Assembly: GCA_046714695.1 (NCBI GenBank)
Contig: JBKKAL010000297.1
Location: 43,407 to 107,406 of the forward strand
DNA: 64,000 nt
Direction: 5' to 3'
From: Pyrinomonadaceae bacterium
Lineage (GTDB): Bacteria > Acidobacteriota > Blastocatellia > Pyrinomonadales > Pyrinomonadaceae
This document shows positions 1-64,000 of this stretch, in pieces (the stretch's first letter is position 1; each line of letters opens with the position of its first letter). The position numbers and the translations under genes are program-made. The notes beneath the pieces were generated by a model. The model had not been told where the DNA came from. It ran no database searches and saw only the letters and a list, made by a program, of their open reading frames with translations.

Positions 1-92
1 CGTTCTTCGCTCATCTCCGCGCGACGGATTGTGCCCGCGCCGCCGTGAATCGCCAGCGATAACCTTGCTTCGTCATTTATGTCAGAGTTCAT
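1..92 (-). CDS. isoaspartyl peptidase / L-asparaginase family protein, first 30 codons only (gene runs off window start)
   Basis: Reverse-strand ATG at 92-90 is followed by MNSDINDEARLSLAIHGGAGTIRRAEMSEE. AIHGGAG is the conserved N-terminal motif of plant-type asparaginase/isoaspartyl peptidase Ntn hydrolases. The fragment is too short for the ORF track. Confidence 0.45.
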   Translation of the reverse strand, partial: MNSDINDEARLSLAIHGGAGTIRRAEMSEE

Positions 93-156
93 GATTGAGA
101 GAATGAAAAATTTCGCCGCGCACGTCAACCCCTAAGAGATAAACAGCAGGATTATC

Positions 157-173
157 CGAATCAATTTAGGAAA
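157..173. repeat. left copy of 17-nt imperfect direct repeat flanking the kinase-hicB islet
   Basis: CGAATCAATTTAGGAAA matches 2004-2020 CGAATCAATTTAAGAAA at 16/17 positions. On the minus strand this copy still reads F-L-N-stop, like the end of the patatin CDS. Confidence 0.6.
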
Positions 174-345
174 AGTGACACATTCTGCTGAAATAGTCTG
201 AGTCATTTGGCACAATAGTATTTAGGCGTCAGAACTGATGTAAAATAAGGCGTCATTTAGGACGTCTAATAAGCGTTAGGTTGCTTAATATACCTCGTCG
301 AAGTAGAACTTGCAGATTTAGAATTCCTGAATGGAGTTTCATTAG

Positions 346-1593
346 ATGAGCTTAAAGAAACCTTTAATCTTTGAAACCACTTTCGCCACTTTTACTGCAA
401 CAGAGATTCTCGGCGAAGGAGGCGCTGGGCGTGTCTACAAGGCAAGTGACGAAGCAGGCGCGGTATTTGCAGTGAAGTTGCTAGACCCTGCGAAAGCAAA
501 TAAGGATAAGCTCAAACGATTCAAGAACGAGCTTCTCTTTGGCCAAAGAAATAAACACAGCAATATCATTACTGTTGTAGATCATGGGATATTCAAGGAC
601 ACAAAGAAGAGTGCGCCTTTTTATGTGATGCCTTACTACCACGCATCGTTGCGCTCGCTTCTGCCCGAACGCTTAGATAAAAACAATACTTTGACTTACT
701 TTGCACAGCTATTGAATGGCGTAGAGGCAGCACATCTCCAGAAAATCGTCCATCGCGACCTTAAACCTGAAAATGTATTATATGATCAGAACGCGGATGC
801 GCTTCTGGTTGCTGATTTTGGCGTGGCTCATTTTGAGGAAGAAGAACTCTACACACTTATCGAAACAGCACCAAACACGCGGCTAGCCAACTTTCAATAT
901 GCTGCCCCAGAACAAAGGGCCCGAGGGCTTCAGGTAGACGGTCGTGCGGATATTTACGCGCTGGGATTGATATTGAATGAAATGTTTACTAACGAAGTGC
1001 CTCAAGGTACAGACTACAAGACAATTGGAGGCGTTGCACCAGAATATAGTTATCTTGATGAGCTAGTTTCGGCAATGTTGAGACAGTCTCCCTCAGCACG
1101 ACCCGAATCTATTGAAGTAATCAAACGAGAACTTATTGGCCGCAGACAAGAGTTTGTGACTCGTCAGCGTATTAGTGAGTTAAAGGGAACCGTTGTTCCC
1201 ATAACTGACCTAGATGATCCATTAATTGCTGACCCGCCCCGTCTAGTTGATTTTGATTGGGACCGAGGAAGACTGACCTTGGTTTTTCAACGTCCAGTGA
1301 ATCCCCAGTGGGTTCAGGCACTCCGGAACATGGGCAGTTACAGCTCTGTTATGGATAAAGGACCGGAGCGGTTTTCAATCTCTGGAGACAAAGCAATTAT
1401 TGAGGCAAGAGAAGATGAGGTTCAGCGAATCATTGACCATTTTAAACAATGGCTTCCTAATGCCAATCGCGTATACGAAGATATTATACGAAGGGGAAAA
1501 GCGGAGGCAGAGGATCGTGAACGCAGGCAATTACAAGCTGATATTGAGGAGAAAGAGCGCCGTCAGCGCGTTCTTAAAAGCATAACGATATAG
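346..1593 (+). CDS. Hanks-type Ser/Thr protein kinase with an uncharacterised C-terminal region of about 145 aa
   Basis: 415-aa ORF with the kinase motifs GEGGAGRVY (Gly loop), AVK (catalytic Lys), HRDLKPEN, DFG and APE. Residues ~275-415 carry no motif I recognise and end in a charged coiled-coil-like tail (AEAEDRERRQLQADIEEKERRQR). The gene is visibly AT-richer than its flanks. Confidence 0.85.
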   Translation: MSLKKPLIFETTFATFTATEILGEGGAGRVYKASDEAGAVFAVKLLDPAKANKDKLKRFKNELLFGQRNKHSNIITVVDHGIFKDTKKSAPFYVMPYYHASLRSLLPERLDKNNTLTYFAQLLNGVEAAHLQKIVHRDLKPENVLYDQNADALLVADFGVAHFEEEELYTLIETAPNTRLANFQYAAPEQRARGLQVDGRADIYALGLILNEMFTNEVPQGTDYKTIGGVAPEYSYLDELVSAMLRQSPSARPESIEVIKRELIGRRQEFVTRQRISELKGTVVPITDLDDPLIADPPRLVDFDWDRGRLTLVFQRPVNPQWVQALRNMGSYSSVMDKGPERFSISGDKAIIEAREDEVQRIIDHFKQWLPNANRVYEDIIRRGKAEAEDRERRQLQADIEEKERRQRVLKSITI

Positions 1594-1624
1594 TTAAACG
1601 AGGAGCAGTGAGCCCATTAGAGAC

Positions 1625-1719
1625 GCAACCTAACAACTCATTCAACCGGACTCGCAATAGCGCGGCTCTTAAACTCAATCTTGATTGCTCGCCGGTCAAT
1701 TCCAGCGTAAGGTGCTTGC
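1625..1719 (+). other. attC-like imperfect palindrome between kinase and hicB (tentative)
   Basis: It starts with GCAACCTAAC, which contains ACCTAAC and fits the inverse-core consensus RYYYAAC. It ends with GTAAGGTGCTTGC, a degenerate GTTRRRY core. An inner ACCGG/CCGGT pairing occurs at 1645-1649 and 1692-1696. The exact reverse complement GTTAGGTTGC lies at 275-284, upstream of the kinase. Confidence 0.3.
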
Positions 1720-1761
1720 GCTTTATGAACGGGATACGGAAAATGTCACCGGAGGTGGCGT

Positions 1762-1977
1762 ATGAAGTATCGAGTCTTGATTGAACAGGACGAAGATGGG
1801 GTATTTGTTGCAGAGGTTCCATCTCTGCCCGGTTGTATTTCGCAAGGTCAAAGCAGAGAACAAGCTATTGAGAATATCAAAGAGGCAATTGCCCTGTATC
1901 TTGAAAGCTTAGAGGCTCACAACGATGCTGTCCCGCCGCCGATCACAGAAGAAATCGTGGAACACGGCTATTTCTAA
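1762..1977 (+). CDS. hicB: HicB-like antitoxin (UPF0150 fold), no HicA partner seen
   Basis: 71-aa ORF. YRVLIEQDEDGVFVAEVPSLPGCISQGQSREQAIENIKEAIALYLE matches the HicB/UPF0150 N-terminal signature (PxLPGCxxxGxxxEEAxxNxxEAI). A GGAGGTGG Shine-Dalgarno lies 5 nt upstream of the ATG. Confidence 0.75.
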   Translation: MKYRVLIEQDEDGVFVAEVPSLPGCISQGQSREQAIENIKEAIALYLESLEAHNDAVPPPITEEIVEHGYF

Positions 1978-2003
1978 AAGCCTGGCTTAAATACAAAACT
2001 ACT

Positions 2004-2020
2004 CGAATCAATTTAAGAAA
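2004..2020. repeat. right copy of the 17-nt direct repeat, overlapping the stop and last codons of the patatin gene
   Basis: CGAATCAATTTAAGAAA. Positions 2008-2019 are the minus-strand codons F-L-N-stop of the patatin-like CDS. Confidence 0.6.
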
Positions 2021-2868
2021 TCTTTTAAGAGCGGCGCGTAGAGTTCCGCATCGCGCTCGCCCGCTTCGATGGTTGCATCTATCAGTTCCGGGCGTGTGTA
2101 ATCCCAGCGATGCACGGGCAGGGCTGTGGGCGGAGCGATGTAGAGGCGTGACGCTTGCCTGCCGGTTATATGAGACGGGTACGGGCGGGTGAGCAGTACG
2201 AGGTTTCGTTCGACGCCGGGCGCTTTATCAACAAGGAAGGCGGGGACGTTATCAATGATGCCGCCGTCCAGCAGGCGATGACCGTTGAAGCGGCCGAGGG
2301 ACGTAAACGGAGGCGTCGCTGAAGAGGCAATAATCAGATCGGTCAACTCCTCAGGCGTTTCACAGTCGCGCGCGTCGAAAGCCAGAGCTTTGAATCCGAC
2401 CCGTTGGCCGAATGAAGGATGAATCATCCCGGGGCGAAATCTCTTCTCAACATTATATGCACAGAGCCCCAGCATCACGGCTGCGTAAGCGGGCATGTGT
2501 CTGGGGAAAGCAGTCGTCAGGACGAGTACGGGGAAGGGTTGTGAACGCACGCGTTCAAGGCCGCCTTCGATAAAGGCATGTTGCAACGTGTCGCGATAGA
2601 TCGGCTCGTGCGGGGTCGGGCGCGTGCCTCTGAAAAGCTTGCGCCATTCAAAGTTGCTGGTGATGCCCGCGCGCCGCTTCTTCCAGAACTCTCCGGCTTC
2701 CGCTTCCCGGCCACTCAACAGAAGTGTAGCGACGCATGCGCCCGCGCTGCATGTCGCCATCGCGGCAACTCTCGGCAGAAGAAGGTCTCGCCAGCCGTTC
2801 ATCAGACCTAACTGGTAAAAGGCCCTGTTTCCCCCACCGGCGAAGGTGATTGCCAGATCTCTAATCAT
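2008..2868 (-). CDS. patatin-like phospholipase
   Basis: 286 aa with the GGGNRAFYQLG oxyanion motif, a CSAGA nucleophile elbow (GxSxG-like) and LLDGGIIDNVP (the catalytic Asp DGG motif). Confidence 0.8.
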   Translation of the reverse strand: MIRDLAITFAGGGNRAFYQLGLMNGWRDLLLPRVAAMATCSAGACVATLLLSGREAEAGEFWKKRRAGITSNFEWRKLFRGTRPTPHEPIYRDTLQHAFIEGGLERVRSQPFPVLVLTTAFPRHMPAYAAVMLGLCAYNVEKRFRPGMIHPSFGQRVGFKALAFDARDCETPEELTDLIIASSATPPFTSLGRFNGHRLLDGGIIDNVPAFLVDKAPGVERNLVLLTRPYPSHITGRQASRLYIAPPTALPVHRWDYTRPELIDATIEAGERDAELYAPLLKDFLN

Positions 2869-2959
2869 TATGTTTGATGTAGGCGAGAATCAACACGGGT
2901 GCGCGTCGCGTGCTTTGATAATGGCAAATCTTTATCCTGCGCGTCGGACTGAGAGACAT

Positions 2960-3982
2960 CTATTTTGTGCTCCAGAAAAATGGCGTCTTCGGTTTGAGAC
3001 TTCTTTCGACAGCCAGGGCAACGAATCCCATCGTATAGCGGGCATTGATTTCCAGTAGCGGATGCAGGCCGCGCGCGTGCTCAAGCGCATCAATCCCGAC
3101 CGGCCCCGTGTAACCTTCTTTGAATAATCGCTCCGCTACGATACCGGCGACTCTTTCCAGCTCTGCCGTGCGATTGGGAGAGGGCGGGCGACCGAGCATA
3201 TAACCTTTGCCTGTGCCCGCGCCATTGGTTTGTAAATCGCTGATGCCATAAACCGTGTATGCTCCGCCCGCCGCAATCTCCAACACGACGCCGTATTCGC
3301 GAATTACTTCGAGCCACGGTTGGAAGATCAACGTCTCGCCTTTGCTTAAGCGGCGCTTTGCCCATACGGCTTGCGGCCCCTCTAATGACGGGCCTCTGCC
3401 AAGCACACGGTCACGCGCGGCGAAGCCGAACGGGCTCTTGATAACCCATTTATCACCGCCGCCGGGGCAAGCGCGCGCCGTCTGTTCCTGCAGCTCATCA
3501 AAGGTCTCGGCGGTTGCGGCTCCCGGTTGAGCCCACCCCAGCTCGACTTCGAGCGCGTGGCTCCATAATTTTGAATTAACACGCGCTACAGTACTGAACG
3601 GTATCTGGCCGGACACATCAGCCCCAACCTGTTCGCCAAGAGCGACAGCGCCTGGAGTCCAGCCCCATGGCGTGAAAATGCGCGAGGGCTGTGATGCACT
3701 ATGCGTCGGGGAGATTAGTTCCACTCCGCGCCTTCGCGCCTCGCGTTGGAGTTGCTCAGACCAAGGCTCTCTGAGAAGCAGCGCATCGCCCGCGTGTGCG
3801 AGCCACAATAAATGGGGTGCGAGTCTGTGGTTGAGAACGTCCGAGGACGGAAGGCGGCGATATGCGGTGCCGCCCGCGCAGGAAAGCTCGGTCTCAAAAT
3901 CGGCATTCATGTGCCATAGTCTAGACGCCATGTGCGAAATGAAAAGCTTTTGTCGTCGCCGCTCTCTGTAAGCCGGACACAC
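2960..3982 (-). CDS. ATP-grasp-like domain protein (start uncertain; alternatives at 3931 and 3910)
   Basis: 340-aa ORF. KWVIKSPFGFAARDRVLG, a later FQPWLEV segment and GPVGIDALEH...LHPLLEINARYTMGF resemble ATP-grasp ligase core motifs. It is tightly packed between the ABC-F and patatin genes. Confidence 0.5.
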   Translation of the reverse strand: MCPAYRERRRQKLFISHMASRLWHMNADFETELSCAGGTAYRRLPSSDVLNHRLAPHLLWLAHAGDALLLREPWSEQLQREARRRGVELISPTHSASQPSRIFTPWGWTPGAVALGEQVGADVSGQIPFSTVARVNSKLWSHALEVELGWAQPGAATAETFDELQEQTARACPGGGDKWVIKSPFGFAARDRVLGRGPSLEGPQAVWAKRRLSKGETLIFQPWLEVIREYGVVLEIAAGGAYTVYGISDLQTNGAGTGKGYMLGRPPSPNRTAELERVAGIVAERLFKEGYTGPVGIDALEHARGLHPLLEINARYTMGFVALAVERSLKPKTPFFWSTK

Positions 3983-3996
3983 GCGCTCGGGTTCGA

Positions 3997-5892
3997 TTAC
4001 ATTAACTCCGCCAGTTCAGACCACCTATCGAGGTCGCTTGCGAGTTGGAGGGCCAGCCTCTCGCGTTCCTCGTAAAGCTGATGCACCAGATAGGCGTCGC
4101 TTGAATTGGCTGCCAGTTCCGTCTCTATCTCACTTTTGCGCCCCTCGCCCTCCTCAATGCGTGTCTCCAACTCCTTTAACTCTTTCTGCTCTTTAAAGGT
4201 TAATTTTCGCCTTGCGGTTGAAGGCTTCGCTCGTTCCTGTTTTGCGCTCCTGACATTTGTCTCCGGCTTCGTGAGGACAACTTCTCTCTCCTCTTTCTGG
4301 CGAGTTTCCAGAAAGGCGGAATAATTTCCGGGATACTGTCGAAGGCGGCCATCTTCCTCAAAGCGAAAAATATGCTCGACCGTGCGGTCAAGAAAATAAC
4401 GATCATGGCTAACGACCACGAGGCAACCATTAAAGCCGTCCAGATAATCTTCCAGCGTGACCATGGTTTGAATGTCAAGATCGTTGGTCGGCTCGTCCAG
4501 CAGCAGGACATTCGGCGCACCCATCAGCACGCGCAACAAGTAGAGCCGCCTTCGTTCGCCGCCCGATAGCTTTGCGATGGGCGCGTACTGCATCGCGCCC
4601 GTAAAGAGAAATTTTTCAAGCATCTGGCTCGCGGTAATAAAGTTGCCGTCCGCTGTTTGGATTCTTTCGGCGACCTCTCGAATATAATCTATGACACGCG
4701 CCTCTTCATCAAGCGCGCGGTTCTCCTGATCGTAATATCCGAAGCGTATCGTCTGGCCCACTTCCAGAGCGCCGCTGTCAGGGCTCACTCGGCCCGTAAT
4801 GATCTCCAGCAGAGTCGTCTTGCCCGCTCCGTTCGGGCCGATGATGCCGATGCGATCACCTGGTTTGAGCGTGTAGCTAAAGCTTTCGATCAACACACGC
4901 CCGCCGTAAGATTTGGTGATGTCGCGCATCTCCAAAATCTTTTTACCCATCCGGCTGGAGATAACGGATATATCAAGTTCGGCTCTGGCCGCTTCTTTGG
5001 GTTGAGCCATCAAACTTTCGGCGCGGTCAATGCGAGCTTTGGACTTACGTGTGCGTGCTTTTGCGCCGCGACGCAGCCACTCTAACTCACGCCGGATCAG
5101 CATCTCTCGCTTTTGCCCTTCTGAGGCGCGCGCGCGTTCCTGTTCATCCTTCTTTTCCAGATAGTATGCGTAGTTCCCTTCAAACGGCTGCACGCGGCTT
5201 CGATCAATCTCAAGGATTCGACTCGTCACACGATCCAGAAAATAACGGTCGTGGGTGACGAGCAGGAGCGCGCCCCTGTAGCGCGCCAGATAGGATTCAA
5301 GCCACGTGATGGTTTCCGCATCCAGATGATTAGTCGGCTCGTCCAGAATGAGTAACTGAGGGCTCTGGACAAGAGCGCGGGCGAGCGCGACGCGCTTGCG
5401 CTGCCCGCCTGAGAGAGAGCCCATTTGAGCCTTGGTGTCCCGAATTCCCAGCCTCGTCAAGACCATTCGCGCGTTGGTCTCCAATTCCCATGCGCCGGAC
5501 GCCTCAAGCCTGTGGGCCAACTCCGACACGCGATCCAAAAGTCGCTGCTCGTTCGTTTCGCCGCGCCCAAGCTCCTGGCACGCGCGCTCGTAATCAAGCA
5601 ACAGACTCATGCTCGCATCACTCGCCGCAAAAATTGCGTCCAGCACGGTCTGCTCCGGCTCGAAGGGCGGGTTCTGAGGCAGGTAGCCGACAGATACGTC
5701 CTCGGCGAATACTATGCGCCCCGTATCCGGCTTCTCTTCTCCCGCGATCAGGCGGAGAAGTGTCGTTTTACCCGAACCATTGACGCCGACGACTCCGACG
5801 CGATCACTTGAATTGAGGCCGATGCTTACATTCTCGAATAGCGGACGGAGCCCGTAGTTTTTGCTGATTGCTTCGATTGCTAGAATATGCAT
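3997..5892 (-). CDS. ABC-F family ATPase (Uup/EttA-like, no transmembrane domain)
   Basis: It has two ABC cassettes. Walker A motifs are GVNGSGKTT and GPNGAGKTT, signature motifs are LSGGQRKR and LSGGERRR, and Walker B motifs are LLILDEPTNHLD and VLLLDEPTNDLD. There is a charged inter-domain linker and a C-terminal coiled coil. Confidence 0.9.
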   Translation of the reverse strand: MHILAIEAISKNYGLRPLFENVSIGLNSSDRVGVVGVNGSGKTTLLRLIAGEEKPDTGRIVFAEDVSVGYLPQNPPFEPEQTVLDAIFAASDASMSLLLDYERACQELGRGETNEQRLLDRVSELAHRLEASGAWELETNARMVLTRLGIRDTKAQMGSLSGGQRKRVALARALVQSPQLLILDEPTNHLDAETITWLESYLARYRGALLLVTHDRYFLDRVTSRILEIDRSRVQPFEGNYAYYLEKKDEQERARASEGQKREMLIRRELEWLRRGAKARTRKSKARIDRAESLMAQPKEAARAELDISVISSRMGKKILEMRDITKSYGGRVLIESFSYTLKPGDRIGIIGPNGAGKTTLLEIITGRVSPDSGALEVGQTIRFGYYDQENRALDEEARVIDYIREVAERIQTADGNFITASQMLEKFLFTGAMQYAPIAKLSGGERRRLYLLRVLMGAPNVLLLDEPTNDLDIQTMVTLEDYLDGFNGCLVVVSHDRYFLDRTVEHIFRFEEDGRLRQYPGNYSAFLETRQKEEREVVLTKPETNVRSAKQERAKPSTARRKLTFKEQKELKELETRIEEGEGRKSEIETELAANSSDAYLVHQLYEERERLALQLASDLDRWSELAELM

Positions 5893-6049
5893 TTTTGAAT
5901 AGATAACGTTATGCTGCCATCATAGACCGGAAGTCATTCTGAGACGAACCTGCGTTAGAGCATAATTATAAACGGCTGAAAAAGATAAAGCTCTTGAAGG
6001 CCGGATGATGATGGTCTGAAGACTACGAACGCGCATGCGCCGGTGAATA

Positions 6050-6655
6050 ATGTTAAGCGTCAAAGGAAGGCCAAACTTGAGCCCGGAAATTTATAAACCA
6101 TCAAAGGAAGAGATTCTCGCCGCTCAGGGTAAAACCGTGCCGGACGTGATCGCGCCGCGGTTGCGCGTGCTCTTTTGTGGCATCAACCCCGGATTGTATT
6201 CGGGAGCCACAGGTTATCACTTCGCCCGACCCGGCAATCGTTTCTGGCCCGCTTTATATGCCGGCGGATTTACGGACAGATTGCTCTCTCCTTTCGAGGA
6301 ATATGAGCTGCTCACAAAAAAGTATGGCGTCACCAATGTGGTCGAGCGCGCGACCGCCACTGCAGCGGAACTCTCCGCTCAAGAAATCATCGAAGGCGGT
6401 CGAAGGCTGGAAGCAAAGGTGCGCCGTATGCGCCCCAGATTTCTGGCGGTGCTTGGCGTCGGCGCTTACCGGACTGCGTTTGGCAGACCAAAGGCCGGCC
6501 TCTGTCTTCAGCCGGAGACCATCGGGGAAACATCCATCTGGGTACTGCCGAATCCGAGCGGCCTGAACGCGCACTACCAACCTAAGGATTTAGCACGGCT
6601 GTTTAGCGAATTTCGTCTCGCGGTGGAGAAAGCAACCGTGCGGCCTCGCGCCTGA
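6050..6655 (+). CDS. mug: G/U mismatch-specific DNA glycosylase
   Basis: VLFCGINPGLYS, YHFARPGNRFW and LPNPSGLN are the Mug/TDG (UDG family 2) motifs. Confidence 0.85.
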   Translation: MLSVKGRPNLSPEIYKPSKEEILAAQGKTVPDVIAPRLRVLFCGINPGLYSGATGYHFARPGNRFWPALYAGGFTDRLLSPFEEYELLTKKYGVTNVVERATATAAELSAQEIIEGGRRLEAKVRRMRPRFLAVLGVGAYRTAFGRPKAGLCLQPETIGETSIWVLPNPSGLNAHYQPKDLARLFSEFRLAVEKATVRPRA

Positions 6656-8108
6656 TGAGTTTATAAACATGCGCGAGGTGGCGCTCCGTTGTCAGCACGT
6701 TCCCGACCGCCAGCCGTACGGCAACGCGTCCGTTTAAAGTAGTGTGCGTGAGATAAGCTTCACCCGTCCTGTTGATTGCTTCGACCAGCCGCGTGTTGAG
6801 ATCATTTAACTCTTCATCACCCACACGCCCATCTGCATCCACACGCAACACCAGACGAAAGCAGACGACAGCCATTGTGACCGGAGCCAGCACCTCGAAC
6901 TGCGAGTCATCTTTAATCCAGGAGGCGAAGAGATTTGCGAGGCGAATGTGCTCGCGTATGCGCGCGGCAAGTCCCCTGCGGCCGAAGCTGCGTATCACCA
7001 TCCATGCCTTGAGAGCGCGAAAGCGACGACCAAGCTGGATACCGTAGTCCATGTAGTTGCGCTCGGATTGTTCGGCATCGCCGCGCAAATACTCCGGCAC
7101 AAGCGAAAAAGTGGCGCGCAGTAGCTCCGGCCTACGCACGTAAAGCGCGCTGAAGTCGAGCGGCACGAACAACCACTTGTGCGGATTCACGACGATGGAG
7201 TCAGCCGCTTCTGTTCCTCTCATCAGGTGACGACCTTCCGGCAGCAATGCCATTGCCCCGCCATATGCCGCGTCAACGTGCAGCCATAACCCATGCTCGC
7301 GGCACAGCGCAACGATCTCTTCGACGGGGTCTACGCTCGTTGTCGAGGTTGTACCGACAGTGGCGACAACCGCCATCGGAAGCAGGCGGCCACGTAAGTC
7401 TTCCTCGATTGCGCTTCTGAGCGCCGGTACGCTCATCCGATACATTGCATCGCTCGCGACACGCCGCACATTCTGTTCTCCGATGCCGAGCGTGATGGCC
7501 GCTTTCTCGATTGAGCTATGCGCCTGATCCGAGGCATAGATGCGCAATGCGGGCACATCTGCTCGCCCGCACAAGCCGCGCGCGCGTGCATCCAGCCCAA
7601 GGCTCTCACGCGCCGCCGCGAGCGCATGCAGCACGGCGACCGATGCGGTATCGTAAACCACACCTGTAAAGTCGCCGGGCAATTGGAGCATCTGTCGCAG
7701 CCAATCGAGCACGAGCGTTTCCAGCTCTGTCGCGGCGGGCGAGGTGCGCCATGTCATTGCGCTGACGTTAAGCGACGCCATCAGCATCTCTCCCAGGATG
7801 CCGGGTGCCGTCGTCGTCGAACCGAAATAGCCCAGGAACGACGGATGCCCCCAATGCACCAGCCCCGGCATGATGATCTCCTGAAAGTCTCTAAGAATGT
7901 CTTCGAGAGGAACAGCGTCGTCGGGCGGCGATGCTATCAGGCGAGAGGTGATCTCGCCGGGCACAATGTCCGGCGAGATTTTTTTATCTTCAATGCCCTC
8001 ACGATAGTTTGCTATCCAGTCGGCGACGCGGTGCAAAGCGGCGCGGAACTCTTCCGGCGGCATATCGCCGAGTTCGGGCCAGCCTTGAGCTTCTTCACCG
8101 TCCGGCAT
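6603..8108 (-). CDS. group II PLP-dependent (aromatic-L-amino-acid-type) decarboxylase
   Basis: 501 aa with HWGHPSFLGYF, a DAAYGG motif, and SIVVNPHKWLFVP carrying the PLP lysine in NPHKW. Confidence 0.85.
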   Translation of the reverse strand: MPDGEEAQGWPELGDMPPEEFRAALHRVADWIANYREGIEDKKISPDIVPGEITSRLIASPPDDAVPLEDILRDFQEIIMPGLVHWGHPSFLGYFGSTTTAPGILGEMLMASLNVSAMTWRTSPAATELETLVLDWLRQMLQLPGDFTGVVYDTASVAVLHALAAARESLGLDARARGLCGRADVPALRIYASDQAHSSIEKAAITLGIGEQNVRRVASDAMYRMSVPALRSAIEEDLRGRLLPMAVVATVGTTSTTSVDPVEEIVALCREHGLWLHVDAAYGGAMALLPEGRHLMRGTEAADSIVVNPHKWLFVPLDFSALYVRRPELLRATFSLVPEYLRGDAEQSERNYMDYGIQLGRRFRALKAWMVIRSFGRRGLAARIREHIRLANLFASWIKDDSQFEVLAPVTMAVVCFRLVLRVDADGRVGDEELNDLNTRLVEAINRTGEAYLTHTTLNGRVAVRLAVGNVLTTERHLAHVYKLIRREAARLLSPPRDEIR

Positions 8109-8170
8109 TCTCTCTCCTATCTTTTACTTGCGGGCGGGCGCATAAACTTTGGCGCGAACGCCTACGCTTT

Positions 8171-9196
8171 TTAACGTGCGCGGCTTCGCTGGACGCGCGC
8201 TCCTCCAGCGACCCACGCTCGACCCGTGCCTTTCGAGAGCAGCCGGTCGCCGAACGGATAGCCGCCATGAGCCGCTCGCCAGTAAAGCGCCCCGTAGGTG
8301 CTCACAGAGCGCTCTAAGACCCAGAGCGGCGCATAAAGAATCACAGGGAAGGGAAAGAACCTATATGCCTTATCGCGCCACAGGCCGCGTAGCGCTATCA
8401 GCATTGCCGAGACCGATACGAAGAGGGTGAACAGGAGCGCAGCCCGCGCGCCCCACGCCAGTCCAAGCGCGATGACAAGGGGCAGCAGTGACATAAAGAG
8501 CACGGTTTTTGCGCGCATCGCGAAATCTTCGTAGGCCTGACGCGGGCGCTGCTCCATCCATTTCCTGAAGGTTGGAGGCCGCTTGAGGATAAAGAGGTCT
8601 AGCGCGTAACAGACATCCGCCCCCTGAACTACGAAGTGGCGCACGATTTCTTCATTATCGAACAGTACGTCGCCGTCGTAATGGCCGACGCGCAGGCAGG
8701 TCGAGCGGCGAAAGGCACAGGTTCCCGGATAATCTCCCGTTCGCAGTAGGGCGCGATTGATCAGCATCCGCGCCGTCTCCGTTCGCCCCCACCACGGCAG
8801 GGGCGACAAATAGTTCTGCGGTCTCACCATCTCGTGCTCGTCAAGCAGGTCGCACGCCCGCGCGATGTCTGCGGACGTGTAACGAATGTCGTCGTCGGCA
8901 AGCAATATCTTTTCGCAGCCCGCTAGGTCAACGCCCGTGTGGATGCCGTTAACCTTGCCGTTGAGGTAAGCATACTTTGGATCAACCTTAACGTGGCGGC
9001 ACAGGTCGCGCCAGGCAGTATTGTGCTCATTGAAGACATCCGGCGAAGAACCATCAACCACAAGTACCTCGCAACCCGCCTCAGCAAGCGCGCCGAAGTA
9101 TTGAGCGAAGTCCTCCATTTCTTCGCGGCGCGCAGAGGTGCGACGGATCGGCAGCAGATAAGTGCAGCGCAAATTCTCAGCTTTACCGGCAGTCAT
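8171..9196 (-). CDS. family-2 glycosyltransferase with C-terminal transmembrane segments
   Basis: The track ORF runs to 9517, but its first 107 codons overlap the upstream gene. The internal ATG at 9196 (MTAGKAENL) follows GAAGAGGA and sits 22 nt after the upstream stop. Motifs include LLPIRR, VLVVDGSSPDVF and LADDDIRYT (DxD), and there are 2-3 hydrophobic helices near the C-terminus. Confidence 0.75.
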   Translation of the reverse strand: MTAGKAENLRCTYLLPIRRTSARREEMEDFAQYFGALAEAGCEVLVVDGSSPDVFNEHNTAWRDLCRHVKVDPKYAYLNGKVNGIHTGVDLAGCEKILLADDDIRYTSADIARACDLLDEHEMVRPQNYLSPLPWWGRTETARMLINRALLRTGDYPGTCAFRRSTCLRVGHYDGDVLFDNEEIVRHFVVQGADVCYALDLFILKRPPTFRKWMEQRPRQAYEDFAMRAKTVLFMSLLPLVIALGLAWGARAALLFTLFVSVSAMLIALRGLWRDKAYRFFPFPVILYAPLWVLERSVSTYGALYWRAAHGGYPFGDRLLSKGTGRAWVAGGARVQRSRAR

Positions 9197-9218
9197 GTTG
9201 TATCCTCTTCGGCTCTCT

Positions 9219-10370
9219 CTAAGCATATGCCGCTTCGCGTTCGGCTGCGCGCACAGCGCGTTCGACACTTGCGCCCGCGCGGTCACTGATAAACTTTTGC
9301 TGATCGTAGCCGAGCACGATCTCCCAACTCTCAGCCGGATACCTCGCCGCCAGCGGCAATGCCACATCGTGAAGCATCCACTGACCGTGCCGTTCGTCTT
9401 CCCTGATATGCAGCTCCCAGTAGCCGCGCGCAGTCTCTGACATACCGAGCCGCTCGGCTGCCGCGCGATAATTATCGAATGCCGCAGGCACGGAGATTTC
9501 CGTATGGAGCAGCCCACCGACGTAGCGCAGGTAAAAGCGTTTACGCTCCGACAACAGGAAGCTGTGGTTGATGGCGGCCAACACTTCCCACGGGACGAGA
9601 TCGAAATAGCCTTCGGGCTCCGTGCGCATATTGAGTTCGGTCAGCATCGCTGTGAAATAGGTCGAATGTTTTCGATTGAGGCGGCCGCCGCCATATTCCT
9701 CAACGAGCAGCCGCGTCATCATGGAGTGTATCTCGTTAGAGACTCCGCCGAGCGTGCGCGACATTTGACTCGCCTCGACCAGTCCGTCGAGCGAGCTGAT
9801 GGCAAGCAGGCGGCGATAACCCGCCTCGTCAACCTCGTCGCGGAAATAAAGGCCGCTCGCCGAGGGCGCGGGCGACACGTCACTGGCGGCGCGCTTGAGC
9901 AGCGCCTCGCGTACCTCAGTCTCTGTAAGCGCCTCGACATCTAATAGCGCAAGCTCCCAGGGAGCCCACGCCCCCTCTATCAGATCGCGAACCTTACGCA
10001 GGTAAGAGGAACGCTCGTTATCGTAGTTGCTCAGGTCGTCATACCAGAAGAATTTCAGACGATTAATGCGATAGAGCACACGCTGCAAGAAGAGATGCGC
10101 CGGGTCGGCAGTGTATGCCAGACCATTAGTCTCGACATCATCAGCAATGATTGTGTAGGCGACGGCAAGGGCTTCTTCCAGCCCGCGCTCGAAAAGACGG
10201 ACGGCTGCCGGGCGGCTTCTGACGTGCTCGTCCAAACAATCGGCCTTTAACAGTTCGGCAAAACTCTCTTCTGCTTCCGCGTACTCTGCTTCGCGCGTCC
10301 GCGCCTCCAGTGTGGTATGCGCCGCGTCCGCGCGGGCAGTGTATCCGGCATACTCAGTACTACTATGCAT
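9219..10370 (-). CDS. haem-oxygenase-like fold 'iron-containing redox enzyme' family protein (putative di-iron oxidase)
   Basis: 383 aa. VEEYGGGRLNRKHSTYFTAMLTELNM and WELHIREDERHGQWMLHD match the ExxH/EExGxGxxxxxH ligand motifs I associate with the Haem_oxygenas_2 family. The start overlaps the upstream stop by 8 nt. Confidence 0.6.
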   Translation of the reverse strand: MHSSTEYAGYTARADAAHTTLEARTREAEYAEAEESFAELLKADCLDEHVRSRPAAVRLFERGLEEALAVAYTIIADDVETNGLAYTADPAHLFLQRVLYRINRLKFFWYDDLSNYDNERSSYLRKVRDLIEGAWAPWELALLDVEALTETEVREALLKRAASDVSPAPSASGLYFRDEVDEAGYRRLLAISSLDGLVEASQMSRTLGGVSNEIHSMMTRLLVEEYGGGRLNRKHSTYFTAMLTELNMRTEPEGYFDLVPWEVLAAINHSFLLSERKRFYLRYVGGLLHTEISVPAAFDNYRAAAERLGMSETARGYWELHIREDERHGQWMLHDVALPLAARYPAESWEIVLGYDQQKFISDRAGASVERAVRAAEREAAYA

Positions 10371-11172
10371 ACATCACCTCCTTGTTCTGATTGTTATGAT
10401 CCGGGCTCGTGTCATGGAAAAGAATGCTGAGACAAGAAAGGCTGCCTTCGGCTTTGCGGAATTCCGAGATGTCTATTGCCGCAACATCGGGGCAGTGCCT
10501 GCCGACCAGTTCGAGCGTGCGTGGAGCACCGGCCTCTACGCAAACGGTCTGGCCAACGCGCATGGTGCTGGCCGCCCAGGGTTCATCCTGCGGAACGTCC
10601 AATACCCAGTGGCGCGCAAACGGGGCGGTGTCTATCCAGCGCGAGTTGAGCAGCACGGTCTCTTCGTTTAGTGCGCTGCAAGCTGTCGTCAGATGCAGGC
10701 TACCCTTGACGGAAACCGGCGTCACTTTATAGCCGTAGGAGCGAGCGATGCGCGCCAACGATTCAAATCCTTCGGGATTAGTTCGCCTGGAACAACCGAC
10801 GAAAATCTCCCTGCCCAGGATGACTACGTCGCCGCCATCTAAGGTCGCGGGCTGATTGATGCGCACGACCTCGCGGTATGAGGAAAGAATATCTTCTACC
10901 GCCCTGACTTCCCCGCGACGCGAGGGCGCGCCGGGGCTTGCGATAACAGCCACCTCTTCGAGGACGACGGCGGCGTCCGCCACGAAACAGCAATCGGGAT
11001 TCTCGTCACGGGCTTCGAGGTTGAGGATCGCGCTTCCGCAACGGCGAAGTAGATCGCAGTAGCTCGCATGCTGGTGAATCGCCTTTTCGTAGTCTATGGG
11101 CTCGCGTTGCCTGAAGGTGAGCTCGCAACGGGTGATGTTTCGCGAGACGGCCCGCGTGATTGCCTTTAACAT
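10363..11172 (-). CDS. dimethylarginine dimethylaminohydrolase (DDAH)/amidinotransferase-fold enzyme
   Basis: 269 aa. It has the pentein-fold pattern with LHLTTACS and a C-terminal catalytic-Cys motif EGSLSCLSILF. Confidence 0.7.
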   Translation of the reverse strand: MLKAITRAVSRNITRCELTFRQREPIDYEKAIHQHASYCDLLRRCGSAILNLEARDENPDCCFVADAAVVLEEVAVIASPGAPSRRGEVRAVEDILSSYREVVRINQPATLDGGDVVILGREIFVGCSRRTNPEGFESLARIARSYGYKVTPVSVKGSLHLTTACSALNEETVLLNSRWIDTAPFARHWVLDVPQDEPWAASTMRVGQTVCVEAGAPRTLELVGRHCPDVAAIDISEFRKAEGSLSCLSILFHDTSPDHNNQNKEVMYA

Positions 11173-11475
11173 TATCTCTTCCCCTGGTTCGTTTCCACCT
11201 GCCTGGTATTGATGACGCGGTGGTTTGAGCTGTACTTAAGCGCGGGACAGCATGGCCCGAAAGCTCCAACAGTCTATCGTTTCCCATCCGCCCGGTCTTT
11301 AATCAAACGCAATTTTGCAACCACTATTTGACGAAAGTAATACGAGATGGTTGCAATTCAGACGAGCGCTGAAAAGAGTTGCGAGACTGGCTAAAGCCAG
11401 GCAATTACCCGGGTTTTACTCTCAGGAGGAGTGGCCAGACGACAAAACCGAGGCAGGCTTGGGTAAAATTCAAAG

Positions 11476-11943
11476 CTACTCCTCCGTCTCTTCTATAGTG
11501 GGCCTGGGAGTCTCATTTTTTCTGAGTGACTTGAGTTTGGCCGAGACCTGACTGCTTAACCTCTGTGTTTTTTCTTTGGGAGAAATCTCTGCATCGAAAA
11601 TCTCCTCGAACCATGACGCCCGCTCACCATCCGGCTGCGCGTCATTCTTTTTCTCATCAACTTGATTGACGGAGGCGCGCGTCAACTTCTGCTCTATCTC
11701 GACCGCGAATTGAGCTTTCAGGTTTTGCATCTCGTCAGCGATGTTTAGTGCTGCGAGGATAGCGATCTTCGAAACGTCGTGCGTTGTGATCTGCGAAGCG
11801 ATCCGCTTCATTCGCTCATCTACGAGGCCCGCAATCTCTCTGATATGCTCAGCGTCGCCCGTTGAGCGCAGATTGTAGATCTGATCGAAGATCGTAACCT
11901 CGACGGAGTTGGCCGACGACATTTCAAGACTCCTGCTGCTCAT
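11476..11943 (-). CDS. zapA: cell division protein ZapA with extended charged C-terminus
   Basis: VEVTIFDQIYNLRSTGDAEHIREIAGLVDERMKRIA...ILAALNIADEM is the ZapA core. Confidence 0.8.
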   Translation of the reverse strand: MSSRSLEMSSANSVEVTIFDQIYNLRSTGDAEHIREIAGLVDERMKRIASQITTHDVSKIAILAALNIADEMQNLKAQFAVEIEQKLTRASVNQVDEKKNDAQPDGERASWFEEIFDAEISPKEKTQRLSSQVSAKLKSLRKNETPRPTIEETEE

Positions 11944-12003
11944 TAAAGAGTAAGACGGTCAATCCGGAACGGGAATGCCGACTTTTAAAGACCTGTCAGT
12001 TCA

Positions 12004-13086
12004 TTAACGTATCACCTTCACATCCCGCTCGCTGAAGATTTTCCATCCCGTGTCTGTCCGCTGCCATCGCAGTTCCTGTATGACTTCGCCCTGACGCCTG
12101 CGCCCGCTTGTTTCAGTGGCGTATTGCTTGCGAAATCGCATGATCGCCGCGCGTCCGCCATCGCGGAATATGATTTCGGGCTCCTCCGCACGCACTTCTA
12201 TTAGCTCAACTTTTTTAAAAGCATGTGTTCTCTCTGTTCGGATAAAGGAGCGCGTAACATTACGCGTCAGGTAAAAAGCTTTGACTTCCGGCATGTAGAA
12301 GGTGACAAGTTTACTGATGTCCCGCGCATTCGTTGCAGCCACCCAATCCTCTAACGCTGCACGCAATGCGGCGGCCTCATCGCTCTGGACTTTCGCGGCA
12401 GGCGATTCGACCGGATTTGAGGAAACGGCCGCCCTGTCGGCAGGTTTAGCTTCTCGCTCGCCGGCAAGGTTCCATTGGGCCACTTCGGAAATCCTGTCGT
12501 AGATGCTCAGCACAACCACAGGTTCATTTAGTTGAGCAGCGTTGATGCGCCTGGTGACGCGCAGTTGTTGCCCCCCATCTATCGGATCAAACGTGACAGC
12601 GAAGCTATCGTCCTGGCTTCCGCTGGTGTTGACCGTCAACCTCTCACCGAACAGCGTCGCCCGCGTGTGCACTATACGGCTACCGGATAATCGCGCTCTC
12701 TGGGCAACTCCGTCAGCCTCGAAGGTAATACGGGGCGCGCGCGATGAGGCGATGGAAATAGTGCGCCCCGCACGTTCGATAGCAAGCAGATCAGGCGGGG
12801 TGAGACGTACCGCCAGGTCAATAAAGAAGCGTTGCTGTTCCTTGAATGGAAGATTGCTCGTAGCGCCCTCCACCACGGAATAAAGTTTGTCGCTGCTCTC
12901 TACGTTTATCCGGTAAACGCCCGTCAAACTGGATTCCGCCTGTGAAACCTTACGACCGCGAGAGCTATCGGGTGACGTGTTCCTCGACTGCCGACGCTGC
13001 GTGGTCTGTGCATCTGCTGTAATAGACAAGATGGCAAACAAAAGAAGTGTTACAGATATGAGAGATTTGCTTTCAGTTACTCGCAT
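12004..13086 (-). CDS. secreted hypothetical protein with C-terminal SnoaL/DUF4440-like domain
   Basis: Signal peptide MRVTESKSLISVTLLLFAILSITADAQ. The C-terminal ~120 aa (LEDWVAATNARDISKLVTFY...WKIFSE) look NTF2/SnoaL-like. Confidence 0.6.
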   Translation of the reverse strand: MRVTESKSLISVTLLLFAILSITADAQTTQRRQSRNTSPDSSRGRKVSQAESSLTGVYRINVESSDKLYSVVEGATSNLPFKEQQRFFIDLAVRLTPPDLLAIERAGRTISIASSRAPRITFEADGVAQRARLSGSRIVHTRATLFGERLTVNTSGSQDDSFAVTFDPIDGGQQLRVTRRINAAQLNEPVVVLSIYDRISEVAQWNLAGEREAKPADRAAVSSNPVESPAAKVQSDEAAALRAALEDWVAATNARDISKLVTFYMPEVKAFYLTRNVTRSFIRTERTHAFKKVELIEVRAEEPEIIFRDGGRAAIMRFRKQYATETSGRRRQGEVIQELRWQRTDTGWKIFSERDVKVIR

Positions 13087-13202
13087 GACCGCGCTTGCAC
13101 CTCTCTGATGAACCCTTAAAATCGTAGCTGAGAAAGGTTACACGTGGATATTCATTCGATGCAAGTTGCTGGGCTCATCGTACCCGCTTGACAAAGAATA
13201 AG

Positions 13203-13253
13203 AAATAGAACTACTTTAGTTACATTTGAAATGTAACTAAAGTAGTTCTATTT
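13203..13253. promoter_or_regulatory. perfect 25-1-25 palindrome, probable operator overlapping the Rrf2 gene promoter
   Basis: AAATAGAACTACTTTAGTTACATTT-G-AAATGTAACTAAAGTAGTTCTATTT with no mismatch. TTGACA at 13188-13193 lies just upstream, and a possible -10 TACTTT (13212-13217) sits in the left arm. The Rrf2 start is 16 nt downstream. Confidence 0.6.
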
Positions 13254-13268
13254 AGCGACGGACGGAAC

Positions 13269-13754
13269 ATGGCGGCTAATACGCGTTTTGCGGTGGCGAT
13301 TCATGCGATGGGAATGCTGGCGTTCGGCGATGAGCTGAACGTCACCTCAGACGACATCGCAAAGAGCATCCGTACCAACCCGGTAGTGGTGCGGCGATTG
13401 CTGGCACAACTCACTCGACGGGGGTTGGTGACGGTAAAACAGGGTGCGGGCGGTGGGGCGCGCTTAACGCGCCCGCCGTCGCAAATAACGCTCTCCGACA
13501 TTTACTTGGCGCTTGGTGAGGGGCCGCTCTTTCAAGTCCCACTGTTGGGCGAGACGCACGAATGCGCGGTCGGGCGAAGCGTCGGCCCCATCCTGACAGG
13601 CATCCTGCTTGGAGCCGAGCGGGGCTTACTGGCCGAGCTGAAAGCTGTCAAGCTCTCAGACGTGATCGGCAAAGTGATGCGACGGATGAAGAGACAGGGC
13701 TGCGCGCGGCAGGCGCCCGTGGCGAGGCGAGCGCGAAAGAAAAATGATGGCTGA
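13269..13754 (+). CDS. Rrf2 family transcriptional regulator (no 3-Cys cluster motif evident)
   Basis: N-terminal RFAVAIHAMGMLA and a following wHTH (IAKSIRTNPVVVRRLLAQLTRRGLV) are typical of Rrf2 regulators. Confidence 0.8.
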   Translation: MAANTRFAVAIHAMGMLAFGDELNVTSDDIAKSIRTNPVVVRRLLAQLTRRGLVTVKQGAGGGARLTRPPSQITLSDIYLALGEGPLFQVPLLGETHECAVGRSVGPILTGILLGAERGLLAELKAVKLSDVIGKVMRRMKRQGCARQAPVARRARKKNDG

Positions 13755-15588
13755 ACAAAATCAGAAAAAAATACGCTGGTCTACGGCATGGAGCGACGCT
13801 CGCGAGCTGGTGTGGACGCACCGCCGCCGCCTTGGATTGGGCGCGGTCTTGATGATTATCAATCAGGCAATGGGGCTTGTGTTACCGGCCTCGACCAAAT
13901 TCCTGATAGATCAGGTGATCGGGAAGCAGCGCACGGACTTGCTGTGGCAGATCGCGCTGGCGGCTGGCGCGGCGACGCTTGTGCAAGTCGTCACCTCCTT
14001 TAGTTTGTCGCAGGTTTTGGGCGTGGCGGCGCAACGCGCCATCACCGAGATGCGCAAAAAAGTGCAGGCGCAAATCGCGCGACTGCCCGTCAGCTATTTC
14101 GATTCAACGCAGACCGGCAAACTCATCTCCCGGATCATGAACGATGCCGAAGGCATACGTAATTTAGTCGGCACGGGGCTGGTGCAGTTAGTCGGAAGCT
14201 TTATCACCGCTATCGTCGCGCTCTGCGTCCTGTTCTGGCTCAACTGGCATTTGACTTCGATCACGATTCTGGTGCTCGCGCTCTTCGGCGGCGCGCTGAC
14301 CTTCGCCTTCAAGCGCCTGCGGCCCCTGTTTCGTGAGCGCGGCGAAATAACCGCTACACTCACAGGGCGTCTGGCCGAATCGCTCGGCGGCATCCGCATC
14401 GTCAAAGCTTACACCGCCGAGAAACGAGAGGAGCTGACCTTTGCTCGCGGCGCGCACAAGCTTTTTCGCAACATCGCCAAATCCATGACCGGAGTGTCCG
14501 CCACGACCGCCTTCTCTTCTTTAGTCATCGGCGTGGTCGGCGTGGTGATTATCGTCGTCGGTGGGCGTTCGGTTGTGGCAGGCACGATGAGCCTGGGCGA
14601 TCTGTTCATGTATGTAGTCTTCACGGGATTGATGGCGACTCCGCTCATCCAGTTCGCTGCCATCGGGACGCAGATAACGGAAGCCTTCGCTGGCCTCGAA
14701 CGCATCCGCGAGGTGATGAACATGGCGACCGAAGATGAAGAAGACGAGCGCCGCGCTCCGCTCCCCGTTGTGCGGGGTGAGATCGAGTTCGAGAACGTCT
14801 ATTTCGAGTATGACGAGGGCGTGCCGGTTCTCAGGAACGTCTCTTTCAAAGCACCGGCGGGCTCGACGACCGCGCTCGTCGGCTCAAGCGGCTCCGGTAA
14901 GAGCACGCTTATCAGCCTCGTGATGAACTTCAATCAGCCGTTATCGGGTACGGTCAAAGTTGACGGCCAGGATTTACAAACGCTGCGGCTGAGAGATTTT
15001 CGTTCCTATCTCGGCGTCGTCATGCAGGACAACTTCCTGTTCGACGGGACGATCAGTGAGAACATCGCCTTTTCCAACCCGCACGCCACGCGCGAAGAGA
15101 TTCAGGCGGTCAGTCGCATCGCGCACTGCGCAGAGTTCATCGAAGGCTTCGAGCAGAAATACGACACGGTGGTCGGCGAGCGCGGAGTGAAATTGTCAGG
15201 CGGGCAACGCCAGCGCATCGCCATCGCGCGTGCCATCCTCGCCGATCCGAAACTGCTGATCTTAGATGAAGCCACCTCCAGCCTGGACAGTGAGAGCGAA
15301 TCTTTGATTCAGGACGGCCTGCGCTCATTGAGGCGCGGGCGCACGACCTTCGTCATCGCGCATAGACTCTCTACGATTCGCAGCGCCGACCGGATTCTGG
15401 TGTTAGAAGGCGGAGAGATAGTTGAAAGGGGCACGCACGAGGAACTGATCGCGGCTGAAGGCCGGTACAAACAACTCTACGACAAGCAGTACAAATTCGA
15501 GCGCGACCAGTTCATCAACCCCGGCGAAGATTTCACGCCCGCGCCGGCGCATCCGTTGACTGCGCCGAACCGCGTCTCCGCTTTATAA
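13744..15588 (+). CDS. ABC exporter, fused permease-ATPase (MsbA-like type I exporter)
   Basis: 614 aa with six predicted TM helices, then Walker A GSSGSGKST, signature LSGGQRQR and Walker B LLILDEATSSLD. It overlaps the Rrf2 stop by 11 nt. Confidence 0.9.
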   Translation: MMAEQNQKKIRWSTAWSDARELVWTHRRRLGLGAVLMIINQAMGLVLPASTKFLIDQVIGKQRTDLLWQIALAAGAATLVQVVTSFSLSQVLGVAAQRAITEMRKKVQAQIARLPVSYFDSTQTGKLISRIMNDAEGIRNLVGTGLVQLVGSFITAIVALCVLFWLNWHLTSITILVLALFGGALTFAFKRLRPLFRERGEITATLTGRLAESLGGIRIVKAYTAEKREELTFARGAHKLFRNIAKSMTGVSATTAFSSLVIGVVGVVIIVVGGRSVVAGTMSLGDLFMYVVFTGLMATPLIQFAAIGTQITEAFAGLERIREVMNMATEDEEDERRAPLPVVRGEIEFENVYFEYDEGVPVLRNVSFKAPAGSTTALVGSSGSGKSTLISLVMNFNQPLSGTVKVDGQDLQTLRLRDFRSYLGVVMQDNFLFDGTISENIAFSNPHATREEIQAVSRIAHCAEFIEGFEQKYDTVVGERGVKLSGGQRQRIAIARAILADPKLLILDEATSSLDSESESLIQDGLRSLRRGRTTFVIAHRLSTIRSADRILVLEGGEIVERGTHEELIAAEGRYKQLYDKQYKFERDQFINPGEDFTPAPAHPLTAPNRVSAL

Positions 15589-15694
15589 CAGGAAAAAGTG
15601 AGCCCCGTCGCGCGGTCTCACACAGGGCTTTAGTCAGAGATATAGCCGTCGTCTAAAACGATTGCGTTACCTTTCAATTGGAGGGAAAACAACT

Positions 15695-16132
15695 GTGGTA
15701 GAGACTCTACAAAATTACGACAACCATACACGCTGGCATCCGCCGTTCCATTTCTTTCTGGCGCCGCTCTTCCTACTCAATTTTCTCTTCGCCGCCGTGC
15801 AGTTATATCGGTTCCGCGATCTCGATCACGCATGGATGTTGGTGCTCGCGGTCGGGCTGATCGTCCTCAGTGCATTGTCGCGCATCAACGCGCTGCGGGT
15901 GCAGGATCGGCTGATCAGGCTCGAAGAGCGAATGCGCTACCGGCAGTTGCTTCCTCAGCCCCTTGCCCAGAGTGCCGGGGATTTGCCGCCGGGACAAATT
16001 GTGGCTCTACGTTTTGCTTCGGATGGAGAACTGCCCGCGCTCGTTCAGCAAGTCCTGGACGGTAAGCTGACTAAAGGTGACGAAATCAAGCGCGCAGTCA
16101 GAGACTGGCGAGCCGATACCCTGCGCGTTTGA
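15695..16132 (+). CDS. small membrane protein of unknown function
   Basis: The track ORF starts at TTG 15662, but an in-frame GTG at 15695 is preceded by GGAGGG with 9-nt spacing. Two hydrophobic helices are present (FFLAPLFLLNFLFAAV, MLVLAVGLIVLSAL). Confidence 0.55.
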   Translation: MVETLQNYDNHTRWHPPFHFFLAPLFLLNFLFAAVQLYRFRDLDHAWMLVLAVGLIVLSALSRINALRVQDRLIRLEERMRYRQLLPQPLAQSAGDLPPGQIVALRFASDGELPALVQQVLDGKLTKGDEIKRAVRDWRADTLRV

Positions 16133-16142
16133 ATCATATTGT

Positions 16143-16175
16143 CAGGTGGTCATGAGCCAAACCCATGACCACCTG
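16143..16175. terminator. 12-bp perfect stem hairpin between convergent genes
   Basis: CAGGTGGTCATG-agccaaacc-CATGACCACCTG. It has no strong T-tract, so it is best described as a bidirectional terminator-like hairpin. Confidence 0.5.
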
Positions 16176-16208
16176 CTCGTCTATCGAATAAATTCCAGAA
16201 ACCAGTTT

Positions 16209-17384
16209 TCAGGGTTTCAAAACCACCTTGATGCAGCCGTCTTCGTGGTCGCGGAAAGTTTTGTAAGCTTCCGGTGCATCGTCTAGTTTTACCCGGTGTG
16301 TGATGATGAAACTGGGATCAATTTCGCCCGCCTCGATTTTCTTCAGGAGCGGTTTGTTGTAATGCTGCACGTGCGTCTGTCCGGTCTTGATCGTTAATCC
16401 TTTATTCATCATCGCGCCGAGCGGCAGCTTGTCCATGACGCCGACGTACGCGCCGGGAATTGAGACCGTGCCGCCCTTGCGGCAACACATAATCGCCTCG
16501 CGAACGACGTGCGGGCGATCCGTGCCGAGATAAACGGCCGCCTTCGCCGCGTCGAGTGCGGAATCGAGACTGCCGGCGGCGTGCGCTTCCGCGCCGACCG
16601 CATCCACACAGCGATCAGGCCCGCGCCCTTTCGTCATCTCCATCAAACTGTCATAAACTTTCTCTTCCATAAAATTGATGGTCTCGGCTTTACCCTGCTT
16701 TGCAGCCATTGCCAGACGCTCCGGCACCGTGTCAATCGCGATCACACGTTCTGCTCCGAGCATCCATGCGCTCTGTATGGTCATCTGCCCGACGGGGCCG
16801 CAGCCCCAGACCGCGACGGTGTCGCCCTTCTCAATTCCGCAGTTCTCCGCTGCCATGTAGCCGGTCGGGAAAATGTCGGAGAGAAAAAGCACCTGCTCGT
16901 CGGTGAGCGAATCATTCTCTATCTTGAGCGGCCCGACATCGGCGAAAGGGACGCGCAGGTACTCCGCCTGCCCGCCCGCGTAACCGCCAAGCATGTGAGA
17001 AAAACCGAACAGCCCCGCCGGAGATTGCCCCATCGCTTCGCGCGCGATCTCCGCGTTCGGGTTAGACGTGTCGCAGAGCGAAAACATCTCCTTCTTGCAG
17101 AAGAAACATTCGCCGCAAGAGATGGTGAACGGCACAACCACACGGTCGCCCACTTTCAAGTTCTTAACATCTTTCCCGATTTCGGCGACCACGCCCATCG
17201 GCTCGTGACCGAGAATGTCGCCCTTCTCCATCGTCGGCATGTAGCCGTCTAAGAGGTGAAGGTCGGAGCCGCAGATCGCCGTTGAAGTAATCTTGATAAT
17301 GGCGTCGCGCGGATTGAGTATTTTAGGATCAGGGACGGTCTCGACCCTTACATCACCTGTGCCGAACCAGCAGAGTGCTTTCAT
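16209..17384 (-). CDS. zinc-dependent dehydrogenase, glutathione-independent formaldehyde dehydrogenase-like
   Basis: 391 aa with CGSDLH, GHEPMG, the structural-Zn Cys cluster [15 protein letters not shown], and [15 protein letters not shown] and DDAPEAY as in the FdhA-type family. Confidence 0.8.
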
Positions 17385-17424
17385 TTAATTTTCTCCCTCT
17401 TGATTTAAAATATTAACTGCCCTT

Positions 17425-18276
17425 TTAACGGCTACCGCGCGCCGCGTTACCCATTGGCTGACCCAGGAAAGCGAGCAGATCGCTCGTCAAGCGCTCCTTG
17501 TGCGTAATGAACAGGCCGTGCGGCGCGCCGTCATACTCGATCAGCTTGGCTTGAGCAATACCACGCGCTGCTGCGCGCCCCGTAGCATCAATCGGCACGG
17601 TCTTATCTTCGGTTCCGTGGATAATCAACGTCGGTACTTTGAAGCTCGCAAGGTCAGGCCGGAAATCCGTTGTCGCAAATGCTTTGGCACAATCGAGCGT
17701 CGCCTTGAGGCTCGCCTGCATTGACACGTTCTGCGACCATGCGAGCACCTCATCGCTCACCGGCTGCGACACCAGGCCGACGCCGTAAAAATCCTTGAAG
17801 AAGCCCGCGAAGAAATGCGCGCGGTCTTGCTTCATTCCCTCGGTCATCTGTGCGAACGTCGCCTCATCAACGCCGCCCGGATTGTCATCGGTTTTGAGCA
17901 TGTAGGGCACAACCGATGAGACGAGCACGGCTTGAGCGACATTCTTTCCTCCATGCCGTGACATGTAGCGCGCGACCTCGCCGCCGCCCATCGAAAAGCC
18001 GACGATAGCTGCGTCAGTCGCGCCCGTCTCCTCGACGACGGCGGCGAGATCGTCGGCTAAAGTATCGTAGTTATAACCGTCCCACGGCTGGTCTGAACGA
18101 CCGAAGCCGCGTCGGTCGTACGCAATCGCGCGAAAGCCTGCGTCGGCAATCGCCATCGCCTGATCATCCCAGCTATCCGCAGAAAGCGGCCAGCCGTGCA
18201 TGAGGATTACGGGCCGCCCTGATCCCCAGTCTTTTACATATAGTTTCGTGTTGTCGGGTGTCGTGATGTATGCCAT
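17425..18276 (-). CDS. alpha/beta hydrolase (non-haem haloperoxidase/arylesterase-like)
   Basis: 283 aa with LYVKDWGSGRPVILMHGWPLSADSWDDQ, the nucleophile elbow GFSMGGG and a C-terminal ...GAPHG motif. Confidence 0.8.
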   Translation of the reverse strand: MAYITTPDNTKLYVKDWGSGRPVILMHGWPLSADSWDDQAMAIADAGFRAIAYDRRGFGRSDQPWDGYNYDTLADDLAAVVEETGATDAAIVGFSMGGGEVARYMSRHGGKNVAQAVLVSSVVPYMLKTDDNPGGVDEATFAQMTEGMKQDRAHFFAGFFKDFYGVGLVSQPVSDEVLAWSQNVSMQASLKATLDCAKAFATTDFRPDLASFKVPTLIIHGTEDKTVPIDATGRAAARGIAQAKLIEYDGAPHGLFITHKERLTSDLLAFLGQPMGNAARGSR

Positions 18277-18450
18277 TGCTTATCCCCTTGCCTTGAGCTA
18301 TTTATTGCTGGAGCTATTATTGCTTCTATTTCGTAAAGACTTTGTGTCGCCTCGGCTACTTTTCCGTCCCCGCCGCGGCGCTTGCCCCACAAGCTCGAAG
18401 AGCATCTTTCGGATTTATCCTTGTATGCTCGCCGCCTGCGTTGTGAGGTT

Positions 18451-18479
18451 TTGACAAGGCGTATAGATGATTGTATATA
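18451..18479 (+). promoter_or_regulatory. sigma70-like promoter candidate for the downstream alcohol dehydrogenase
   Basis: TTGACA (18451-18456), a 17-nt spacer, then TATATA (18474-18479). It lies about 105 nt upstream of the ATG at 18584. Confidence 0.4.
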
Positions 18480-18583
18480 AGCCCGACGCTTCTACTTTAT
18501 ACGGCAACGACGAGCGCGGCTACATAGACCATCGGGCCCTGCAACCGAGACAGCCGCGACGAACTAATACAGGAGATTAATAA

Positions 18584-19627
18584 ATGTTACCGACACGCGC
18601 ATATGCCACACAGAGCCCGACATCGAATCTCGAACCGTTCAGCATCGAGCGGCGAGACGTGGGCGAACATGACGTGCTCATCGAAATCCTCTACTGCGGG
18701 GTCTGCCATTCGGACATCCATCAGGCCAGAAACGAGTGGGACAACTCCGCCTATCCGATGGTGCCGGGGCACGAGATCGTCGGGCGCGTGGCGCGAGCCG
18801 GACACGGGGTCACGAAGTTCAAGGAGGGTGATCTGGCGGGCGTCGGCTGCTTCGTCAACTCTTGCCGCGAGTGCCGCAATTGCCGCGACGACGAGGAGCA
18901 GTTCTGTGAGCGCCACATGGCAGCCACCTACAACTCGACAGAGATGGACGAGCAGACGCCGACCTACGGGGGCTACTCCTCGCAGATCGTGGTTGATGAG
19001 AACTACACGCTGAAGGTTCCCGAAAAACTTCCGCTCGCGGGCGTCGCCCCCTTGCTCTGCGCGGGGATTACCACCTACTCGCCGCTCAAGCAGTTCAACG
19101 TCCGCGAGGGACAGAAGGTGGGCGTCGTCGGCCTTGGCGGCTTAGGTCACATGGCCGTCAAACTCGCCCGCTCGATGGGCGCGGAGGTAACGGTCTTCAG
19201 CACCTCTCCGTCGAAAGAAAAGGACGCGCGACGCCTGGGCGCTCACAACTTCGTTGTTACCAAAGACCCGGCGAAGCTGGAACCGCTCGCCGGAACACTC
19301 GACCTTATTCTCGACGCCGTGTCCGCCACGCACGACCCGAACATGTATCTCAATGCGCTGCGACGTGACGGCGTGATGGTGCTCGTCGGCGCGCCGGAAA
19401 AGCCTCTGGAAGTATCCGCCTTCGCGCTCATCATGGGACGTAGGAAACTCGCGGGCTCACTCATCGGCGGCATACGCGAAACGCAGGAGATGCTCGATTA
19501 CTGCGCCGAGCACGACATCACCTCAGACGTTGAGGTGATTCCCATCCAACAAATTAACGAGGCTTACGACAGAACCGTTAAGGGAGACGTGCATTACCGC
19601 TTCGTCATTGACATGAAATCGCTGTGA
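18584..19627 (+). CDS. NAD(P)-dependent zinc alcohol dehydrogenase (cinnamyl-ADH/YahK-like)
   Basis: 347 aa with CGVCHSD, GHEIVG, the structural-Zn motif CRECRNCRDDEEQFC and the Rossmann motif GLGGLGH. Confidence 0.85.
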   Translation: MLPTRAYATQSPTSNLEPFSIERRDVGEHDVLIEILYCGVCHSDIHQARNEWDNSAYPMVPGHEIVGRVARAGHGVTKFKEGDLAGVGCFVNSCRECRNCRDDEEQFCERHMAATYNSTEMDEQTPTYGGYSSQIVVDENYTLKVPEKLPLAGVAPLLCAGITTYSPLKQFNVREGQKVGVVGLGGLGHMAVKLARSMGAEVTVFSTSPSKEKDARRLGAHNFVVTKDPAKLEPLAGTLDLILDAVSATHDPNMYLNALRRDGVMVLVGAPEKPLEVSAFALIMGRRKLAGSLIGGIRETQEMLDYCAEHDITSDVEVIPIQQINEAYDRTVKGDVHYRFVIDMKSL

Positions 19628-19689
19628 GGCATGCACCAAATTTAGCTATTAATTAATGGTCTGAGCTTTGCGGAATCGGTGTACAAGTC

Positions 19690-20184
19690 CTACCAACCCA
19701 AAGTCCCTTCCGCTCCCTTGAATGGTCCGACGATGTCACTTGTGATCCAACCGCCGTAGAAACCTCCCCGTTGCGGGGTGACAAGCTCGCCGTCCAGGTA
19801 GCATGCATCCATCAAGGCGGGATAGAACGCGACGTAATCTTTGATTGCAGCGAAGTCAGCCGCGGGATTGGCGTAAGACCACGCGGCATCCATGGCGCTT
19901 CTATCGCCTGCTTCAACCGAGAAAAACGATGCCGCACCCTTCCACTCGCAGAACGAAGCGCGTGCGCTTGGCCGCAGGTATTTCATCTGTATATCACCGG
20001 GCGGAAGATAGTAAACAGGTGGATGGCTCGTCTCCAGCACCCGATAGGCGTGGGCGGTATCGGCGATTGTAATGCCGCCAAAAACGACGGTCAGATGTTT
20101 CGATGTGCTTTCAAGACGAGGCGGGCGCGGGTAGTCCCACACAGATTCCTGTCCGGCTTGCGGCTCGATTCGTTTAATGCTCAT
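19690..20184 (-). CDS. DUF427-like protein
   Basis: 164-aa ORF. Its composition and pattern (HPPVYYLPPGDI, CEWKGAASFF) match my recollection of DUF427. It starts 4 nt after the upstream stop. Confidence 0.55.
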   Translation of the reverse strand: MSIKRIEPQAGQESVWDYPRPPRLESTSKHLTVVFGGITIADTAHAYRVLETSHPPVYYLPPGDIQMKYLRPSARASFCEWKGAASFFSVEAGDRSAMDAAWSYANPAADFAAIKDYVAFYPALMDACYLDGELVTPQRGGFYGGWITSDIVGPFKGAEGTLGW

Positions 20185-20187
20185 TCC

Positions 20188-20565
20188 TTACCTCACATCC
20201 GTTTCATCCAAAGCTTCGATTGCGATTCCTTCGAGTTCCATCCAGACAACTCCGTGTGCGTCAACAATCATTACGCCGTCCACGTTTTTGCCCGCAACCC
20301 AGCCGCACACTTCCAGATTAGTCGTGCTGGTATGATCAGTCGCCGCATGTTTCGCCGCCCAGGATGTAACAACAAAGCGTACCGGCGCGCCGATTCTAAA
20401 GCCGCACACGCGACGGGTCTTCGTGAGCGCCCACAAACGCCTTTCGACGGAGACTCTCCAAGACACGCCGTCCCGCCATGCGACATTGACATGCACGAGT
20501 TGTTGGATGATCTCCAAAGGCAAATGAAGATCGTCTGCTGCGACCTCAATCTGTATGTTCAGCAT
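20188..20565 (-). CDS. hypothetical protein
   Basis: The track ORF extends to 20628. The internal ATG at 20565 (MLNIQIEV...) directly follows AAGAGG. It appears translationally coupled to the DUF427 gene. I recognise no motif. Confidence 0.4.
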   Translation of the reverse strand: MLNIQIEVAADDLHLPLEIIQQLVHVNVAWRDGVSWRVSVERRLWALTKTRRVCGFRIGAPVRFVVTSWAAKHAATDHTSTTNLEVCGWVAGKNVDGVMIVDAHGVVWMELEGIAIEALDETDVR

Positions 20566-20713
20566 CCTCTTGAGACACACTATCAAATTGAAGATACTGT
20601 AAGTCGTTGCCGGTCGAGGGGAATGCATGAATCACAACGCAATCGTCTCTCTCACAGCGCCCTCTGCTCAAGATGGCGCGCGGGCGCTTTTGTAGCCAGT
20701 CTTCGGCCTTGTT

Positions 20714-21385
20714 TTAACTAACCAGTTCGAGCAGATGACCCATCCTGAGCTTCTTCGTGCTCAGGTAAAAAACGGCTTCGCGCGGCGGCTCGATGTCGAG
20801 CGGCACACGCTCGACGACGTTCAGCCCGCCCGCCACAAGGGCGCGTAATTTCTCAGGGTTGTTCGTCACAGCGCGCACCTTCGACAATCCAAGGTCACGC
20901 AGGATTTCCACGCACTGACGATACTCGCGCACATCAACGGCCAATCCCAGACGCTCGTTGGCTTCGATTGTGTCCGCGCCCTCTTCCTGTAAGGAATAGG
21001 CGCGAATCTTGTTGATGATGCCGATGCCGCGCCCTTCCTGTAGTTGATAAACAACAGCGCCCCGCCCCTCCTGAGAAATCAGGTCGAGCGTGCGCTGGAG
21101 CTGCTGGCCGCAATCGCATTTTGTCGAGCCGAAGATATCTCCCGTCATGCACTGCGAGTGGATACGGACGAGAGCTGGCTCTGCGGCGCGCATATCGCCC
21201 TGGTACAGGCAGACGAACTCTTCCGCGCTCACGAGCGACCGGTAACCGGCTAGACGAAACTCACCCCTAACGGTCGGCAGGCGCGTCTCCGCGACCTTAA
21301 AGACAGACTGCTCCTCCCGTCGCTTGCTCATGTCCCAACCAAAATTTTCGTAAAGCTCTTTCGACAACATCTCTTCCGATAACAT
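20714..21385 (-). CDS. ribA: GTP cyclohydrolase II
   Basis: VRIHSQCMTGDIFGSTKCDCGQQL (zinc/GTP motif) and EGRGIGIINKIRAY are characteristic of RibA. Confidence 0.85.
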   Translation of the reverse strand: MLSEEMLSKELYENFGWDMSKRREEQSVFKVAETRLPTVRGEFRLAGYRSLVSAEEFVCLYQGDMRAAEPALVRIHSQCMTGDIFGSTKCDCGQQLQRTLDLISQEGRGAVVYQLQEGRGIGIINKIRAYSLQEEGADTIEANERLGLAVDVREYRQCVEILRDLGLSKVRAVTNNPEKLRALVAGGLNVVERVPLDIEPPREAVFYLSTKKLRMGHLLELVS

Positions 21386-21410
21386 CAGTTTTACTCCTCC
21401 CGTCGGGGAA

Positions 21411-21581
21411 TTAGCCTACGCGTTCATATGACCTATCACGAATACCCGGCGTGCCCCTTCTCAGCTCATCTTGTCTCATCCTCTTGCCTGTCCGGTGAAA
21501 CTCCAAGACCGTATAAGTCAGCCCCCCGCCGAGAAGGAGCGTGACGAACAGACCAACAGCGAAGATCGCCAAGTCGGACAT
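21411..21581 (-). CDS. 56-aa single-helix membrane peptide (below the ORF-track cutoff)
   Basis: My own translation gives MSDLAIFAVGLFVTLLLGGGLTYTVLEFHRTGKRMRQDELRRGTPGIRDRSYERVG. A strong GGAGGTG lies 7 nt upstream of the ATG, which starts 6 nt after the stop of the preceding small ORF. Confidence 0.45.
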   Translation of the reverse strand: MSDLAIFAVGLFVTLLLGGGLTYTVLEFHRTGKRMRQDELRRGTPGIRDRSYERVG

Positions 21582-21586
21582 TCACT

Positions 21587-21778
21587 TCACCTCCCCACTC
21601 TGGTTCGGAAATAATTGCCAACCGCAATGATTGAGGGAACCCAGAGGCCAACGAAAAGCCCCGCCTCTTTATTGGCCGGGCCAGGGAAACCAAACCACAG
21701 CGAAATGGAAAAAATAAGAGAGATAAACGCCGCCCCGAGTATTAAAGCGTCCGCCCTTGTAAACATATAAGCCTCCAT
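21587..21778 (-). CDS. 63-aa two-helix membrane peptide
   Basis: It has two hydrophobic segments (ALILGAAFISLIFSISLWF, GLFVGLWVPSIIAVG) and is tightly coupled to the following 56-aa ORF. Confidence 0.4.
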   Translation of the reverse strand: MEAYMFTRADALILGAAFISLIFSISLWFGFPGPANKEAGLFVGLWVPSIIAVGNYFRTRVGR

Positions 21779-21999
21779 CTGCGACTTTCATATTTGTAAC
21801 GCGCCATCTAAAAAGGATGTGAACGTTTTGGACGATTTATACTCCTGTTCCTTAAAATGTCAAGTCACAAAATCGTTTGTTTTGCTGTTCAACTTGATGT
21901 TATTATTCCATATTGATCCTTTTATGGATGTTTTGAACGAATTATTTACTTCTTGCCGGGTTTATGGTAGATTCCCATCGAGGGTAATTTCTTTTAGTT

Positions 22000-22917
22000 A
22001 TGAACATGTCGGGCAGAAAATTGACGAGCAAAGAGGCAGCTCGCCTTCTGGGTGTGAGCGAAGCTTCGGTTAAGCGTTGGGCCGATGCGGGCATCCTGCC
22101 AACGGAGAAGACGGTCGGCGGTCATCGTCGCTTCCGTTCTCAAGATGTCGCGCTCTTTCGACGTGAGACGCTCAAGGCCGCCAGCCAACATCCAGCTATT
22201 AAGTCTCCGACAAGTTTTGAGGAGGCTGAAGACACAGCTCCATTCGACGCCGACGATGAAACGCTTGCCCGCGAGATGTTCGAGGCGCTCCTGATCGGAC
22301 GTGCTGAAGAAGCGTCCGCGCTCCTGGTTAACGCCTACCTCCGTGGAGGGCGTAGCGTCGCAACCCTATGCGACTCGGTTCTGGCGAAAGCTATGCATAG
22401 AATCGGAGACCTCTGGCACCAGGGCGAGTTGACGGTGGCGAAAGAGCACATCGCCACGCGGGCGGCGCTTACCGCTCTACAAACATTACACGGCGTGTCG
22501 TCCATAAACGGCGCGCACGGGCTGCTGGCCGTTTGCTGTAGCACCGAAGAGGACTTTCACGAACTGCCGATTCGTGTGGCGGAGCTGATTTTTAAGTGTA
22601 ACGGGTGGGAAGTAATAAACATGGGCACACATACACCGTTTTATGCGCTAACCGAGACCGTCACCGATTACCACCCGCAAATTATCTGTGTCGCCTCGAC
22701 TGTACTCCCCGACCTCGATCGCGCCGCTCGTGAGTACAAGGAGTTACGCCGGACAGCCGAGCGAGCGGGCGTATCCGTAGTGCTCGGCGGCGCAGGTTTC
22801 GCTGACGAAGAGGTGCGGCGCAGATTTCCCGCCGAGCTTCACGCCGAGACGTTCCAACAATTGGAGGAGTTTGTCGTCGCCTCTGGCACTTCGGCAGTCG
22901 AACCATTAGTGAGATAA
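22000..22917 (+). CDS. CarH/LitR-like regulator: excisionase/MerR-type HTH plus cobalamin-binding domain
   Basis: The N-terminal HTH is LTSKEAARLLGVSEASVKRWADAGILPTEKTVGGHRRF. A B12-binding_2-like helix bundle follows (DLWHQGELTVAKEHIATRAA). The Rossmann B12 motifs are DFHELP (DxHxxG with G replaced by P), ASTVL and LGGAG. Confidence 0.7.
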   Translation: MNMSGRKLTSKEAARLLGVSEASVKRWADAGILPTEKTVGGHRRFRSQDVALFRRETLKAASQHPAIKSPTSFEEAEDTAPFDADDETLAREMFEALLIGRAEEASALLVNAYLRGGRSVATLCDSVLAKAMHRIGDLWHQGELTVAKEHIATRAALTALQTLHGVSSINGAHGLLAVCCSTEEDFHELPIRVAELIFKCNGWEVINMGTHTPFYALTETVTDYHPQIICVASTVLPDLDRAAREYKELRRTAERAGVSVVLGGAGFADEEVRRRFPAELHAETFQQLEEFVVASGTSAVEPLVR

Positions 22918-22919
22918 AG

Positions 22920-23537
22920 ATGCCCGGCCCGACAATAATCTATCAGGGATCGCTCAAGGAGACCGTGGGAGCTATGAAGACAAAAATTATCGCAACAGGG
23001 CTTGGAGTCCTACTGTTTTCCATCCTGATTAAGGCTGAAAGGGGGGATAAAAGGCCGCTCGATGTAGTCCCAACGGTTGATCTCACGAAGTATTCGGGGG
23101 TGTGGTACGAGATCGCGCGGCTTCCGAATCCCTTCGAGGGTAAGTGCGCAGGTGACATCTCGGCTACTTACTCCGTGCTCAACAAGAACAGGTTGAAGGT
23201 CGTGAATCGTTGCCGAAAAAAGAGCGGCCAGTTCACAGAAGCAGTGGGCGAAGCGCGGCTCGCCAGCCGTAGTGGGCCCAACTCACGATTAAAAGTGAGA
23301 TTCGCCCCCTCATTTCTTTCCTTTATACCTTTCGTCTGGGGCGACTACCAGATCATTGAGCTTGCGCCCGACTACAGTTATGCCCTGGTCGGCGAACCGG
23401 GTCGAAGATACTTGTGGATATTGTCTCGCGCACCGCGCATGGATGAGGCGGTCTATCAGCGGCTGGTGGAGAGAGCCGTGGGTCAGGGCTTTGATGTCAG
23501 GCAGATGATTAAAACGGAACAGAGAGCGAGTAAGTAG
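22920..23537 (+). CDS. bacterial lipocalin (Blc-like); alternative start at 22974
   Basis: YSGVWYEIARLPNPFE and the following GDYQIIELAPDYSYALVG are lipocalin motifs. MKTKIIATGLGVLLFSIL, from the ATG at 22974, looks like a signal sequence. Confidence 0.8.
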   Translation: MPGPTIIYQGSLKETVGAMKTKIIATGLGVLLFSILIKAERGDKRPLDVVPTVDLTKYSGVWYEIARLPNPFEGKCAGDISATYSVLNKNRLKVVNRCRKKSGQFTEAVGEARLASRSGPNSRLKVRFAPSFLSFIPFVWGDYQIIELAPDYSYALVGEPGRRYLWILSRAPRMDEAVYQRLVERAVGQGFDVRQMIKTEQRASK

Positions 23538-23563
23538 AGGGGCGTTCTCTTACTCCCGCTCTC
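23522..23563 (+). terminator. hairpin overlapping the lipocalin stop codon
   Basis: GAGAGCGAGTAAG...CTTACTcCCGCTCTC forms a 13-bp stem with a 2-nt bulge, followed by the T-rich ATTGAGTTTGTTT. Confidence 0.4.
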
Positions 23564-23797
23564 ATTGAGTTTGTTTACGCTGGCGGCTTAACTTTTTACC
23601 GGCGTGAGATGTTTTATATATCTCACAATGACGCCGTTTGCTCTACAGGTAATCACGGTCTTCTCTGACCGCTCTCTTCGCTGGCGGGCCGTGTTAGGAT
23701 AATAAATTCCAATTGCTATTACTGGCCCTTGAGGAGCGGGAAACAGCTATAATGCATGTGGTTCATAAGTTCATCATAGCGAGGAGGGAATACATAC

Positions 23798-24280
23798 ATG
23801 AATGTCAAAGATAAATTTACGCCGGAAGAATGGAAGAGTTTGCTAAAAGTTCCGATGTTGGCTGCTTATGCAGTCGCCGGAGCTGCCCCGAGCAAACAGG
23901 ATGAGTTTGTGCAGGAGATGTCTGCGGTGGCTGACGCTATCGTAGAAGGTGAGCAGGCGGCGACGAAGGATTCATTGGTCGGCGCAGTCGTCGCTGACAT
24001 CATTGCCAACGCCGAGGACGAGCAGCGCGGTCAGACGGAGAAACTCTCGGTCAGTGAAATCAAAGTAAAGGCGCTGGAAACCTGCCGGACAGTAGCAGTG
24101 CTGCTGCAATCTAAAGCTGACCCAAAAGAGGCTTATGAATACAAAAGGTGGATCCTGAGAGCAGCCCAAAGGGTCGCGGCGGCGGCTAAAGAGGGAGGTC
24201 TCTTTGGGTTTGGCGGGACACAAATCAGCGGGAGCGAGGTAGAAACTATAAACGAGATTGGGGAGGCGATAGGCATCTAG
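23798..24280 (+). CDS. hypothetical protein
   Basis: 160-aa ORF preceded by GAGGAGGG 8 nt upstream. It is acidic and helical-looking, with no motif I recognise. Confidence 0.55.
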   Translation: MNVKDKFTPEEWKSLLKVPMLAAYAVAGAAPSKQDEFVQEMSAVADAIVEGEQAATKDSLVGAVVADIIANAEDEQRGQTEKLSVSEIKVKALETCRTVAVLLQSKADPKEAYEYKRWILRAAQRVAAAAKEGGLFGFGGTQISGSEVETINEIGEAIGI

Positions 24281-24483
24281 GCTTGCTGTGGGTTCAGGAT
24301 GCAAGAGGTAAATTAACGCTTTACAACTTTACCAACGATCAGCGTATTGTAACTTCTGTTATCCCTTCTCTCGTGCATCAACGGTGATCCGCTTCCCGCT
24401 TTTCCGTATTTGAGAAGCATTGCAGTAGCATTTACGATTTTTCCACCATCCTTTGACTAACTCCGATAAGAAAGGCGATACAA

Positions 24484-24873
24484 ATGAAAAAAATAGAGAC
24501 AGGCTATATATTCGATCCCCACGCCGGGGCAACTTATAACTTTGAACACATGCCCGTCGCATCCGCCGAAGAGAGGGCACGTGTAGCAGAAACGCCACAC
24601 ATCGTTGAGGCCATTAACTGGACGAAATCCGAAGGCGGTGAAGTGCATTACAATCGCTACTTTGCCCAGAGCTTTGATGAGGCTCTTGGTCTCGCCGTCA
24701 GGCTCAGGATCGGCTTCGAAGAGGGCGTGGAAGAAGTGGTCTCCATCCGCCCGGCGACCAAAAACGAAGCGGCGGGAGGAAGCGTTGCTTCCACGCACTT
24801 CCTCGAACTGATGCCGCTTGCGATATCCAGTATTGATGAGAAGGAAGGCACCAAGAAAGGCGTGCAGAGGTAA
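24484..24873 (+). CDS. hypothetical protein
   Basis: 129-aa ORF with coding-like composition. The overlapping antisense ORFs look spurious. I recognise no motif. Confidence 0.45.
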   Translation: MKKIETGYIFDPHAGATYNFEHMPVASAEERARVAETPHIVEAINWTKSEGGEVHYNRYFAQSFDEALGLAVRLRIGFEEGVEEVVSIRPATKNEAAGGSVASTHFLELMPLAISSIDEKEGTKKGVQR

Positions 24874-24905
24874 GCGACAACCAGGACCGGACGTGAGTAT
24901 TGCTA

Positions 24906-24925
24906 TGCTCGGCAGAGGCCGAGCA
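24906..24925. terminator. GC-rich 8-bp stem / tetraloop hairpin between convergent genes
   Basis: TGCTCGGC-agag-GCCGAGCA, with no T-tract. Confidence 0.35.
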
Positions 24926-25081
24926 CACCGGCGGCACGCCAAACTTTAAGATCGCGAATTTCAAAACTTGAAAGTTTATTAGATTCTCGGCCAGCACTTT
25001 TAATCGGAGTGAAGACTGGCACGATTCAATCCGGCAAAGCGTCAAGTCGAATTCATGTTAGTAGTTTGAAGTCGCGCCGGG

Positions 25082-27034
25082 TTAGTGCCCGCCCAATCCT
25101 TCAATCAACCATAAATCGGATGAGTCGCGCGTATAGGTGTAAGCGTAAGACTCTCCGTCCGGCGTGAGGAGGACACGCAGAATCTCTGTATCTTCTGTCG
25201 GGGTTGGCGGCATCAACTTCTTCCACATTTCTCGATGACCCGTCTTGATATTTACTTTGGATATTTCAACCGGCACCTGGCCGCGCTTTCGCACGTACAG
25301 CTCATCCCGTTCATTGGCCCAGCGGATCGGCATATCACCGGGCGCACTGCCCGCCAGCTCCGTATATTGTTTTCCATCCTCTGAATATAGACGGATTCTT
25401 TGATCGGGTCCGATGGCCGCTATTAAACATTCTTCGGATAAACACGGCGAGATGGCGTGAGGTGTGGAGAGATAAATTCCTTCCTCATCAGGAGTGATGG
25501 AATAGGGCTCCCCTTCTTCGATATCCTGCACATACAGTTTCGTCCCGTGACCGGGCTCATTACCTGTAAAGAGGATCCGTTTATTATCAGGAAACCAGCT
25601 TGCCCACTGTTGATAGTTGATCTCCGTGTGCTCCGCTTTATTCAAGAACTTTGGCTTTACCGGCTTGCCCGTCTCGGTCGGCAAAAGCACAAGCTGCGCC
25701 GACGGCGGAGGCAGTTTTGCCAGCGCCCATTCACCATTTGGAGAGAACGCCAGGGCCGACCCGTCACCCAGGCATTTAACTGATGAGCCATCCTGATCAT
25801 TCATCTCGCGCAGGTAAACACCGTACTTCGTACCGCCGGCTTCACCCGCTTCCGTGAAGAGAAGTTTCTTTCCATCGGATGAGAGGTCTCTGGCAAGCGA
25901 CCAGTCAAAACGAGAAAGATTACATTCATGATTCGCGCCGGGAGCGCGTCCAACAATACCCAGACGGAGATCGTCGTACGTGACCAGGACATCTCCATCT
26001 TCGGAAACATCGTGCAGCGTAAGACTCGTACGGCTCTTCTTGATTAAACGTTGGCGGCCTTCGAGCGTGACGCCGTAGATGGCACGAGCGTTGCCCGCCT
26101 TGGCTGCCGTGAACCAGATCTCATCGCCCGTCGCAGACCACGCCAGCCCCTGTATGCTCATCCATTCGCTGGAAAGCGTCTTCTTTTCACCGTCGTTCTC
26201 TATAACTACGACGTCTCCACTATCATCCGCGGGGATAGGATGATCTAAGAAAGCTATTTTGCCCTGGCGAGAGACGCGCGGATGGCTGATCCACCCGCCG
26301 GTCTTGTAGATCACCCTCCCTATTGGAAACTCAAGGGTGCTCATCCCTTCGACTTCTCTCACCACTGCCAGCTCATATCCATCTGGCGACCAGTCGGCCC
26401 ATTGAATGTGATTACTGATTGGACTGATGCTTCCACCGTCGAGGCTAACTCTGACAAGGTCTCCATCATAGACATAGCCCTGGACAAACCGGCGTGTCAG
26501 CGAAAACGCTATCTCCTTTAAATGAGAGATGCCAAAAAGGTGCGCATCCACCAGTCCGAGCGAGCGTGGGACTCTGCTTCCTCGCTTCATGGAAAAAATT
26601 TCGGCTGGACGACCGTTCCAGGCTGCGCTGTAGATAATTTCACGGCTGTGAGGATCAAACCTGGCGGAAGTGACGACCCCATGCTGGAAGGTCAGACGGT
26701 CGGGTTCCTTCTCCTCCGCGTCTCCGGCCTTAAAGAGATAGCCTCGCTTGGGAACCGTCTCGATATACTCAGTATCATCTTCCTGAGTTAAAGCTTTCCT
26801 GATGGTATAGATATTTTGGCTGAGAACGGCATCGCCGACGTATATATCCGGCCAGACGGCGTTGAGCAATTCCTCCCGTTCGACTATCTCTCCATTCCTT
26901 TGCACAAGAACTAGCAAGACGTCGAACTCTTTCGGATTGAGGGGTATATGCTTGCCGTTGCGAAATAGACGGCGAGTCTTTAGGTCTAAACTGAAGGCGC
27001 CGAATTTATAGGAGGCTTGCTGGGACATACCCAT
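25082..27034 (-). CDS. OmpR/CadC-type winged-helix DNA-binding domain fused to a TolB-like beta-propeller region (no receiver, no TM)
   Basis: The N-terminus YKFGAFSLDLKTRRLFRNGKHIPLNPKEFDVLLVLVQRNGEIVEREELLNAVWPD...YIETVPKRGYLF is a trans_reg_C wHTH. The remaining ~540 aa carry WD40-like/TolB propeller strands (WSPDG, FSPNG, WFPDN). Confidence 0.8.
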   Translation of the reverse strand: MGMSQQASYKFGAFSLDLKTRRLFRNGKHIPLNPKEFDVLLVLVQRNGEIVEREELLNAVWPDIYVGDAVLSQNIYTIRKALTQEDDTEYIETVPKRGYLFKAGDAEEKEPDRLTFQHGVVTSARFDPHSREIIYSAAWNGRPAEIFSMKRGSRVPRSLGLVDAHLFGISHLKEIAFSLTRRFVQGYVYDGDLVRVSLDGGSISPISNHIQWADWSPDGYELAVVREVEGMSTLEFPIGRVIYKTGGWISHPRVSRQGKIAFLDHPIPADDSGDVVVIENDGEKKTLSSEWMSIQGLAWSATGDEIWFTAAKAGNARAIYGVTLEGRQRLIKKSRTSLTLHDVSEDGDVLVTYDDLRLGIVGRAPGANHECNLSRFDWSLARDLSSDGKKLLFTEAGEAGGTKYGVYLREMNDQDGSSVKCLGDGSALAFSPNGEWALAKLPPPSAQLVLLPTETGKPVKPKFLNKAEHTEINYQQWASWFPDNKRILFTGNEPGHGTKLYVQDIEEGEPYSITPDEEGIYLSTPHAISPCLSEECLIAAIGPDQRIRLYSEDGKQYTELAGSAPGDMPIRWANERDELYVRKRGQVPVEISKVNIKTGHREMWKKLMPPTPTEDTEILRVLLTPDGESYAYTYTRDSSDLWLIEGLGGH

Positions 27035-27189
27035 TGTAAATTTTTAGATATTTTTGAGACCCTTTTGAATGTTTTCTGAGGACTTTACTTAAGACGTCAA
27101 GTAAAGTTCAACTTTGATACAGCTAGAATTGCTGAAAGAGAACTAACAGGCCTTGACTCGGCATTAATAAGTCCATTGTAAGCAAGAAG

Positions 27190-27405
27190 GTGCTTTTGAG
27201 CAACTTAAATTTTAAAACCGAATCCCCTTCCAAGGCGTGGTGTTATATATGCGATTCGGAGATGAATATGATCAGCGCCGAAGAGGCTGCCTTGCTATGC
27301 GGCGTGCGCACACGCACCATCTACCGCTGGGGGGAAACAGGGATGATTCACCTGCTGACACAAATGGGATTGGTCAATGTATGTCTTAATTCTCTAGTTA
27401 TTTAA
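27190..27405 (+). CDS. small Cys-containing HTH (excisionase/MerR-like) DNA-binding protein, start uncertain
   Basis: CYIC...ISAEEAALLCGVRTRTIYRWGETGMIH...VCLNSL resembles small CxxC-HTH_17-type proteins. It lies in the AT-rich region upstream of the giant gene. Confidence 0.5.
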   Translation: MLLSNLNFKTESPSKAWCYICDSEMNMISAEEAALLCGVRTRTIYRWGETGMIHLLTQMGLVNVCLNSLVI

Positions 27406-27752
27406 TCATCGAAAACAGCGATCAGACCTATTACCCGGCATTAATTTTAACGAGATTAGTATGAAAAGCTTGCTATTGGTCGTTTGATCTGCTAGAAGCC
27501 CTGTTCTAACTAGGCCCGCGCTCTTTTTCAACTCGGCTTTATTTCCGTTAATGGCTAAGTTTGAACCCAAACGACTAACTTCTTAATCTGCGCCCCTGAT
27601 GAAATATTTCGCCTCAAAACTCCATATAAATTGAGCGAGAAGCATTCAGGAACATTGGCCTACGACTTAATTCCTCGAAGCTTTCAATTATCCCCTAACC
27701 TGTGGTTTGGACTACAGCATTGGCCCCAAATAGTTCAAGGAGAGAGTTCCCC

Positions 27753-30700
27753 GTGCCTCGCATCTTTTATTCAAAGCGCCGCTTCCCCCTTCTGATCTCT
27801 TTGTCGCTCATCGCCATCGCGTTGGGGAGCTGGATGGCGACGCGTCCTGCGTCTGCCACCGGCGTGAGCTTTACTTCGCCGACAACTGCTTCGATGGGAG
27901 CGAGCCCCATTTCCATCGTCGTGCAGGATTTCAACAGGGACGGAATCCAGGATGTCGCCGTCGCGAACAGGAGCACGGTCAACGGCATCGGGGCCATCTC
28001 TGTTCGTCTGGGCAACGGGTCGGGTGGTTTAGGAGCTGAGACGACTTTTAACAGCGCCGACGGAGCGTACGCGCTGGCATCGGGCGATTTTAATAATGAC
28101 GGCAACCCGGACATAGTTCTCGCCGAAGGCACGAGCAATTTTATTTCGCTCTTTTCAGGCGATGGCCTTGGAGGATTTACCAGAGGCCAACTCACCGCCA
28201 CTTCGCCTGACTTCATCACGACGGGCGATTTCAACCGCGACGGCAACCTTGATATCGTCTACTCGCCGACCAGCGGTAATTTCGTCGAAGTCCTTTTAGG
28301 AGATGGTTCGGGCGGCTTCTCGTTTCCCGGCCCACTTGCTGTAGCCTTCACCCCTGCCTCTATTGTCGTGGCTGATTTCAATCGCGACGGAAATCCAGAC
28401 CTGGCGACAGCAAGTACAGGTGCCAGCTATTCCATCCTGTTAGGTGATGGAGCGGGCGGCTTTGGTGCGGCGACAAACATCCCTTCAGGGGCCGCTCACC
28501 TTTCTCTCGCTGTCGGCGACTTTAATCGCGACGGCAATTCAGACTTTGTGACGGCGAATTATCAAGCAGACAGCGTGTCGTTTTTTGCAGGTGATGGAAC
28601 GGGTGGCTTCAGCTCCGGGGTTGGCTTCCCCGTAGGAACTACGCCTCAATTCGTTATCGTGGGCGATTTCAATAATGATGGCAAGTCGGACGTGGCCTCG
28701 GCTAATGGCGGCCCCGACAATGTCTCGATTCTACTGGGAACAGGCCTCGGCGGGGGCTCAGCCTTCTCAGCAGCGATGGACTTCAGTGCCGGGACGAATA
28801 GTGATCCTCGCGCCATCGCTGCGGGCGACTTCGATAGAAACGGCAAAGTTGATCTGGCAACAGCGAACTATGGTACGAACAACGTCTCTGTCCTGCTCAA
28901 CGACACTGCTCTCTGCACGCCGGGCTTCAACGATGCCGTCAACTACTCAGTCGGCGCAAATCCTTATGCGACGACTGTCGGCGACTTCAACGGCGACGGT
29001 AGTCCCGATCTGGCCACCGCAAATGACGGCGATGACAACGTGAGCGTGCAGCTCGGCGATGGCGATGGGACGTTCCAGACGGCTGTTAATTACAACGTTG
29101 GCGCCAATCCGGGCTTCATCGTCACGGGGGATTTCAACCGCGACGGAAAACTTGATCTCGCCGTGTCGAATTATCAAGACGCCAATATCAGCGTGCTCAT
29201 TGGCAATGGCAATGGCACATTCCAAACTGCCGTTAACTACTCGGTCGGCAACGGCCCTTACTCAATCTCCGTCGGCGATTTCGATCACGATGGCAAGCCG
29301 GATTTGGCCGTAGCAAATAATCAAAACAACAATGTAGGTGTGCTCATTGGCAATGGCAATGGCACATTCCAAACTGCTGTTAACTACTCGGTCGGCACTA
29401 GCCCCTTCTCAATTGCCAGCGCTGACCTCAACGGCGACGGCAAGCTTGACTTAGTCACGCCGAACTATAACAGCCACAACGTCAGCGTACTGATCGGCAA
29501 TGGCGATGGCACATTTCAAACTGCTGTTAACTATAACGCCGACACCAATCCTAGTTCTGTCGCCATTGGAGATTTCGATCGTGATGGTGATGCCGACCTG
29601 GCGGTATTGAACTTCATCAGTAATAACGTGAGCATGCTGCTCGGCAACGGCAACGGCACGTTTCAAACCGCCGTTAACACCAGCACCGGCGGTCAATTCT
29701 CGCTATCAGTCGTCGCCGGAGACTTTAATGGCGATGGCAAGCTTGATTTAGCTATGGCCGACACAGGAAACCCCAATGCCGGCAACTTAAGCGTGCTTCT
29801 GGGTCAGGGCAACGGCAGTTTTCAATCTCCGGCCAACTACAGTGCCAACGTCGGCTCTCAATCGGTCACGGTCGGGGACTTGAACCGCGACGGCAAACTC
29901 GACCTCATCACAACGAACAACACCAGCGGCAATGTCAGCGTGCTGCTCAACAAATGCCCCGCGCCTGATCTGGCTATCACGAAAACACACACGGGCGACT
30001 TTACGGTTGGGCAAACGGCAACCTACAGCATCAAGGTGGAAAACGTCGGCAACCTGACGAGCAGCGGCACTATCTACGTCATGGATCCGCCCCCTCCCGG
30101 GCTCACTTATAATTCGTCATCAGGCACAAACTGGTCTTGCAGCCAGAACGTCCAGGTCTACTGCGCCTACACGGGCACGCTCGCGCCGAGCGCTTCTACG
30201 ACGCTCACCATCAACTTCGATGTTGACAGCAACGCCGTCCCCACAGTCACCAACACGGCCTTGATGACGAACACGAGTGACATTAATTCCGACAATGACA
30301 CGGCCACTGACGAAGCCAACGTCACAGGAGCGACTACCTACACCGTCGTCAACACCAACGACAGCGGGGCCGGCTCACTGCGTCAGGCGATTCTTGACGC
30401 CAACGCCAACGCAGGCTTGGACATTATCGCCTTCAATATCCCCGGCTCTGGCGTCCGGACTATCAGCCCGACTTCGCCACTAACGGATATTGTTGATCCC
30501 GTCATCATCAACGGCTACACGCAGCCCGGCTCAAGCCCGAACACGCTCGCTACAGGCAATGATGCCGTTATCCTGATCGAGATCAACGGCGCAAACGCGG
30601 GTTCAGGATCAGGCATCTCCGGTCTGACGATCACGGCTGGTGGCACGACCGTGCGCGGCCTCGCCATTAATCGCTTCGGCGGGCAGAACATCAAGATAGA

Positions 30701-33700
30701 TGGAGCGGGCGACAACAATGTTATTAAGGGATGCTTTATTGGCACCGACCCGACGGGCACGACTGGTATGGGTAACTCTGTTAATGGCATCTTCGTTAAC
30801 GGCAGCGCGGGCGCGTCGCACAACCAGATCGGCGGCCCCGCGGAAGCCGATCGCAACCTAATCTCCGGCAACAACAACTACGCTATCTTACTTGAGAGCA
30901 GTACCAACAACACGGTGCAGAACAATTATATCGGCACTGACAAGAACGGCACCGGGCCGCTCCCCAACTTGACCAGCGGCATCCGCTTTTACGCTAACGC
31001 TCATGATAACCAGATCGGCGGCCTCTCGTCCGCCGAGGGGAACTTGATCGCCTTCAACGGCAGTTCCGGTATACAGGCCACCGATGCAGGTAACCCGAGT
31101 CTACGTAACCGCTTCCTCGGCAACTCGATTCACTCCAACTACACAATCGGGATTGAGCTCAACGGCAACGGCTTCGACACGAACGACGCGGGCGACGCCG
31201 ATGGAGGCGCAAACAGCACTCAGAATTATCCGGTCCTCACCTCCGTCTCGACTTCGAGCGGCTCGACTAACGTCGCCGGCACGCTCAACTCAACTTCTAA
31301 TACATCTTTTCGCGTCGAGTTCTTTTCCAACCCGGGCTCTAACCCTTCGACACGACGTCAGGGAAAGACCTTCCTCGGCTTCGTCAACGTCACGACGGAT
31401 CCCTCGGGCAACGCCTCTGTCAACACGAGCTTTAACCCGCCCGTCTCTACCACCCTCGGCATTACCGCGACGGCGACGAGAGATCCCGGCGACGCTGACC
31501 CGAACGCCACCTCCGAGTTCTCAAACTACGTACAGGAATTGGTCGCTCCACAGACCTTCACGGTCAACTCCGCAGCCGACACGCCAGACGCCAACCAGGG
31601 GGACTACATCTGCGACGTAGACCTCGGCACTCCCGGCTCTCAATGTACGCTGCGCGCTGCAATCCAGGAGGCGAACGTCAATCCGAGCGCCGACACCATC
31701 ACCTTCTCTATAGGTACAGGCGCGCAGACTATCAGCTTCACCGACGGCGTGCCGACGATCGCTTTCCCCGTCACGATTGACGGCTACACGCAGCCGGGTG
31801 CGTCAGTGAACACACTCCCAACGGGCAACAACGCCGTGCTCCTGATTGAACTCGACGGCACTAATGCTAATAGTAATGCGATAGAAATCTTTGCCAGTAA
31901 CTGCACCGTCAAAGGGCTCATCATCAATCGCTTCCTAGCAAAAGGGATTTTGTTGCAGAACGGCGACGGTAACATCATCCAGGGCAACTTCATCGGCACG
32001 AACGCTGCGGGCACCGCCAAACTCGCCAACAACGGCGGTATAAGCATCAATAATTCATCGAATAACATTATCGGCGGAACGGCGCCTGCTGCTCGCAACC
32101 TCATCTCGGGCAACAACGGGCCTGGCATTGATTGCTTCGCCTGTAGCGGTCTCGTCGCTCAGGGCAATTACATCGGTACGAATGCTGCCGGCACAGCCGC
32201 CGTCGCTAATACCGGGGCCGGCTTATACTTGGAAGGATCGCAAAACGTTGTTGTCGGCGGAACGTCGCCGGGCGCGCGCAACGTCATCTCCGGCAATGGC
32301 GACGCCGGCTTCGACATTGAGTACATGTCCTCGGGCGCGCAAGCGGCCGTCACCATTCAGGGAAATTACATCGGCACCGCGGCAGATGGCATCTCAAATC
32401 TGGGCAATGGCTATGAGGGCATCCTCCTGTACGAAAGCAGTGACTGCATCGTCGGCGGGACGACTCCTGGCGCAGGCAATATTATCGCCTTTAGCGCTGG
32501 TGCCGGCGTGACTGTTGATAGCGAGCCTGCCCTCAACAACTCCATCCGGGGAAACAGCATTCATTCAAACGCTGAGCTGGGCATAGAGCTTCATCAATCG
32601 GGCGGTGTCACGCAGAACGATACAGGCGACACCGACAGCGGCGAGAACAATTTCCAGAACTTCCCCGTTCTGACATCGGCCACATCGAACGGCACGAGCA
32701 CTACCGTCAACGGCACGCTCAACTCTATCCAGAGCCTCAACTACGCCGTCGAGTTCTTTTCGAGTCCGACCTGCGACCCGTCGGGCAATGGCGAGGGGCA
32801 GACCTTCCTCGGCTCGACCAACGCTGCAACTGACGCTAATGGCGACGCGACGTTCAACGCGACCCTGCCTATTGGAGTGACTGCAGGACATTTCGTGACG
32901 GCGACGGCAACCGATTCTTCGGGCAACACCTCGGAGTTCTCGCAGTGCATGCAGGTAACTGCTGCCCCGGCACCTACTTCGTTAATCATCAGCGAGTTTC
33001 GTCTGCACGGAGGCTTGGGCACTGGCGACGAGTTTGTCGAGCTTTTCAACAACAGCGATACAGCCATCACCGTCAGTACGACGGACGGCTCCACCGGCTG
33101 GTCTATTGTAGATAATAGCGGCTATGCGATCTTGAGCATCCCCAACGGCACGGTCATTCCGGCGCGCGGCCACTATCTAGGCGTCTTTTATTACAGCACC
33201 GGGAGCAGCGTCAGCACTTATGCTACGCCGGACGCAAACTGGGGCTACTCCGACGGCCATCAAATCGGCGATGGCGGCGGCGTTGCCATCTTCAGCACGG
33301 GTAACGTCGCAAACTTCACCAACGCTTACCGCCTCGATGCCGTCGGCTTCGGCGGCGCGAATGCTCTTTATCGTGAAGGTGCGGGGCTCGCGCCTGCCAA
33401 TGGCATTACCGTTGATGGCGAGTACAGTTTCGTCCGCAAGATGACGGGCTACGATTCGCAGGATACCGATAACAATGCTAGCGACTTTGTCTTCGTCTCC
33501 ACGACGGGCGCGGCGTTTAGCGGCGAACAATCAATCCTCGGAGCGCCGGGGCCTGAGAATTCTGGCAGCCCGCGCCGGGGAATTATTCCGGGCAACACAG
33601 GGCTTAGCGTCGCGCTACTGGACACGAGCGCTGCGGCCACGGCGTCGCCCAACTTTGTGCGCGACTTTAATCCGGTGCGCAACGGCTCACAGGGTACGAT

Positions 33701-36700
33701 GGAGATTCGCCGAACGATTACCAATAACACCGGCGTGACCCTGACACGGCTTCGCTTCCGCGTCACAGACATCACAACCCTCGGCTCGATCACGACCAAC
33801 GGAGCGGACGTTCGCGTCTTGACCTCCGCCGATGCCACTGTGAGCACAGGCTCAGGCACGGTCGCCGTCAAGGGCACGACGCTTGAGCAGCCGCCGAATC
33901 AGTTCAGTAACGGCGGCGGTTTGAACTCATCGCTGAACGTCGCACTGCCAGGCAATGCCCTTGCTAACGGCGCGAGCATCAACGTCAGTTTCCTGCTGGG
34001 CGTCAGCCAGACGGGCACGTACAGATTCGAGGTTGATGCCGGACTCAGTAATCCACAGGAGCTTATCAGCGCAGGCACTCCTGCGCCATCCATCTACGGG
34101 CGCGTCAGTAATACCAGCAACGGGCCCGCCACAGCCTTTAGCAATGTGACTGTGACTTTGAGCGGCGACGCTTCTGTCACCACCACGACAGACGCCAACG
34201 GCAACTATTCATTTAACAACCTGACGGCCAGTGGCAACTACACTGTCACGCCATCTAAGATCGGATACCTCTTTACTCCGCCCAGCCAGAACATCAGCGG
34301 CCTGAGCGGTAATCAGGCGGCGGACTTTGCCGGAGCGTTGCCGATCCCGCAATCCGGCAACATCCTGATCTCGGAGTTTCGTTTCCGTGGCGCGACGGGC
34401 CAGGGCGATGAGTATGTCGAAATCTATAACAACACGGACGCGCCCTTCATCGTCAGCACAGAAGATGGCTCAACAGGATGGTCAGTCGTTGACAGCAATG
34501 GTTATGCGCTCATCACGATTCCCAACGGCACTGTGATTCCGGCGCGCGGCCATTACCTTGGCAAGTTCTTTTACAACGGGTCAAACCTTAACTCTTATGC
34601 ACCGGCGGACGTGACATGGGGATACCACGACGGCTATCAAATTGGAGACGATGGCGGCGTCGCCATCTTCAAGACTTCGAACGCGGCGAACTTCACGGTT
34701 GCCAATCGGCTCGATGCCGCCGGTTTTAATAATCAGACCGCGCCCGTGCCTGTGCTCTACCGCGAAGGCACGGGTCTCGATCCCATTGGGCCCAGCGATG
34801 GCGAGTACGCTTTCGTTCGCCGGATGACGAGCGGGCTGCCGCAGGACACGGACAATAACGCCGCCGATTTTATCTTCGTCGCGACCACGGGCGGAGCATT
34901 CAACGATATTCTGTCGCTACTCGGAGCGCCGGGGCCTGAAGGAATGCTGAGCCCCCTCTTCAACGCTACGCTTTCGGAATCGTTGATTGACGCGACGACG
35001 GCTGAGTCTGCAACGCCCAACCGCGTGCGCGATACGACGCCCAGCGGGCCTGCTCCTTTTGGCACGCTGACGGTTCGTCGCAAGTACACGAACAATACCG
35101 GCTCGACCATCACACGGTTGCGACTGCGCGCAGTTGATCTCTCGACCCTCAACAATCGAACCAACACCGAGGCAGACCTGCGCCTCACGTCCTCTACGGA
35201 CGCAACGGTGACCACAGGCGCAGAAGGCACGGTCGCCGTCAAGGGCACGACGCTCGAACAGCCGCCTACTCAAGCGGGCGGCGGCGGGATCAACTCAAGC
35301 CTCAGCGTGGCATTGCCGGGCGGATCTCTGGCCGTCGGCCAGAGCGTCAATGTTCAGTTTGTGATGAACGTCCAACAGGACGGAACGTACCGCTACAAAT
35401 TTGTGCCGGAAGTGAATGTGCCGCAGACGCCGCGCATCACAGGCCGCGTCGCAGATGCCAGCAACAACGGCGTCTCCGGTGTAACGATAACATTGGGCGG
35501 CGCGACATCATCCTCCACGACGACGGATGTTAACGGAGATTACGCATTCAATAACCTGACGGCCAGTGGCAACTACACTGTGGCCCCGTCCCTTTCCGGC
35601 TACACGTTTACTCCCGCGAGCCAGACAATCAGCAATCTGAGAGGAACACAGACCGCAAACTTTACGGCCACAGCTTCAACCTATACGATTTCAGGTCAGG
35701 TCAACGACGCGAACAATAACCCGCAAAGCGGTGTCACACTCACTTTGAGCGGTTCGCAATCGGCAACCTTCCCCACCAGCGCTACGGGTAACTATTCATT
35801 TACCAATCTCACAGCGGGCGGCAACTACACCGTTACGCCGTCGAAGACAGGCTATAATTTCACGCCCGCAAACCAGACCTTTAATAATCTGTCGGCCAAC
35901 CAGACGGCCAACTTTATCTTGTCCCCTGCCACGACGCTGACCGTCACAAACACGAACGACAGCGGCGCGGGCTCGCTCAGACAGGCGATTACGGATGCAA
36001 ATGCTTTTTCCGGTTTCCAGACAATCACCTTTAACATCTCCGGTACGGGAGTCCAGACCATTACGCTCGCCTCGCAGTTACCTGGTATTACAGACACTGC
36101 GAGCATTGATGCTACGACCCAGCCCGGATACGCGGGTACGCCATTGATCGAGCTGAACGGTAATAACGCGGTGGGCAATGCGCTTGTTATTACCGCTGGC
36201 AATAGTCTTGTGCGCGGTCTGGTCATCAACCGCTTCACAGGCAATGCCCTGCTCGTGCAATCGGCTGGTAATTTTATTCAGGGCAACTACATCGGCACGA
36301 ACGCCGCTGGTATTGCCGCCTCGGCCAACGGCGGGAGCGGTATCGTCATCACCCGCGGGACCAATACCATTGGAGCAACGACGGCCGGTGGTACGGGCAA
36401 CCTGATCTCCGGCAATAGTAACTTCGGCATCTTTATCAATCAGGTCAACGTTAACAGCCCGGCGGGCGGCAACGTAATTTCCGGCAACTATATCGGGACG
36501 AACGCAGCGGGTACTGCTGCCATCCCCAACCGCAACAACGCTATTGATATTGCCGGCGCGTCGAATACGATCATCGGCGGCGCCACCGCCGGGGCGCGTA
36601 ATGTGATCTCCGGTAACGGCCTTCCGAATCAAACGCTCGGTCGCGGCATTCGAATCCGCATCAATGGCGTCCGAGATAGTCTGCCGAGCGGAACAATTAT

Positions 36701-39700
36701 TAAAGGGAACTATATCGGCACGAACGCCGCAGGTACGGCGGCGATTCCCAATACATGGCATGGCTTTTCCATCACCGATGCACCGGGAACGGTGATCGGA
36801 GGCGCGGGCGCGGGAGAGGGAAATCTTATCTCCGGTAACACAGGGCTCGGTATTTTCATAGACTTTGCGGACAACTGCGTCATTCAGGGCAACCGGATCG
36901 GCACCAATGCTGCGGCTACATCCGGCATCCCCAACGTCGCGGGTGGCGTTCAGTATTCTGCCCGTAACGCTGCGTTTGGTGGAACAGCGCCCGGCGCTGG
37001 CAACGTTATCGCATTCAACACGGGCGACGGCATACGCATCTTCGGCTCGGCCAACTCGGGCAATGCCATTCTCTCGAACTCCATTCACTCCAACGCGAAC
37101 CTTGGCATTAACCTCCAGAGCGGCGCGAATAACGGCCAGAGCGCGCCCGTGATAACTTCGGCGCGAACCGATGAGTCAACGTCTATGATTCAGGGTACTC
37201 TGCGGAGCACGCCCAATTCGACCTTTAACATTCAGCTCTTCAGCAACGCGGCCTGCGATCCTTCCGGCTTCGGCGAGGGACAAAACTATCTGGGCTCCAC
37301 CACGGCAACGACGGATTCAACCGGCAACGCCACTTTCAGCACATCGGGCCTGTATTCGATCGCGGGCCAGTTCATCACGGCGACCGCCACAGATGCGAGC
37401 AACAACAGCTCCAGGTTCTCTCGCTGCTCTCTGGGGAATGCGTCCACCCTCATCTCCGGACGCGTGGCGAATGCTGCCGGCGCAGGTATTAGCAACGTCA
37501 CCGTCACATTGAGCGGTGCACGGACGGATTCAATCACGACTGATGCCAACGGCGACTATTCCTTCGGCGTCGCCTCCGGCACCTACACCGTCACGGCCTC
37601 GAAGATCAATACTACTTTTGCGCCGCCGAGCCATACCTTCACGACCTCCGGGCCCACGCAGACGGCCAACTTCACGGCGACGACCACATCAGGCCCCGGC
37701 GGCAAGATCGTCTTTGCCAGAGATCTCGGTCAAAACAATACCTTGACTACCTCCGCGCTCGCCTCGCGTCGCGAAATCCTGGTGATGAATGCGGATGGCA
37801 GCAATCAAACCTTCCTCACCAACACTACGATTGATAACTTCGATCCCGTGTGGTCGCCCGACGGCACGAAGATCGCCTTCTGTAGCGTTCCGGGTCAAAA
37901 CAGCGGCAACTTCAACAATGAAATCTGGGTGATGAATGCGGACGGCACGAATCAAGTGCGCCTGACGAATAATTCGGCCAACTCGACGGATGACGATGAC
38001 CCCGCCTGGTCACCCGACGGTACGAAGATCGTCTTTGAAAGTAACCGGGATGGCGGCGGATTTCAGCTCTACGTGATGAATGCAGACGGCACTGGGCAAA
38101 CCAGGCTCACCAATAACACGGCGCGCGATTTCACACCGTCCTTCTCGCCCGACGGCACGAAGATAGTCTTTGTCAGCGACCGCGACGGTAACAATGAAAT
38201 CTACTCGATGAACGCCAACGGCACGGGGCAAACGAAACTCACCAATAATTCAAGCGGCGACGACCAGCCCGTCTTCTCGCCCGACGGCACGAAGATCGCT
38301 TTCTCGTCCGACCGCGACGGCAACACGGAAGTCTATGTCATGGACGCCAACGGCAGTAACCAGGTGCGCCTGACTAACAACCCTAACACTGATGGCGCTC
38401 CCTCGTGGTCGCCCGACGGTACGCAGATAGCCTTTCACACGGATCGCGCCCCGCAGCAGGATAGCGAGATTTATGTGATGAAGGCGGACGGCACGAGCCA
38501 GACGAACATCACAAACTTCCCGAATAACGACGACTACACGCCGAACTGGCAATCGCAGGCCGCGCTGCCCGCTCGGACCTATTCCATCGGAGGCCAGGTT
38601 ACGGATGCAGGAAACAATAGCAGTCAGAATGTGACGCTGACCTTGAGCGGCCCGCAGCCGTCATCTACTCCACAGACGACCAATACCAACGCTAACGGCA
38701 ACTATTCATTTACCAATCTCACAGCGGGCGGCAACTACACCGTCACGCCTTCGAAGCAGGGCTACAGCTTCACGCCCGCGAATCAGACCTTTAACAATTT
38801 GTCGGCTAATCAAACGGCCAACTTTACGGGCGTGCTTATTTCGACGCTCACCGTCACCAACACGAATGACAGCGGCGCGGGCTCGCTCCGTCAGGCGATT
38901 CTCGACTCGAACTCGCTGTCGGGAACGCAGACCATCGCCTTCAACATTCCGGGCACGGGTGTGCGCACCATCACGCTCGCATCCGTTCTGCCCAACATCA
39001 CCGGGCCCGTCATCATTGACGGCACAACACAGCCCGGCTTTACGGGGACGCCCTTGATTGAGCTGAACGGTAACGGATTACAGGCCAGCGGCCTAAATCT
39101 CTTTGGCGGCAATAGCACCGTGCGCGGCCTCGTCATCAACCGCTTTAATTTCGTCGGCATCTTCATTCAATCGAATGGCAATACGATTCAGGGCAACTAT
39201 CTCGGCACGAACGCAGCCGGGACATCCTCGCTCGGCAATGGTTCTCACGGTGTCCATATTAATGGTGGGTTGAACAATATTATCGGCGGCGCGATCGCCG
39301 CCGAGCGCAACGTCATCAGCGGCAACCTACAGAACGGCGTCTATCTTTCCAATAACGCCTCGAACAACATCGTCATGGGCAACTACATCGGGACGAACGC
39401 CGCGGGCACTGGCGCGGTTGCCAACGGAAACATCGGCGTCCATCTCACCAACGCTACGAACAACACTGTGGGCGGGACAATCGCCGAAGCTCGCAACATC
39501 ATTTCCGGCAATACGCGCAATGCCATCGGCTTTGATGCAGTGGGTTCGACCGGCAATCTCCTGCAAGGCAACTACATCGGTACGAACGCCGCGGGTACAG
39601 CAGCCATCCCCAACGGTTTGCCTGTAGCTATCTCGAACGGTGCCTCGAACAACACCATCGGCGGAACGTCGGCGGGCGCGGGCAACGTCATCTCCGGCAA

Positions 39701-42700
39701 CCTGGGTGCGGGCGTCGCTATCTTCCTCGGCGCGCACGACAACAGGGTCGAGGGTAATCGCATCGGTACGAACGCCGCCGGCACCGTTGCGCTCGGCAAT
39801 CAGGCCCAGGGCGTTCTCATCACAGACACCGGGTCAAACAACAACACCATCGGTGGCACGGCCACTGGCGCGGGCAACACCATCGCCTTCAACGGAGGGC
39901 ATGGCGTCGTGCTCAATGGGCCAACGACGGGCAACGCCGTCCTGACGAACTCTATACACTCCAACGCAGGGCGCGGCATACAGCTCAACGCCAATGCGAA
40001 TGGCGTCATTGCTAATAACAACCAGGCTGCGCCCAGACTGTTTTTCGTCGGCGTATCGAACGGGACGGCAAATTATGGCGGGACGTTGACCAGCACTCCG
40101 AATACGAATTTCACAATACAGCTTTTCTCTAATAGCAGTTGCGATCCGTCCGGCTTTGGCGAAGGACAGAACCTTGTCGGCCCAATCAGTGCGACGACAG
40201 ACGCGCAGGGGCGCGCCACATTCTCCGCGAACTACCCCGCGACCATTGGGCAGTTTATTACGGCGACGGCCACCAGCGCGGGAAACAATACCTCAACCTT
40301 CTCGCAGTGCGTACAGGCGGCTGCTTATCAAGTCGGCACATTCCAGTTCGTCAACAACGGTGTTTACGGAGTGAGCGAGGGTGTCGGTAATGCTCTCATC
40401 ACGGTCAGCCGCACGGGCGACAACTCGACCACAGCGACCGTGAATTACGCGACCGTTAGCGGCGGGACGGCCGTCGCCGGTACTGATTACACGGCGGCCT
40501 CGGGTGCGATCACTTTCGCTCCCGGCGAGAACTTTAAGACCTTCGTCATTCCCCTGACGAACGATACGACCGTTGAGAACGTCGAGACCGTCAACATGAC
40601 GATCAGCAATCCGTCGAACGGCTCTGTGCTCGGCTCGCCCACGACGGCCACGCTCTCGATTGTGGACAACGATCCTGCGCCGCAGGCGGGCAACAACGGC
40701 AAGATCGCTTTCCACAGCAATCAGACGGGCAACAACGACATTTACGTGATGAACGCCGACGGCACAAATCCTGTCAACATCACTAATAATCCCGGCGATG
40801 ATGGTCAGCCCAACTGGTCGCCAGACGGCACCAGGATCGCCTTCAACGCTTTCCGCACGGGCAACAGCAATTACGAGATCTATGTTATCAACGCCGACGG
40901 GACGGGCCTCGTGCAGTTGACCAATAACACAGGCGGCGCGAGTTTCACGCCCGACTGGTCGCCAGACGGCACCAGGATCGTCTTCGATTCGGACCGCACC
41001 GGCAACAACGAAATATATGTGATGAACGCCGACGGCACGAATCAGACAAACCTCTCCAACAATCCAGCAACTGACGGTAACGCCGTCTGGTCGCCCGACG
41101 GCACTCGCATCCTTTTCACTACGGACAGGGCAAACAGCACGCTGGGCTCTAACGGCTACGATCTTTACTTGATGAACGCCGACGGCACAAATCTTGTACG
41201 CCTGACGAATAACACGTTCTATGACGACTGGGCCGTGTGGTCGCCCGACGGCTCTAAGATCGCTTTCCAGACTACGCGCGACGGCAACAGCGAAATCTAT
41301 GTGATGAACGCCGACGGCACGAATCAGATCAACCTCACCAATAATATCGCCACCGATAATGTGCCCGCGTGGTCCTCGGACGGCACGCGCATCGCTTTCC
41401 AGACTACTCGCGACGGCAACGGCGAAATCTATGTGATGAACGCCGACGGCAGTAATCTTCAGCGACTGACGAACACACAGGCGAATGATATCTACCCGGA
41501 CTGGCAGCCTGTCGCTCAACCGGCTCCGCCCGCTCCGACTTATACCATCTCAGGCAAGGTTGCAGATGCCGGTAATAATGGCATTCAGAATGTGACGCTG
41601 ACATTGAGCGGCCCGCAGCCGTCATCTACTCCGCAGACCACGACGACTGACGCGAGCGGCAACTATTCGTTCAGCAATCAGACGGCAGGCGGCAACTACA
41701 CTGTCACGCCCTCGCTCTCCGGTTATAACTTCAATCCGTCAAATCATGTCTTCAATAATCTGAGCGGCAATCAGACCGCTAACTTCACGGCCACACCTTC
41801 CACTTACGCGATTTCCGGGCAGGTCAGCGACGCGAACAATAACCCGCAGAGCAATGTGACGATCTCCTTAAGCGGCTCTCAATCGGCGACCACAACGACC
41901 AATGCGACGGGTGATTATTCCTTCGCCAATCTCGCGGCTGGCGGCAACTACGTCGTGACCCCGTCGCAGACCGGCTATAGCTTTACGCCTGCGAACCAGA
42001 CATTCAATAACCTGTCGGCCAACCAGACGGCCAACTTTACGAGCACGGCGCTGGTTTACACTATCAGCGGTGCGGTGACCGATGGCACGAATCCGCTGAG
42101 CGGTGTGTCGGTCGCATTAAGCGGCTCGCAGACCGGGACGGCGACCACCAATTCGAGCGGCACTTACTCGTTCTCAAATCTGGCGTTTGGCGGCAACTAC
42201 ACCATCACGCCCTCGCTCTCCGGTTATGGCTTTACGCCTCAGACCTTCAACAGTCTGACCGCCAACCAGACGGCCAATTTTGTCGGCACTTCGCTCAACA
42301 CTGTCGCCACTCCCGCGGGGACAAACGTTACCGTCCAGGTCGGCTCGACCATAATCACCTTCTCGCAGGTGACGGCGGCTGGAACTACCACCGTCGCTCC
42401 GATCAACCCCTCATCGGCCGGGACTTTGCCCGCCGGATTCGGTATTAACGGCGCGAGCACAGCTTTCGACATCACGACGACGGCTATCTACACGGGCCCC
42501 GTCACAATCACCTTCAGCATGCCTTTGGTGACTGATCCTGTAGCGTTCGCTGATTTAAGAGTGCTGCATGGCGAAGGCGGCGCGCTCGTTGATCGTACGA
42601 TTCTTTCGCCCGATGCGCCTGCACCCAACTTTGCGAGCAAGACCGTCTCGGCACGAGTGACGACGTTGAGCCCGTTTGTAACGGCCACGAACAACGCGCG

Positions 42701-45700
42701 CTCGATTAGCGGCCAGGTGACGGTGAGCGGCAACCCGCTTGTCAATGCGACGGTTCAGTTGACGGGCTCGGCATCAGGGATCACAACGACGGACGGCTTA
42801 GGTAATTATTCATTCAACGGACTGTCACAGGGCGGCAACTACGCGGTGACGCCGTCGAAGACCAACTACACGTTTGCCCCCGCGAGCCTCGTCTTTAATA
42901 ATCTGACTACCAATCAGACAGGGAACTTCGCGGGCACTCTGGTCAACTTCCAGATCAGCGGTCATGTGGCGGACACGAGCGGAGCGCCGCTCAGCGACGT
43001 GGCCATCACCCTTTCCGGCGCACGCACGCTAACCGTCTTTACAGACGCTTCTGGCAACTACCTGTTGACGAACGTGCCGGCCAGCAGTGACTACACAGTG
43101 ACCCCGACCAAAACGGGCGTCATTTTCGCGCCCGCGAGCCTCGTCTTCAACAACCTGGCTGCCAACCAGACGGGCAACTTCACGGGCACTGTGGAGATGA
43201 CGCCGACACCGCCGCCGCCGCCGCCCAGCGAGGACTTCGACACCGATGGCCCACCCAACCCGGAAGTCTTTAATACGGGTACGCTGACACAGAACTCGAC
43301 CGCCGTGGATCCGCAGGTGACCGTCGTGCAGGAGAACGGCCAGCTTGAGATTACGCCGCGGAGCAACGTTGAAGGCGAGTCATTTAACGGAGTCGTGACG
43401 ATTAAGCCCCTTGACCTGACCGTCACGCCGACCGTCAGCGTCGAGGCAGTACAGACGACCACGGGCGATGGCTCTCTGACAGTCTTCGCCATCGGCTCCG
43501 ATAGCGAAAACAACTACAGCTTCATCGTCACACCCGGACAGACGCTGCCGACGGCAGATGCATCGAAGGGGCGTGCGGCAGCGAGGGTCAGTGGCACAGC
43601 GGCGGATTCACTGACGCTCTTTTTCCAGGTCATCATCGGTGGCGAGAAGTTCTCGACCGGAATTCTTTATGATCCGGTTGAGCACCGCTTCTGGCGCTTC
43701 CGGCTGGATACCCCGGCGCAGACCATCAACTTCGAGACGAGTTCGGATAAACAGGCATGGAAGCTGCGATACAAGGCATCAATCCTTAAATCGCCGACGG
43801 CGCTCGTGAGCGAACTCTCGGCCGGTACGACCAGGGCGACAATCAATCCGGGCAAGGCTGTCTTCGATAACTACGAAGTCGGCGGGGCAAACACTTTCCG
43901 TTTCAGCACCTCGAATTATATGGTGACGGAGACGGGCGGCAGTATTCAAATCACAGTTCTGCGCACGGGTTCAACCGAGAGTTCGGCGGTCGTTAATTAC
44001 GCGACGAGCGGCGGTAATGCCACACCCGCCTCGGACTTCACGGCGGCGAGCGGCACGATCAGGTTTGCTGTCGGAGAAAGCAGCAAGAGCTTCACGATCA
44101 ACGTCAGCGACGATAGCGCGGTTGAACCAGACGAGATAGTCATCCTCTCTTTAAGCAATCCAGTTGGCGGTCTGCTCGGCGCTCCCAGTGCGGCGACCCT
44201 AGCGATTGTGGATGACGATACGAGAAAGAATCCGATTGATGCCGCGCAGTTTTACTTCAACCAGGTGTACCTGGACTTCTTCAAGCGCGAGCCCGAAGCT
44301 GCTGAGCTACAGGCATATCTGAGCAGGATCGCGGTCTGCGGCGGCAACGCTCAATGCATCGAGACGGAGCAAGGAAATATCGTCAGAGAGCTGCTGCTCT
44401 CCGAAGAGTTTCAAGAGACGGGATATCTTCTTTCTCGCTTTTATCAGGAAGCCCTGAATCGTGCGCCGAGCCTCCAGGAGTTTCTCTCCGACATGGATCA
44501 ACTCCATCAAGGGGCCGCGACCAAAGCCCTCTGGCAACAGAGGTCTGCGGCAAACACAGAGGACTTTGTCGAGCAGTTCATCGCACGTCCGGCCTTCAAG
44601 CAGATATATGATTCGCTTGACAGCATGGGCTATGTGGACAAACTGCTCGCCAACGCCGGAATCACACTGAGCCCGGAAGACCGCTCATCGCTCGTCATCG
44701 GCCTGCTGACAAACAAAGAGACGCGTGCGTCCGTCTTCTTAAAGATCGCTCTTAACGAGGAGTTCAAGAACAAAGCCTTCGACCGCACATCCGTTATCAT
44801 GCTCTACCTCGGCTTGCTGCGGCGCGCTCCATCGGCTTCGGAAATCAGCGACGGACTGAACATCCTGAAGAGCGCGAGCGGCATTCGCGCGCTCGTCTCG
44901 AAGATCATTCGCACCTCTGAATATCGCCTTCGATTCGGCGCGGCGAGCACAGTGCAATTCAGCCGCGAAACCTATCAGGTGGCTGAGAATGAACGCGAGG
45001 TGACGGTGACGGTGACGCGTGTCGGAGCGACAGACAAAGCTGAGACGGTGCAATACCTGACGCGCGATACCGCGGAGCTACAGAATTGCGACATCCTGAA
45101 CGGCATCGCCTCTTCCCGTTGCGACTACATCACTGGGGTTGGCACGCTCCGCTTCGGCCCGGGCGAAACGTCGCAGACATTTTCGATCCCCGTCGTTGAC
45201 GACGTTTATGTCGAGGGCTCTGAGTTTTTCACTATAACCTTGAACGCCACACAGAGCAGCACAAGCCTGGGCACGCCCAATACTGCTAACGTGACGATCA
45301 CGGACAATCCGGGCGAAGTGGCGGGCGTCGTCAATCCGATTGATCGAACCGATTTCTTCGTCACACAACAGTACATGGACTTTCTGGGACGCTTGCCTGA
45401 GCCGCACGGCTTCAACGCCTGGTCAGCTCAGATCAACAACTGCGCGGCAGGTCAGGCCAGTTGTGACCGTCTCTCGGTATCGCAGGGCATTTATCTCTCT
45501 CCCGAATTTAGAGATCGTGGATACTTCATCTACAAACTCTATTCGGCGGCGTTCGGTAGAAAGCCCACCTACAGCGAGTTCGTGCCTGACCGCGCGCGTG
45601 TCAGCGGCTTCCAATCGGACGTGGAGCTGGAGCAATCGAAGGTGGACTTCATCGCTGATCTTATGGCGAGGGCAGAGTTCACCGCTGTTTACAACGGGCT

Positions 45701-46037
45701 CTCTAATGATGCCTATGTGCAGCAGTTGTTTAAGACGACAGGAGTCTCGCAGGTAACAGTCAATGGAGTGGTGTTGAGCCTGGCGGCGATGCAGCAGTCT
45801 ATGACTTCCGGCAAGACAAGAGCGCAGGTCTTGAGAGAGGTCACGGAGAGTCCGGAGGTCAGCAGCCGATACCTGACGGAGGCGACCATCGTGATGCACT
45901 ACTTCGGGTATCTCAGACGTGACCCGGATGCCGCGTATCAGGAGTGGATCAAGATATACAACCAGACAGGGGATTCGCGGAACGTGACGAACGGGTTTGT
46001 GAATTCTTCTGAATATAGGATGAGATTTGGAAAGTAA
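27753..46037 (+). CDS. giant secreted mosaic surface protein (about 6100 aa)
   Basis: The ORF is uninterrupted from 27702. GTG at 27753 is the preferred start, because AAGGAGAG lies 7 nt upstream and the product begins VPRIFYSKRRFPLLISLSLIAIALGSWMATRPASA (signal peptide). The domains seen, in order, with approximate coordinates:
- 14 FG-GAP blades: 27861-29957
- DUF11-like: 29958-30330
- beta-helix modules, each starting (G/C)(S/T)LR(Q/A)AI: 30333, 31557, 35931 and 38841
- lamin-tail-like modules: 32982 and 34362
- more than 15 Cna-B/CarboxypepD_reg-like domains
- TolB-like propellers: 37700-38560 and 40690-41510
- Calx-beta: 40325, 43890 and 44945
- P6 linker: 43209
- LamG-like region: 43230-43880
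- DUF4214-like regions: 44230-44935 and 45330-46034. Confidence 0.9.
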   Translation: MPRIFYSKRRFPLLISLSLIAIALGSWMATRPASATGVSFTSPTTASMGASPISIVVQDFNRDGIQDVAVANRSTVNGIGAISVRLGNGSGGLGAETTFNSADGAYALASGDFNNDGNPDIVLAEGTSNFISLFSGDGLGGFTRGQLTATSPDFITTGDFNRDGNLDIVYSPTSGNFVEVLLGDGSGGFSFPGPLAVAFTPASIVVADFNRDGNPDLATASTGASYSILLGDGAGGFGAATNIPSGAAHLSLAVGDFNRDGNSDFVTANYQADSVSFFAGDGTGGFSSGVGFPVGTTPQFVIVGDFNNDGKSDVASANGGPDNVSILLGTGLGGGSAFSAAMDFSAGTNSDPRAIAAGDFDRNGKVDLATANYGTNNVSVLLNDTALCTPGFNDAVNYSVGANPYATTVGDFNGDGSPDLATANDGDDNVSVQLGDGDGTFQTAVNYNVGANPGFIVTGDFNRDGKLDLAVSNYQDANISVLIGNGNGTFQTAVNYSVGNGPYSISVGDFDHDGKPDLAVANNQNNNVGVLIGNGNGTFQTAVNYSVGTSPFSIASADLNGDGKLDLVTPNYNSHNVSVLIGNGDGTFQTAVNYNADTNPSSVAIGDFDRDGDADLAVLNFISNNVSMLLGNGNGTFQTAVNTSTGGQFSLSVVAGDFNGDGKLDLAMADTGNPNAGNLSVLLGQGNGSFQSPANYSANVGSQSVTVGDLNRDGKLDLITTNNTSGNVSVLLNKCPAPDLAITKTHTGDFTVGQTATYSIKVENVGNLTSSGTIYVMDPPPPGLTYNSSSGTNWSCSQNVQVYCAYTGTLAPSASTTLTINFDVDSNAVPTVTNTALMTNTSDINSDNDTATDEANVTGATTYTVVNTNDSGAGSLRQAILDANANAGLDIIAFNIPGSGVRTISPTSPLTDIVDPVIINGYTQPGSSPNTLATGNDAVILIEINGANAGSGSGISGLTITAGGTTVRGLAINRFGGQNIKIDGAGDNNVIKGCFIGTDPTGTTGMGNSVNGIFVNGSAGASHNQIGGPAEADRNLISGNNNYAILLESSTNNTVQNNYIGTDKNGTGPLPNLTSGIRFYANAHDNQIGGLSSAEGNLIAFNGSSGIQATDAGNPSLRNRFLGNSIHSNYTIGIELNGNGFDTNDAGDADGGANSTQNYPVLTSVSTSSGSTNVAGTLNSTSNTSFRVEFFSNPGSNPSTRRQGKTFLGFVNVTTDPSGNASVNTSFNPPVSTTLGITATATRDPGDADPNATSEFSNYVQELVAPQTFTVNSAADTPDANQGDYICDVDLGTPGSQCTLRAAIQEANVNPSADTITFSIGTGAQTISFTDGVPTIAFPVTIDGYTQPGASVNTLPTGNNAVLLIELDGTNANSNAIEIFASNCTVKGLIINRFLAKGILLQNGDGNIIQGNFIGTNAAGTAKLANNGGISINNSSNNIIGGTAPAARNLISGNNGPGIDCFACSGLVAQGNYIGTNAAGTAAVANTGAGLYLEGSQNVVVGGTSPGARNVISGNGDAGFDIEYMSSGAQAAVTIQGNYIGTAADGISNLGNGYEGILLYESSDCIVGGTTPGAGNIIAFSAGAGVTVDSEPALNNSIRGNSIHSNAELGIELHQSGGVTQNDTGDTDSGENNFQNFPVLTSATSNGTSTTVNGTLNSIQSLNYAVEFFSSPTCDPSGNGEGQTFLGSTNAATDANGDATFNATLPIGVTAGHFVTATATDSSGNTSEFSQCMQVTAAPAPTSLIISEFRLHGGLGTGDEFVELFNNSDTAITVSTTDGSTGWSIVDNSGYAILSIPNGTVIPARGHYLGVFYYSTGSSVSTYATPDANWGYSDGHQIGDGGGVAIFSTGNVANFTNAYRLDAVGFGGANALYREGAGLAPANGITVDGEYSFVRKMTGYDSQDTDNNASDFVFVSTTGAAFSGEQSILGAPGPENSGSPRRGIIPGNTGLSVALLDTSAAATASPNFVRDFNPVRNGSQGTMEIRRTITNNTGVTLTRLRFRVTDITTLGSITTNGADVRVLTSADATVSTGSGTVAVKGTTLEQPPNQFSNGGGLNSSLNVALPGNALANGASINVSFLLGVSQTGTYRFEVDAGLSNPQELISAGTPAPSIYGRVSNTSNGPATAFSNVTVTLSGDASVTTTTDANGNYSFNNLTASGNYTVTPSKIGYLFTPPSQNISGLSGNQAADFAGALPIPQSGNILISEFRFRGATGQGDEYVEIYNNTDAPFIVSTEDGSTGWSVVDSNGYALITIPNGTVIPARGHYLGKFFYNGSNLNSYAPADVTWGYHDGYQIGDDGGVAIFKTSNAANFTVANRLDAAGFNNQTAPVPVLYREGTGLDPIGPSDGEYAFVRRMTSGLPQDTDNNAADFIFVATTGGAFNDILSLLGAPGPEGMLSPLFNATLSESLIDATTAESATPNRVRDTTPSGPAPFGTLTVRRKYTNNTGSTITRLRLRAVDLSTLNNRTNTEADLRLTSSTDATVTTGAEGTVAVKGTTLEQPPTQAGGGGINSSLSVALPGGSLAVGQSVNVQFVMNVQQDGTYRYKFVPEVNVPQTPRITGRVADASNNGVSGVTITLGGATSSSTTTDVNGDYAFNNLTASGNYTVAPSLSGYTFTPASQTISNLRGTQTANFTATASTYTISGQVNDANNNPQSGVTLTLSGSQSATFPTSATGNYSFTNLTAGGNYTVTPSKTGYNFTPANQTFNNLSANQTANFILSPATTLTVTNTNDSGAGSLRQAITDANAFSGFQTITFNISGTGVQTITLASQLPGITDTASIDATTQPGYAGTPLIELNGNNAVGNALVITAGNSLVRGLVINRFTGNALLVQSAGNFIQGNYIGTNAAGIAASANGGSGIVITRGTNTIGATTAGGTGNLISGNSNFGIFINQVNVNSPAGGNVISGNYIGTNAAGTAAIPNRNNAIDIAGASNTIIGGATAGARNVISGNGLPNQTLGRGIRIRINGVRDSLPSGTIIKGNYIGTNAAGTAAIPNTWHGFSITDAPGTVIGGAGAGEGNLISGNTGLGIFIDFADNCVIQGNRIGTNAAATSGIPNVAGGVQYSARNAAFGGTAPGAGNVIAFNTGDGIRIFGSANSGNAILSNSIHSNANLGINLQSGANNGQSAPVITSARTDESTSMIQGTLRSTPNSTFNIQLFSNAACDPSGFGEGQNYLGSTTATTDSTGNATFSTSGLYSIAGQFITATATDASNNSSRFSRCSLGNASTLISGRVANAAGAGISNVTVTLSGARTDSITTDANGDYSFGVASGTYTVTASKINTTFAPPSHTFTTSGPTQTANFTATTTSGPGGKIVFARDLGQNNTLTTSALASRREILVMNADGSNQTFLTNTTIDNFDPVWSPDGTKIAFCSVPGQNSGNFNNEIWVMNADGTNQVRLTNNSANSTDDDDPAWSPDGTKIVFESNRDGGGFQLYVMNADGTGQTRLTNNTARDFTPSFSPDGTKIVFVSDRDGNNEIYSMNANGTGQTKLTNNSSGDDQPVFSPDGTKIAFSSDRDGNTEVYVMDANGSNQVRLTNNPNTDGAPSWSPDGTQIAFHTDRAPQQDSEIYVMKADGTSQTNITNFPNNDDYTPNWQSQAALPARTYSIGGQVTDAGNNSSQNVTLTLSGPQPSSTPQTTNTNANGNYSFTNLTAGGNYTVTPSKQGYSFTPANQTFNNLSANQTANFTGVLISTLTVTNTNDSGAGSLRQAILDSNSLSGTQTIAFNIPGTGVRTITLASVLPNITGPVIIDGTTQPGFTGTPLIELNGNGLQASGLNLFGGNSTVRGLVINRFNFVGIFIQSNGNTIQGNYLGTNAAGTSSLGNGSHGVHINGGLNNIIGGAIAAERNVISGNLQNGVYLSNNASNNIVMGNYIGTNAAGTGAVANGNIGVHLTNATNNTVGGTIAEARNIISGNTRNAIGFDAVGSTGNLLQGNYIGTNAAGTAAIPNGLPVAISNGASNNTIGGTSAGAGNVISGNLGAGVAIFLGAHDNRVEGNRIGTNAAGTVALGNQAQGVLITDTGSNNNTIGGTATGAGNTIAFNGGHGVVLNGPTTGNAVLTNSIHSNAGRGIQLNANANGVIANNNQAAPRLFFVGVSNGTANYGGTLTSTPNTNFTIQLFSNSSCDPSGFGEGQNLVGPISATTDAQGRATFSANYPATIGQFITATATSAGNNTSTFSQCVQAAAYQVGTFQFVNNGVYGVSEGVGNALITVSRTGDNSTTATVNYATVSGGTAVAGTDYTAASGAITFAPGENFKTFVIPLTNDTTVENVETVNMTISNPSNGSVLGSPTTATLSIVDNDPAPQAGNNGKIAFHSNQTGNNDIYVMNADGTNPVNITNNPGDDGQPNWSPDGTRIAFNAFRTGNSNYEIYVINADGTGLVQLTNNTGGASFTPDWSPDGTRIVFDSDRTGNNEIYVMNADGTNQTNLSNNPATDGNAVWSPDGTRILFTTDRANSTLGSNGYDLYLMNADGTNLVRLTNNTFYDDWAVWSPDGSKIAFQTTRDGNSEIYVMNADGTNQINLTNNIATDNVPAWSSDGTRIAFQTTRDGNGEIYVMNADGSNLQRLTNTQANDIYPDWQPVAQPAPPAPTYTISGKVADAGNNGIQNVTLTLSGPQPSSTPQTTTTDASGNYSFSNQTAGGNYTVTPSLSGYNFNPSNHVFNNLSGNQTANFTATPSTYAISGQVSDANNNPQSNVTISLSGSQSATTTTNATGDYSFANLAAGGNYVVTPSQTGYSFTPANQTFNNLSANQTANFTSTALVYTISGAVTDGTNPLSGVSVALSGSQTGTATTNSSGTYSFSNLAFGGNYTITPSLSGYGFTPQTFNSLTANQTANFVGTSLNTVATPAGTNVTVQVGSTIITFSQVTAAGTTTVAPINPSSAGTLPAGFGINGASTAFDITTTAIYTGPVTITFSMPLVTDPVAFADLRVLHGEGGALVDRTILSPDAPAPNFASKTVSARVTTLSPFVTATNNARSISGQVTVSGNPLVNATVQLTGSASGITTTDGLGNYSFNGLSQGGNYAVTPSKTNYTFAPASLVFNNLTTNQTGNFAGTLVNFQISGHVADTSGAPLSDVAITLSGARTLTVFTDASGNYLLTNVPASSDYTVTPTKTGVIFAPASLVFNNLAANQTGNFTGTVEMTPTPPPPPPSEDFDTDGPPNPEVFNTGTLTQNSTAVDPQVTVVQENGQLEITPRSNVEGESFNGVVTIKPLDLTVTPTVSVEAVQTTTGDGSLTVFAIGSDSENNYSFIVTPGQTLPTADASKGRAAARVSGTAADSLTLFFQVIIGGEKFSTGILYDPVEHRFWRFRLDTPAQTINFETSSDKQAWKLRYKASILKSPTALVSELSAGTTRATINPGKAVFDNYEVGGANTFRFSTSNYMVTETGGSIQITVLRTGSTESSAVVNYATSGGNATPASDFTAASGTIRFAVGESSKSFTINVSDDSAVEPDEIVILSLSNPVGGLLGAPSAATLAIVDDDTRKNPIDAAQFYFNQVYLDFFKREPEAAELQAYLSRIAVCGGNAQCIETEQGNIVRELLLSEEFQETGYLLSRFYQEALNRAPSLQEFLSDMDQLHQGAATKALWQQRSAANTEDFVEQFIARPAFKQIYDSLDSMGYVDKLLANAGITLSPEDRSSLVIGLLTNKETRASVFLKIALNEEFKNKAFDRTSVIMLYLGLLRRAPSASEISDGLNILKSASGIRALVSKIIRTSEYRLRFGAASTVQFSRETYQVAENEREVTVTVTRVGATDKAETVQYLTRDTAELQNCDILNGIASSRCDYITGVGTLRFGPGETSQTFSIPVVDDVYVEGSEFFTITLNATQSSTSLGTPNTANVTITDNPGEVAGVVNPIDRTDFFVTQQYMDFLGRLPEPHGFNAWSAQINNCAAGQASCDRLSVSQGIYLSPEFRDRGYFIYKLYSAAFGRKPTYSEFVPDRARVSGFQSDVELEQSKVDFIADLMARAEFTAVYNGLSNDAYVQQLFKTTGVSQVTVNGVVLSLAAMQQSMTSGKTRAQVLREVTESPEVSSRYLTEATIVMHYFGYLRRDPDAAYQEWIKIYNQTGDSRNVTNGFVNSSEYRMRFGK
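27861..29957 (+). repeat. 14 tandem FG-GAP/VCBS repeats (two predicted 7-bladed integrin-alpha-like propellers) inside the giant CDS
   Basis: I counted 14 copies of the Ca-binding-type motif (G)DFN(R/N/G)DG(N/K)xDL/V, each followed by N..SVLLG(D/N)G.G.F. Confidence 0.8.
32982..35678 (+). repeat. two tandem ~460-aa modules (lamin-tail-like domain + beta-sandwich + Cna-B-like domain) inside the giant CDS
   Basis: LIISEFRLHGGLGTGDEFVELFNNSDTAITVS at 32982 and ILISEFRFRGATGQGDEYVEIYNNTDAPFIVS at 34362 give an in-frame offset of 1380 nt. Both continue with IPNGTVIPARGHYLG, LGAPGPE and VAVKGTTLEQPP. Confidence 0.7.
35679..38576 (+). repeat. segmental duplication unit A inside the giant CDS (Cna-B-like, beta-helix, Cna-B-like, TolB-like propeller)
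   Basis: A 43-nt exact match (ACTATTCATTTACCAATCTCACAGCGGGCGGCAACTACACCGT) occurs at 35791 and 38701, an in-frame offset of 2910 nt. The flanking ~200 nt look roughly 85-90% identical by eye. Confidence 0.75.
38577..41537 (+). repeat. segmental duplication unit B inside the giant CDS (Cna-B-like, beta-helix, Calx-beta, TolB-like propeller)
   Basis: It has the same architecture as unit A except for the third domain. Its 5' end (CAGAATGTGACGCTGACcTTGAGCGGCCCGCAGCCGTCATCTACTCC at 38625) recurs at 41586, an offset of 2961 nt, opening a third, truncated unit. Confidence 0.75.
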
Positions 46038-46198
46038 CAGCGTCGCCACGGAACAGGCATTCAAGCGAACCGGCTCCGGGCGCTGGAATCCACGCGCTAT
46101 CGTTTGACGAATCAGGATAGTCTCACGCGGCGCGCTTGCTGAAGCTTACAATCAAACCTCGCTGCTGTTGTTGTTAAATTAATCAGAGGGTATTTCAA

Positions 46199-49100
46199 AT
46201 GTCTTCCCATACGAGGATCGGCTCTCGTTGGATAATTATTTTTGCGCTTTCTCTAACGCCATTTCTGGCGCGCAGTGGGGCGACCTCCGCCCAGGATACT
46301 GTGACGGGCGCATTCGAGGGCACTGTCACCAACAGCCAGACGGACGCGACTATCGGCGGAGCCTCTGTCGAGATCATCAACCAGCAGACGGCGCTCGTGA
46401 TTGCGAAGCGGACGGACTCCAGAGGCCGTTTTTATCAAGGGTTGCTGACGCCCGGCATCTACAGGATACGCGTCTCCGCGCCGGGCTTTCAGACACGTGA
46501 GGTCATCCAGCGCCTCTTTATTACGCGCACGGGTGAGGTCGTCCCCGTCCCCGTCTCGCTCGACCCTGCGCCCGCCGTTCCCGCGCTGCCGATCCCATCG
46601 ACACAACCGGGGACAGGCCCGGCAACCGGGAGTGCTACTACCACTGCGCCCACACAGCCTTCGCTCTCCGTGCGTGATACGGACGTGCGCGCCGGGATCA
46701 ATACGACGGATGCGCGGCGGGGCGGTGCTTTTACGGAAGAGGAGGTCTCGACGTTGCCGCTCGGGGCAACCACTTTAACGCGCACCTTCGATGAACTGAC
46801 TCTGCTCTTGCCGGGCGTAGCGCTTGCTCCGCAGACGCTCGGAGGCGGCGTAGGCCCTGGCGTCGGCGCTGGCGTCGGCACTTCCGGACAGTTTGCCGTC
46901 AACGGCCTGCGTTCGCGCGCCAACAACTTTACCGTTGACGGTTCCGACAACAACGATGAAGACATAGGCGTGCGTCGCCAGGGTTTCTTCTCGCTGATAC
47001 CGCAATCCATCGAGTCCATCAGAGAATACCAGGCTATCACGCTTTTAGCGCCCGCTCAGTTTGGACGCAATATCGGCGCGCAGGTCAACGCGGTCTCGAA
47101 ATCAGGCGGCAACGAGACGCATGCAACTCTTTACGGCTTCTTCAATTCGAGCCAACTCAATGCACGCAACTTCTTTGATTCCGCGCGCGGCAACGCGATC
47201 TCTCAACTACGCTCCAGCAATCAACTCGTCATCTCCGCGCCCGCCCTCTCTTTTAATAATGCGACGTTGAATTTCGATGCGGTAGGTGGTCGCCCCGTGA
47301 CTATTCAGAACCAGAGCGGAGGCGAGGACTCTTTCACGTTTGCTCAGGGAGGTTTCGTCATCGGCGGGCCGCTTGTGCCGGACAAATTGTTTTACTTCAT
47401 CTCTGCGGAGGGACAGGTCTTAAATGCCACGCGCGAGGCCAGCTTTATCGTGCCGACCGTGGCGCAACGCGGCGCGTTCGGCAGCGGCGCAAGCGGCATC
47501 TTTCGCGACCCCTACGATCTTGACCCGGAATTCTCCTTCCCGACCACAGCGGGCGGCGATGCCATCTTCAGTCTCTTTCCCTTTCCAAACGACCCACAAG
47601 GCTCTTACGGGGCCAACACCTTTACGCAAGTCCTGCCTTCAAGCGCGCAGGGCAAAATTCTTTCCGGCAAATTCGATAGCAACTTCGCGTTTAAGGGAAG
47701 GCAGCAATCTCTTACGGGGCGTTATAATTTTACGGACGATTGGCGGCAAATTCCGGTCACAGGCGGCGCTCTCTTCTCAACCCTCAGACCGCGCGTGCGC
47801 ACACAAAACTTCTCTTTCTTTGTCAACAGCGAGATCAGCGGGCCAGACTCTCTGGTTCCGATCTTTAACCAGTTGCGGCTCTCTTATGGCCGCACGCGCC
47901 TCAAGTTTGAAGAGGATCGTGACAGGACATTCCTGCTTCCGAGCAATCGTTTTCCCTCGACTCCTTTTCTCTTGAATGCGCCCCTGCGCGAGAATTTCAC
48001 GCTGCCCAATATCATCAATAATCAACTGGTCGCCAATCAGGGCCCTGTTATTCTACGCAACATCCAGACGGTAGAAGATCAGTTAGGCCCCGTCGGCCAG
48101 GTCATCGTTGCGGGCTTTAGCCCCATCGGAGTGGATGTCTTCAACTTTCCACAGCGCCGCGTCAACAACACTTACCAGTTCGCCGACCATGTGACGGTAC
48201 GCTTCGGCAACCATAATATGGTCTTCGGAACCGACAACCGCCGCACAGAGCTTAATAGCGATCTCCCGCGCAACGAGCGTCCGCTCATCACCTTTCAGGG
48301 AGCGCCTGAATTAGACCTCCGTCCAGATAACAGCCTGGCCTTCACCGGAAACTTCGTGCGCCCGGAAGACCTCGCCGCTGCTTCTGCCGCGAGCGGTTTC
48401 TTTCAAACATTGACGGGCGGGACGGATGCAGCCATCAACTTGCGCTTCTATCAATTCAACTTCTTCGGTCAGGACGAGTGGCACATCAGGCCCAATCTGT
48501 CTATCTCCTATGGCCTGCGCTACGAGTACAATACGCCCGCCCGCGAGGTCAATCGCCGTGTTGAAGAGAGCTTCGAGAGTCCCGCGCTCGGCCTGATACC
48601 GGGTCTTTCGCGTTTCATCGCGGGCCGCCGGCAAATCTTCGATCCTGACCGCAACAACTTTGCGCCGCGCTTCGCCATCGCCTATTCGCCCGATCTGTTC
48701 GGGCGCAATCATGCAACGGTAATCCGTGGCGGTTACGGTCTCTTCTTCGATCAAATCCTGGGCGCTGTCGTGAGCCAGTCGCGCAGCGTCTTCCCGCGCT
48801 TCGTGACGGTGAATCTAGCGGGCGGATTAGGCAATCTCTTCTTCCCGAATCTTCCGCTCACGCTTCTGAATCCTTCAGACCCGCGTCTCCCAAACGGCGA
48901 TCCTGTGGACATAGGGCTCGTCAGCGGTGGCACTCTCAATCGCCTTGATCCCGCTTTATCGCTCGCAGACCAGATCGCGCTCATCAATCTACTGGCTAGC
49001 GCCGGGGGACAGCTTCCGGGCGCGAGCGGGATTGAGGTGACGCTTCCGGCGCGCAGACTTCCGATGCCCAACGCTCATCATTATAGTCTGTCTTTCGAGC

Positions 49101-50089
49101 AGCAGTTGGGCGCAGACATGGTCGTCTCGGCTGCTTATGTGGGCACGCTGGGACGTAATCTGCTGCGATTCACGACGCCGAATCTGGGCACGAATGCGGT
49201 AATTTTGCCCGATCGTTTCTCGGTCGATATCAGCGGTCCTTCCCGATTCGAGCCAAACTTTTTCGGCATTGCCGTTGCGCCCGGCACGCGCCTGACACCA
49301 GCGGGCGATGGTTTTACGGGCGGGCGACCACTGAGCGCGCTGGGCGGCATCAGCATCTTTGAAACTTCGGCCAACTCGCGCTACGACGCTCTGCAATTGC
49401 AGGTGACAGGCCGCTTCCAACGCTCACTGCAATACCAGGTATCCTACACGCTCTCGAAAGTGACGGACGATGTATCGGACGTGTTCGAGTTGGCGGGAGC
49501 AGCGGCTTTACCGCAGAACAGTCTGACGCGCGCGGGCGAGCATGGGCCCGCCAATTTCGACGCGCGTCATCGCTTCACTTACAACTTCGTTTACGACTTT
49601 CCCGCTTTTCGCCGCCGCAGCCGCGCCCTGCGTTTCATCTTTGACGGGCTGCAAATCGCCGGCATGGGTCGTTTCCAGACCGGACAGCCCTTTACAGTCA
49701 ATAGCATCTTTGACGTCAACCTTGATGGTAATCTGACGGATCGTTTGAATAGTTTGAATGGGATTAACCTTACGGGTGATCGTCGTCAACCGCTGCGGCT
49801 GGGGACAAATAATCTAACGTCCCTGCTGGCGCGGGTCGGCGAGGATGGAGGTGTCGGACGCAACACTTTTCGCGCCGGAAGTATTCTGGAATTGGATATG
49901 ACGCTGAGCAAGACTTTCAAGTTCAGTGAAACCCGGCAGCTCACATTGCGCATGGATGTCTTCAATTTTATCAATCGAGCTAACTTCGGTGTCCCGGTTC
50001 GTTTCCTGGAAGCTCCGGGCTTCGGGCAGGCCCTGGACACGATCACGCCCGGACGGCGCATACAGTTCGCTTTGAAATACTCCTTTTAA
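46199..50089 (+). CDS. TonB-dependent-receptor-like outer-membrane beta-barrel with N-terminal CarboxypepD_reg-like domain
   Basis: 1296 aa with the signal peptide MSSHTRIGSRWIIIFALSLTPFLARSGATSAQD. The CarboxypepD_reg-like stretch is GTVTNSQTDATIGGASVEIINQQTALVIAKRTDSRGRFYQGLLTPGIYRIRVSAPGF, followed by a Pro/Thr linker. A plug-like segment is present (GLRSRANNFTVDGSDNND). A long barrel ends in the aromatic C-terminus IQFALKYSF. Confidence 0.8.
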   Translation: MSSHTRIGSRWIIIFALSLTPFLARSGATSAQDTVTGAFEGTVTNSQTDATIGGASVEIINQQTALVIAKRTDSRGRFYQGLLTPGIYRIRVSAPGFQTREVIQRLFITRTGEVVPVPVSLDPAPAVPALPIPSTQPGTGPATGSATTTAPTQPSLSVRDTDVRAGINTTDARRGGAFTEEEVSTLPLGATTLTRTFDELTLLLPGVALAPQTLGGGVGPGVGAGVGTSGQFAVNGLRSRANNFTVDGSDNNDEDIGVRRQGFFSLIPQSIESIREYQAITLLAPAQFGRNIGAQVNAVSKSGGNETHATLYGFFNSSQLNARNFFDSARGNAISQLRSSNQLVISAPALSFNNATLNFDAVGGRPVTIQNQSGGEDSFTFAQGGFVIGGPLVPDKLFYFISAEGQVLNATREASFIVPTVAQRGAFGSGASGIFRDPYDLDPEFSFPTTAGGDAIFSLFPFPNDPQGSYGANTFTQVLPSSAQGKILSGKFDSNFAFKGRQQSLTGRYNFTDDWRQIPVTGGALFSTLRPRVRTQNFSFFVNSEISGPDSLVPIFNQLRLSYGRTRLKFEEDRDRTFLLPSNRFPSTPFLLNAPLRENFTLPNIINNQLVANQGPVILRNIQTVEDQLGPVGQVIVAGFSPIGVDVFNFPQRRVNNTYQFADHVTVRFGNHNMVFGTDNRRTELNSDLPRNERPLITFQGAPELDLRPDNSLAFTGNFVRPEDLAAASAASGFFQTLTGGTDAAINLRFYQFNFFGQDEWHIRPNLSISYGLRYEYNTPAREVNRRVEESFESPALGLIPGLSRFIAGRRQIFDPDRNNFAPRFAIAYSPDLFGRNHATVIRGGYGLFFDQILGAVVSQSRSVFPRFVTVNLAGGLGNLFFPNLPLTLLNPSDPRLPNGDPVDIGLVSGGTLNRLDPALSLADQIALINLLASAGGQLPGASGIEVTLPARRLPMPNAHHYSLSFEQQLGADMVVSAAYVGTLGRNLLRFTTPNLGTNAVILPDRFSVDISGPSRFEPNFFGIAVAPGTRLTPAGDGFTGGRPLSALGGISIFETSANSRYDALQLQVTGRFQRSLQYQVSYTLSKVTDDVSDVFELAGAAALPQNSLTRAGEHGPANFDARHRFTYNFVYDFPAFRRRSRALRFIFDGLQIAGMGRFQTGQPFTVNSIFDVNLDGNLTDRLNSLNGINLTGDRRQPLRLGTNNLTSLLARVGEDGGVGRNTFRAGSILELDMTLSKTFKFSETRQLTLRMDVFNFINRANFGVPVRFLEAPGFGQALDTITPGRRIQFALKYSF

Positions 50090-50112
50090 TTATTCGCTCA
50101 AGGGCGAGAACA

Positions 50113-50154
50113 AAAGGCTCGAAGAGAGATGTTAGCGTCTCACTTCGAGCCTTT
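50113..50154. terminator. bidirectional intrinsic terminator between convergent genes
   Basis: AAAGGCTCGAAG-(18 nt)-CTTCGAGCCTTT forms a 12-bp perfect stem, followed by CCTTCTTTTCG on the plus strand. Confidence 0.6.
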
Positions 50155-50201
50155 CCTTCTTTTCGTAGCCGTCTGGTTTTTCTCTTCTGCCACTGCCCGG
50201 T

Positions 50202-53200
50202 CTATCTTTTGATGGCGATCAAAGGTACTGGCGTATCCCGACGATAAAAGGCGCGCGGGCGCTGGAGGCTGCGCTTCTCCATATCTGACATCTGCTCCTC
50301 GCCCTCGACGAAAGCGACTTCCGCGCCGACGCTGCGTCCCTGTTTCATCTTTTCTACCTGCATCTGTGGCACGCGCTCGGTCGCGTAATCAAGCCACTCC
50401 TGTAACAGCACCTGCCCATCTCTGGGCGCGCGGTCTGCTGCCGACTTTTTGAGCCCCTCTTCCACCAGCGCGTAGGTCAAAAGCCCGTGCCCGAGTTGCG
50501 TTGCTTCCAGCGCAGCCTGATAGCTTTGCGCCGCCGTCAGGATATACATGCCCTTCTCGTAAGCGAGTTGCGCCAACCCCTTCGAGTTCATGGGCCCACG
50601 TCGCTTCTCTTCAGCTTCAAGCGCCTGCCCGGAGTTGCATGCATCGAGCACCAGAAGGAGTTGACCGGCACTGATCTTCTCAAAGGCTCCTTCCATCTCA
50701 AGATCTGAGATGCTATGGGCGAGGATTGATTGGAAGCCCGCTTCATCAAGCCGGCGGCGCGAGCCCTGGTAGCCCAGATCATGCGGTAAGAGGTAGAAGC
50801 GCGCCTGATGCGCCAGACCGTGTCCGGCAAAATAAATGATAACGGCGTCTTCCGGTTGAGCGGGTTTAAGTTTCGAGAGTTCGGCTGGCGCTCCGGCCAT
50901 CAACGTGTTCGTGTCAATCCCGGCGAGACGGTTCAAGGCGCTCATGATGTTTGCCTTGGTGGCCTGTTGATCCAGGAGAGGTATCACCTCTATGTTGCTG
51001 AAGCGGCCGAGGAGGTTCTGCTGGCTGCGACGAACCTCATCGCTAAACTCATTGGCGTCGGGGACGGCGAATTTCAGGTTGTACTGAGGATTAGCATAAG
51101 TGTTGACGCCAATGGCGAGGATATAAGCGGTGGCCGGTTGTTTGAGGCTCGACGCTCCATTGATCGAGAGAGTATTGTCTGCGCTCTTGATATTGTCGCG
51201 ATTGAACGCATAAACGTTCAACTGGTTCTTGCCGGCAATGACTGGAATGGTAACGTCTAAAACCGCCTTGCCGCCGCCGTTTAAGACATCACCGCGCCAT
51301 ACCTTGACGAGCGAGCCGTTGCGAAAGAGCCTGACATCACGCGCTCCGCTGCCCGTCGCGTGATGGCTGTCGGGCGGCGCTTCATCCACTTCTATCTTGA
51401 CCGCCAGCTCTCGTGTCGCAACGCTTTCCACCTTTTCCCCCTGCGAGCCTTCTGCGCCGACCCTGACGGCAATGCTCGGCTGTCGGCGATCCAGGCGCGT
51501 TATATCCTTTGGCGCTCGCGGGTTCTTACGCGCGAGGATGTCTGCGAGGAGTCCCGGATAAAAAAATTCATTAAAGAATACCTCGACGGGTCGGACGTTG
51601 AGAGTGTTCTGTTCGAAGCGCCAGAGAATCTGTCCCCAGGCGGCGGGCGAGCCGTCAAAGAGCCCATCGGGCGAGACCACCAGCCAGTCCGTATGTTCTG
51701 CCGCAAGGCCCTCGGCACTCTCGCGTAATGAGACTAAAGTAGCGGCGAGTTGGCCTGTGCCGGCGTCCCAGATGCGCGAGCTACCGTCTTCGCTGCCGGA
51801 GGCAAACCATCTACCGTCACGGCTGAAACTGACCGAATAGACCTCACTGGAATGGCCCGTCAGCGTTCGCAGTTCCTTTCCCGTCGCCGCCTCCCACAGC
51901 TTGACTGCATTGTCTTTGCTGCCGGAAGCGAGCACCCGCCCGTCGGGGCTAAAAGCGACGGCTTTCACTTCTGCCGCATGGCCCGTCAGCGTGCGCAGTT
52001 CCTTTCCCGTCGCCGTCTCCCACAGCTTGATGGTTTTGTCAGCGCTGCTCGATGCCAGCCACTTGCCGTCCGGGCTGAAAGCAGTAGCGCCCACTTCTGC
52101 CGTATGGCCCGTGAGTGTGCGCAGTTCCTTTCCCGTCGCTGTCTCCCATAGCTTGATGCTCTTATCCGCGCTTCCTGTAGCGAGCATCTGGCCGTCGGGA
52201 CTAAAAGCAAGCGCATAAATCTCCGCGCTGTGACCCGTGAGCGTGCGCGCTTCAAGGCCCGTCTTCGTCTCCCATATCTTCGCAGTGTTATCGCCGCTCG
52301 CGGTCGCAAGCCATTTGCCGTCGGGACTGAATGCCAGTTGGTTGACGCTAGAGGTGTGGCCCGCAAGGCTGCGCACTTTTTGTCCGGTGGCAGTTTCCCA
52401 GATCGTCGTCGCGCCGCTCAAGCCCGCGGCGGCGAGCAGGCTTCCATCCGGACTGAAGGTGACGGCATTGATGAAACCGCTGTTGGGATCAAGCGTGCGC
52501 AACTCGCGGCCCGTCTGTGTTTCCCAAAGCTTGACTGTATTTTCCTTTCCCCCGGTGGCGAACCAGCGCCCTTCGGGGCTGAAAACAACGGCCGCGACTC
52601 CGTATGAATGCGTGGAGAGCGTATGCACATCCTGGCCCGTCGCTCTATCACGGAGGGTAATTGTTTTATCTCCGCTGCTGAGCGCCGTCCAACTACCGTC
52701 ATGGCTGAATGCCATCGCGATGGCTTCGAGCCGAGGCTCACCGTTTGATCCGCTATTATTTTGACTCTCTCCCCATGTCTGCACATCCCAAAGTCTGACT
52801 GCATTATTGGAGCTTCCGGCGAAGAGCCGCTTTCCATCCTGACTGAAAGCGACGGCGATAACCTTGCCGGGAGCGTTGAGTGTCTTCTGCTCGCGTCCAT
52901 TGCTCGCCTTCCAAATCTTCACAGCAGAGTCGAGCCCCCCCGAAGCCAAAAGCTCTCCATTCGGGCTGAAGTCGAGCGCCTTAACCTTATCCGTATGGCC
53001 CGTCAGCGTGCGCAGTTCCTTTCCCGTCGCTGTCTCCCATAGCTTGATGGTTTTGTCGGCGCTCGCTGTCGCCAGCGTTTGACTGTCGGGGCTGAAAACG
53101 ACGGCCGTGATAGGCCCGCCATGGCCGCCCAGCACAGCGCGCGCCGCGCCCGTCTGAACGTCCCATATTTTGACTGCATTCTCCATATTGCCGGAGGCGA

Positions 53201-53696
53201 AAGATCGCCCGTCGGCGCTGAAGGCGACGGCGCTGACGCTGCCCGCTTCCAAAAGACTGCGCACTTCGCGACCCGTAGCGACATCCCAGAACTTAACGCT
53301 CCCGTCGACGGAGCCTGAGGCCAGGAGTTTCCCATCCTGACTGAAAGCCACAGCCCTGATGCCACGCGCATGACCTGTCAGGCTACGGACTTCGCGTTTT
53401 GTCGCTACATCCCAGAGTTTGACCGTATTATCACCGCTCCCGGAGGCGAGTAGTTGCCCTTCGGGGCTGAATGCGAGGCTGTCCACACGCATCGCATGGC
53501 CGGTTTGTAAAACCAGTTCAGGTCTGCTGCCCGTACCGACCTGGGCCGGGTTCGTAAAAGATGCTCGCGTGGGCGGCGAGAGGAAGCCCTGGGCCGCTGA
53601 GAGAAAAAGCGCGAAGGCCAACGGGACAAAGAGCGAGACTGGAGTTCTGATATTCTTCATAAGAGCTTTGGAATTGATGGGTATGTTTGGTTTCAT
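50202..53696 (-). CDS. signal-peptide WD40 (14 repeats) - linker domain - C-terminal caspase-like (peptidase C14) protein
   Basis: The ORF is open to 53816. Likelier starts are ATG 53696 (MKPNIPINSKALMKNIRTPVSLFVPLAFALFLSAAQG) or 53660. It has 14 WD repeats (xAFSPDGxxLASGSxDxTIKLWE). The caspase dyad motifs are AVIIYFAGHG (His) and LLLVLDACNSG (Cys), within about 50205-51240. Confidence 0.85.
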   Translation of the reverse strand: MKPNIPINSKALMKNIRTPVSLFVPLAFALFLSAAQGFLSPPTRASFTNPAQVGTGSRPELVLQTGHAMRVDSLAFSPEGQLLASGSGDNTVKLWDVATKREVRSLTGHARGIRAVAFSQDGKLLASGSVDGSVKFWDVATGREVRSLLEAGSVSAVAFSADGRSFASGNMENAVKIWDVQTGAARAVLGGHGGPITAVVFSPDSQTLATASADKTIKLWETATGKELRTLTGHTDKVKALDFSPNGELLASGGLDSAVKIWKASNGREQKTLNAPGKVIAVAFSQDGKRLFAGSSNNAVRLWDVQTWGESQNNSGSNGEPRLEAIAMAFSHDGSWTALSSGDKTITLRDRATGQDVHTLSTHSYGVAAVVFSPEGRWFATGGKENTVKLWETQTGRELRTLDPNSGFINAVTFSPDGSLLAAAGLSGATTIWETATGQKVRSLAGHTSSVNQLAFSPDGKWLATASGDNTAKIWETKTGLEARTLTGHSAEIYALAFSPDGQMLATGSADKSIKLWETATGKELRTLTGHTAEVGATAFSPDGKWLASSSADKTIKLWETATGKELRTLTGHAAEVKAVAFSPDGRVLASGSKDNAVKLWEAATGKELRTLTGHSSEVYSVSFSRDGRWFASGSEDGSSRIWDAGTGQLAATLVSLRESAEGLAAEHTDWLVVSPDGLFDGSPAAWGQILWRFEQNTLNVRPVEVFFNEFFYPGLLADILARKNPRAPKDITRLDRRQPSIAVRVGAEGSQGEKVESVATRELAVKIEVDEAPPDSHHATGSGARDVRLFRNGSLVKVWRGDVLNGGGKAVLDVTIPVIAGKNQLNVYAFNRDNIKSADNTLSINGASSLKQPATAYILAIGVNTYANPQYNLKFAVPDANEFSDEVRRSQQNLLGRFSNIEVIPLLDQQATKANIMSALNRLAGIDTNTLMAGAPAELSKLKPAQPEDAVIIYFAGHGLAHQARFYLLPHDLGYQGSRRRLDEAGFQSILAHSISDLEMEGAFEKISAGQLLLVLDACNSGQALEAEEKRRGPMNSKGLAQLAYEKGMYILTAAQSYQAALEATQLGHGLLTYALVEEGLKKSAADRAPRDGQVLLQEWLDYATERVPQMQVEKMKQGRSVGAEVAFVEGEEQMSDMEKRSLQRPRAFYRRDTPVPLIAIKR
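51852..53063 (-). repeat. near-identical intragenic WD40 repeat DNA copies
   Basis: ATGGCCCGTCAGCGTGCGCAGTTCCTTTCCCGTCGCCGTCTCCCACAGCTTGATGGTTTTGTCAGCGCT at 51978-52046 matches 52995-53063 at 66/69. Shorter copies start at 51852 and 52104. All four encode KLWE(T/A)ATGKELRTLTGH. Confidence 0.8.
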
Positions 53697-53974
53697 GCGC
53701 CAGAGAATTGAGGACGAAAGGCCGCCTGCTCGTTTGACGATTTGTTGAATCCCTTTTTTTAAAGCGACCAACAATAAAAAGTTTTTTTCGAGTGAGCCGA
53801 ACGCCAGAAAAATCAATGAAGAATACGGGATCTCTTACGTATAATGAAAAGCGTCGCCAGCGAAAGCTCGTCGGAATAGACCGGCCTGTGACGTTGATAA
53901 CCGCACAGTAGGCGAGCCGCCCGATGATTGTCAAGCCCCTTTTAGACGGGCATCCCGGCACGCCTGCCTTGATA

Positions 53975-54004
53975 TTGACCAATGATCTGCGGCGGCCGTA
54001 CAAT
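53975..54004 (+). promoter_or_regulatory. sigma70-like promoter candidate with ~365-nt leader for the CHASE2-cyclase gene
   Basis: TTGACC (53975-53980), an 18-nt spacer, then TACAAT (53999-54004). Confidence 0.3.
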
Positions 54005-54369
54005 TACCCAACTTGCAGACTTTTTATTCTTTTAAGTTTCGAGTAACTGGGGATTCCGGTAGTGGATCGGTTTCAGAACAAACAATTGCCTTCTTCAACT
54101 ATTCCGCCAGGCGCCAATGAAACGTTTTGCCCCAAATCTGCATTGATATTTAGAACAGGTTAGGCGGGATAATTACCCCTGGATGGCTCAAACCGGAGAG
54201 AGGCCCATTCGGATCTGAAATTGACTTACCGGCTCGAATCCCATCTGCTCCTGCGAGCAGTCATCAACGGGGCCATTTTTATACCATCCATCTGTTTTTC
54301 GTCACTCGGCTCTGGATGATTCTTTCATTCCGAACTCGTATAGTTTCGACGATTCCCCGCTGGCATTAA

Positions 54370-56454
54370 GTGCTTATGCCCCTCGTCCGTCGCTATTCAT
54401 TTACGCCTTACCTATTACGCCGTTGGTACTGGGCTCTGGCTCTTATCCTGACGTGCGCAGTCTGGATTATTTCGGCGTTGGCGATGCGTCCTTTGAAGGA
54501 TGCCGACGGCTCTTACGCGTCGCGTCCATATGGGCTCACGACCGGGCTTGAAAATCAGGCGCTTGATCTGCTCTTCCAGGTGCGTGACGTGCGGCGACCG
54601 CAGCAACGCATGCGCGGATTCAGTGAGCCGATTACGATTATAGAGGTTGACGAGGCGGCCATTAAAGCTTCAGGCGTGCGTCTGCAAAAATGGCCGCGCG
54701 ATTGGTACGCGCGCCTCGTGGATCGCGCCAGCGAGGGCGGAGCAACTGTCATCGGACTCGATTTTTTCTTGAGTGAAGCGGGAGGGCGCTCCACCGAAGA
54801 CGCCAAAACTGATCAGCAGTTGGCAGAATCCATTGCCAATGCCGGAAACGTCGTCGTGGCGATGAAGCTCGATGCCGGAGGCTACGAGGCAATCAACCCC
54901 CTTCCGATGTACGGCCAGGCGGCATGGGCCACGGGCTTCGTGGACGTTCCGGTCGATAACGATGGGTTCGTGCGCAGCCTGCTGCTTTTTCGCGCGCGAC
55001 CGGGGGAGAATACAGAGTTCAGCTTTGCGACCCGCGTGGTTGAGGGGCATCTATTGGCCCAGGCCTACTCACAGAAGTTAACGGAGTTACAGGGTCGCGC
55101 TTTGAGCGAAGAAGCGGCTGCCGATGAGGCCGCGCAATATGCGCAGCAAAAGTCCGAGATGAAGCCCTGGGGTAAAGACGCGATCATGATAAACGAGCGC
55201 GTCATTGCTCTGCGCAACGACAATACACTCCAGCTTGATTACCGTACGCGCCCCCCGGCATTTCGTCGCATCTCTGCCGCAGACCTTCTTTTCAACGATC
55301 AGGCACAGATTTCGGATGACCTGTTCCGCGACCGTATTGTGCTTATCGGATCAACTAATATAGATGCTCCTGATCTTTTTCCGACGCCATTTTATGAAGC
55401 CTCATGGCTGCCACGCCTGCTCGACAGGCGCATGCCGACCGCGCCTGCGCGGACTCCCGGTGTCGAGTTGCATGCGACGGCTGCGGCGACGATGCTGTTC
55501 GGCAATACGCTGACGCGCCCGCGTTATCGCTGGCAGGTATCTTTGCTGCTGCTGCCTCTGGTGTTTGCGGCGCTCGCGGTATTTCGCCTGCGTGCCCTGT
55601 GGGCCTTGCTGGCCGTCTTCCTGCTCGCGCTGGCCGTGCTCGTCGTCGCTCTTTTGGCGTTCAGCAGCCGTGGAATGATTCTGCCGCTGGCGACCACATG
55701 GTTGGGCCTCGTCCTGCTTGCGCCGACAGGCCTCGGCCTGCGCTACGCGCGTGAGCATATGCTGCTTGGTGAGAAGGAGGCAGAGCGTGCGCAGGTGATG
55801 GACATCCTTTCGCGCTGTGTCTCGCAGAACGTGGCCGAAGAGCTGTGGCAGCGGCGCGACCAGATTGTCAGCGGCGAACGACGTATCGTCACCATCATGT
55901 TCACGGATATACGCAACTTCACCACGCTCTCGGAGACGGCCGCTTCGGATGATCTGGTCGAATGGCTCAACGATTATTTCAGCCGCATGCACGAGAGCAT
56001 CGAAGCCCACTGCGGGCATATAGACAAATTTATCGGCGATGGTTTGATGATCGTCTTCGGCGCGCCGGCTTCGCGCGGTGATGAAGCGGAAGCGCGTGCG
56101 GCGGTCGCCTGCGGCCTTCAGATGCTTGATGAAGTCGAGCGCATGAACGAAGAGTGGAAAGAATTGGATCGCCCGCAGATTAGGATTGGCGTCGGCATAC
56201 ATACGGGCGAGGCCACCTGTGGCGTGGTCGGTGCGGAGCGCAGGCTTGAGTATACTGTCATTGGGGATACTGTGAATCTGGCTGCCCGTCTTGAATCAAC
56301 GACCAAGGAGTATGGTGTGCCCTTGCTGATTAGCGAGGCGACGGCGCGCCTGCTCAATGAGGATTTTGAGGCGCATGCGCTCGGCGAAGTTAAAGTCAAA
56401 GGCAAAAACGCAAGTACCCGAATTTACACCGTCAAGCAAAGGAATCCATTGTGA
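54370..56454 (+). CDS. CHASE2 sensor domain - 3 TM - class III adenylate/guanylate cyclase
   Basis: 694 aa with a GTG start at 54370 or ATG at 54376. An N-terminal TM is followed by a ~330-aa extracytoplasmic region with CHASE2-like motifs (LDLLFQVR, ITIIEVDE, GATVIGLDFFL, GFVDVPVDNDGFVR). Three TM helices follow. The cyclase core is IVTIMFTDIRNFTTLSE...FIGDGLMIVFGAP...IGVGIHTGEATCGVVG...YTVIGDTVNLAARLES. Confidence 0.85.
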   Translation: MLMPLVRRYSFTPYLLRRWYWALALILTCAVWIISALAMRPLKDADGSYASRPYGLTTGLENQALDLLFQVRDVRRPQQRMRGFSEPITIIEVDEAAIKASGVRLQKWPRDWYARLVDRASEGGATVIGLDFFLSEAGGRSTEDAKTDQQLAESIANAGNVVVAMKLDAGGYEAINPLPMYGQAAWATGFVDVPVDNDGFVRSLLLFRARPGENTEFSFATRVVEGHLLAQAYSQKLTELQGRALSEEAAADEAAQYAQQKSEMKPWGKDAIMINERVIALRNDNTLQLDYRTRPPAFRRISAADLLFNDQAQISDDLFRDRIVLIGSTNIDAPDLFPTPFYEASWLPRLLDRRMPTAPARTPGVELHATAAATMLFGNTLTRPRYRWQVSLLLLPLVFAALAVFRLRALWALLAVFLLALAVLVVALLAFSSRGMILPLATTWLGLVLLAPTGLGLRYAREHMLLGEKEAERAQVMDILSRCVSQNVAEELWQRRDQIVSGERRIVTIMFTDIRNFTTLSETAASDDLVEWLNDYFSRMHESIEAHCGHIDKFIGDGLMIVFGAPASRGDEAEARAAVACGLQMLDEVERMNEEWKELDRPQIRIGVGIHTGEATCGVVGAERRLEYTVIGDTVNLAARLESTTKEYGVPLLISEATARLLNEDFEAHALGEVKVKGKNASTRIYTVKQRNPL

Positions 56455-56495
56455 TGGCCCGGCCCCGTTCATGCCTCGGCCAGGAGGTCATGCAA

Positions 56496-56537
56496 ACGAA
56501 TATAGAATATTCGTACAAATCGTTGTCTTTCTATAAT
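56496..56537 (+). promoter_or_regulatory. 8-bp-arm palindrome followed by a perfect TATAAT upstream of the DUF928-like gene
   Basis: ACGAATAT-aga-ATATTCGT spans 56496-56514 and TATAAT lies at 56532-56537. The palindrome covers the expected -35 position. Confidence 0.3.
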
Positions 56538-56583
56538 ATTACTCTCGGGTCTTGATACACTTTCAGGGAAGAAGGAGAAAGTC

Positions 56584-57315
56584 ATGTCACATCCAAGCAA
56601 GCTCATTTCACGTCTATCGTTAATCGGTCTCTCAATTTTACTTTCGAGCCTGATCGGCTTCGTCATGGTCGAAGCCCAAAACAAACCGGCGGCGCGGCGA
56701 CCGCTGCCGAAGCCCAAATCGGGCTCGCGCGGCTTTGAGCAGTCTGCGTCGCGGGATGCCTCATCAAGACTTATCAGCGGCGGGGCGACGCGCGAGGTGA
56801 CGAGTTTTCGCAAGCCGATAGCTCCAATGCTCGGTCTGGCTTATGATGCCCGACCCTTTTTCAAGTGGAGCCCGGCCTTCGGCACAAAGTCATATCATTT
56901 TACGCTCTATGATGGAGATGTAAATTCTACTGCCTCTGTGCCTGTCGTCTTTGAGACCGATACGACCGCAACGCAACTGGTCTATCCCAAGGACGCGCCG
57001 GCTCTCCAACCCGGAACGCTCTACTCCTGGAGGGTGCTGACCGAATTTGAAGGCAAAAAGGAGCTGGGGCCGGCGGTCACATTCTTTATCCTCGCGGGGC
57101 AGGATGCGACCGATGTAAAGGCGGCTTTAGAGCAGGTCAAATTAACTGCGCCGGTCACGGCTGCTGATCGTTTACGGCAGGCTAAAGTTTTTGAGGAGTA
57201 TGGCGTCTGGTACGATACGCTTCGCATTAGCGATGAGGTGACGGCGCAGAATACCAGCGATACCGAGGCCCAGGCTTACTATGATTCGCTTTTAGACAAG
57301 CTCGAAGGTAAGTAG
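56584..57315 (+). CDS. secreted DUF928-like protein
   Basis: AAGGAG Shine-Dalgarno and signal peptide (LISRLSLIGLSILLSSLIGFVMVEAQ). The core pattern is RPFFKWSPAFGTKSYHFTLYD...LVYPKDAPALQPGTLYSWRV, matching my recollection of DUF928 (P.F.W...Y.F.L.D...YP...L..G..Y.W.V). Confidence 0.65.
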   Translation: MSHPSKLISRLSLIGLSILLSSLIGFVMVEAQNKPAARRPLPKPKSGSRGFEQSASRDASSRLISGGATREVTSFRKPIAPMLGLAYDARPFFKWSPAFGTKSYHFTLYDGDVNSTASVPVVFETDTTATQLVYPKDAPALQPGTLYSWRVLTEFEGKKELGPAVTFFILAGQDATDVKAALEQVKLTAPVTAADRLRQAKVFEEYGVWYDTLRISDEVTAQNTSDTEAQAYYDSLLDKLEGK

Positions 57316-57472
57316 AGCAAAACGGTCGTGTGTGGGGCTGCGCGCATCCTAAACCGGAGCCATTCGGGAAAGCCAAAGGGAGCGTGCCCATCAGGGCACA
57401 GATGGCCTCGTCCCTTTCCGTCTCGGCCTTGAAGGGGACGAGCATGGGCTCGCCTTAAGTAAAGAGAAAATC

Positions 57473-57874
57473 ATGAATCAAGGAGCCGCTCGCGCTCAAA
57501 AAATTCTGGTGGTTGACGATGTCGAGACGATGCGCGATATGCTGAAAGCATGGCTCGAGGGGCTCGGTTACAGCGTGCTGATCGCCGAAGATGGACAACA
57601 AGCCGTCGAGACGGCGAAGCGCGAGCTGCCCGACCTTGTTTTGATGGATATAGGTATAGGCCCCCAGAGCGGTCTTACTTCTGTGGCCCAGATGCGTGAA
57701 GACGCAAAACTCGATGGTACTCCGGTTGTGGCCCTGACGGCTTACGATTCGCCGGGCCTGCGCCTTGATGCTGAGAAAAAGGGCTTCGATGAATACGTCA
57801 CCAAGCCATTCGTTCCAGAGGAACTGGGGCAGCTCATAGAAAAGCTTCTGAGCAAACCTCGAACGCACCTTTAA
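57473..57874 (+). CDS. stand-alone response-regulator receiver (CheY-like)
   Basis: ILVVDDVETMRDML, the phospho-acceptor context DLVLMDIGI, and VVALTAY...KPF. Confidence 0.85.
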   Translation: MNQGAARAQKILVVDDVETMRDMLKAWLEGLGYSVLIAEDGQQAVETAKRELPDLVLMDIGIGPQSGLTSVAQMREDAKLDGTPVVALTAYDSPGLRLDAEKKGFDEYVTKPFVPEELGQLIEKLLSKPRTHL

Positions 57875-57965
57875 GATAGCGTGAGATCATCCGGCGTGCC
57901 GGAGTAGTCCGATCCCAGGATCAAACTTCTTTTCCGGCCCGCTTCTTATCCTGGAGAAAACTCAG

Positions 57966-58715
57966 ATGCGGTATCAGGGCGAGCAGTCGAGGCGCAGGCG
58001 TGAGCGCATGGCGATGCCTCTGCCCGTGCAGGTTGAGGCGAGAGAGAGCGCAGACCACAGTTGGGTCGAGGAGAGCAAACTGATTGACGTCAGTCCCTTT
58101 GGCGCGCGCTTTGTGATTAGCCATCCCACAGAGCCTGGACGCCTGCTACATTTAACGAGTCCCTTGCCGCGCCCTCTTCGTTGTTTCGATTTTGATGTGG
58201 AGCAATACAAAGTCTGGGCTCTGGTTTGCCACATCAAACCGCTTTCACTGGAACCGGAGCGAATGCCGCGCTTTGAGGTCGGCGTCGCTTTCACAGGTCA
58301 GCACGCGCCTCAGAACTTTGAAAGAGATCCGGCCATATCTTACGAAATCACACCCGCTGCGAACCAGGATAGTCTGTGGAACTTAAGTGAAAAGCAGCAA
58401 CCTGAAGCGACCGGAAGTGTTGCCCGTGAGCGGCGCGCAGAACCGCGATACGAGAAGGCGGATGAGGTCGTGATTGAGGTATACGATGCAGAAGGAAACG
58501 TCTTTGCGCGCGAGACGACAAGGACGGAGAACATCAGCCGGCGCGGCATGTGCATTATTACAGATCTGAATATCACCCGCGGGCGCTACATACGCATTAG
58601 AAGCCCACACCACCATATCGCCGTCATCGGTGCCGTGCGTCGTTTACGAAGAGATGCTGATGGTCTGAAGCGTCTTCACCTGGAATTCGTTGACCAGCAG
58701 TGGCCGCCCCTTTGA
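57966..58715 (+). CDS. tandem PilZ-domain protein (predicted c-di-GMP binding)
   Basis: It has two RxxxR ... (D/N)xSxxG pairs: RRRRER...IDVSPFGARF and RRAEPR...TENISRRGMCI. Confidence 0.7.
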   Translation: MRYQGEQSRRRRERMAMPLPVQVEARESADHSWVEESKLIDVSPFGARFVISHPTEPGRLLHLTSPLPRPLRCFDFDVEQYKVWALVCHIKPLSLEPERMPRFEVGVAFTGQHAPQNFERDPAISYEITPAANQDSLWNLSEKQQPEATGSVARERRAEPRYEKADEVVIEVYDAEGNVFARETTRTENISRRGMCIITDLNITRGRYIRIRSPHHHIAVIGAVRRLRRDADGLKRLHLEFVDQQWPPL

Positions 58716-58867
58716 TGAATCGCAAGCGGGCTCAGGTAGTCGCCCACTGCATCAAAAATCATTAGAGCTTTTAGCGATAACCTACAGCACCCGCCGCAAC
58801 CAAGTGATAAGTAGCGTGCCTAGCCTCAGTTTATAGCCTTTAGTGGATTGACGGGATAAAGAGCGTA

Positions 58868-59926
58868 ATGGCCGAGGCGCAACTCCAGGTTGATGAAATT
58901 CTGCTTCCCTTACTCCACGCCTCGGATGAGTCGGAGTCGCAACGCCTCATTGCGAACATCATCTCGGAACATGCCGACTCGGTTATCAGAGATATTATCA
59001 AGTACAAGTTGTGGGACTTTACCAGGGCGGTTGATAATGGGCGACTGGCGGCGGACGCGGAGGACATCTATAACGATGCCGTCATGCAGTTGCTTGAGCG
59101 GCTGAATTTATTCAGAGCCGACCCCGAACACAACGCTATCGGCCAACTACGCAGCTATGTCGCAGTTATAACCTACCACTGCTGCTATCGTTACCTACGG
59201 CAGGTTTATCCGCAGCGACACATTCTGAAGAACAGGCTACGCTATCTTTTGACGCGTCAAACAGGCTTCTCGCTCTGGGAGAGCGCGGATAAAAAGACCT
59301 TGTGTGGTTTTGCGGCCTGGCGCGGACGCGCCCCGGCGTCCCACGCCGAGAGAGTCAACCAGCTTCTGCAACAACCCGAAGTTTTGGAGCAGATGAGAAT
59401 TAATGCTTCCGATATATCACGCGCCAGGCCAGCGGATTTGATTGCGTCGGTCTTTACTTTTATAGAAGGCCCCATCGCGCTGGACGAGTTAGTAAACATA
59501 GCCGCAAGACTATGGGGTGTTAAAGACCAGGAATCCGTGTCTGAACCTGAGGGAGATGAATCTGTACTGTCTGCAAGAGAACAAGGCGACCTTGGCGCGC
59601 AGGTGGATAGAAGAGACTATCTTCAAAAGCTATGGCGGGAGGTACATCAGCTTCCCGTAGGGCAACGTGCGGCCCTTCTGCTGAACCTGAGGGGAGCGGA
59701 AGGACGCGGCTGTATAGAGTTGTTTCAATTCGCCGGTGTAGCGACCATAAGGCAAATAGCCGATGCTCTGGAAATTCCTATGGAACAGTTCGCGGCGCTC
59801 TGGAATGAGTTGCCCATGGATGACCTGGCGATTGCAAAGCGTTTGGGGCTCAATCGGCAGCAGGTTATCAACTTGCGCAAATCGGCCCGCGCCCGCCTCG
59901 CCCGGAGAATGAAAAACCTTGAATAG
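58868..59926 (+). CDS. ECF-like sigma-70 family factor with ~130-aa insertion between regions 2 and 4
   Basis: The region 2-like stretch is EDIYNDAVMQLLERL...LRSYVAVITYHCCYRYLRQ. The region 4-like stretch is LPVGQRAALLLNLRG...IAKRLGLNRQQVINLRKSARARLARRM. At 352 aa it is much longer than a typical ECF factor (~180-200 aa). Confidence 0.65.
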   Translation: MAEAQLQVDEILLPLLHASDESESQRLIANIISEHADSVIRDIIKYKLWDFTRAVDNGRLAADAEDIYNDAVMQLLERLNLFRADPEHNAIGQLRSYVAVITYHCCYRYLRQVYPQRHILKNRLRYLLTRQTGFSLWESADKKTLCGFAAWRGRAPASHAERVNQLLQQPEVLEQMRINASDISRARPADLIASVFTFIEGPIALDELVNIAARLWGVKDQESVSEPEGDESVLSAREQGDLGAQVDRRDYLQKLWREVHQLPVGQRAALLLNLRGAEGRGCIELFQFAGVATIRQIADALEIPMEQFAALWNELPMDDLAIAKRLGLNRQQVINLRKSARARLARRMKNLE

Positions 59927-60029
59927 TCTATTTTATTATTGACCGGCTGGTAATATCCTGTCTGTTTACGAACCAGTAATAAATGAAGGGCGAAAGGTAA
60001 TCGCTCCGCTGAAAGAAACAGAAGCACAC

Positions 60030-61352
60030 GTGACCGAACATCTCACAGACAGACAAATAAAGCTCTACCATGACTGCACAATCACTGCCGCGGAGCTTGT
60101 CGGCCTGGATAGCCATGCTTCAGCCTGCGCCGATTGTCGTCGCAGGCTGGCCGCCACGGGGCAGGAAGAGCAGAAGTTTCTCTCACTCAAAAAAGTCTTT
60201 GATTCCGCATCCGAGGACCATCCTGATTACGAGCGCTTTGCGGCCTACGTTGACGGCACGTTGATGAAGGAGGCGGCGGGGCTCATGGAAGCTCATCTGT
60301 CTGCGTGCCGGGAATGTCAGTTAATGGTGAGCGACCTGATGGTCTTCAGGGACGAGGTCGCGCCGGATTTCAATAAGGTGTACGCCCCGCCCGCGAGCTC
60401 CCCCGATTCAACTTCATTAGGGCGACGTTTGATGGCATCGTTAAATTCCGCCTTCGCCTTTAAGTCGCCGGCCCTGACCATGAGCTTCGCGTTGATGGCG
60501 CTCTTTATCATCGGAGTTGTTTTCTGGTTAGTCCTCCTGCGCTCCTACAGGCCTCGTGACACACAGCCGCAGGTCGCACAGAGCCCGACTTCAACGCCCG
60601 CGCCGGAGGTGAACGCCCAAGGAGATAATAATAATCCAGCCCCGACGCCTGAAGCAGCGCCTGAAGCACCTCCGGTTTTGCTCGCCCTTAATGACGGCGC
60701 GCGTCGCGTTGCTGTTGATAAAGAGGGAAATTTAACCGGATTGGACGAGTTGCCGCCAGCGCACCGGCAGGCCATCAAAACGGCCTTGACCACGCAGCAG
60801 GCTGCAAATGCTTCGGCGCTCGCAGGTCTTGGTAAAAGGGGCGGAGGGCTCAGGGGTGCAGGCGACAACTCCACCTTCGGGCCGCTCAACCCCGTAGGCA
60901 AAGTCATACTCACGGACAGGCCTCAACTCAACTGGAGTCGTTTGGACGGGGCGAGCCATTACCGGATCATTATCTACGATTCAGATTTCAACGTTGTCTC
61001 TTCGAGTCAAGAGCTTACGACGAACAACTGGACAGTGCCGCGCTCCCTTGACCGGGGCCGGATCTATTTGTGGCAGGTGGTGGCGACCAAAGATGGTCAG
61101 GAGACAAAAGCGCCCGTTCCTCCTGCTCAGGAAGCAAGGTTCAAGGTGTTGGAGCAGAGCAGGGCTAATGAGCTAAGTCAGGCTCGCAGGTCTTATGCGG
61201 GGTCGCATCTGTCCCTGGGTGTCCTTTACGCGCAGGCGGGACTGCTAGAAGAGGCCGAGCGCGAGTTCAGACTCCTGCTCAAAGCCAATCCAAATTCAGA
61301 TGTCGCAAGAAACCTCCTGCGCAACATCAGAACGACGCCTCGCGTTCGTTAG
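60030..61352 (+). CDS. zf-HC2 anti-sigma factor, single TM, periplasmic DUF928-like + TPR-like domain
   Basis: GTG start. It has two Zn-finger-like motifs (HASACADCRRRL, HLSACRECQ) and one TM helix (LTMSFALMALFIIGVVFWLVLL), followed by a Pro-rich linker. The periplasmic part then reads RPQLNWSRLDGASHYRIIIYDSD...LDRGRIYLWQVVA, followed by LGVLYAQAGLLEEAEREFRLLLKANP. Confidence 0.75.
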   Translation: MTEHLTDRQIKLYHDCTITAAELVGLDSHASACADCRRRLAATGQEEQKFLSLKKVFDSASEDHPDYERFAAYVDGTLMKEAAGLMEAHLSACRECQLMVSDLMVFRDEVAPDFNKVYAPPASSPDSTSLGRRLMASLNSAFAFKSPALTMSFALMALFIIGVVFWLVLLRSYRPRDTQPQVAQSPTSTPAPEVNAQGDNNNPAPTPEAAPEAPPVLLALNDGARRVAVDKEGNLTGLDELPPAHRQAIKTALTTQQAANASALAGLGKRGGGLRGAGDNSTFGPLNPVGKVILTDRPQLNWSRLDGASHYRIIIYDSDFNVVSSSQELTTNNWTVPRSLDRGRIYLWQVVATKDGQETKAPVPPAQEARFKVLEQSRANELSQARRSYAGSHLSLGVLYAQAGLLEEAEREFRLLLKANPNSDVARNLLRNIRTTPRVR

Positions 61353-61388
61353 AAAATCGTTTAATAATTTCCCTCAAGCTCGTAGCTG

Positions 61389-64000
61389 TTATCGCCTGTC
61401 TCCGACGAGGAGGAAGCTGGCCCAGTAGAACGGATGCCTGTATTCCGGGGTTCGCATTAAGCTGATTGCTGCCGCACGTAGTGATTTGGCTTTCCTGTTT
61501 CGAGATGTAGGTTTATCAATCTCCGCCTTCAGATTGCTGTGAAAGTTCAGCATCAACTCCTTGGTGACGATCGAATCTACCTTCCACTGGCTGACGACCG
61601 TTGCGGGGCTGCCAGCCACGAAAAGAGCCCACGTCAGGCCTATCACTCCTTCGCCCGCGCCGAAACGTCCGCGCGCCGTCTCGCACGCGGAGAGCACTAC
61701 CATGTTGGCACGCAGGTCTAATTTCGTTATCTCCCGCGCCTCAAGCAGACCGTCCTCGCCGGGCTCACCCTGTGACAGCACGATATAGGAATACATCGGG
61801 TTCGTATCGTTAAGCACGCCGTGTGTGGCGAAGTGGATGATGGAGAATTTACCGATCTCTTTCTTGGCACGTTCTTCGCGCGCCTCCACGCGAGTGTAAA
61901 CGCGGCTGCGCGACGGCCCATAGATTTGAGCCAGTTTTTTTACTTCATCCTCGGTTTCCGGCAGCGGTGCAAGTGGCTCGCCGCCACTGCCGCGTGCGGC
62001 GCGGGCACGCTCAACAGTTAACTTCCCGAGTGTCGGATTACCGAAGGCCAGCAGCATAAAGTTATCTGCCTTGATCGTGGCAGTCTCCGTCCGACGCAAG
62101 GTTTGCATCTCCAACAGCACTGAAAGAGAGGGAGCGTAAGCGATGGCGCTCTCTTCGATCAAAAATCTATTCGGCTTCGACATCAGGGCCTGGAAGGGAA
62201 GCTCCCAGAGCACATCGTCGGGCACGATGACCAGATCGCTGCGCCCCTGTAACTGCGCATGAGCCGGGGCAAGGAGCAGATCATAAAAGTTTCTGGAAGG
62301 CTCTCGAAAGCCCGGGTCACGAGCGGCCAGGGCACGGCGATAGGTTTCGACGCGTTGGGCCAAATCTTTGCGCTTAATCTCCACGGGATAAACCTTCAAA
62401 TCCGCAACCGTTTGATTGGCGAGTATGCTTCTTGTCAGCACGAAGAGGTATGTGCGCTCTTCGGTGACCACGTACTGGAGAAGAGCTGTTGCGGCGTCGG
62501 GCAAAAGCTCCAATGTTTGTATTGGCTCCATGATGCGCGCTTTGCCGCGTCGGAGTTTCAGTTCCGGGTGCGAGGCGTAGAGCGCGGTTTCAAATGCTTC
62601 ATGATCAAGGCGCGCTTTTTGTTGCCTCTTCTCCAGCTCTGCGAGGCGTTTCGCCTGTGGCGAGGATTGCTGGCGCTCGCGCGTTATCTGCGCATTGAGC
62701 GAGATCATCTCATTATTGAGCCGTCTCTCCTCGATCTGCTCGGCGGCGCTCATGGATTTTGTCACGTTGGCCCTGCCACTCTGTAGAACATCCAGTAGCA
62801 CGCGCCCCTTCGCCCGCTCGGCGTAAGAGAGAGCCTCGTAGAGTCTGTTCTGCCCGATCAGTAGCTCGACCATAGCGTAATAGGGCGAAACCTGGCGCTC
62901 AAAGAATTTCTGCTCGTCGCGCGCGCCTCCGGCGGCGAAGCGGCGCAGTTCTTCGACGGATTCAATCGCATCGTTGAAAGCCTTCTCGGCCTCCCTAGGT
63001 TTTCCCGTCGCATGCAGGGTCCGACCCAAGGTCGTATAGGCCGCGGGCCGCTCGGCAGGCTGGTTCAGTTCTTCCGTGATTCGTATGGCGCGCTCCGCGT
63101 GCTCTACGGCGCGTTTATAATCGCCCAGGGAGTAGTAAACATCGGCAAGGTTCTGATTGACCAGTGCACGGTTGCGCTTGACCTTGACCTCTTCGAATAA
63201 CGCATCAGACCTTTTGTAATACTCAAGTGCCTTTTGCAACTCACCCCGCAGGCGATATACGTCACCGCTGCTATTTAAGAGGCTGGCTATTCTGTGTCTG
63301 TCCTTTATCTCTTCGGCTATCGCCGTACTGTTCTGTAGGTATGTGAGCGACTGCTGCAGATCACCCATCAATCCGTACATATCGCCGATGCGGTTCAAGG
63401 TGTCGGAGACCCCCTCTTTCGTGGCGCTGCGTTTCTCCAACGCACGCTTATAATAATCGAGCGCCAGTTCGTAGTTGCCCTGGCGGGCGTGTACGCCCGC
63501 GATGTTATGAAACGCTATGCCTACGTCGTCGTTAAGCCCCAATTGCTCCTTTAACACAAGGGATTTCTGGTAATACTCCAGTGCCAGGGCCGTGTTGCTC
63601 TGGTAGAAATAGAGATTGCCCAGAAGATTATTGGCGCGCGCGGTAAGCTGTTTGGCTTCGCCCGATTCCGCCAGATATTTCCGCGCCAGTTCGAGCGCCA
63701 GGTCAATCTGGCCGAGTTCCACGTAGGTCGTACTCAGGTTGCCGCGCACGGCGCTGGCGCGAGGCCTGTTACCCAACTCCTCGTAGAGCGCGAGCGAACG
63801 CGTGAAATAATCTATGGCCTGCGTGTAGTCGCGCAGGAAATAGGCGAGCCCCCCCAGACCGTTGAGCGCCGTCGCTATCCCCTCCTTATCCCCCATTTCC
63901 TCCTTGATGCTGAGGCTCTTTCGGTAATTCTCCTCCGCCAGATCGTATTTGCCTTGAGACCTGAAGACGTTCCCGATGTTACGCAGCGTAGACCCCTGCG
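61389..64000 (-). CDS. TPR-repeat CHAT-domain (caspase-fold) protease, 5' end beyond window
   Basis: The reading frame stays open upstream of the listed ATG (63896) to the window edge, still encoding TPR (..LRNIGNVFRSQGKYDLAEENYRKSLSIKEEMGDKEG..). More than 10 TPRs are present. The C-terminal CHAT domain carries the His motif FSIIHFATHG and the Cys motif MVVLSACETARG. Confidence 0.85.
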   Translation of the reverse strand, partial: QGSTLRNIGNVFRSQGKYDLAEENYRKSLSIKEEMGDKEGIATALNGLGGLAYFLRDYTQAIDYFTRSLALYEELGNRPRASAVRGNLSTTYVELGQIDLALELARKYLAESGEAKQLTARANNLLGNLYFYQSNTALALEYYQKSLVLKEQLGLNDDVGIAFHNIAGVHARQGNYELALDYYKRALEKRSATKEGVSDTLNRIGDMYGLMGDLQQSLTYLQNSTAIAEEIKDRHRIASLLNSSGDVYRLRGELQKALEYYKRSDALFEEVKVKRNRALVNQNLADVYYSLGDYKRAVEHAERAIRITEELNQPAERPAAYTTLGRTLHATGKPREAEKAFNDAIESVEELRRFAAGGARDEQKFFERQVSPYYAMVELLIGQNRLYEALSYAERAKGRVLLDVLQSGRANVTKSMSAAEQIEERRLNNEMISLNAQITRERQQSSPQAKRLAELEKRQQKARLDHEAFETALYASHPELKLRRGKARIMEPIQTLELLPDAATALLQYVVTEERTYLFVLTRSILANQTVADLKVYPVEIKRKDLAQRVETYRRALAARDPGFREPSRNFYDLLLAPAHAQLQGRSDLVIVPDDVLWELPFQALMSKPNRFLIEESAIAYAPSLSVLLEMQTLRRTETATIKADNFMLLAFGNPTLGKLTVERARAARGSGGEPLAPLPETEDEVKKLAQIYGPSRSRVYTRVEAREERAKKEIGKFSIIHFATHGVLNDTNPMYSYIVLSQGEPGEDGLLEAREITKLDLRANMVVLSACETARGRFGAGEGVIGLTWALFVAGSPATVVSQWKVDSIVTKELMLNFHSNLKAEIDKPTSRNRKAKSLRAAAISLMRTPEYRHPFYWASFLLVGDRR

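Follow-up and report, generated by a model that had tools for sequence, protein, structure and literature searches.

The window, that is, the whole 64,000-nucleotide stretch of Pyrinomonadaceae DNA analysed here, carries towards its end a trio of genes delimited by open reading frame (ORF) analysis: a sigma-like gene (58868-59926, + strand, 352 aa), a zinc-finger anti-sigma gene (60030-61352, + strand, 440 aa), and a TPR-CHAT gene running on the opposite strand from 61389 to beyond 64000, its ORF still open at 63998. The last two are convergent, with 36 nt (61353-61388) separating their stop codons. An earlier note on this DNA had described the TPR-CHAT gene as tail-to-tail with the sigma/anti-sigma pair across a 36-nt gap, its 5′ end lying beyond 64000, and the coordinates match exactly. 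A Logan contig (L001) that is 100% identical to the window DNA (10981/10981 bases) reaches 7.3 kb past 64000, and the only genes seen there, upstream of CHAT, code for glycosyltransferases and small CARDB proteins. The genes flanking the trio encode assorted secreted proteins.

The Sigma Factor and Its Anti-Sigma

The sigma-70-family, ECF-like sigma (58868..59926, +) scores below the cut-offs of both models that detect it, Pfam Sigma70_r2 (16.9 bits; cut-off 24) and TIGR02937 (29.4 bits; cut-off 42.9), and some 130-150 additional residues separate its sigma2 from its sigma4 region. More than 3680 homologues share its size of about 350 aa. The best matches of its AF2 model (pLDDT 77) are three-domain sigmas (sigma28, WhiG, sigma32, sigmaA), so that the protein, as modelled, looks like an atypical sigma of the three-domain kind. 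The pair proposed in the earlier note stands on its anti-sigma side, where zf-HC2 is matched at 33.5 bits (cut-off 22.2), while the plain label of ECF sigma suits its partner less well.

The anti-sigma (60030..61352, +) is a single-pass protein of the ZAS type, with 2960 representatives at E<=1e-30 in a 50%-identity library; its chain begins with the ZAS domain, crosses the membrane once and ends in a C-terminal domain. In the cytoplasmic part, zinc motifs of the form H-x3-C-x2-C can be read twice (aa 29-36 and 89-96; 60114..60317, +), and their His and Cys columns are near-invariant in the alignment of homologues. The predicted transmembrane helix (aa 149-170; 60474..60539, +), a hydrophobic segment LTMSFALMALFIIGVVFWLVLL in a region weakly conserved among 70 aligned homologues, is followed by a Pro/Ala-rich linker. 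Further on lies a periplasmic loop, G-x-L-[M/L/R]-G (aa 268-281; 60831..60872, +), whose L-M/L/R-G is kept across 70 homologues and whose residues 272-280 have pLDDT <50, against 92 for the rest of the periplasmic-domain model. We infer that this conserved, disordered loop, just before an FN3 domain, is the most likely site of any cut. The remainder (60876..61349, +) forms a DUF928-type domain, modelled as a beta-sandwich of FN3-like fold together with four TPR-like helices; its fold matches are FN3 domains and the C-terminal domain of MtxA. It scores under Pfam's own DUF928 threshold; hhalign against the DUF928 family nonetheless gives a probability of 97.9% (E 5.5e-13, 159 columns), which bears out the DUF928-like label given to it earlier.

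An Exported TPR-CHAT Protease

The window covers aa 180-1048 of the TPR-CHAT cysteine protease (61389..64000, −), which is 1048 aa long as read on L001; the first 179 aa, beyond 64000, begin with MSHKNRNLLTLLLILSLTALCRSQE and include a Sec signal peptide. Under a strict test, signal-peptide-like N-termini were found in 39 of 45 orthologues, and most others have hydrophobic N-terminal stretches. The CHAT catalytic domain (61398..62303, −; Pfam CHAT 233 bits) contains both motifs that the earlier note had pointed out, HFATHG (61818-61835) with the His and LSACET (61677-61694) with the Cys. The dyad, at least 95% conserved in either column among 46 sequences, is intact as judged from sequence, and its conservation implies that proteolysis matters for something. 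Because the protein and nearly all its orthologues have a Sec signal peptide, the protease is predicted to act outside the cytoplasm; its reach would therefore be limited to the periplasmic part of the anti-sigma and would not extend to the cytoplasmic, sigma-binding zinc-finger domain. Its only plausible target is the DUF928-like domain of the anti-sigma.

Conservation of the Trio and a Promoter-Like Motif

Collected through the sigma, 80 genome loci were compared, 39 of them with full flanks. The anti-sigma gene stands immediately 3′ of the sigma gene in nearly all 80. Among the 39 full-flank loci, 33 have an orthologous TPR-CHAT gene (E 1e-170 to 0) no more than 6 kb away. Over the loci as a whole, its placement is of four types: convergent downstream (45), upstream on the same strand (5), upstream on the opposite strand (2), and downstream on the same strand (1). 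The CHAT gene is mostly convergent with the sigma/anti-sigma pair and not co-transcribed with it. Six full-flank loci have no nearby CHAT gene, four of them of Solibacter/Bryobacteraceae type with shorter anti-sigmas. The three proteins co-evolve: pairwise-identity matrices from 43 loci correlate for sigma and CHAT (r=0.74) and for anti-sigma and CHAT (r=0.75; Mantel p=0.001). The trio is a conserved three-gene cassette across soil Acidobacteria and forms a large Acidobacteriota family, which supports the functional tie between CHAT protein and sigma/anti-sigma pair put forward in the earlier note.

A promoter-like motif occupies the sigma/anti-sigma spacer of the window (59932..59979, +; PWM match 25 bits), with TGGTAATA at 59948-59955. 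Its module-specific consensus is an UP-like AAAAATTTT, N8, TGGTAATA, N15 and C(G/A)TCTT, either orientation being possible. It is present in 43 of 73 sigma/anti-sigma spacers, 34-129 nt ahead of the anti-sigma start, and about 100 of its 126 matches in 1.32 Mb fall within intergenic regions of the module. Read in the TGGTAATA...CGTCTT orientation, 101 of 125 matches are followed by a gene start no more than 400 nt away, mostly at 65-135 nt, and the genes concerned mostly encode signal-peptide-like N-termini (a subtilase, a GH3 enzyme, FG-GAP proteins and a peroxidase are among the products of ten that were scanned). The motif appears ECF-like and seems to mark the anti-sigma gene and flanking secreted-protein genes. 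It also always lies 5′ of the CHAT gene, on whichever strand this stands, and so fits a CHAT promoter too.

A Neighbouring CHASE2/DUF928 Module

Upstream of the trio, and outside what is conserved with it, Pfam identifies a module (54370..58715, +) of a CHASE2-adenylate/guanylate cyclase (54370-56454, +), a secreted DUF928 protein (56584-57315, +), a receiver domain protein (57473-57874, +) and a PilZ protein (57966-58715, +). It was not found at the 80 sigma loci; the succession of CHASE2-cyclase and DUF928 genes recurs at other loci, with PilZ as well in two. Divergent from it is the gene of a WD40-repeat protein (50202..53660, −), predicted to be exported from its signal-peptide-like start MKNIRTPVSLFVPLAFALFLSAAQG, with a C-terminal caspase-fold domain (Peptidase_C14 30.3 bits, CHAT 25.6 bits; a PADLOC caspase match) and the dyad YFAGHG / LDACNSG. 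A gene for a repeat-domain protease adjoins five of six CHASE2-cyclase/DUF928 loci examined, encoding a TPR-CHAT protein in two (L083, L087) and a WD40 protein in the window and two more (L086, L088), where proteins of similar size at the same place share FAGHG / DACNSG in their C-termini. Read from their gene content, these loci associate DUF928 domains with exported caspase-fold proteases independently of the trio.

Comparison With Known Systems

The closest precedent for the trio appears to be DdvA-DdvS, a system that the earlier note leaves out of account and which by analogy the trio resembles better than it does Craspase. In Myxococcus xanthus, DdvA joins a ZAS anti-sigma and a periplasmic TPR-CHAT in one protein; the TPR-CHAT is proposed to serve as site-1 protease before RseP, and without it DdvA becomes exposed to RseP (PMC11506125). 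The site-1 role of its CHAT domain is a hypothesis, dyad mutants having no phenotype absent an inducing signal (PMC11506125). In both systems the sigma is bound by a single-pass zinc-finger anti-sigma, a TPR-CHAT with a His-Cys dyad lies on the periplasmic side, and a cut is proposed in a flexible periplasmic segment, with CHAT as site-1 protease and RseP thereafter. The trio differs in that its TPR-CHAT is separate and secreted, so that cleavage would occur in trans between two polypeptides, while its anti-sigma bears a DUF928-type FN3-plus-helical domain instead and its sigma, at 352 aa, has an extra middle region. It occurs in Acidobacteriota, whereas DdvA-like proteins are reported only from Myxococcota and one Comamonas species, and its flanks encode assorted secreted proteins with no defence island beside it. 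PDB entry 8rot_B (991 aa), which from its length we take to be probably DdvA, is similar to the CHAT protein at E 0.017 only.

Classical regulated intramembrane proteolysis (RIP; DegS/RseP-RseA, PrsW/RasP-RsiW) proceeds from a periplasmic site-1 cut through a site-2 protease to sigma release, and the trio as proposed would follow the same general logic on a single-pass anti-sigma. Its site-1 candidate, however, belongs to the caspase-fold (clan CD) proteases, has some 700 aa of TPR array and is encoded beside its presumed substrate, whereas the classical site-1 enzymes are serine proteases or metalloproteases. In the ECF54 group, genes for CHAT, subtilase and carboxypeptidase proteins lie near the ECF sigma and proteolytic control has been proposed (PMC8999054). 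The conserved proximity of a CHAT-domain gene to an ECF-type sigma is shared with the trio, in nearly all loci of which there is an anti-sigma; ECF54, by its description, lacks one. A cluster in Nostoc punctiforme encodes a DUF928 protein with a CHASE2 sensor and WD40 proteins (PMC5587647). The same combination stands at 50202-57315 in the window, whose main module differs in having its DUF928 domain fused to the anti-sigma. To our knowledge, the Nostoc cluster has never been linked to a sigma/anti-sigma pair, and we know of no mechanism described for clusters of this kind.

Proposed Mechanism and Alternatives

We propose, as roughly an even prospect, that the trio is a split DdvA-DdvS-like module in which the exported TPR-CHAT acts in trans as sensor and site-1 protease for the anti-sigma. 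The ZAS anti-sigma would retain the sigma in the cytoplasm and display its DUF928-type FN3-plus-helical domain in the periplasm. Once activated, presumably via its long TPR array, the TPR-CHAT would cut the periplasmic part of the anti-sigma, most likely in the loop at aa 268-281 (G-x-L-M/L/R-G), and an RseP-type site-2 protease and cytoplasmic proteases would then clear the stub and free the sigma. The freed sigma would transcribe from TGGTAATA-N15-CGTCTT with an A/T tract upstream; the copy ahead of the anti-sigma gene would provide negative feedback, and those ahead of the outward-facing secreted-protein genes flanking the module would designate sigma targets. In favour of this reading are the conservation and co-evolution of the trio, the export signals, the conserved dyad, the disordered loop with its parallel in Csx30, the pairing of DUF928 with proteases at CHASE2 loci, the DdvA precedent and the placing of the motif. 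Against it weigh the mostly convergent CHAT gene, the six full-flank loci that have none nearby, the hypothetical site-1 role in DdvA itself, a motif that can be read in either orientation and a sigma that scores under the ECF model cut-offs.

That the three genes are neighbours by chance, a common Acidobacteria TPR-CHAT gene having come to lie beside an unrelated sigma/anti-sigma pair, is hardly credible. TPR-CHAT genes are indeed common in large soil-bacterial genomes, but the recurrence of an orthologous one in 33/39 loci, in four arrangements and at sigma identities of 39-61%, with just about two other CHAT genes in the remaining flanking DNA (flanks 1.3 Mb), contradicts mere adjacency, as does the co-evolution seen over 43 loci, and we reject it. 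Very improbable, too, is that the locus works in the manner of Craspase, or is what remains of a type III-E locus, with the CHAT protein destroying a sigma-binding protein in the cytoplasm. A TPR-CHAT protease encoded with a sigma and its inhibitor does recall type III-E loci, and the CHAT protein matches the NCBIfam Csx29 model weakly; at 22.6 bits this is far under the cut-off of 300, PDB Csx29 chains match at E ~0.007, and the protein appears not to be a Csx29 relative past superfamily level. As the earlier note had maintained, the window has no CRISPR array (Tandem Repeats Finder gives coding repeats only) and no cas gene, Pfam finding housekeeping and surface-protein genes among all sizeable ORFs; PADLOC matches neither sigma nor anti-sigma. 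The extension of the contig that the note had suggested likewise leaves Cas7-11, Csx30/31 and an array absent from the 64 kb and the 7.3 kb beyond, and no large Cas-like gene was noticed by the trio at the 80 loci, where module proteins alone were searched. Craspase, guided by RNA, works in the cytoplasm as a complex and cleaves Csx30, a soluble protein that binds the sigma; the cut, made by Csx29, falls in a loop that is small and flexible, at a Met or adjacent to one (PMC10028731). By comparison, the candidate loop of the trio has a conserved L-M/L/R-G, and in place of Csx30 the sigma inhibitor is a membrane anti-sigma of the classical ZAS type. The Craspase framing of the earlier note fails above all on topology, since the CHAT protein carries a Sec signal peptide, conserved among orthologues; together with the missing CRISPR-Cas genes and low Csx29 score, these export signals contradict a cytoplasmic model. 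What survives of its idea that the CHAT protein destroys the anti-sigma is that the genes are tied and that the DUF928-like domain is the only plausible target.

Two further readings keep the genes together and assign the protease another part. It could be an output of the system, the motif being read as gAAGAYG-N17-TATTACC, a promoter through which the sigma drives the CHAT gene while the spacer copy gives antisense transcription and the anti-sigma senses another envelope cue. At about 45 loci the motif, read in CHAT orientation, does precede the CHAT start by 80-250 nt, it tracks the gene through changes of strand and position, and past the CHAT gene there is no conserved divergent gene. In this orientation, however, just 56 of 125 matches are followed by a gene and about 45 copies would run antisense into the sigma gene, whereas the reverse orientation shows UP, -35 and -10 elements in textbook arrangement, the -10 being of CGTC type, and covers all four location classes by one rule; the fusion of DUF928 to the anti-sigma would also be left unexplained, and we consider this reading quite unlikely. 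Unlikely as well, though deserving some weight, is that protease and DUF928 domain bind each other but that the one does not cut the other. The domain, as a co-receptor or a pseudosubstrate in the manner of securin, would retain or sense the protease; its binding or release would carry a signal across the membrane or else lay the anti-sigma open to a different site-1 protease, and the true CHAT substrates would be other envelope proteins. The TPR-like helical end of the anti-sigma could dock on the TPR array of the protease, free DUF928 proteins occur as separate secreted partners of CHASE2 receptors, and separase and DdvA-type CHAT enzymes are inhibited at rest (PMC11506125). A conserved motif in a disordered loop, on the other hand, is more in keeping with cleavage than with an interface for binding, and the maintained dyad speaks for proteolysis.

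If the split DdvA-DdvS-like mechanism holds, genes in this Acidobacteriota family would be switched on by the extracytoplasmic cut of an anti-sigma by a caspase-like protease.

A conserved sigma/anti-sigma/TPR-CHAT module

The ORF map places a sigma-like gene (58868-59926, + strand, 352 aa) before an anti-sigma gene (60030-61352, + strand, 440 aa), and a TPR-CHAT ORF on the - strand that ends at 61389, 36 nt stop to stop from the anti-sigma, and remains open where the window stops. This is the layout described in an earlier note, which had a sigma/anti-sigma pair facing a convergent TPR-CHAT gene with its 5' end past 64000, and the catalytic motifs named there were found as well, HFATHG (catalytic His) at 61818-61835 and LSACET (catalytic Cys) at 61677-61694, both on the - strand and in the CHAT domain. 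The lack of cas genes and CRISPR repeats likewise held up: array searches found no CRISPR array in the window and Pfam scans of its sizeable ORFs no Cas-like ORF, those outside the trio being ordinary chromosomal genes and giant surface proteins, while PADLOC gave no match for either sigma or anti-sigma. A Logan contig, L001, retrieved by an exact-match search with the anti-sigma protein, is identical to the window across all 10981 shared bases and reaches 7.3 kb past 64000. Upstream of the CHAT gene it carries, all on the + strand, genes for a 167-aa secreted protein, several small CARDB-domain paralogues and glycosyltransferases; no Cas7-11, csx30/31, array or other Cas-like ORF was found on this 7.3-kb extension, so that the ordinary type III-E locus by which the note would have been refuted did not turn up.

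Elsewhere in the window, a single ORF of 6111 aa (27702-46037, + strand) with FG-GAP, PD40, Calx-beta, CarboxypepD_reg, LTD and DUF4214 domains is followed by a gene for a TonB-like outer-membrane barrel (46199-50089, 1296 aa), an arrangement that resembles a giant surface protein and its partner. Next to a lipocalin gene, at 22000-23537 (+ strand), is a regulator of the MerR family whose B12-binding domains give it a CarH-like light sensor architecture.

Homologues of the sigma number more than 3680, all of about 350 aa and from Acidobacteriota metagenomes. With one genome taken per species, 80 loci were found through the sigma. Pyrinomonadaceae and Blastocatellia supply most of them, Bryobacteraceae and Solibacter some, and at least some genomes contribute several paralogous loci; the window proteins were searched against all their ORFs. 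The anti-sigma directly follows the sigma in nearly all 80, and 33 of the 39 loci with full flanks have, at most 6 kb away, a TPR-CHAT that is clearly orthologous (E 1e-170 to 0). Where any CHAT gene is present (53 loci), it is convergent and downstream in 45, upstream on the same strand in 5, upstream on the opposite strand in 2 and downstream on the same strand in 1; the rest of the flanking DNA has only about two CHAT genes, and these are unrelated. Pairwise-identity matrices from 43 loci are correlated for sigma/anti-sigma (0.82), sigma/CHAT (0.74) and anti-sigma/CHAT (0.75), with Mantel p=0.001 for each pair, and the anti-sigma profile matches 2960 representatives at E<=1e-30 among 50%-identity clusters. 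Sigma, anti-sigma and TPR-CHAT form a large conserved three-gene module, the existence of which is near certain; in the 80 sigma loci searched, it did not include the window's genes for CHASE2, PilZ, receiver and free DUF928 proteins. Four Solibacteraceae/Bryobacteraceae loci (L049, L055, L066 and L068) have pairs with shorter anti-sigmas, of about 340-370 aa, that retain the loop motif described below in at least the last three. No CHAT or caspase gene was found within 10 kb of these four pairs, whose protease may be encoded elsewhere or be a different one, and no caspase-fold gene turned up in the CHAT-less loci.

Sigma factor, protease and anti-sigma

The sigma-like protein is a member of the sigma-70 family and probably not a canonical ECF factor. 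Sigma2 and sigma4 are detectable at scores below the thresholds of ECF models (Sigma70_r2, 16.9 bits, cut-off 24; TIGR02937, 29.4 bits, cut-off 42.9, with a match covering residues 55-347), and the protein has a conserved extra middle region of about 130-150 aa. Its AF2 model (pLDDT 77) gives full-length matches, at weak E-values, to sigma28, WhiG, sigma32, SigD and primary sigmas, and is closer to three-domain than to two-domain ECF sigmas, which suggests that the middle region may be sigma3-like.

The TPR-CHAT ORF combines a large TPR array with a CHAT domain (Pfam, 233 bits) that has the catalytic His and Cys and belongs to PF12770 (clan CD), and the HFATHG and LSACET motifs are at least 95% conserved among orthologues. 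Completed from L001, the protein has 1048 aa and an N-terminus, MSHKNRNLLTLLLILSLTALCRSQE, that is a Sec-type signal peptide. By a strict test (a Met start, then a hydrophobic core), 39 of 45 full-length orthologues have a signal peptide, most of the others showing similar hydrophobic stretches with no assignable ATG start, and many N-termini finish in A-x-A/Q-like sites. Signal peptides and conserved His/Cys motifs together argue for a protease that is predicted to be active and extracytoplasmic.

In the anti-sigma, zf-HC2 scores 33.5 bits (cut-off 22.2), and two H-x3-C-x2-C motifs (60114-60137 and 60294-60317, + strand) in the cytoplasmic part are near-invariant in the family. Two such zinc motifs stand in tandem where one is usual, and one of them may serve the extra middle domain of the sigma. 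The sole hydrophobic segment, a transmembrane helix at aa 149-170, is followed by a Pro-rich linker and a conserved C-terminal region, modelled by AF2 with pLDDT 92.3 and pTM 0.88 as a small beta-hairpin-plus-helix unit, a disordered stretch (aa 272-280), an FN3-like sandwich and four TPR-like helices; PDB neighbours of the model are FN3 domains and the MtxA C-terminal domain. Searched against Pfam, the anti-sigma gave no match to DUF928 (PF06051) at E<=0.01. Alignment of its periplasmic region with the DUF928 alignment (hhalign 97.9%, E 5.5e-13) points to a divergent homologue of DUF928, the free DUF928 protein of the window (56584-57315) itself scoring above the Pfam cut-off (43.6 bits, threshold 26). 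The DUF928 protein has no match among PLSDB plasmids by tblastn. Among representative search hits are giant proteins of 2220-3818 aa (P0348, P0360, P0408 and P0440) in which the FN3-like portion of this domain type (profile positions ~285-373) is repeated in tandem 16-33 times.

Within the disordered stretch a G-x-L-[M/L/R]-G motif is conserved, the residue after the Leu being M in 40, L in 21 and R in 6 of 70 homologues. The surrounding loop (aa 268-281) is a candidate protease site because a conserved motif in a flexible loop typifies such a site, and Csx29 cuts Csx30 in a flexible loop, at or next to Met427 (PMC10028731); by analogy, the anti-sigma would be cleaved here. Co-variation of the M/L or R residue with CHAT alignment columns proved unusable, being confounded by phylogeny: the R-type loop was represented by only five loci from two clades, and charge swaps in CHAT such as R517E, although suggestive, lie outside the catalytic domain and are confounded in the same way.

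A module-specific DNA motif

The k-mer TATTACC is enriched upstream of CHAT genes, with gAAGAYG about 17 nt before it and AAAATTTTT after it. The motif PWM has 126 hits in 1.32 Mb, and intergenic regions of the module account for about 100: 45 hits lie beside the CHAT 5' end, 10 precede the sigma, the motif is present in 43 of 73 sigma/anti-sigma spacers, and further hits occur just past the anti-sigma in loci with the CHAT gene elsewhere. Read on the opposite strand, the motif consists of an A/T tract, N8, TGGTAATA, N15 and C(G/A)TCTT, a layout of candidate UP-like, -35 and CGTC-type -10 elements, the last typical of ECF promoters. Written out on one strand as AAAAATTTT-N8-TGGTAATA-N15-CGTCTT, it spans about 48 nt and keeps fixed places in dozens of related loci. 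This genome (window and L001) has two copies, one in the sigma/anti-sigma spacer (59932-59979), preceding the anti-sigma, and one past the window end (L001 11716-11768, window-equivalent ~64735-64787), preceding the cluster whose first gene encodes the 167-aa secreted protein.

The motif was first read in the TATTACC orientation, as a promoter driving CHAT, until a census of gene starts favoured the opposite one: a gene starts within 400 nt, mostly at 65-135 nt, of 101 of 125 hits in the CGTCTT orientation, against 56 of 125 in the TATTACC orientation. Against the favoured CGTCTT orientation stands the fact that the motif invariably accompanies the CHAT 5' end, beside which no conserved divergent gene or small ORF was found as its target. 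In the CGTCTT orientation the motif is followed by the anti-sigma gene or by one of a varied set of genes, most of them for products with signal-peptide-like starts; among ten that were scanned are a subtilase, a GH3 enzyme, FG-GAP proteins, a galactose-oxidase-like protein and a MauG peroxidase. A hairpin or terminator, judged by eye, was inconsistent between instances, and sigma-70 promoter and terminator scans of 58600-61500 gave nothing above shuffled expectation. Directly after the outward-facing motif beside the CHAT gene, L001 has a run of seven small genes (11950-15449), candidate regulon members, the first encoding a signal-peptide protein and five having CARDB domains; GT2 and GT4 glycosyltransferase genes follow.

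DUF928 domains beside a second caspase-fold protease

Co-directional genes for a CHASE2-class III cyclase, a secreted DUF928 protein, a receiver domain and PilZ occupy 54370-58715 (+ strand), the free DUF928 gene coming after that of the CHASE2-cyclase. Divergent from them (50202-53660, - strand) is the gene for an exported WD40-repeat protein with a signal-peptide-like start and a C-terminal caspase-fold domain (Peptidase_C14, 30.3 bits; CHAT, 25.6 bits), its dyad motifs YFAGHG and LDACNSG lying at 50817-50834 and 50628-50648 (- strand). Among sampled DUF928 homologues, the CHASE2-cyclase/DUF928 pair recurs in five loci (L083, L084, L086, L087 and L088). The adjacent protease is a signal-peptide-bearing TPR-CHAT in L083 and L087, that of L083 only 25% identical to the window CHAT, and a WD40 protein in the same position, with FAGHG / DACNSG dyad motifs, in L086 and L088, so that five of six CHASE2/DUF928 loci have an adjoining protease gene of one kind or the other. 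A WD40/CHASE2/DUF928 cluster is also on record in Nostoc punctiforme (PMC5587647). PilZ accompanies the pair in L084 and L088, and a PDEase_II/Lactamase_B_2 gene, cyclic-nucleotide phosphodiesterase-like, lies close by in L084 and L087; an adenylate/guanylate-type cyclase paired with a PilZ protein is a puzzling combination. PADLOC matches of the cyclase to PycC were set aside as generic, merely reflecting the class III cyclase fold.

Taken with the fused domain of the anti-sigma, these loci indicate that DUF928 domains accompany caspase-fold proteases in two signalling contexts. It is conceivable, though less likely than not, that DUF928-type domains serve exported caspase-fold proteases, either TPR-CHAT or WD40-caspase, as dedicated receptors or substrates, and that the two jointly form a widespread bacterial periplasmic 'caspase' signalling layer. 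Its cleavage state would have two read-outs, one through a fused ZAS anti-sigma and a new three-domain-like sigma family (transcription), the other through CHASE2 cyclases (cyclic nucleotides). The window holds both candidate read-outs side by side, with a protease gene for each. A literature search, within one library of papers, found none joining DUF928 with CHAT, or the CHAT domain with CHASE2.

Mechanism

The earlier note had taken the trio for a CRISPR-less analogue of Craspase, with the CHAT protease perhaps destroying the anti-sigma or its DUF928-like domain. This was partly right: a CRISPR-less circuit of protease, sigma and anti-sigma agrees with the conserved trio, but the compartment was wrong, the protease being Sec-exported. 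Craspase is encoded beside Cas7-11/gRAMP and an array, neither of which is in the window or the 7.3 kb beyond, and its protease is cytoplasmic and acts on soluble Csx30, whereas here the protease carries a Sec signal peptide and the sigma is inhibited by a ZAS protein of the membrane. Against the Csx29 model NF041237 the window CHAT scores 22.6 bits (cut-off 300); PDB Csx29 chains reach E 0.007-0.011 with it, and 8rot_B, a chain of 991 aa that is probably DdvA, E 0.017, values that suggest similarity to solved CHAT proteins at the superfamily level only.

A better parallel, missed by the note, is DdvA-DdvS and classical regulated intramembrane proteolysis. DdvA of Myxococcus xanthus is a ZAS anti-sigma with a periplasmic TPR-CHAT of ~900 residues, proposed to cut the partner protomer's linker in trans as a site-1 protease before RseP; truncated to lack the TPR-CHAT domain, it undergoes RseP-dependent degradation, and its authors found DdvA-like fusions in Myxococcota and one Comamonas species only (PMC11506125). 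As in DdvA, the anti-sigma has an N-terminal zinc-binding domain and a single transmembrane helix; unlike in DdvA, the TPR-CHAT is a separate secreted protein and the periplasmic part of the anti-sigma is DUF928-like. The module is thus the DdvA-DdvS idea with its parts separated. CHAT, subtilase or carboxypeptidase genes also occur in the context of ECF54 sigmas, which lack an anti-sigma (PMC8999054), unlike nearly all of the 80 sigma loci.

The topology of the exported protease decides the mechanism, placing its action outside the cytoplasm. By analogy with DdvA, the TPR-CHAT would act in trans as a site-1 protease on the anti-sigma, a proposal to which we give about an even chance. One main rival has the TPR-CHAT exert its effect by binding only; against it stand the conserved catalytic motifs and the candidate site in the loop. 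The strongest indirect argument, that DUF928 domains keep company with caspase-fold proteases in two contexts, is for a protease acting on, or through, the DUF928 domain. The other main rival makes CHAT an output of the system and not its input; the constant presence of the motif at the CHAT 5' end speaks for it, and the favoured orientation of that motif against it.

Significance

If trans cleavage by the TPR-CHAT is correct, the module would be a natural 'split' DdvA, with protease and substrate on separate polypeptides, and the role of periplasmic CHAT as a site-1 protease, a hypothesis for DdvA, would become testable in vitro; DUF928 would gain a role, and many orphan TPR-CHAT and WD40-caspase proteins a partner. 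The new sigma/anti-sigma family is very large, its clusters in soil metagenomes running into the thousands. Its phylum, Acidobacteria, is dominant in soil yet little understood, and a candidate promoter motif and a candidate regulon of secreted proteins go with the family. The trio also shows that a CHAT protease can be coupled to a sigma factor outside CRISPR systems.
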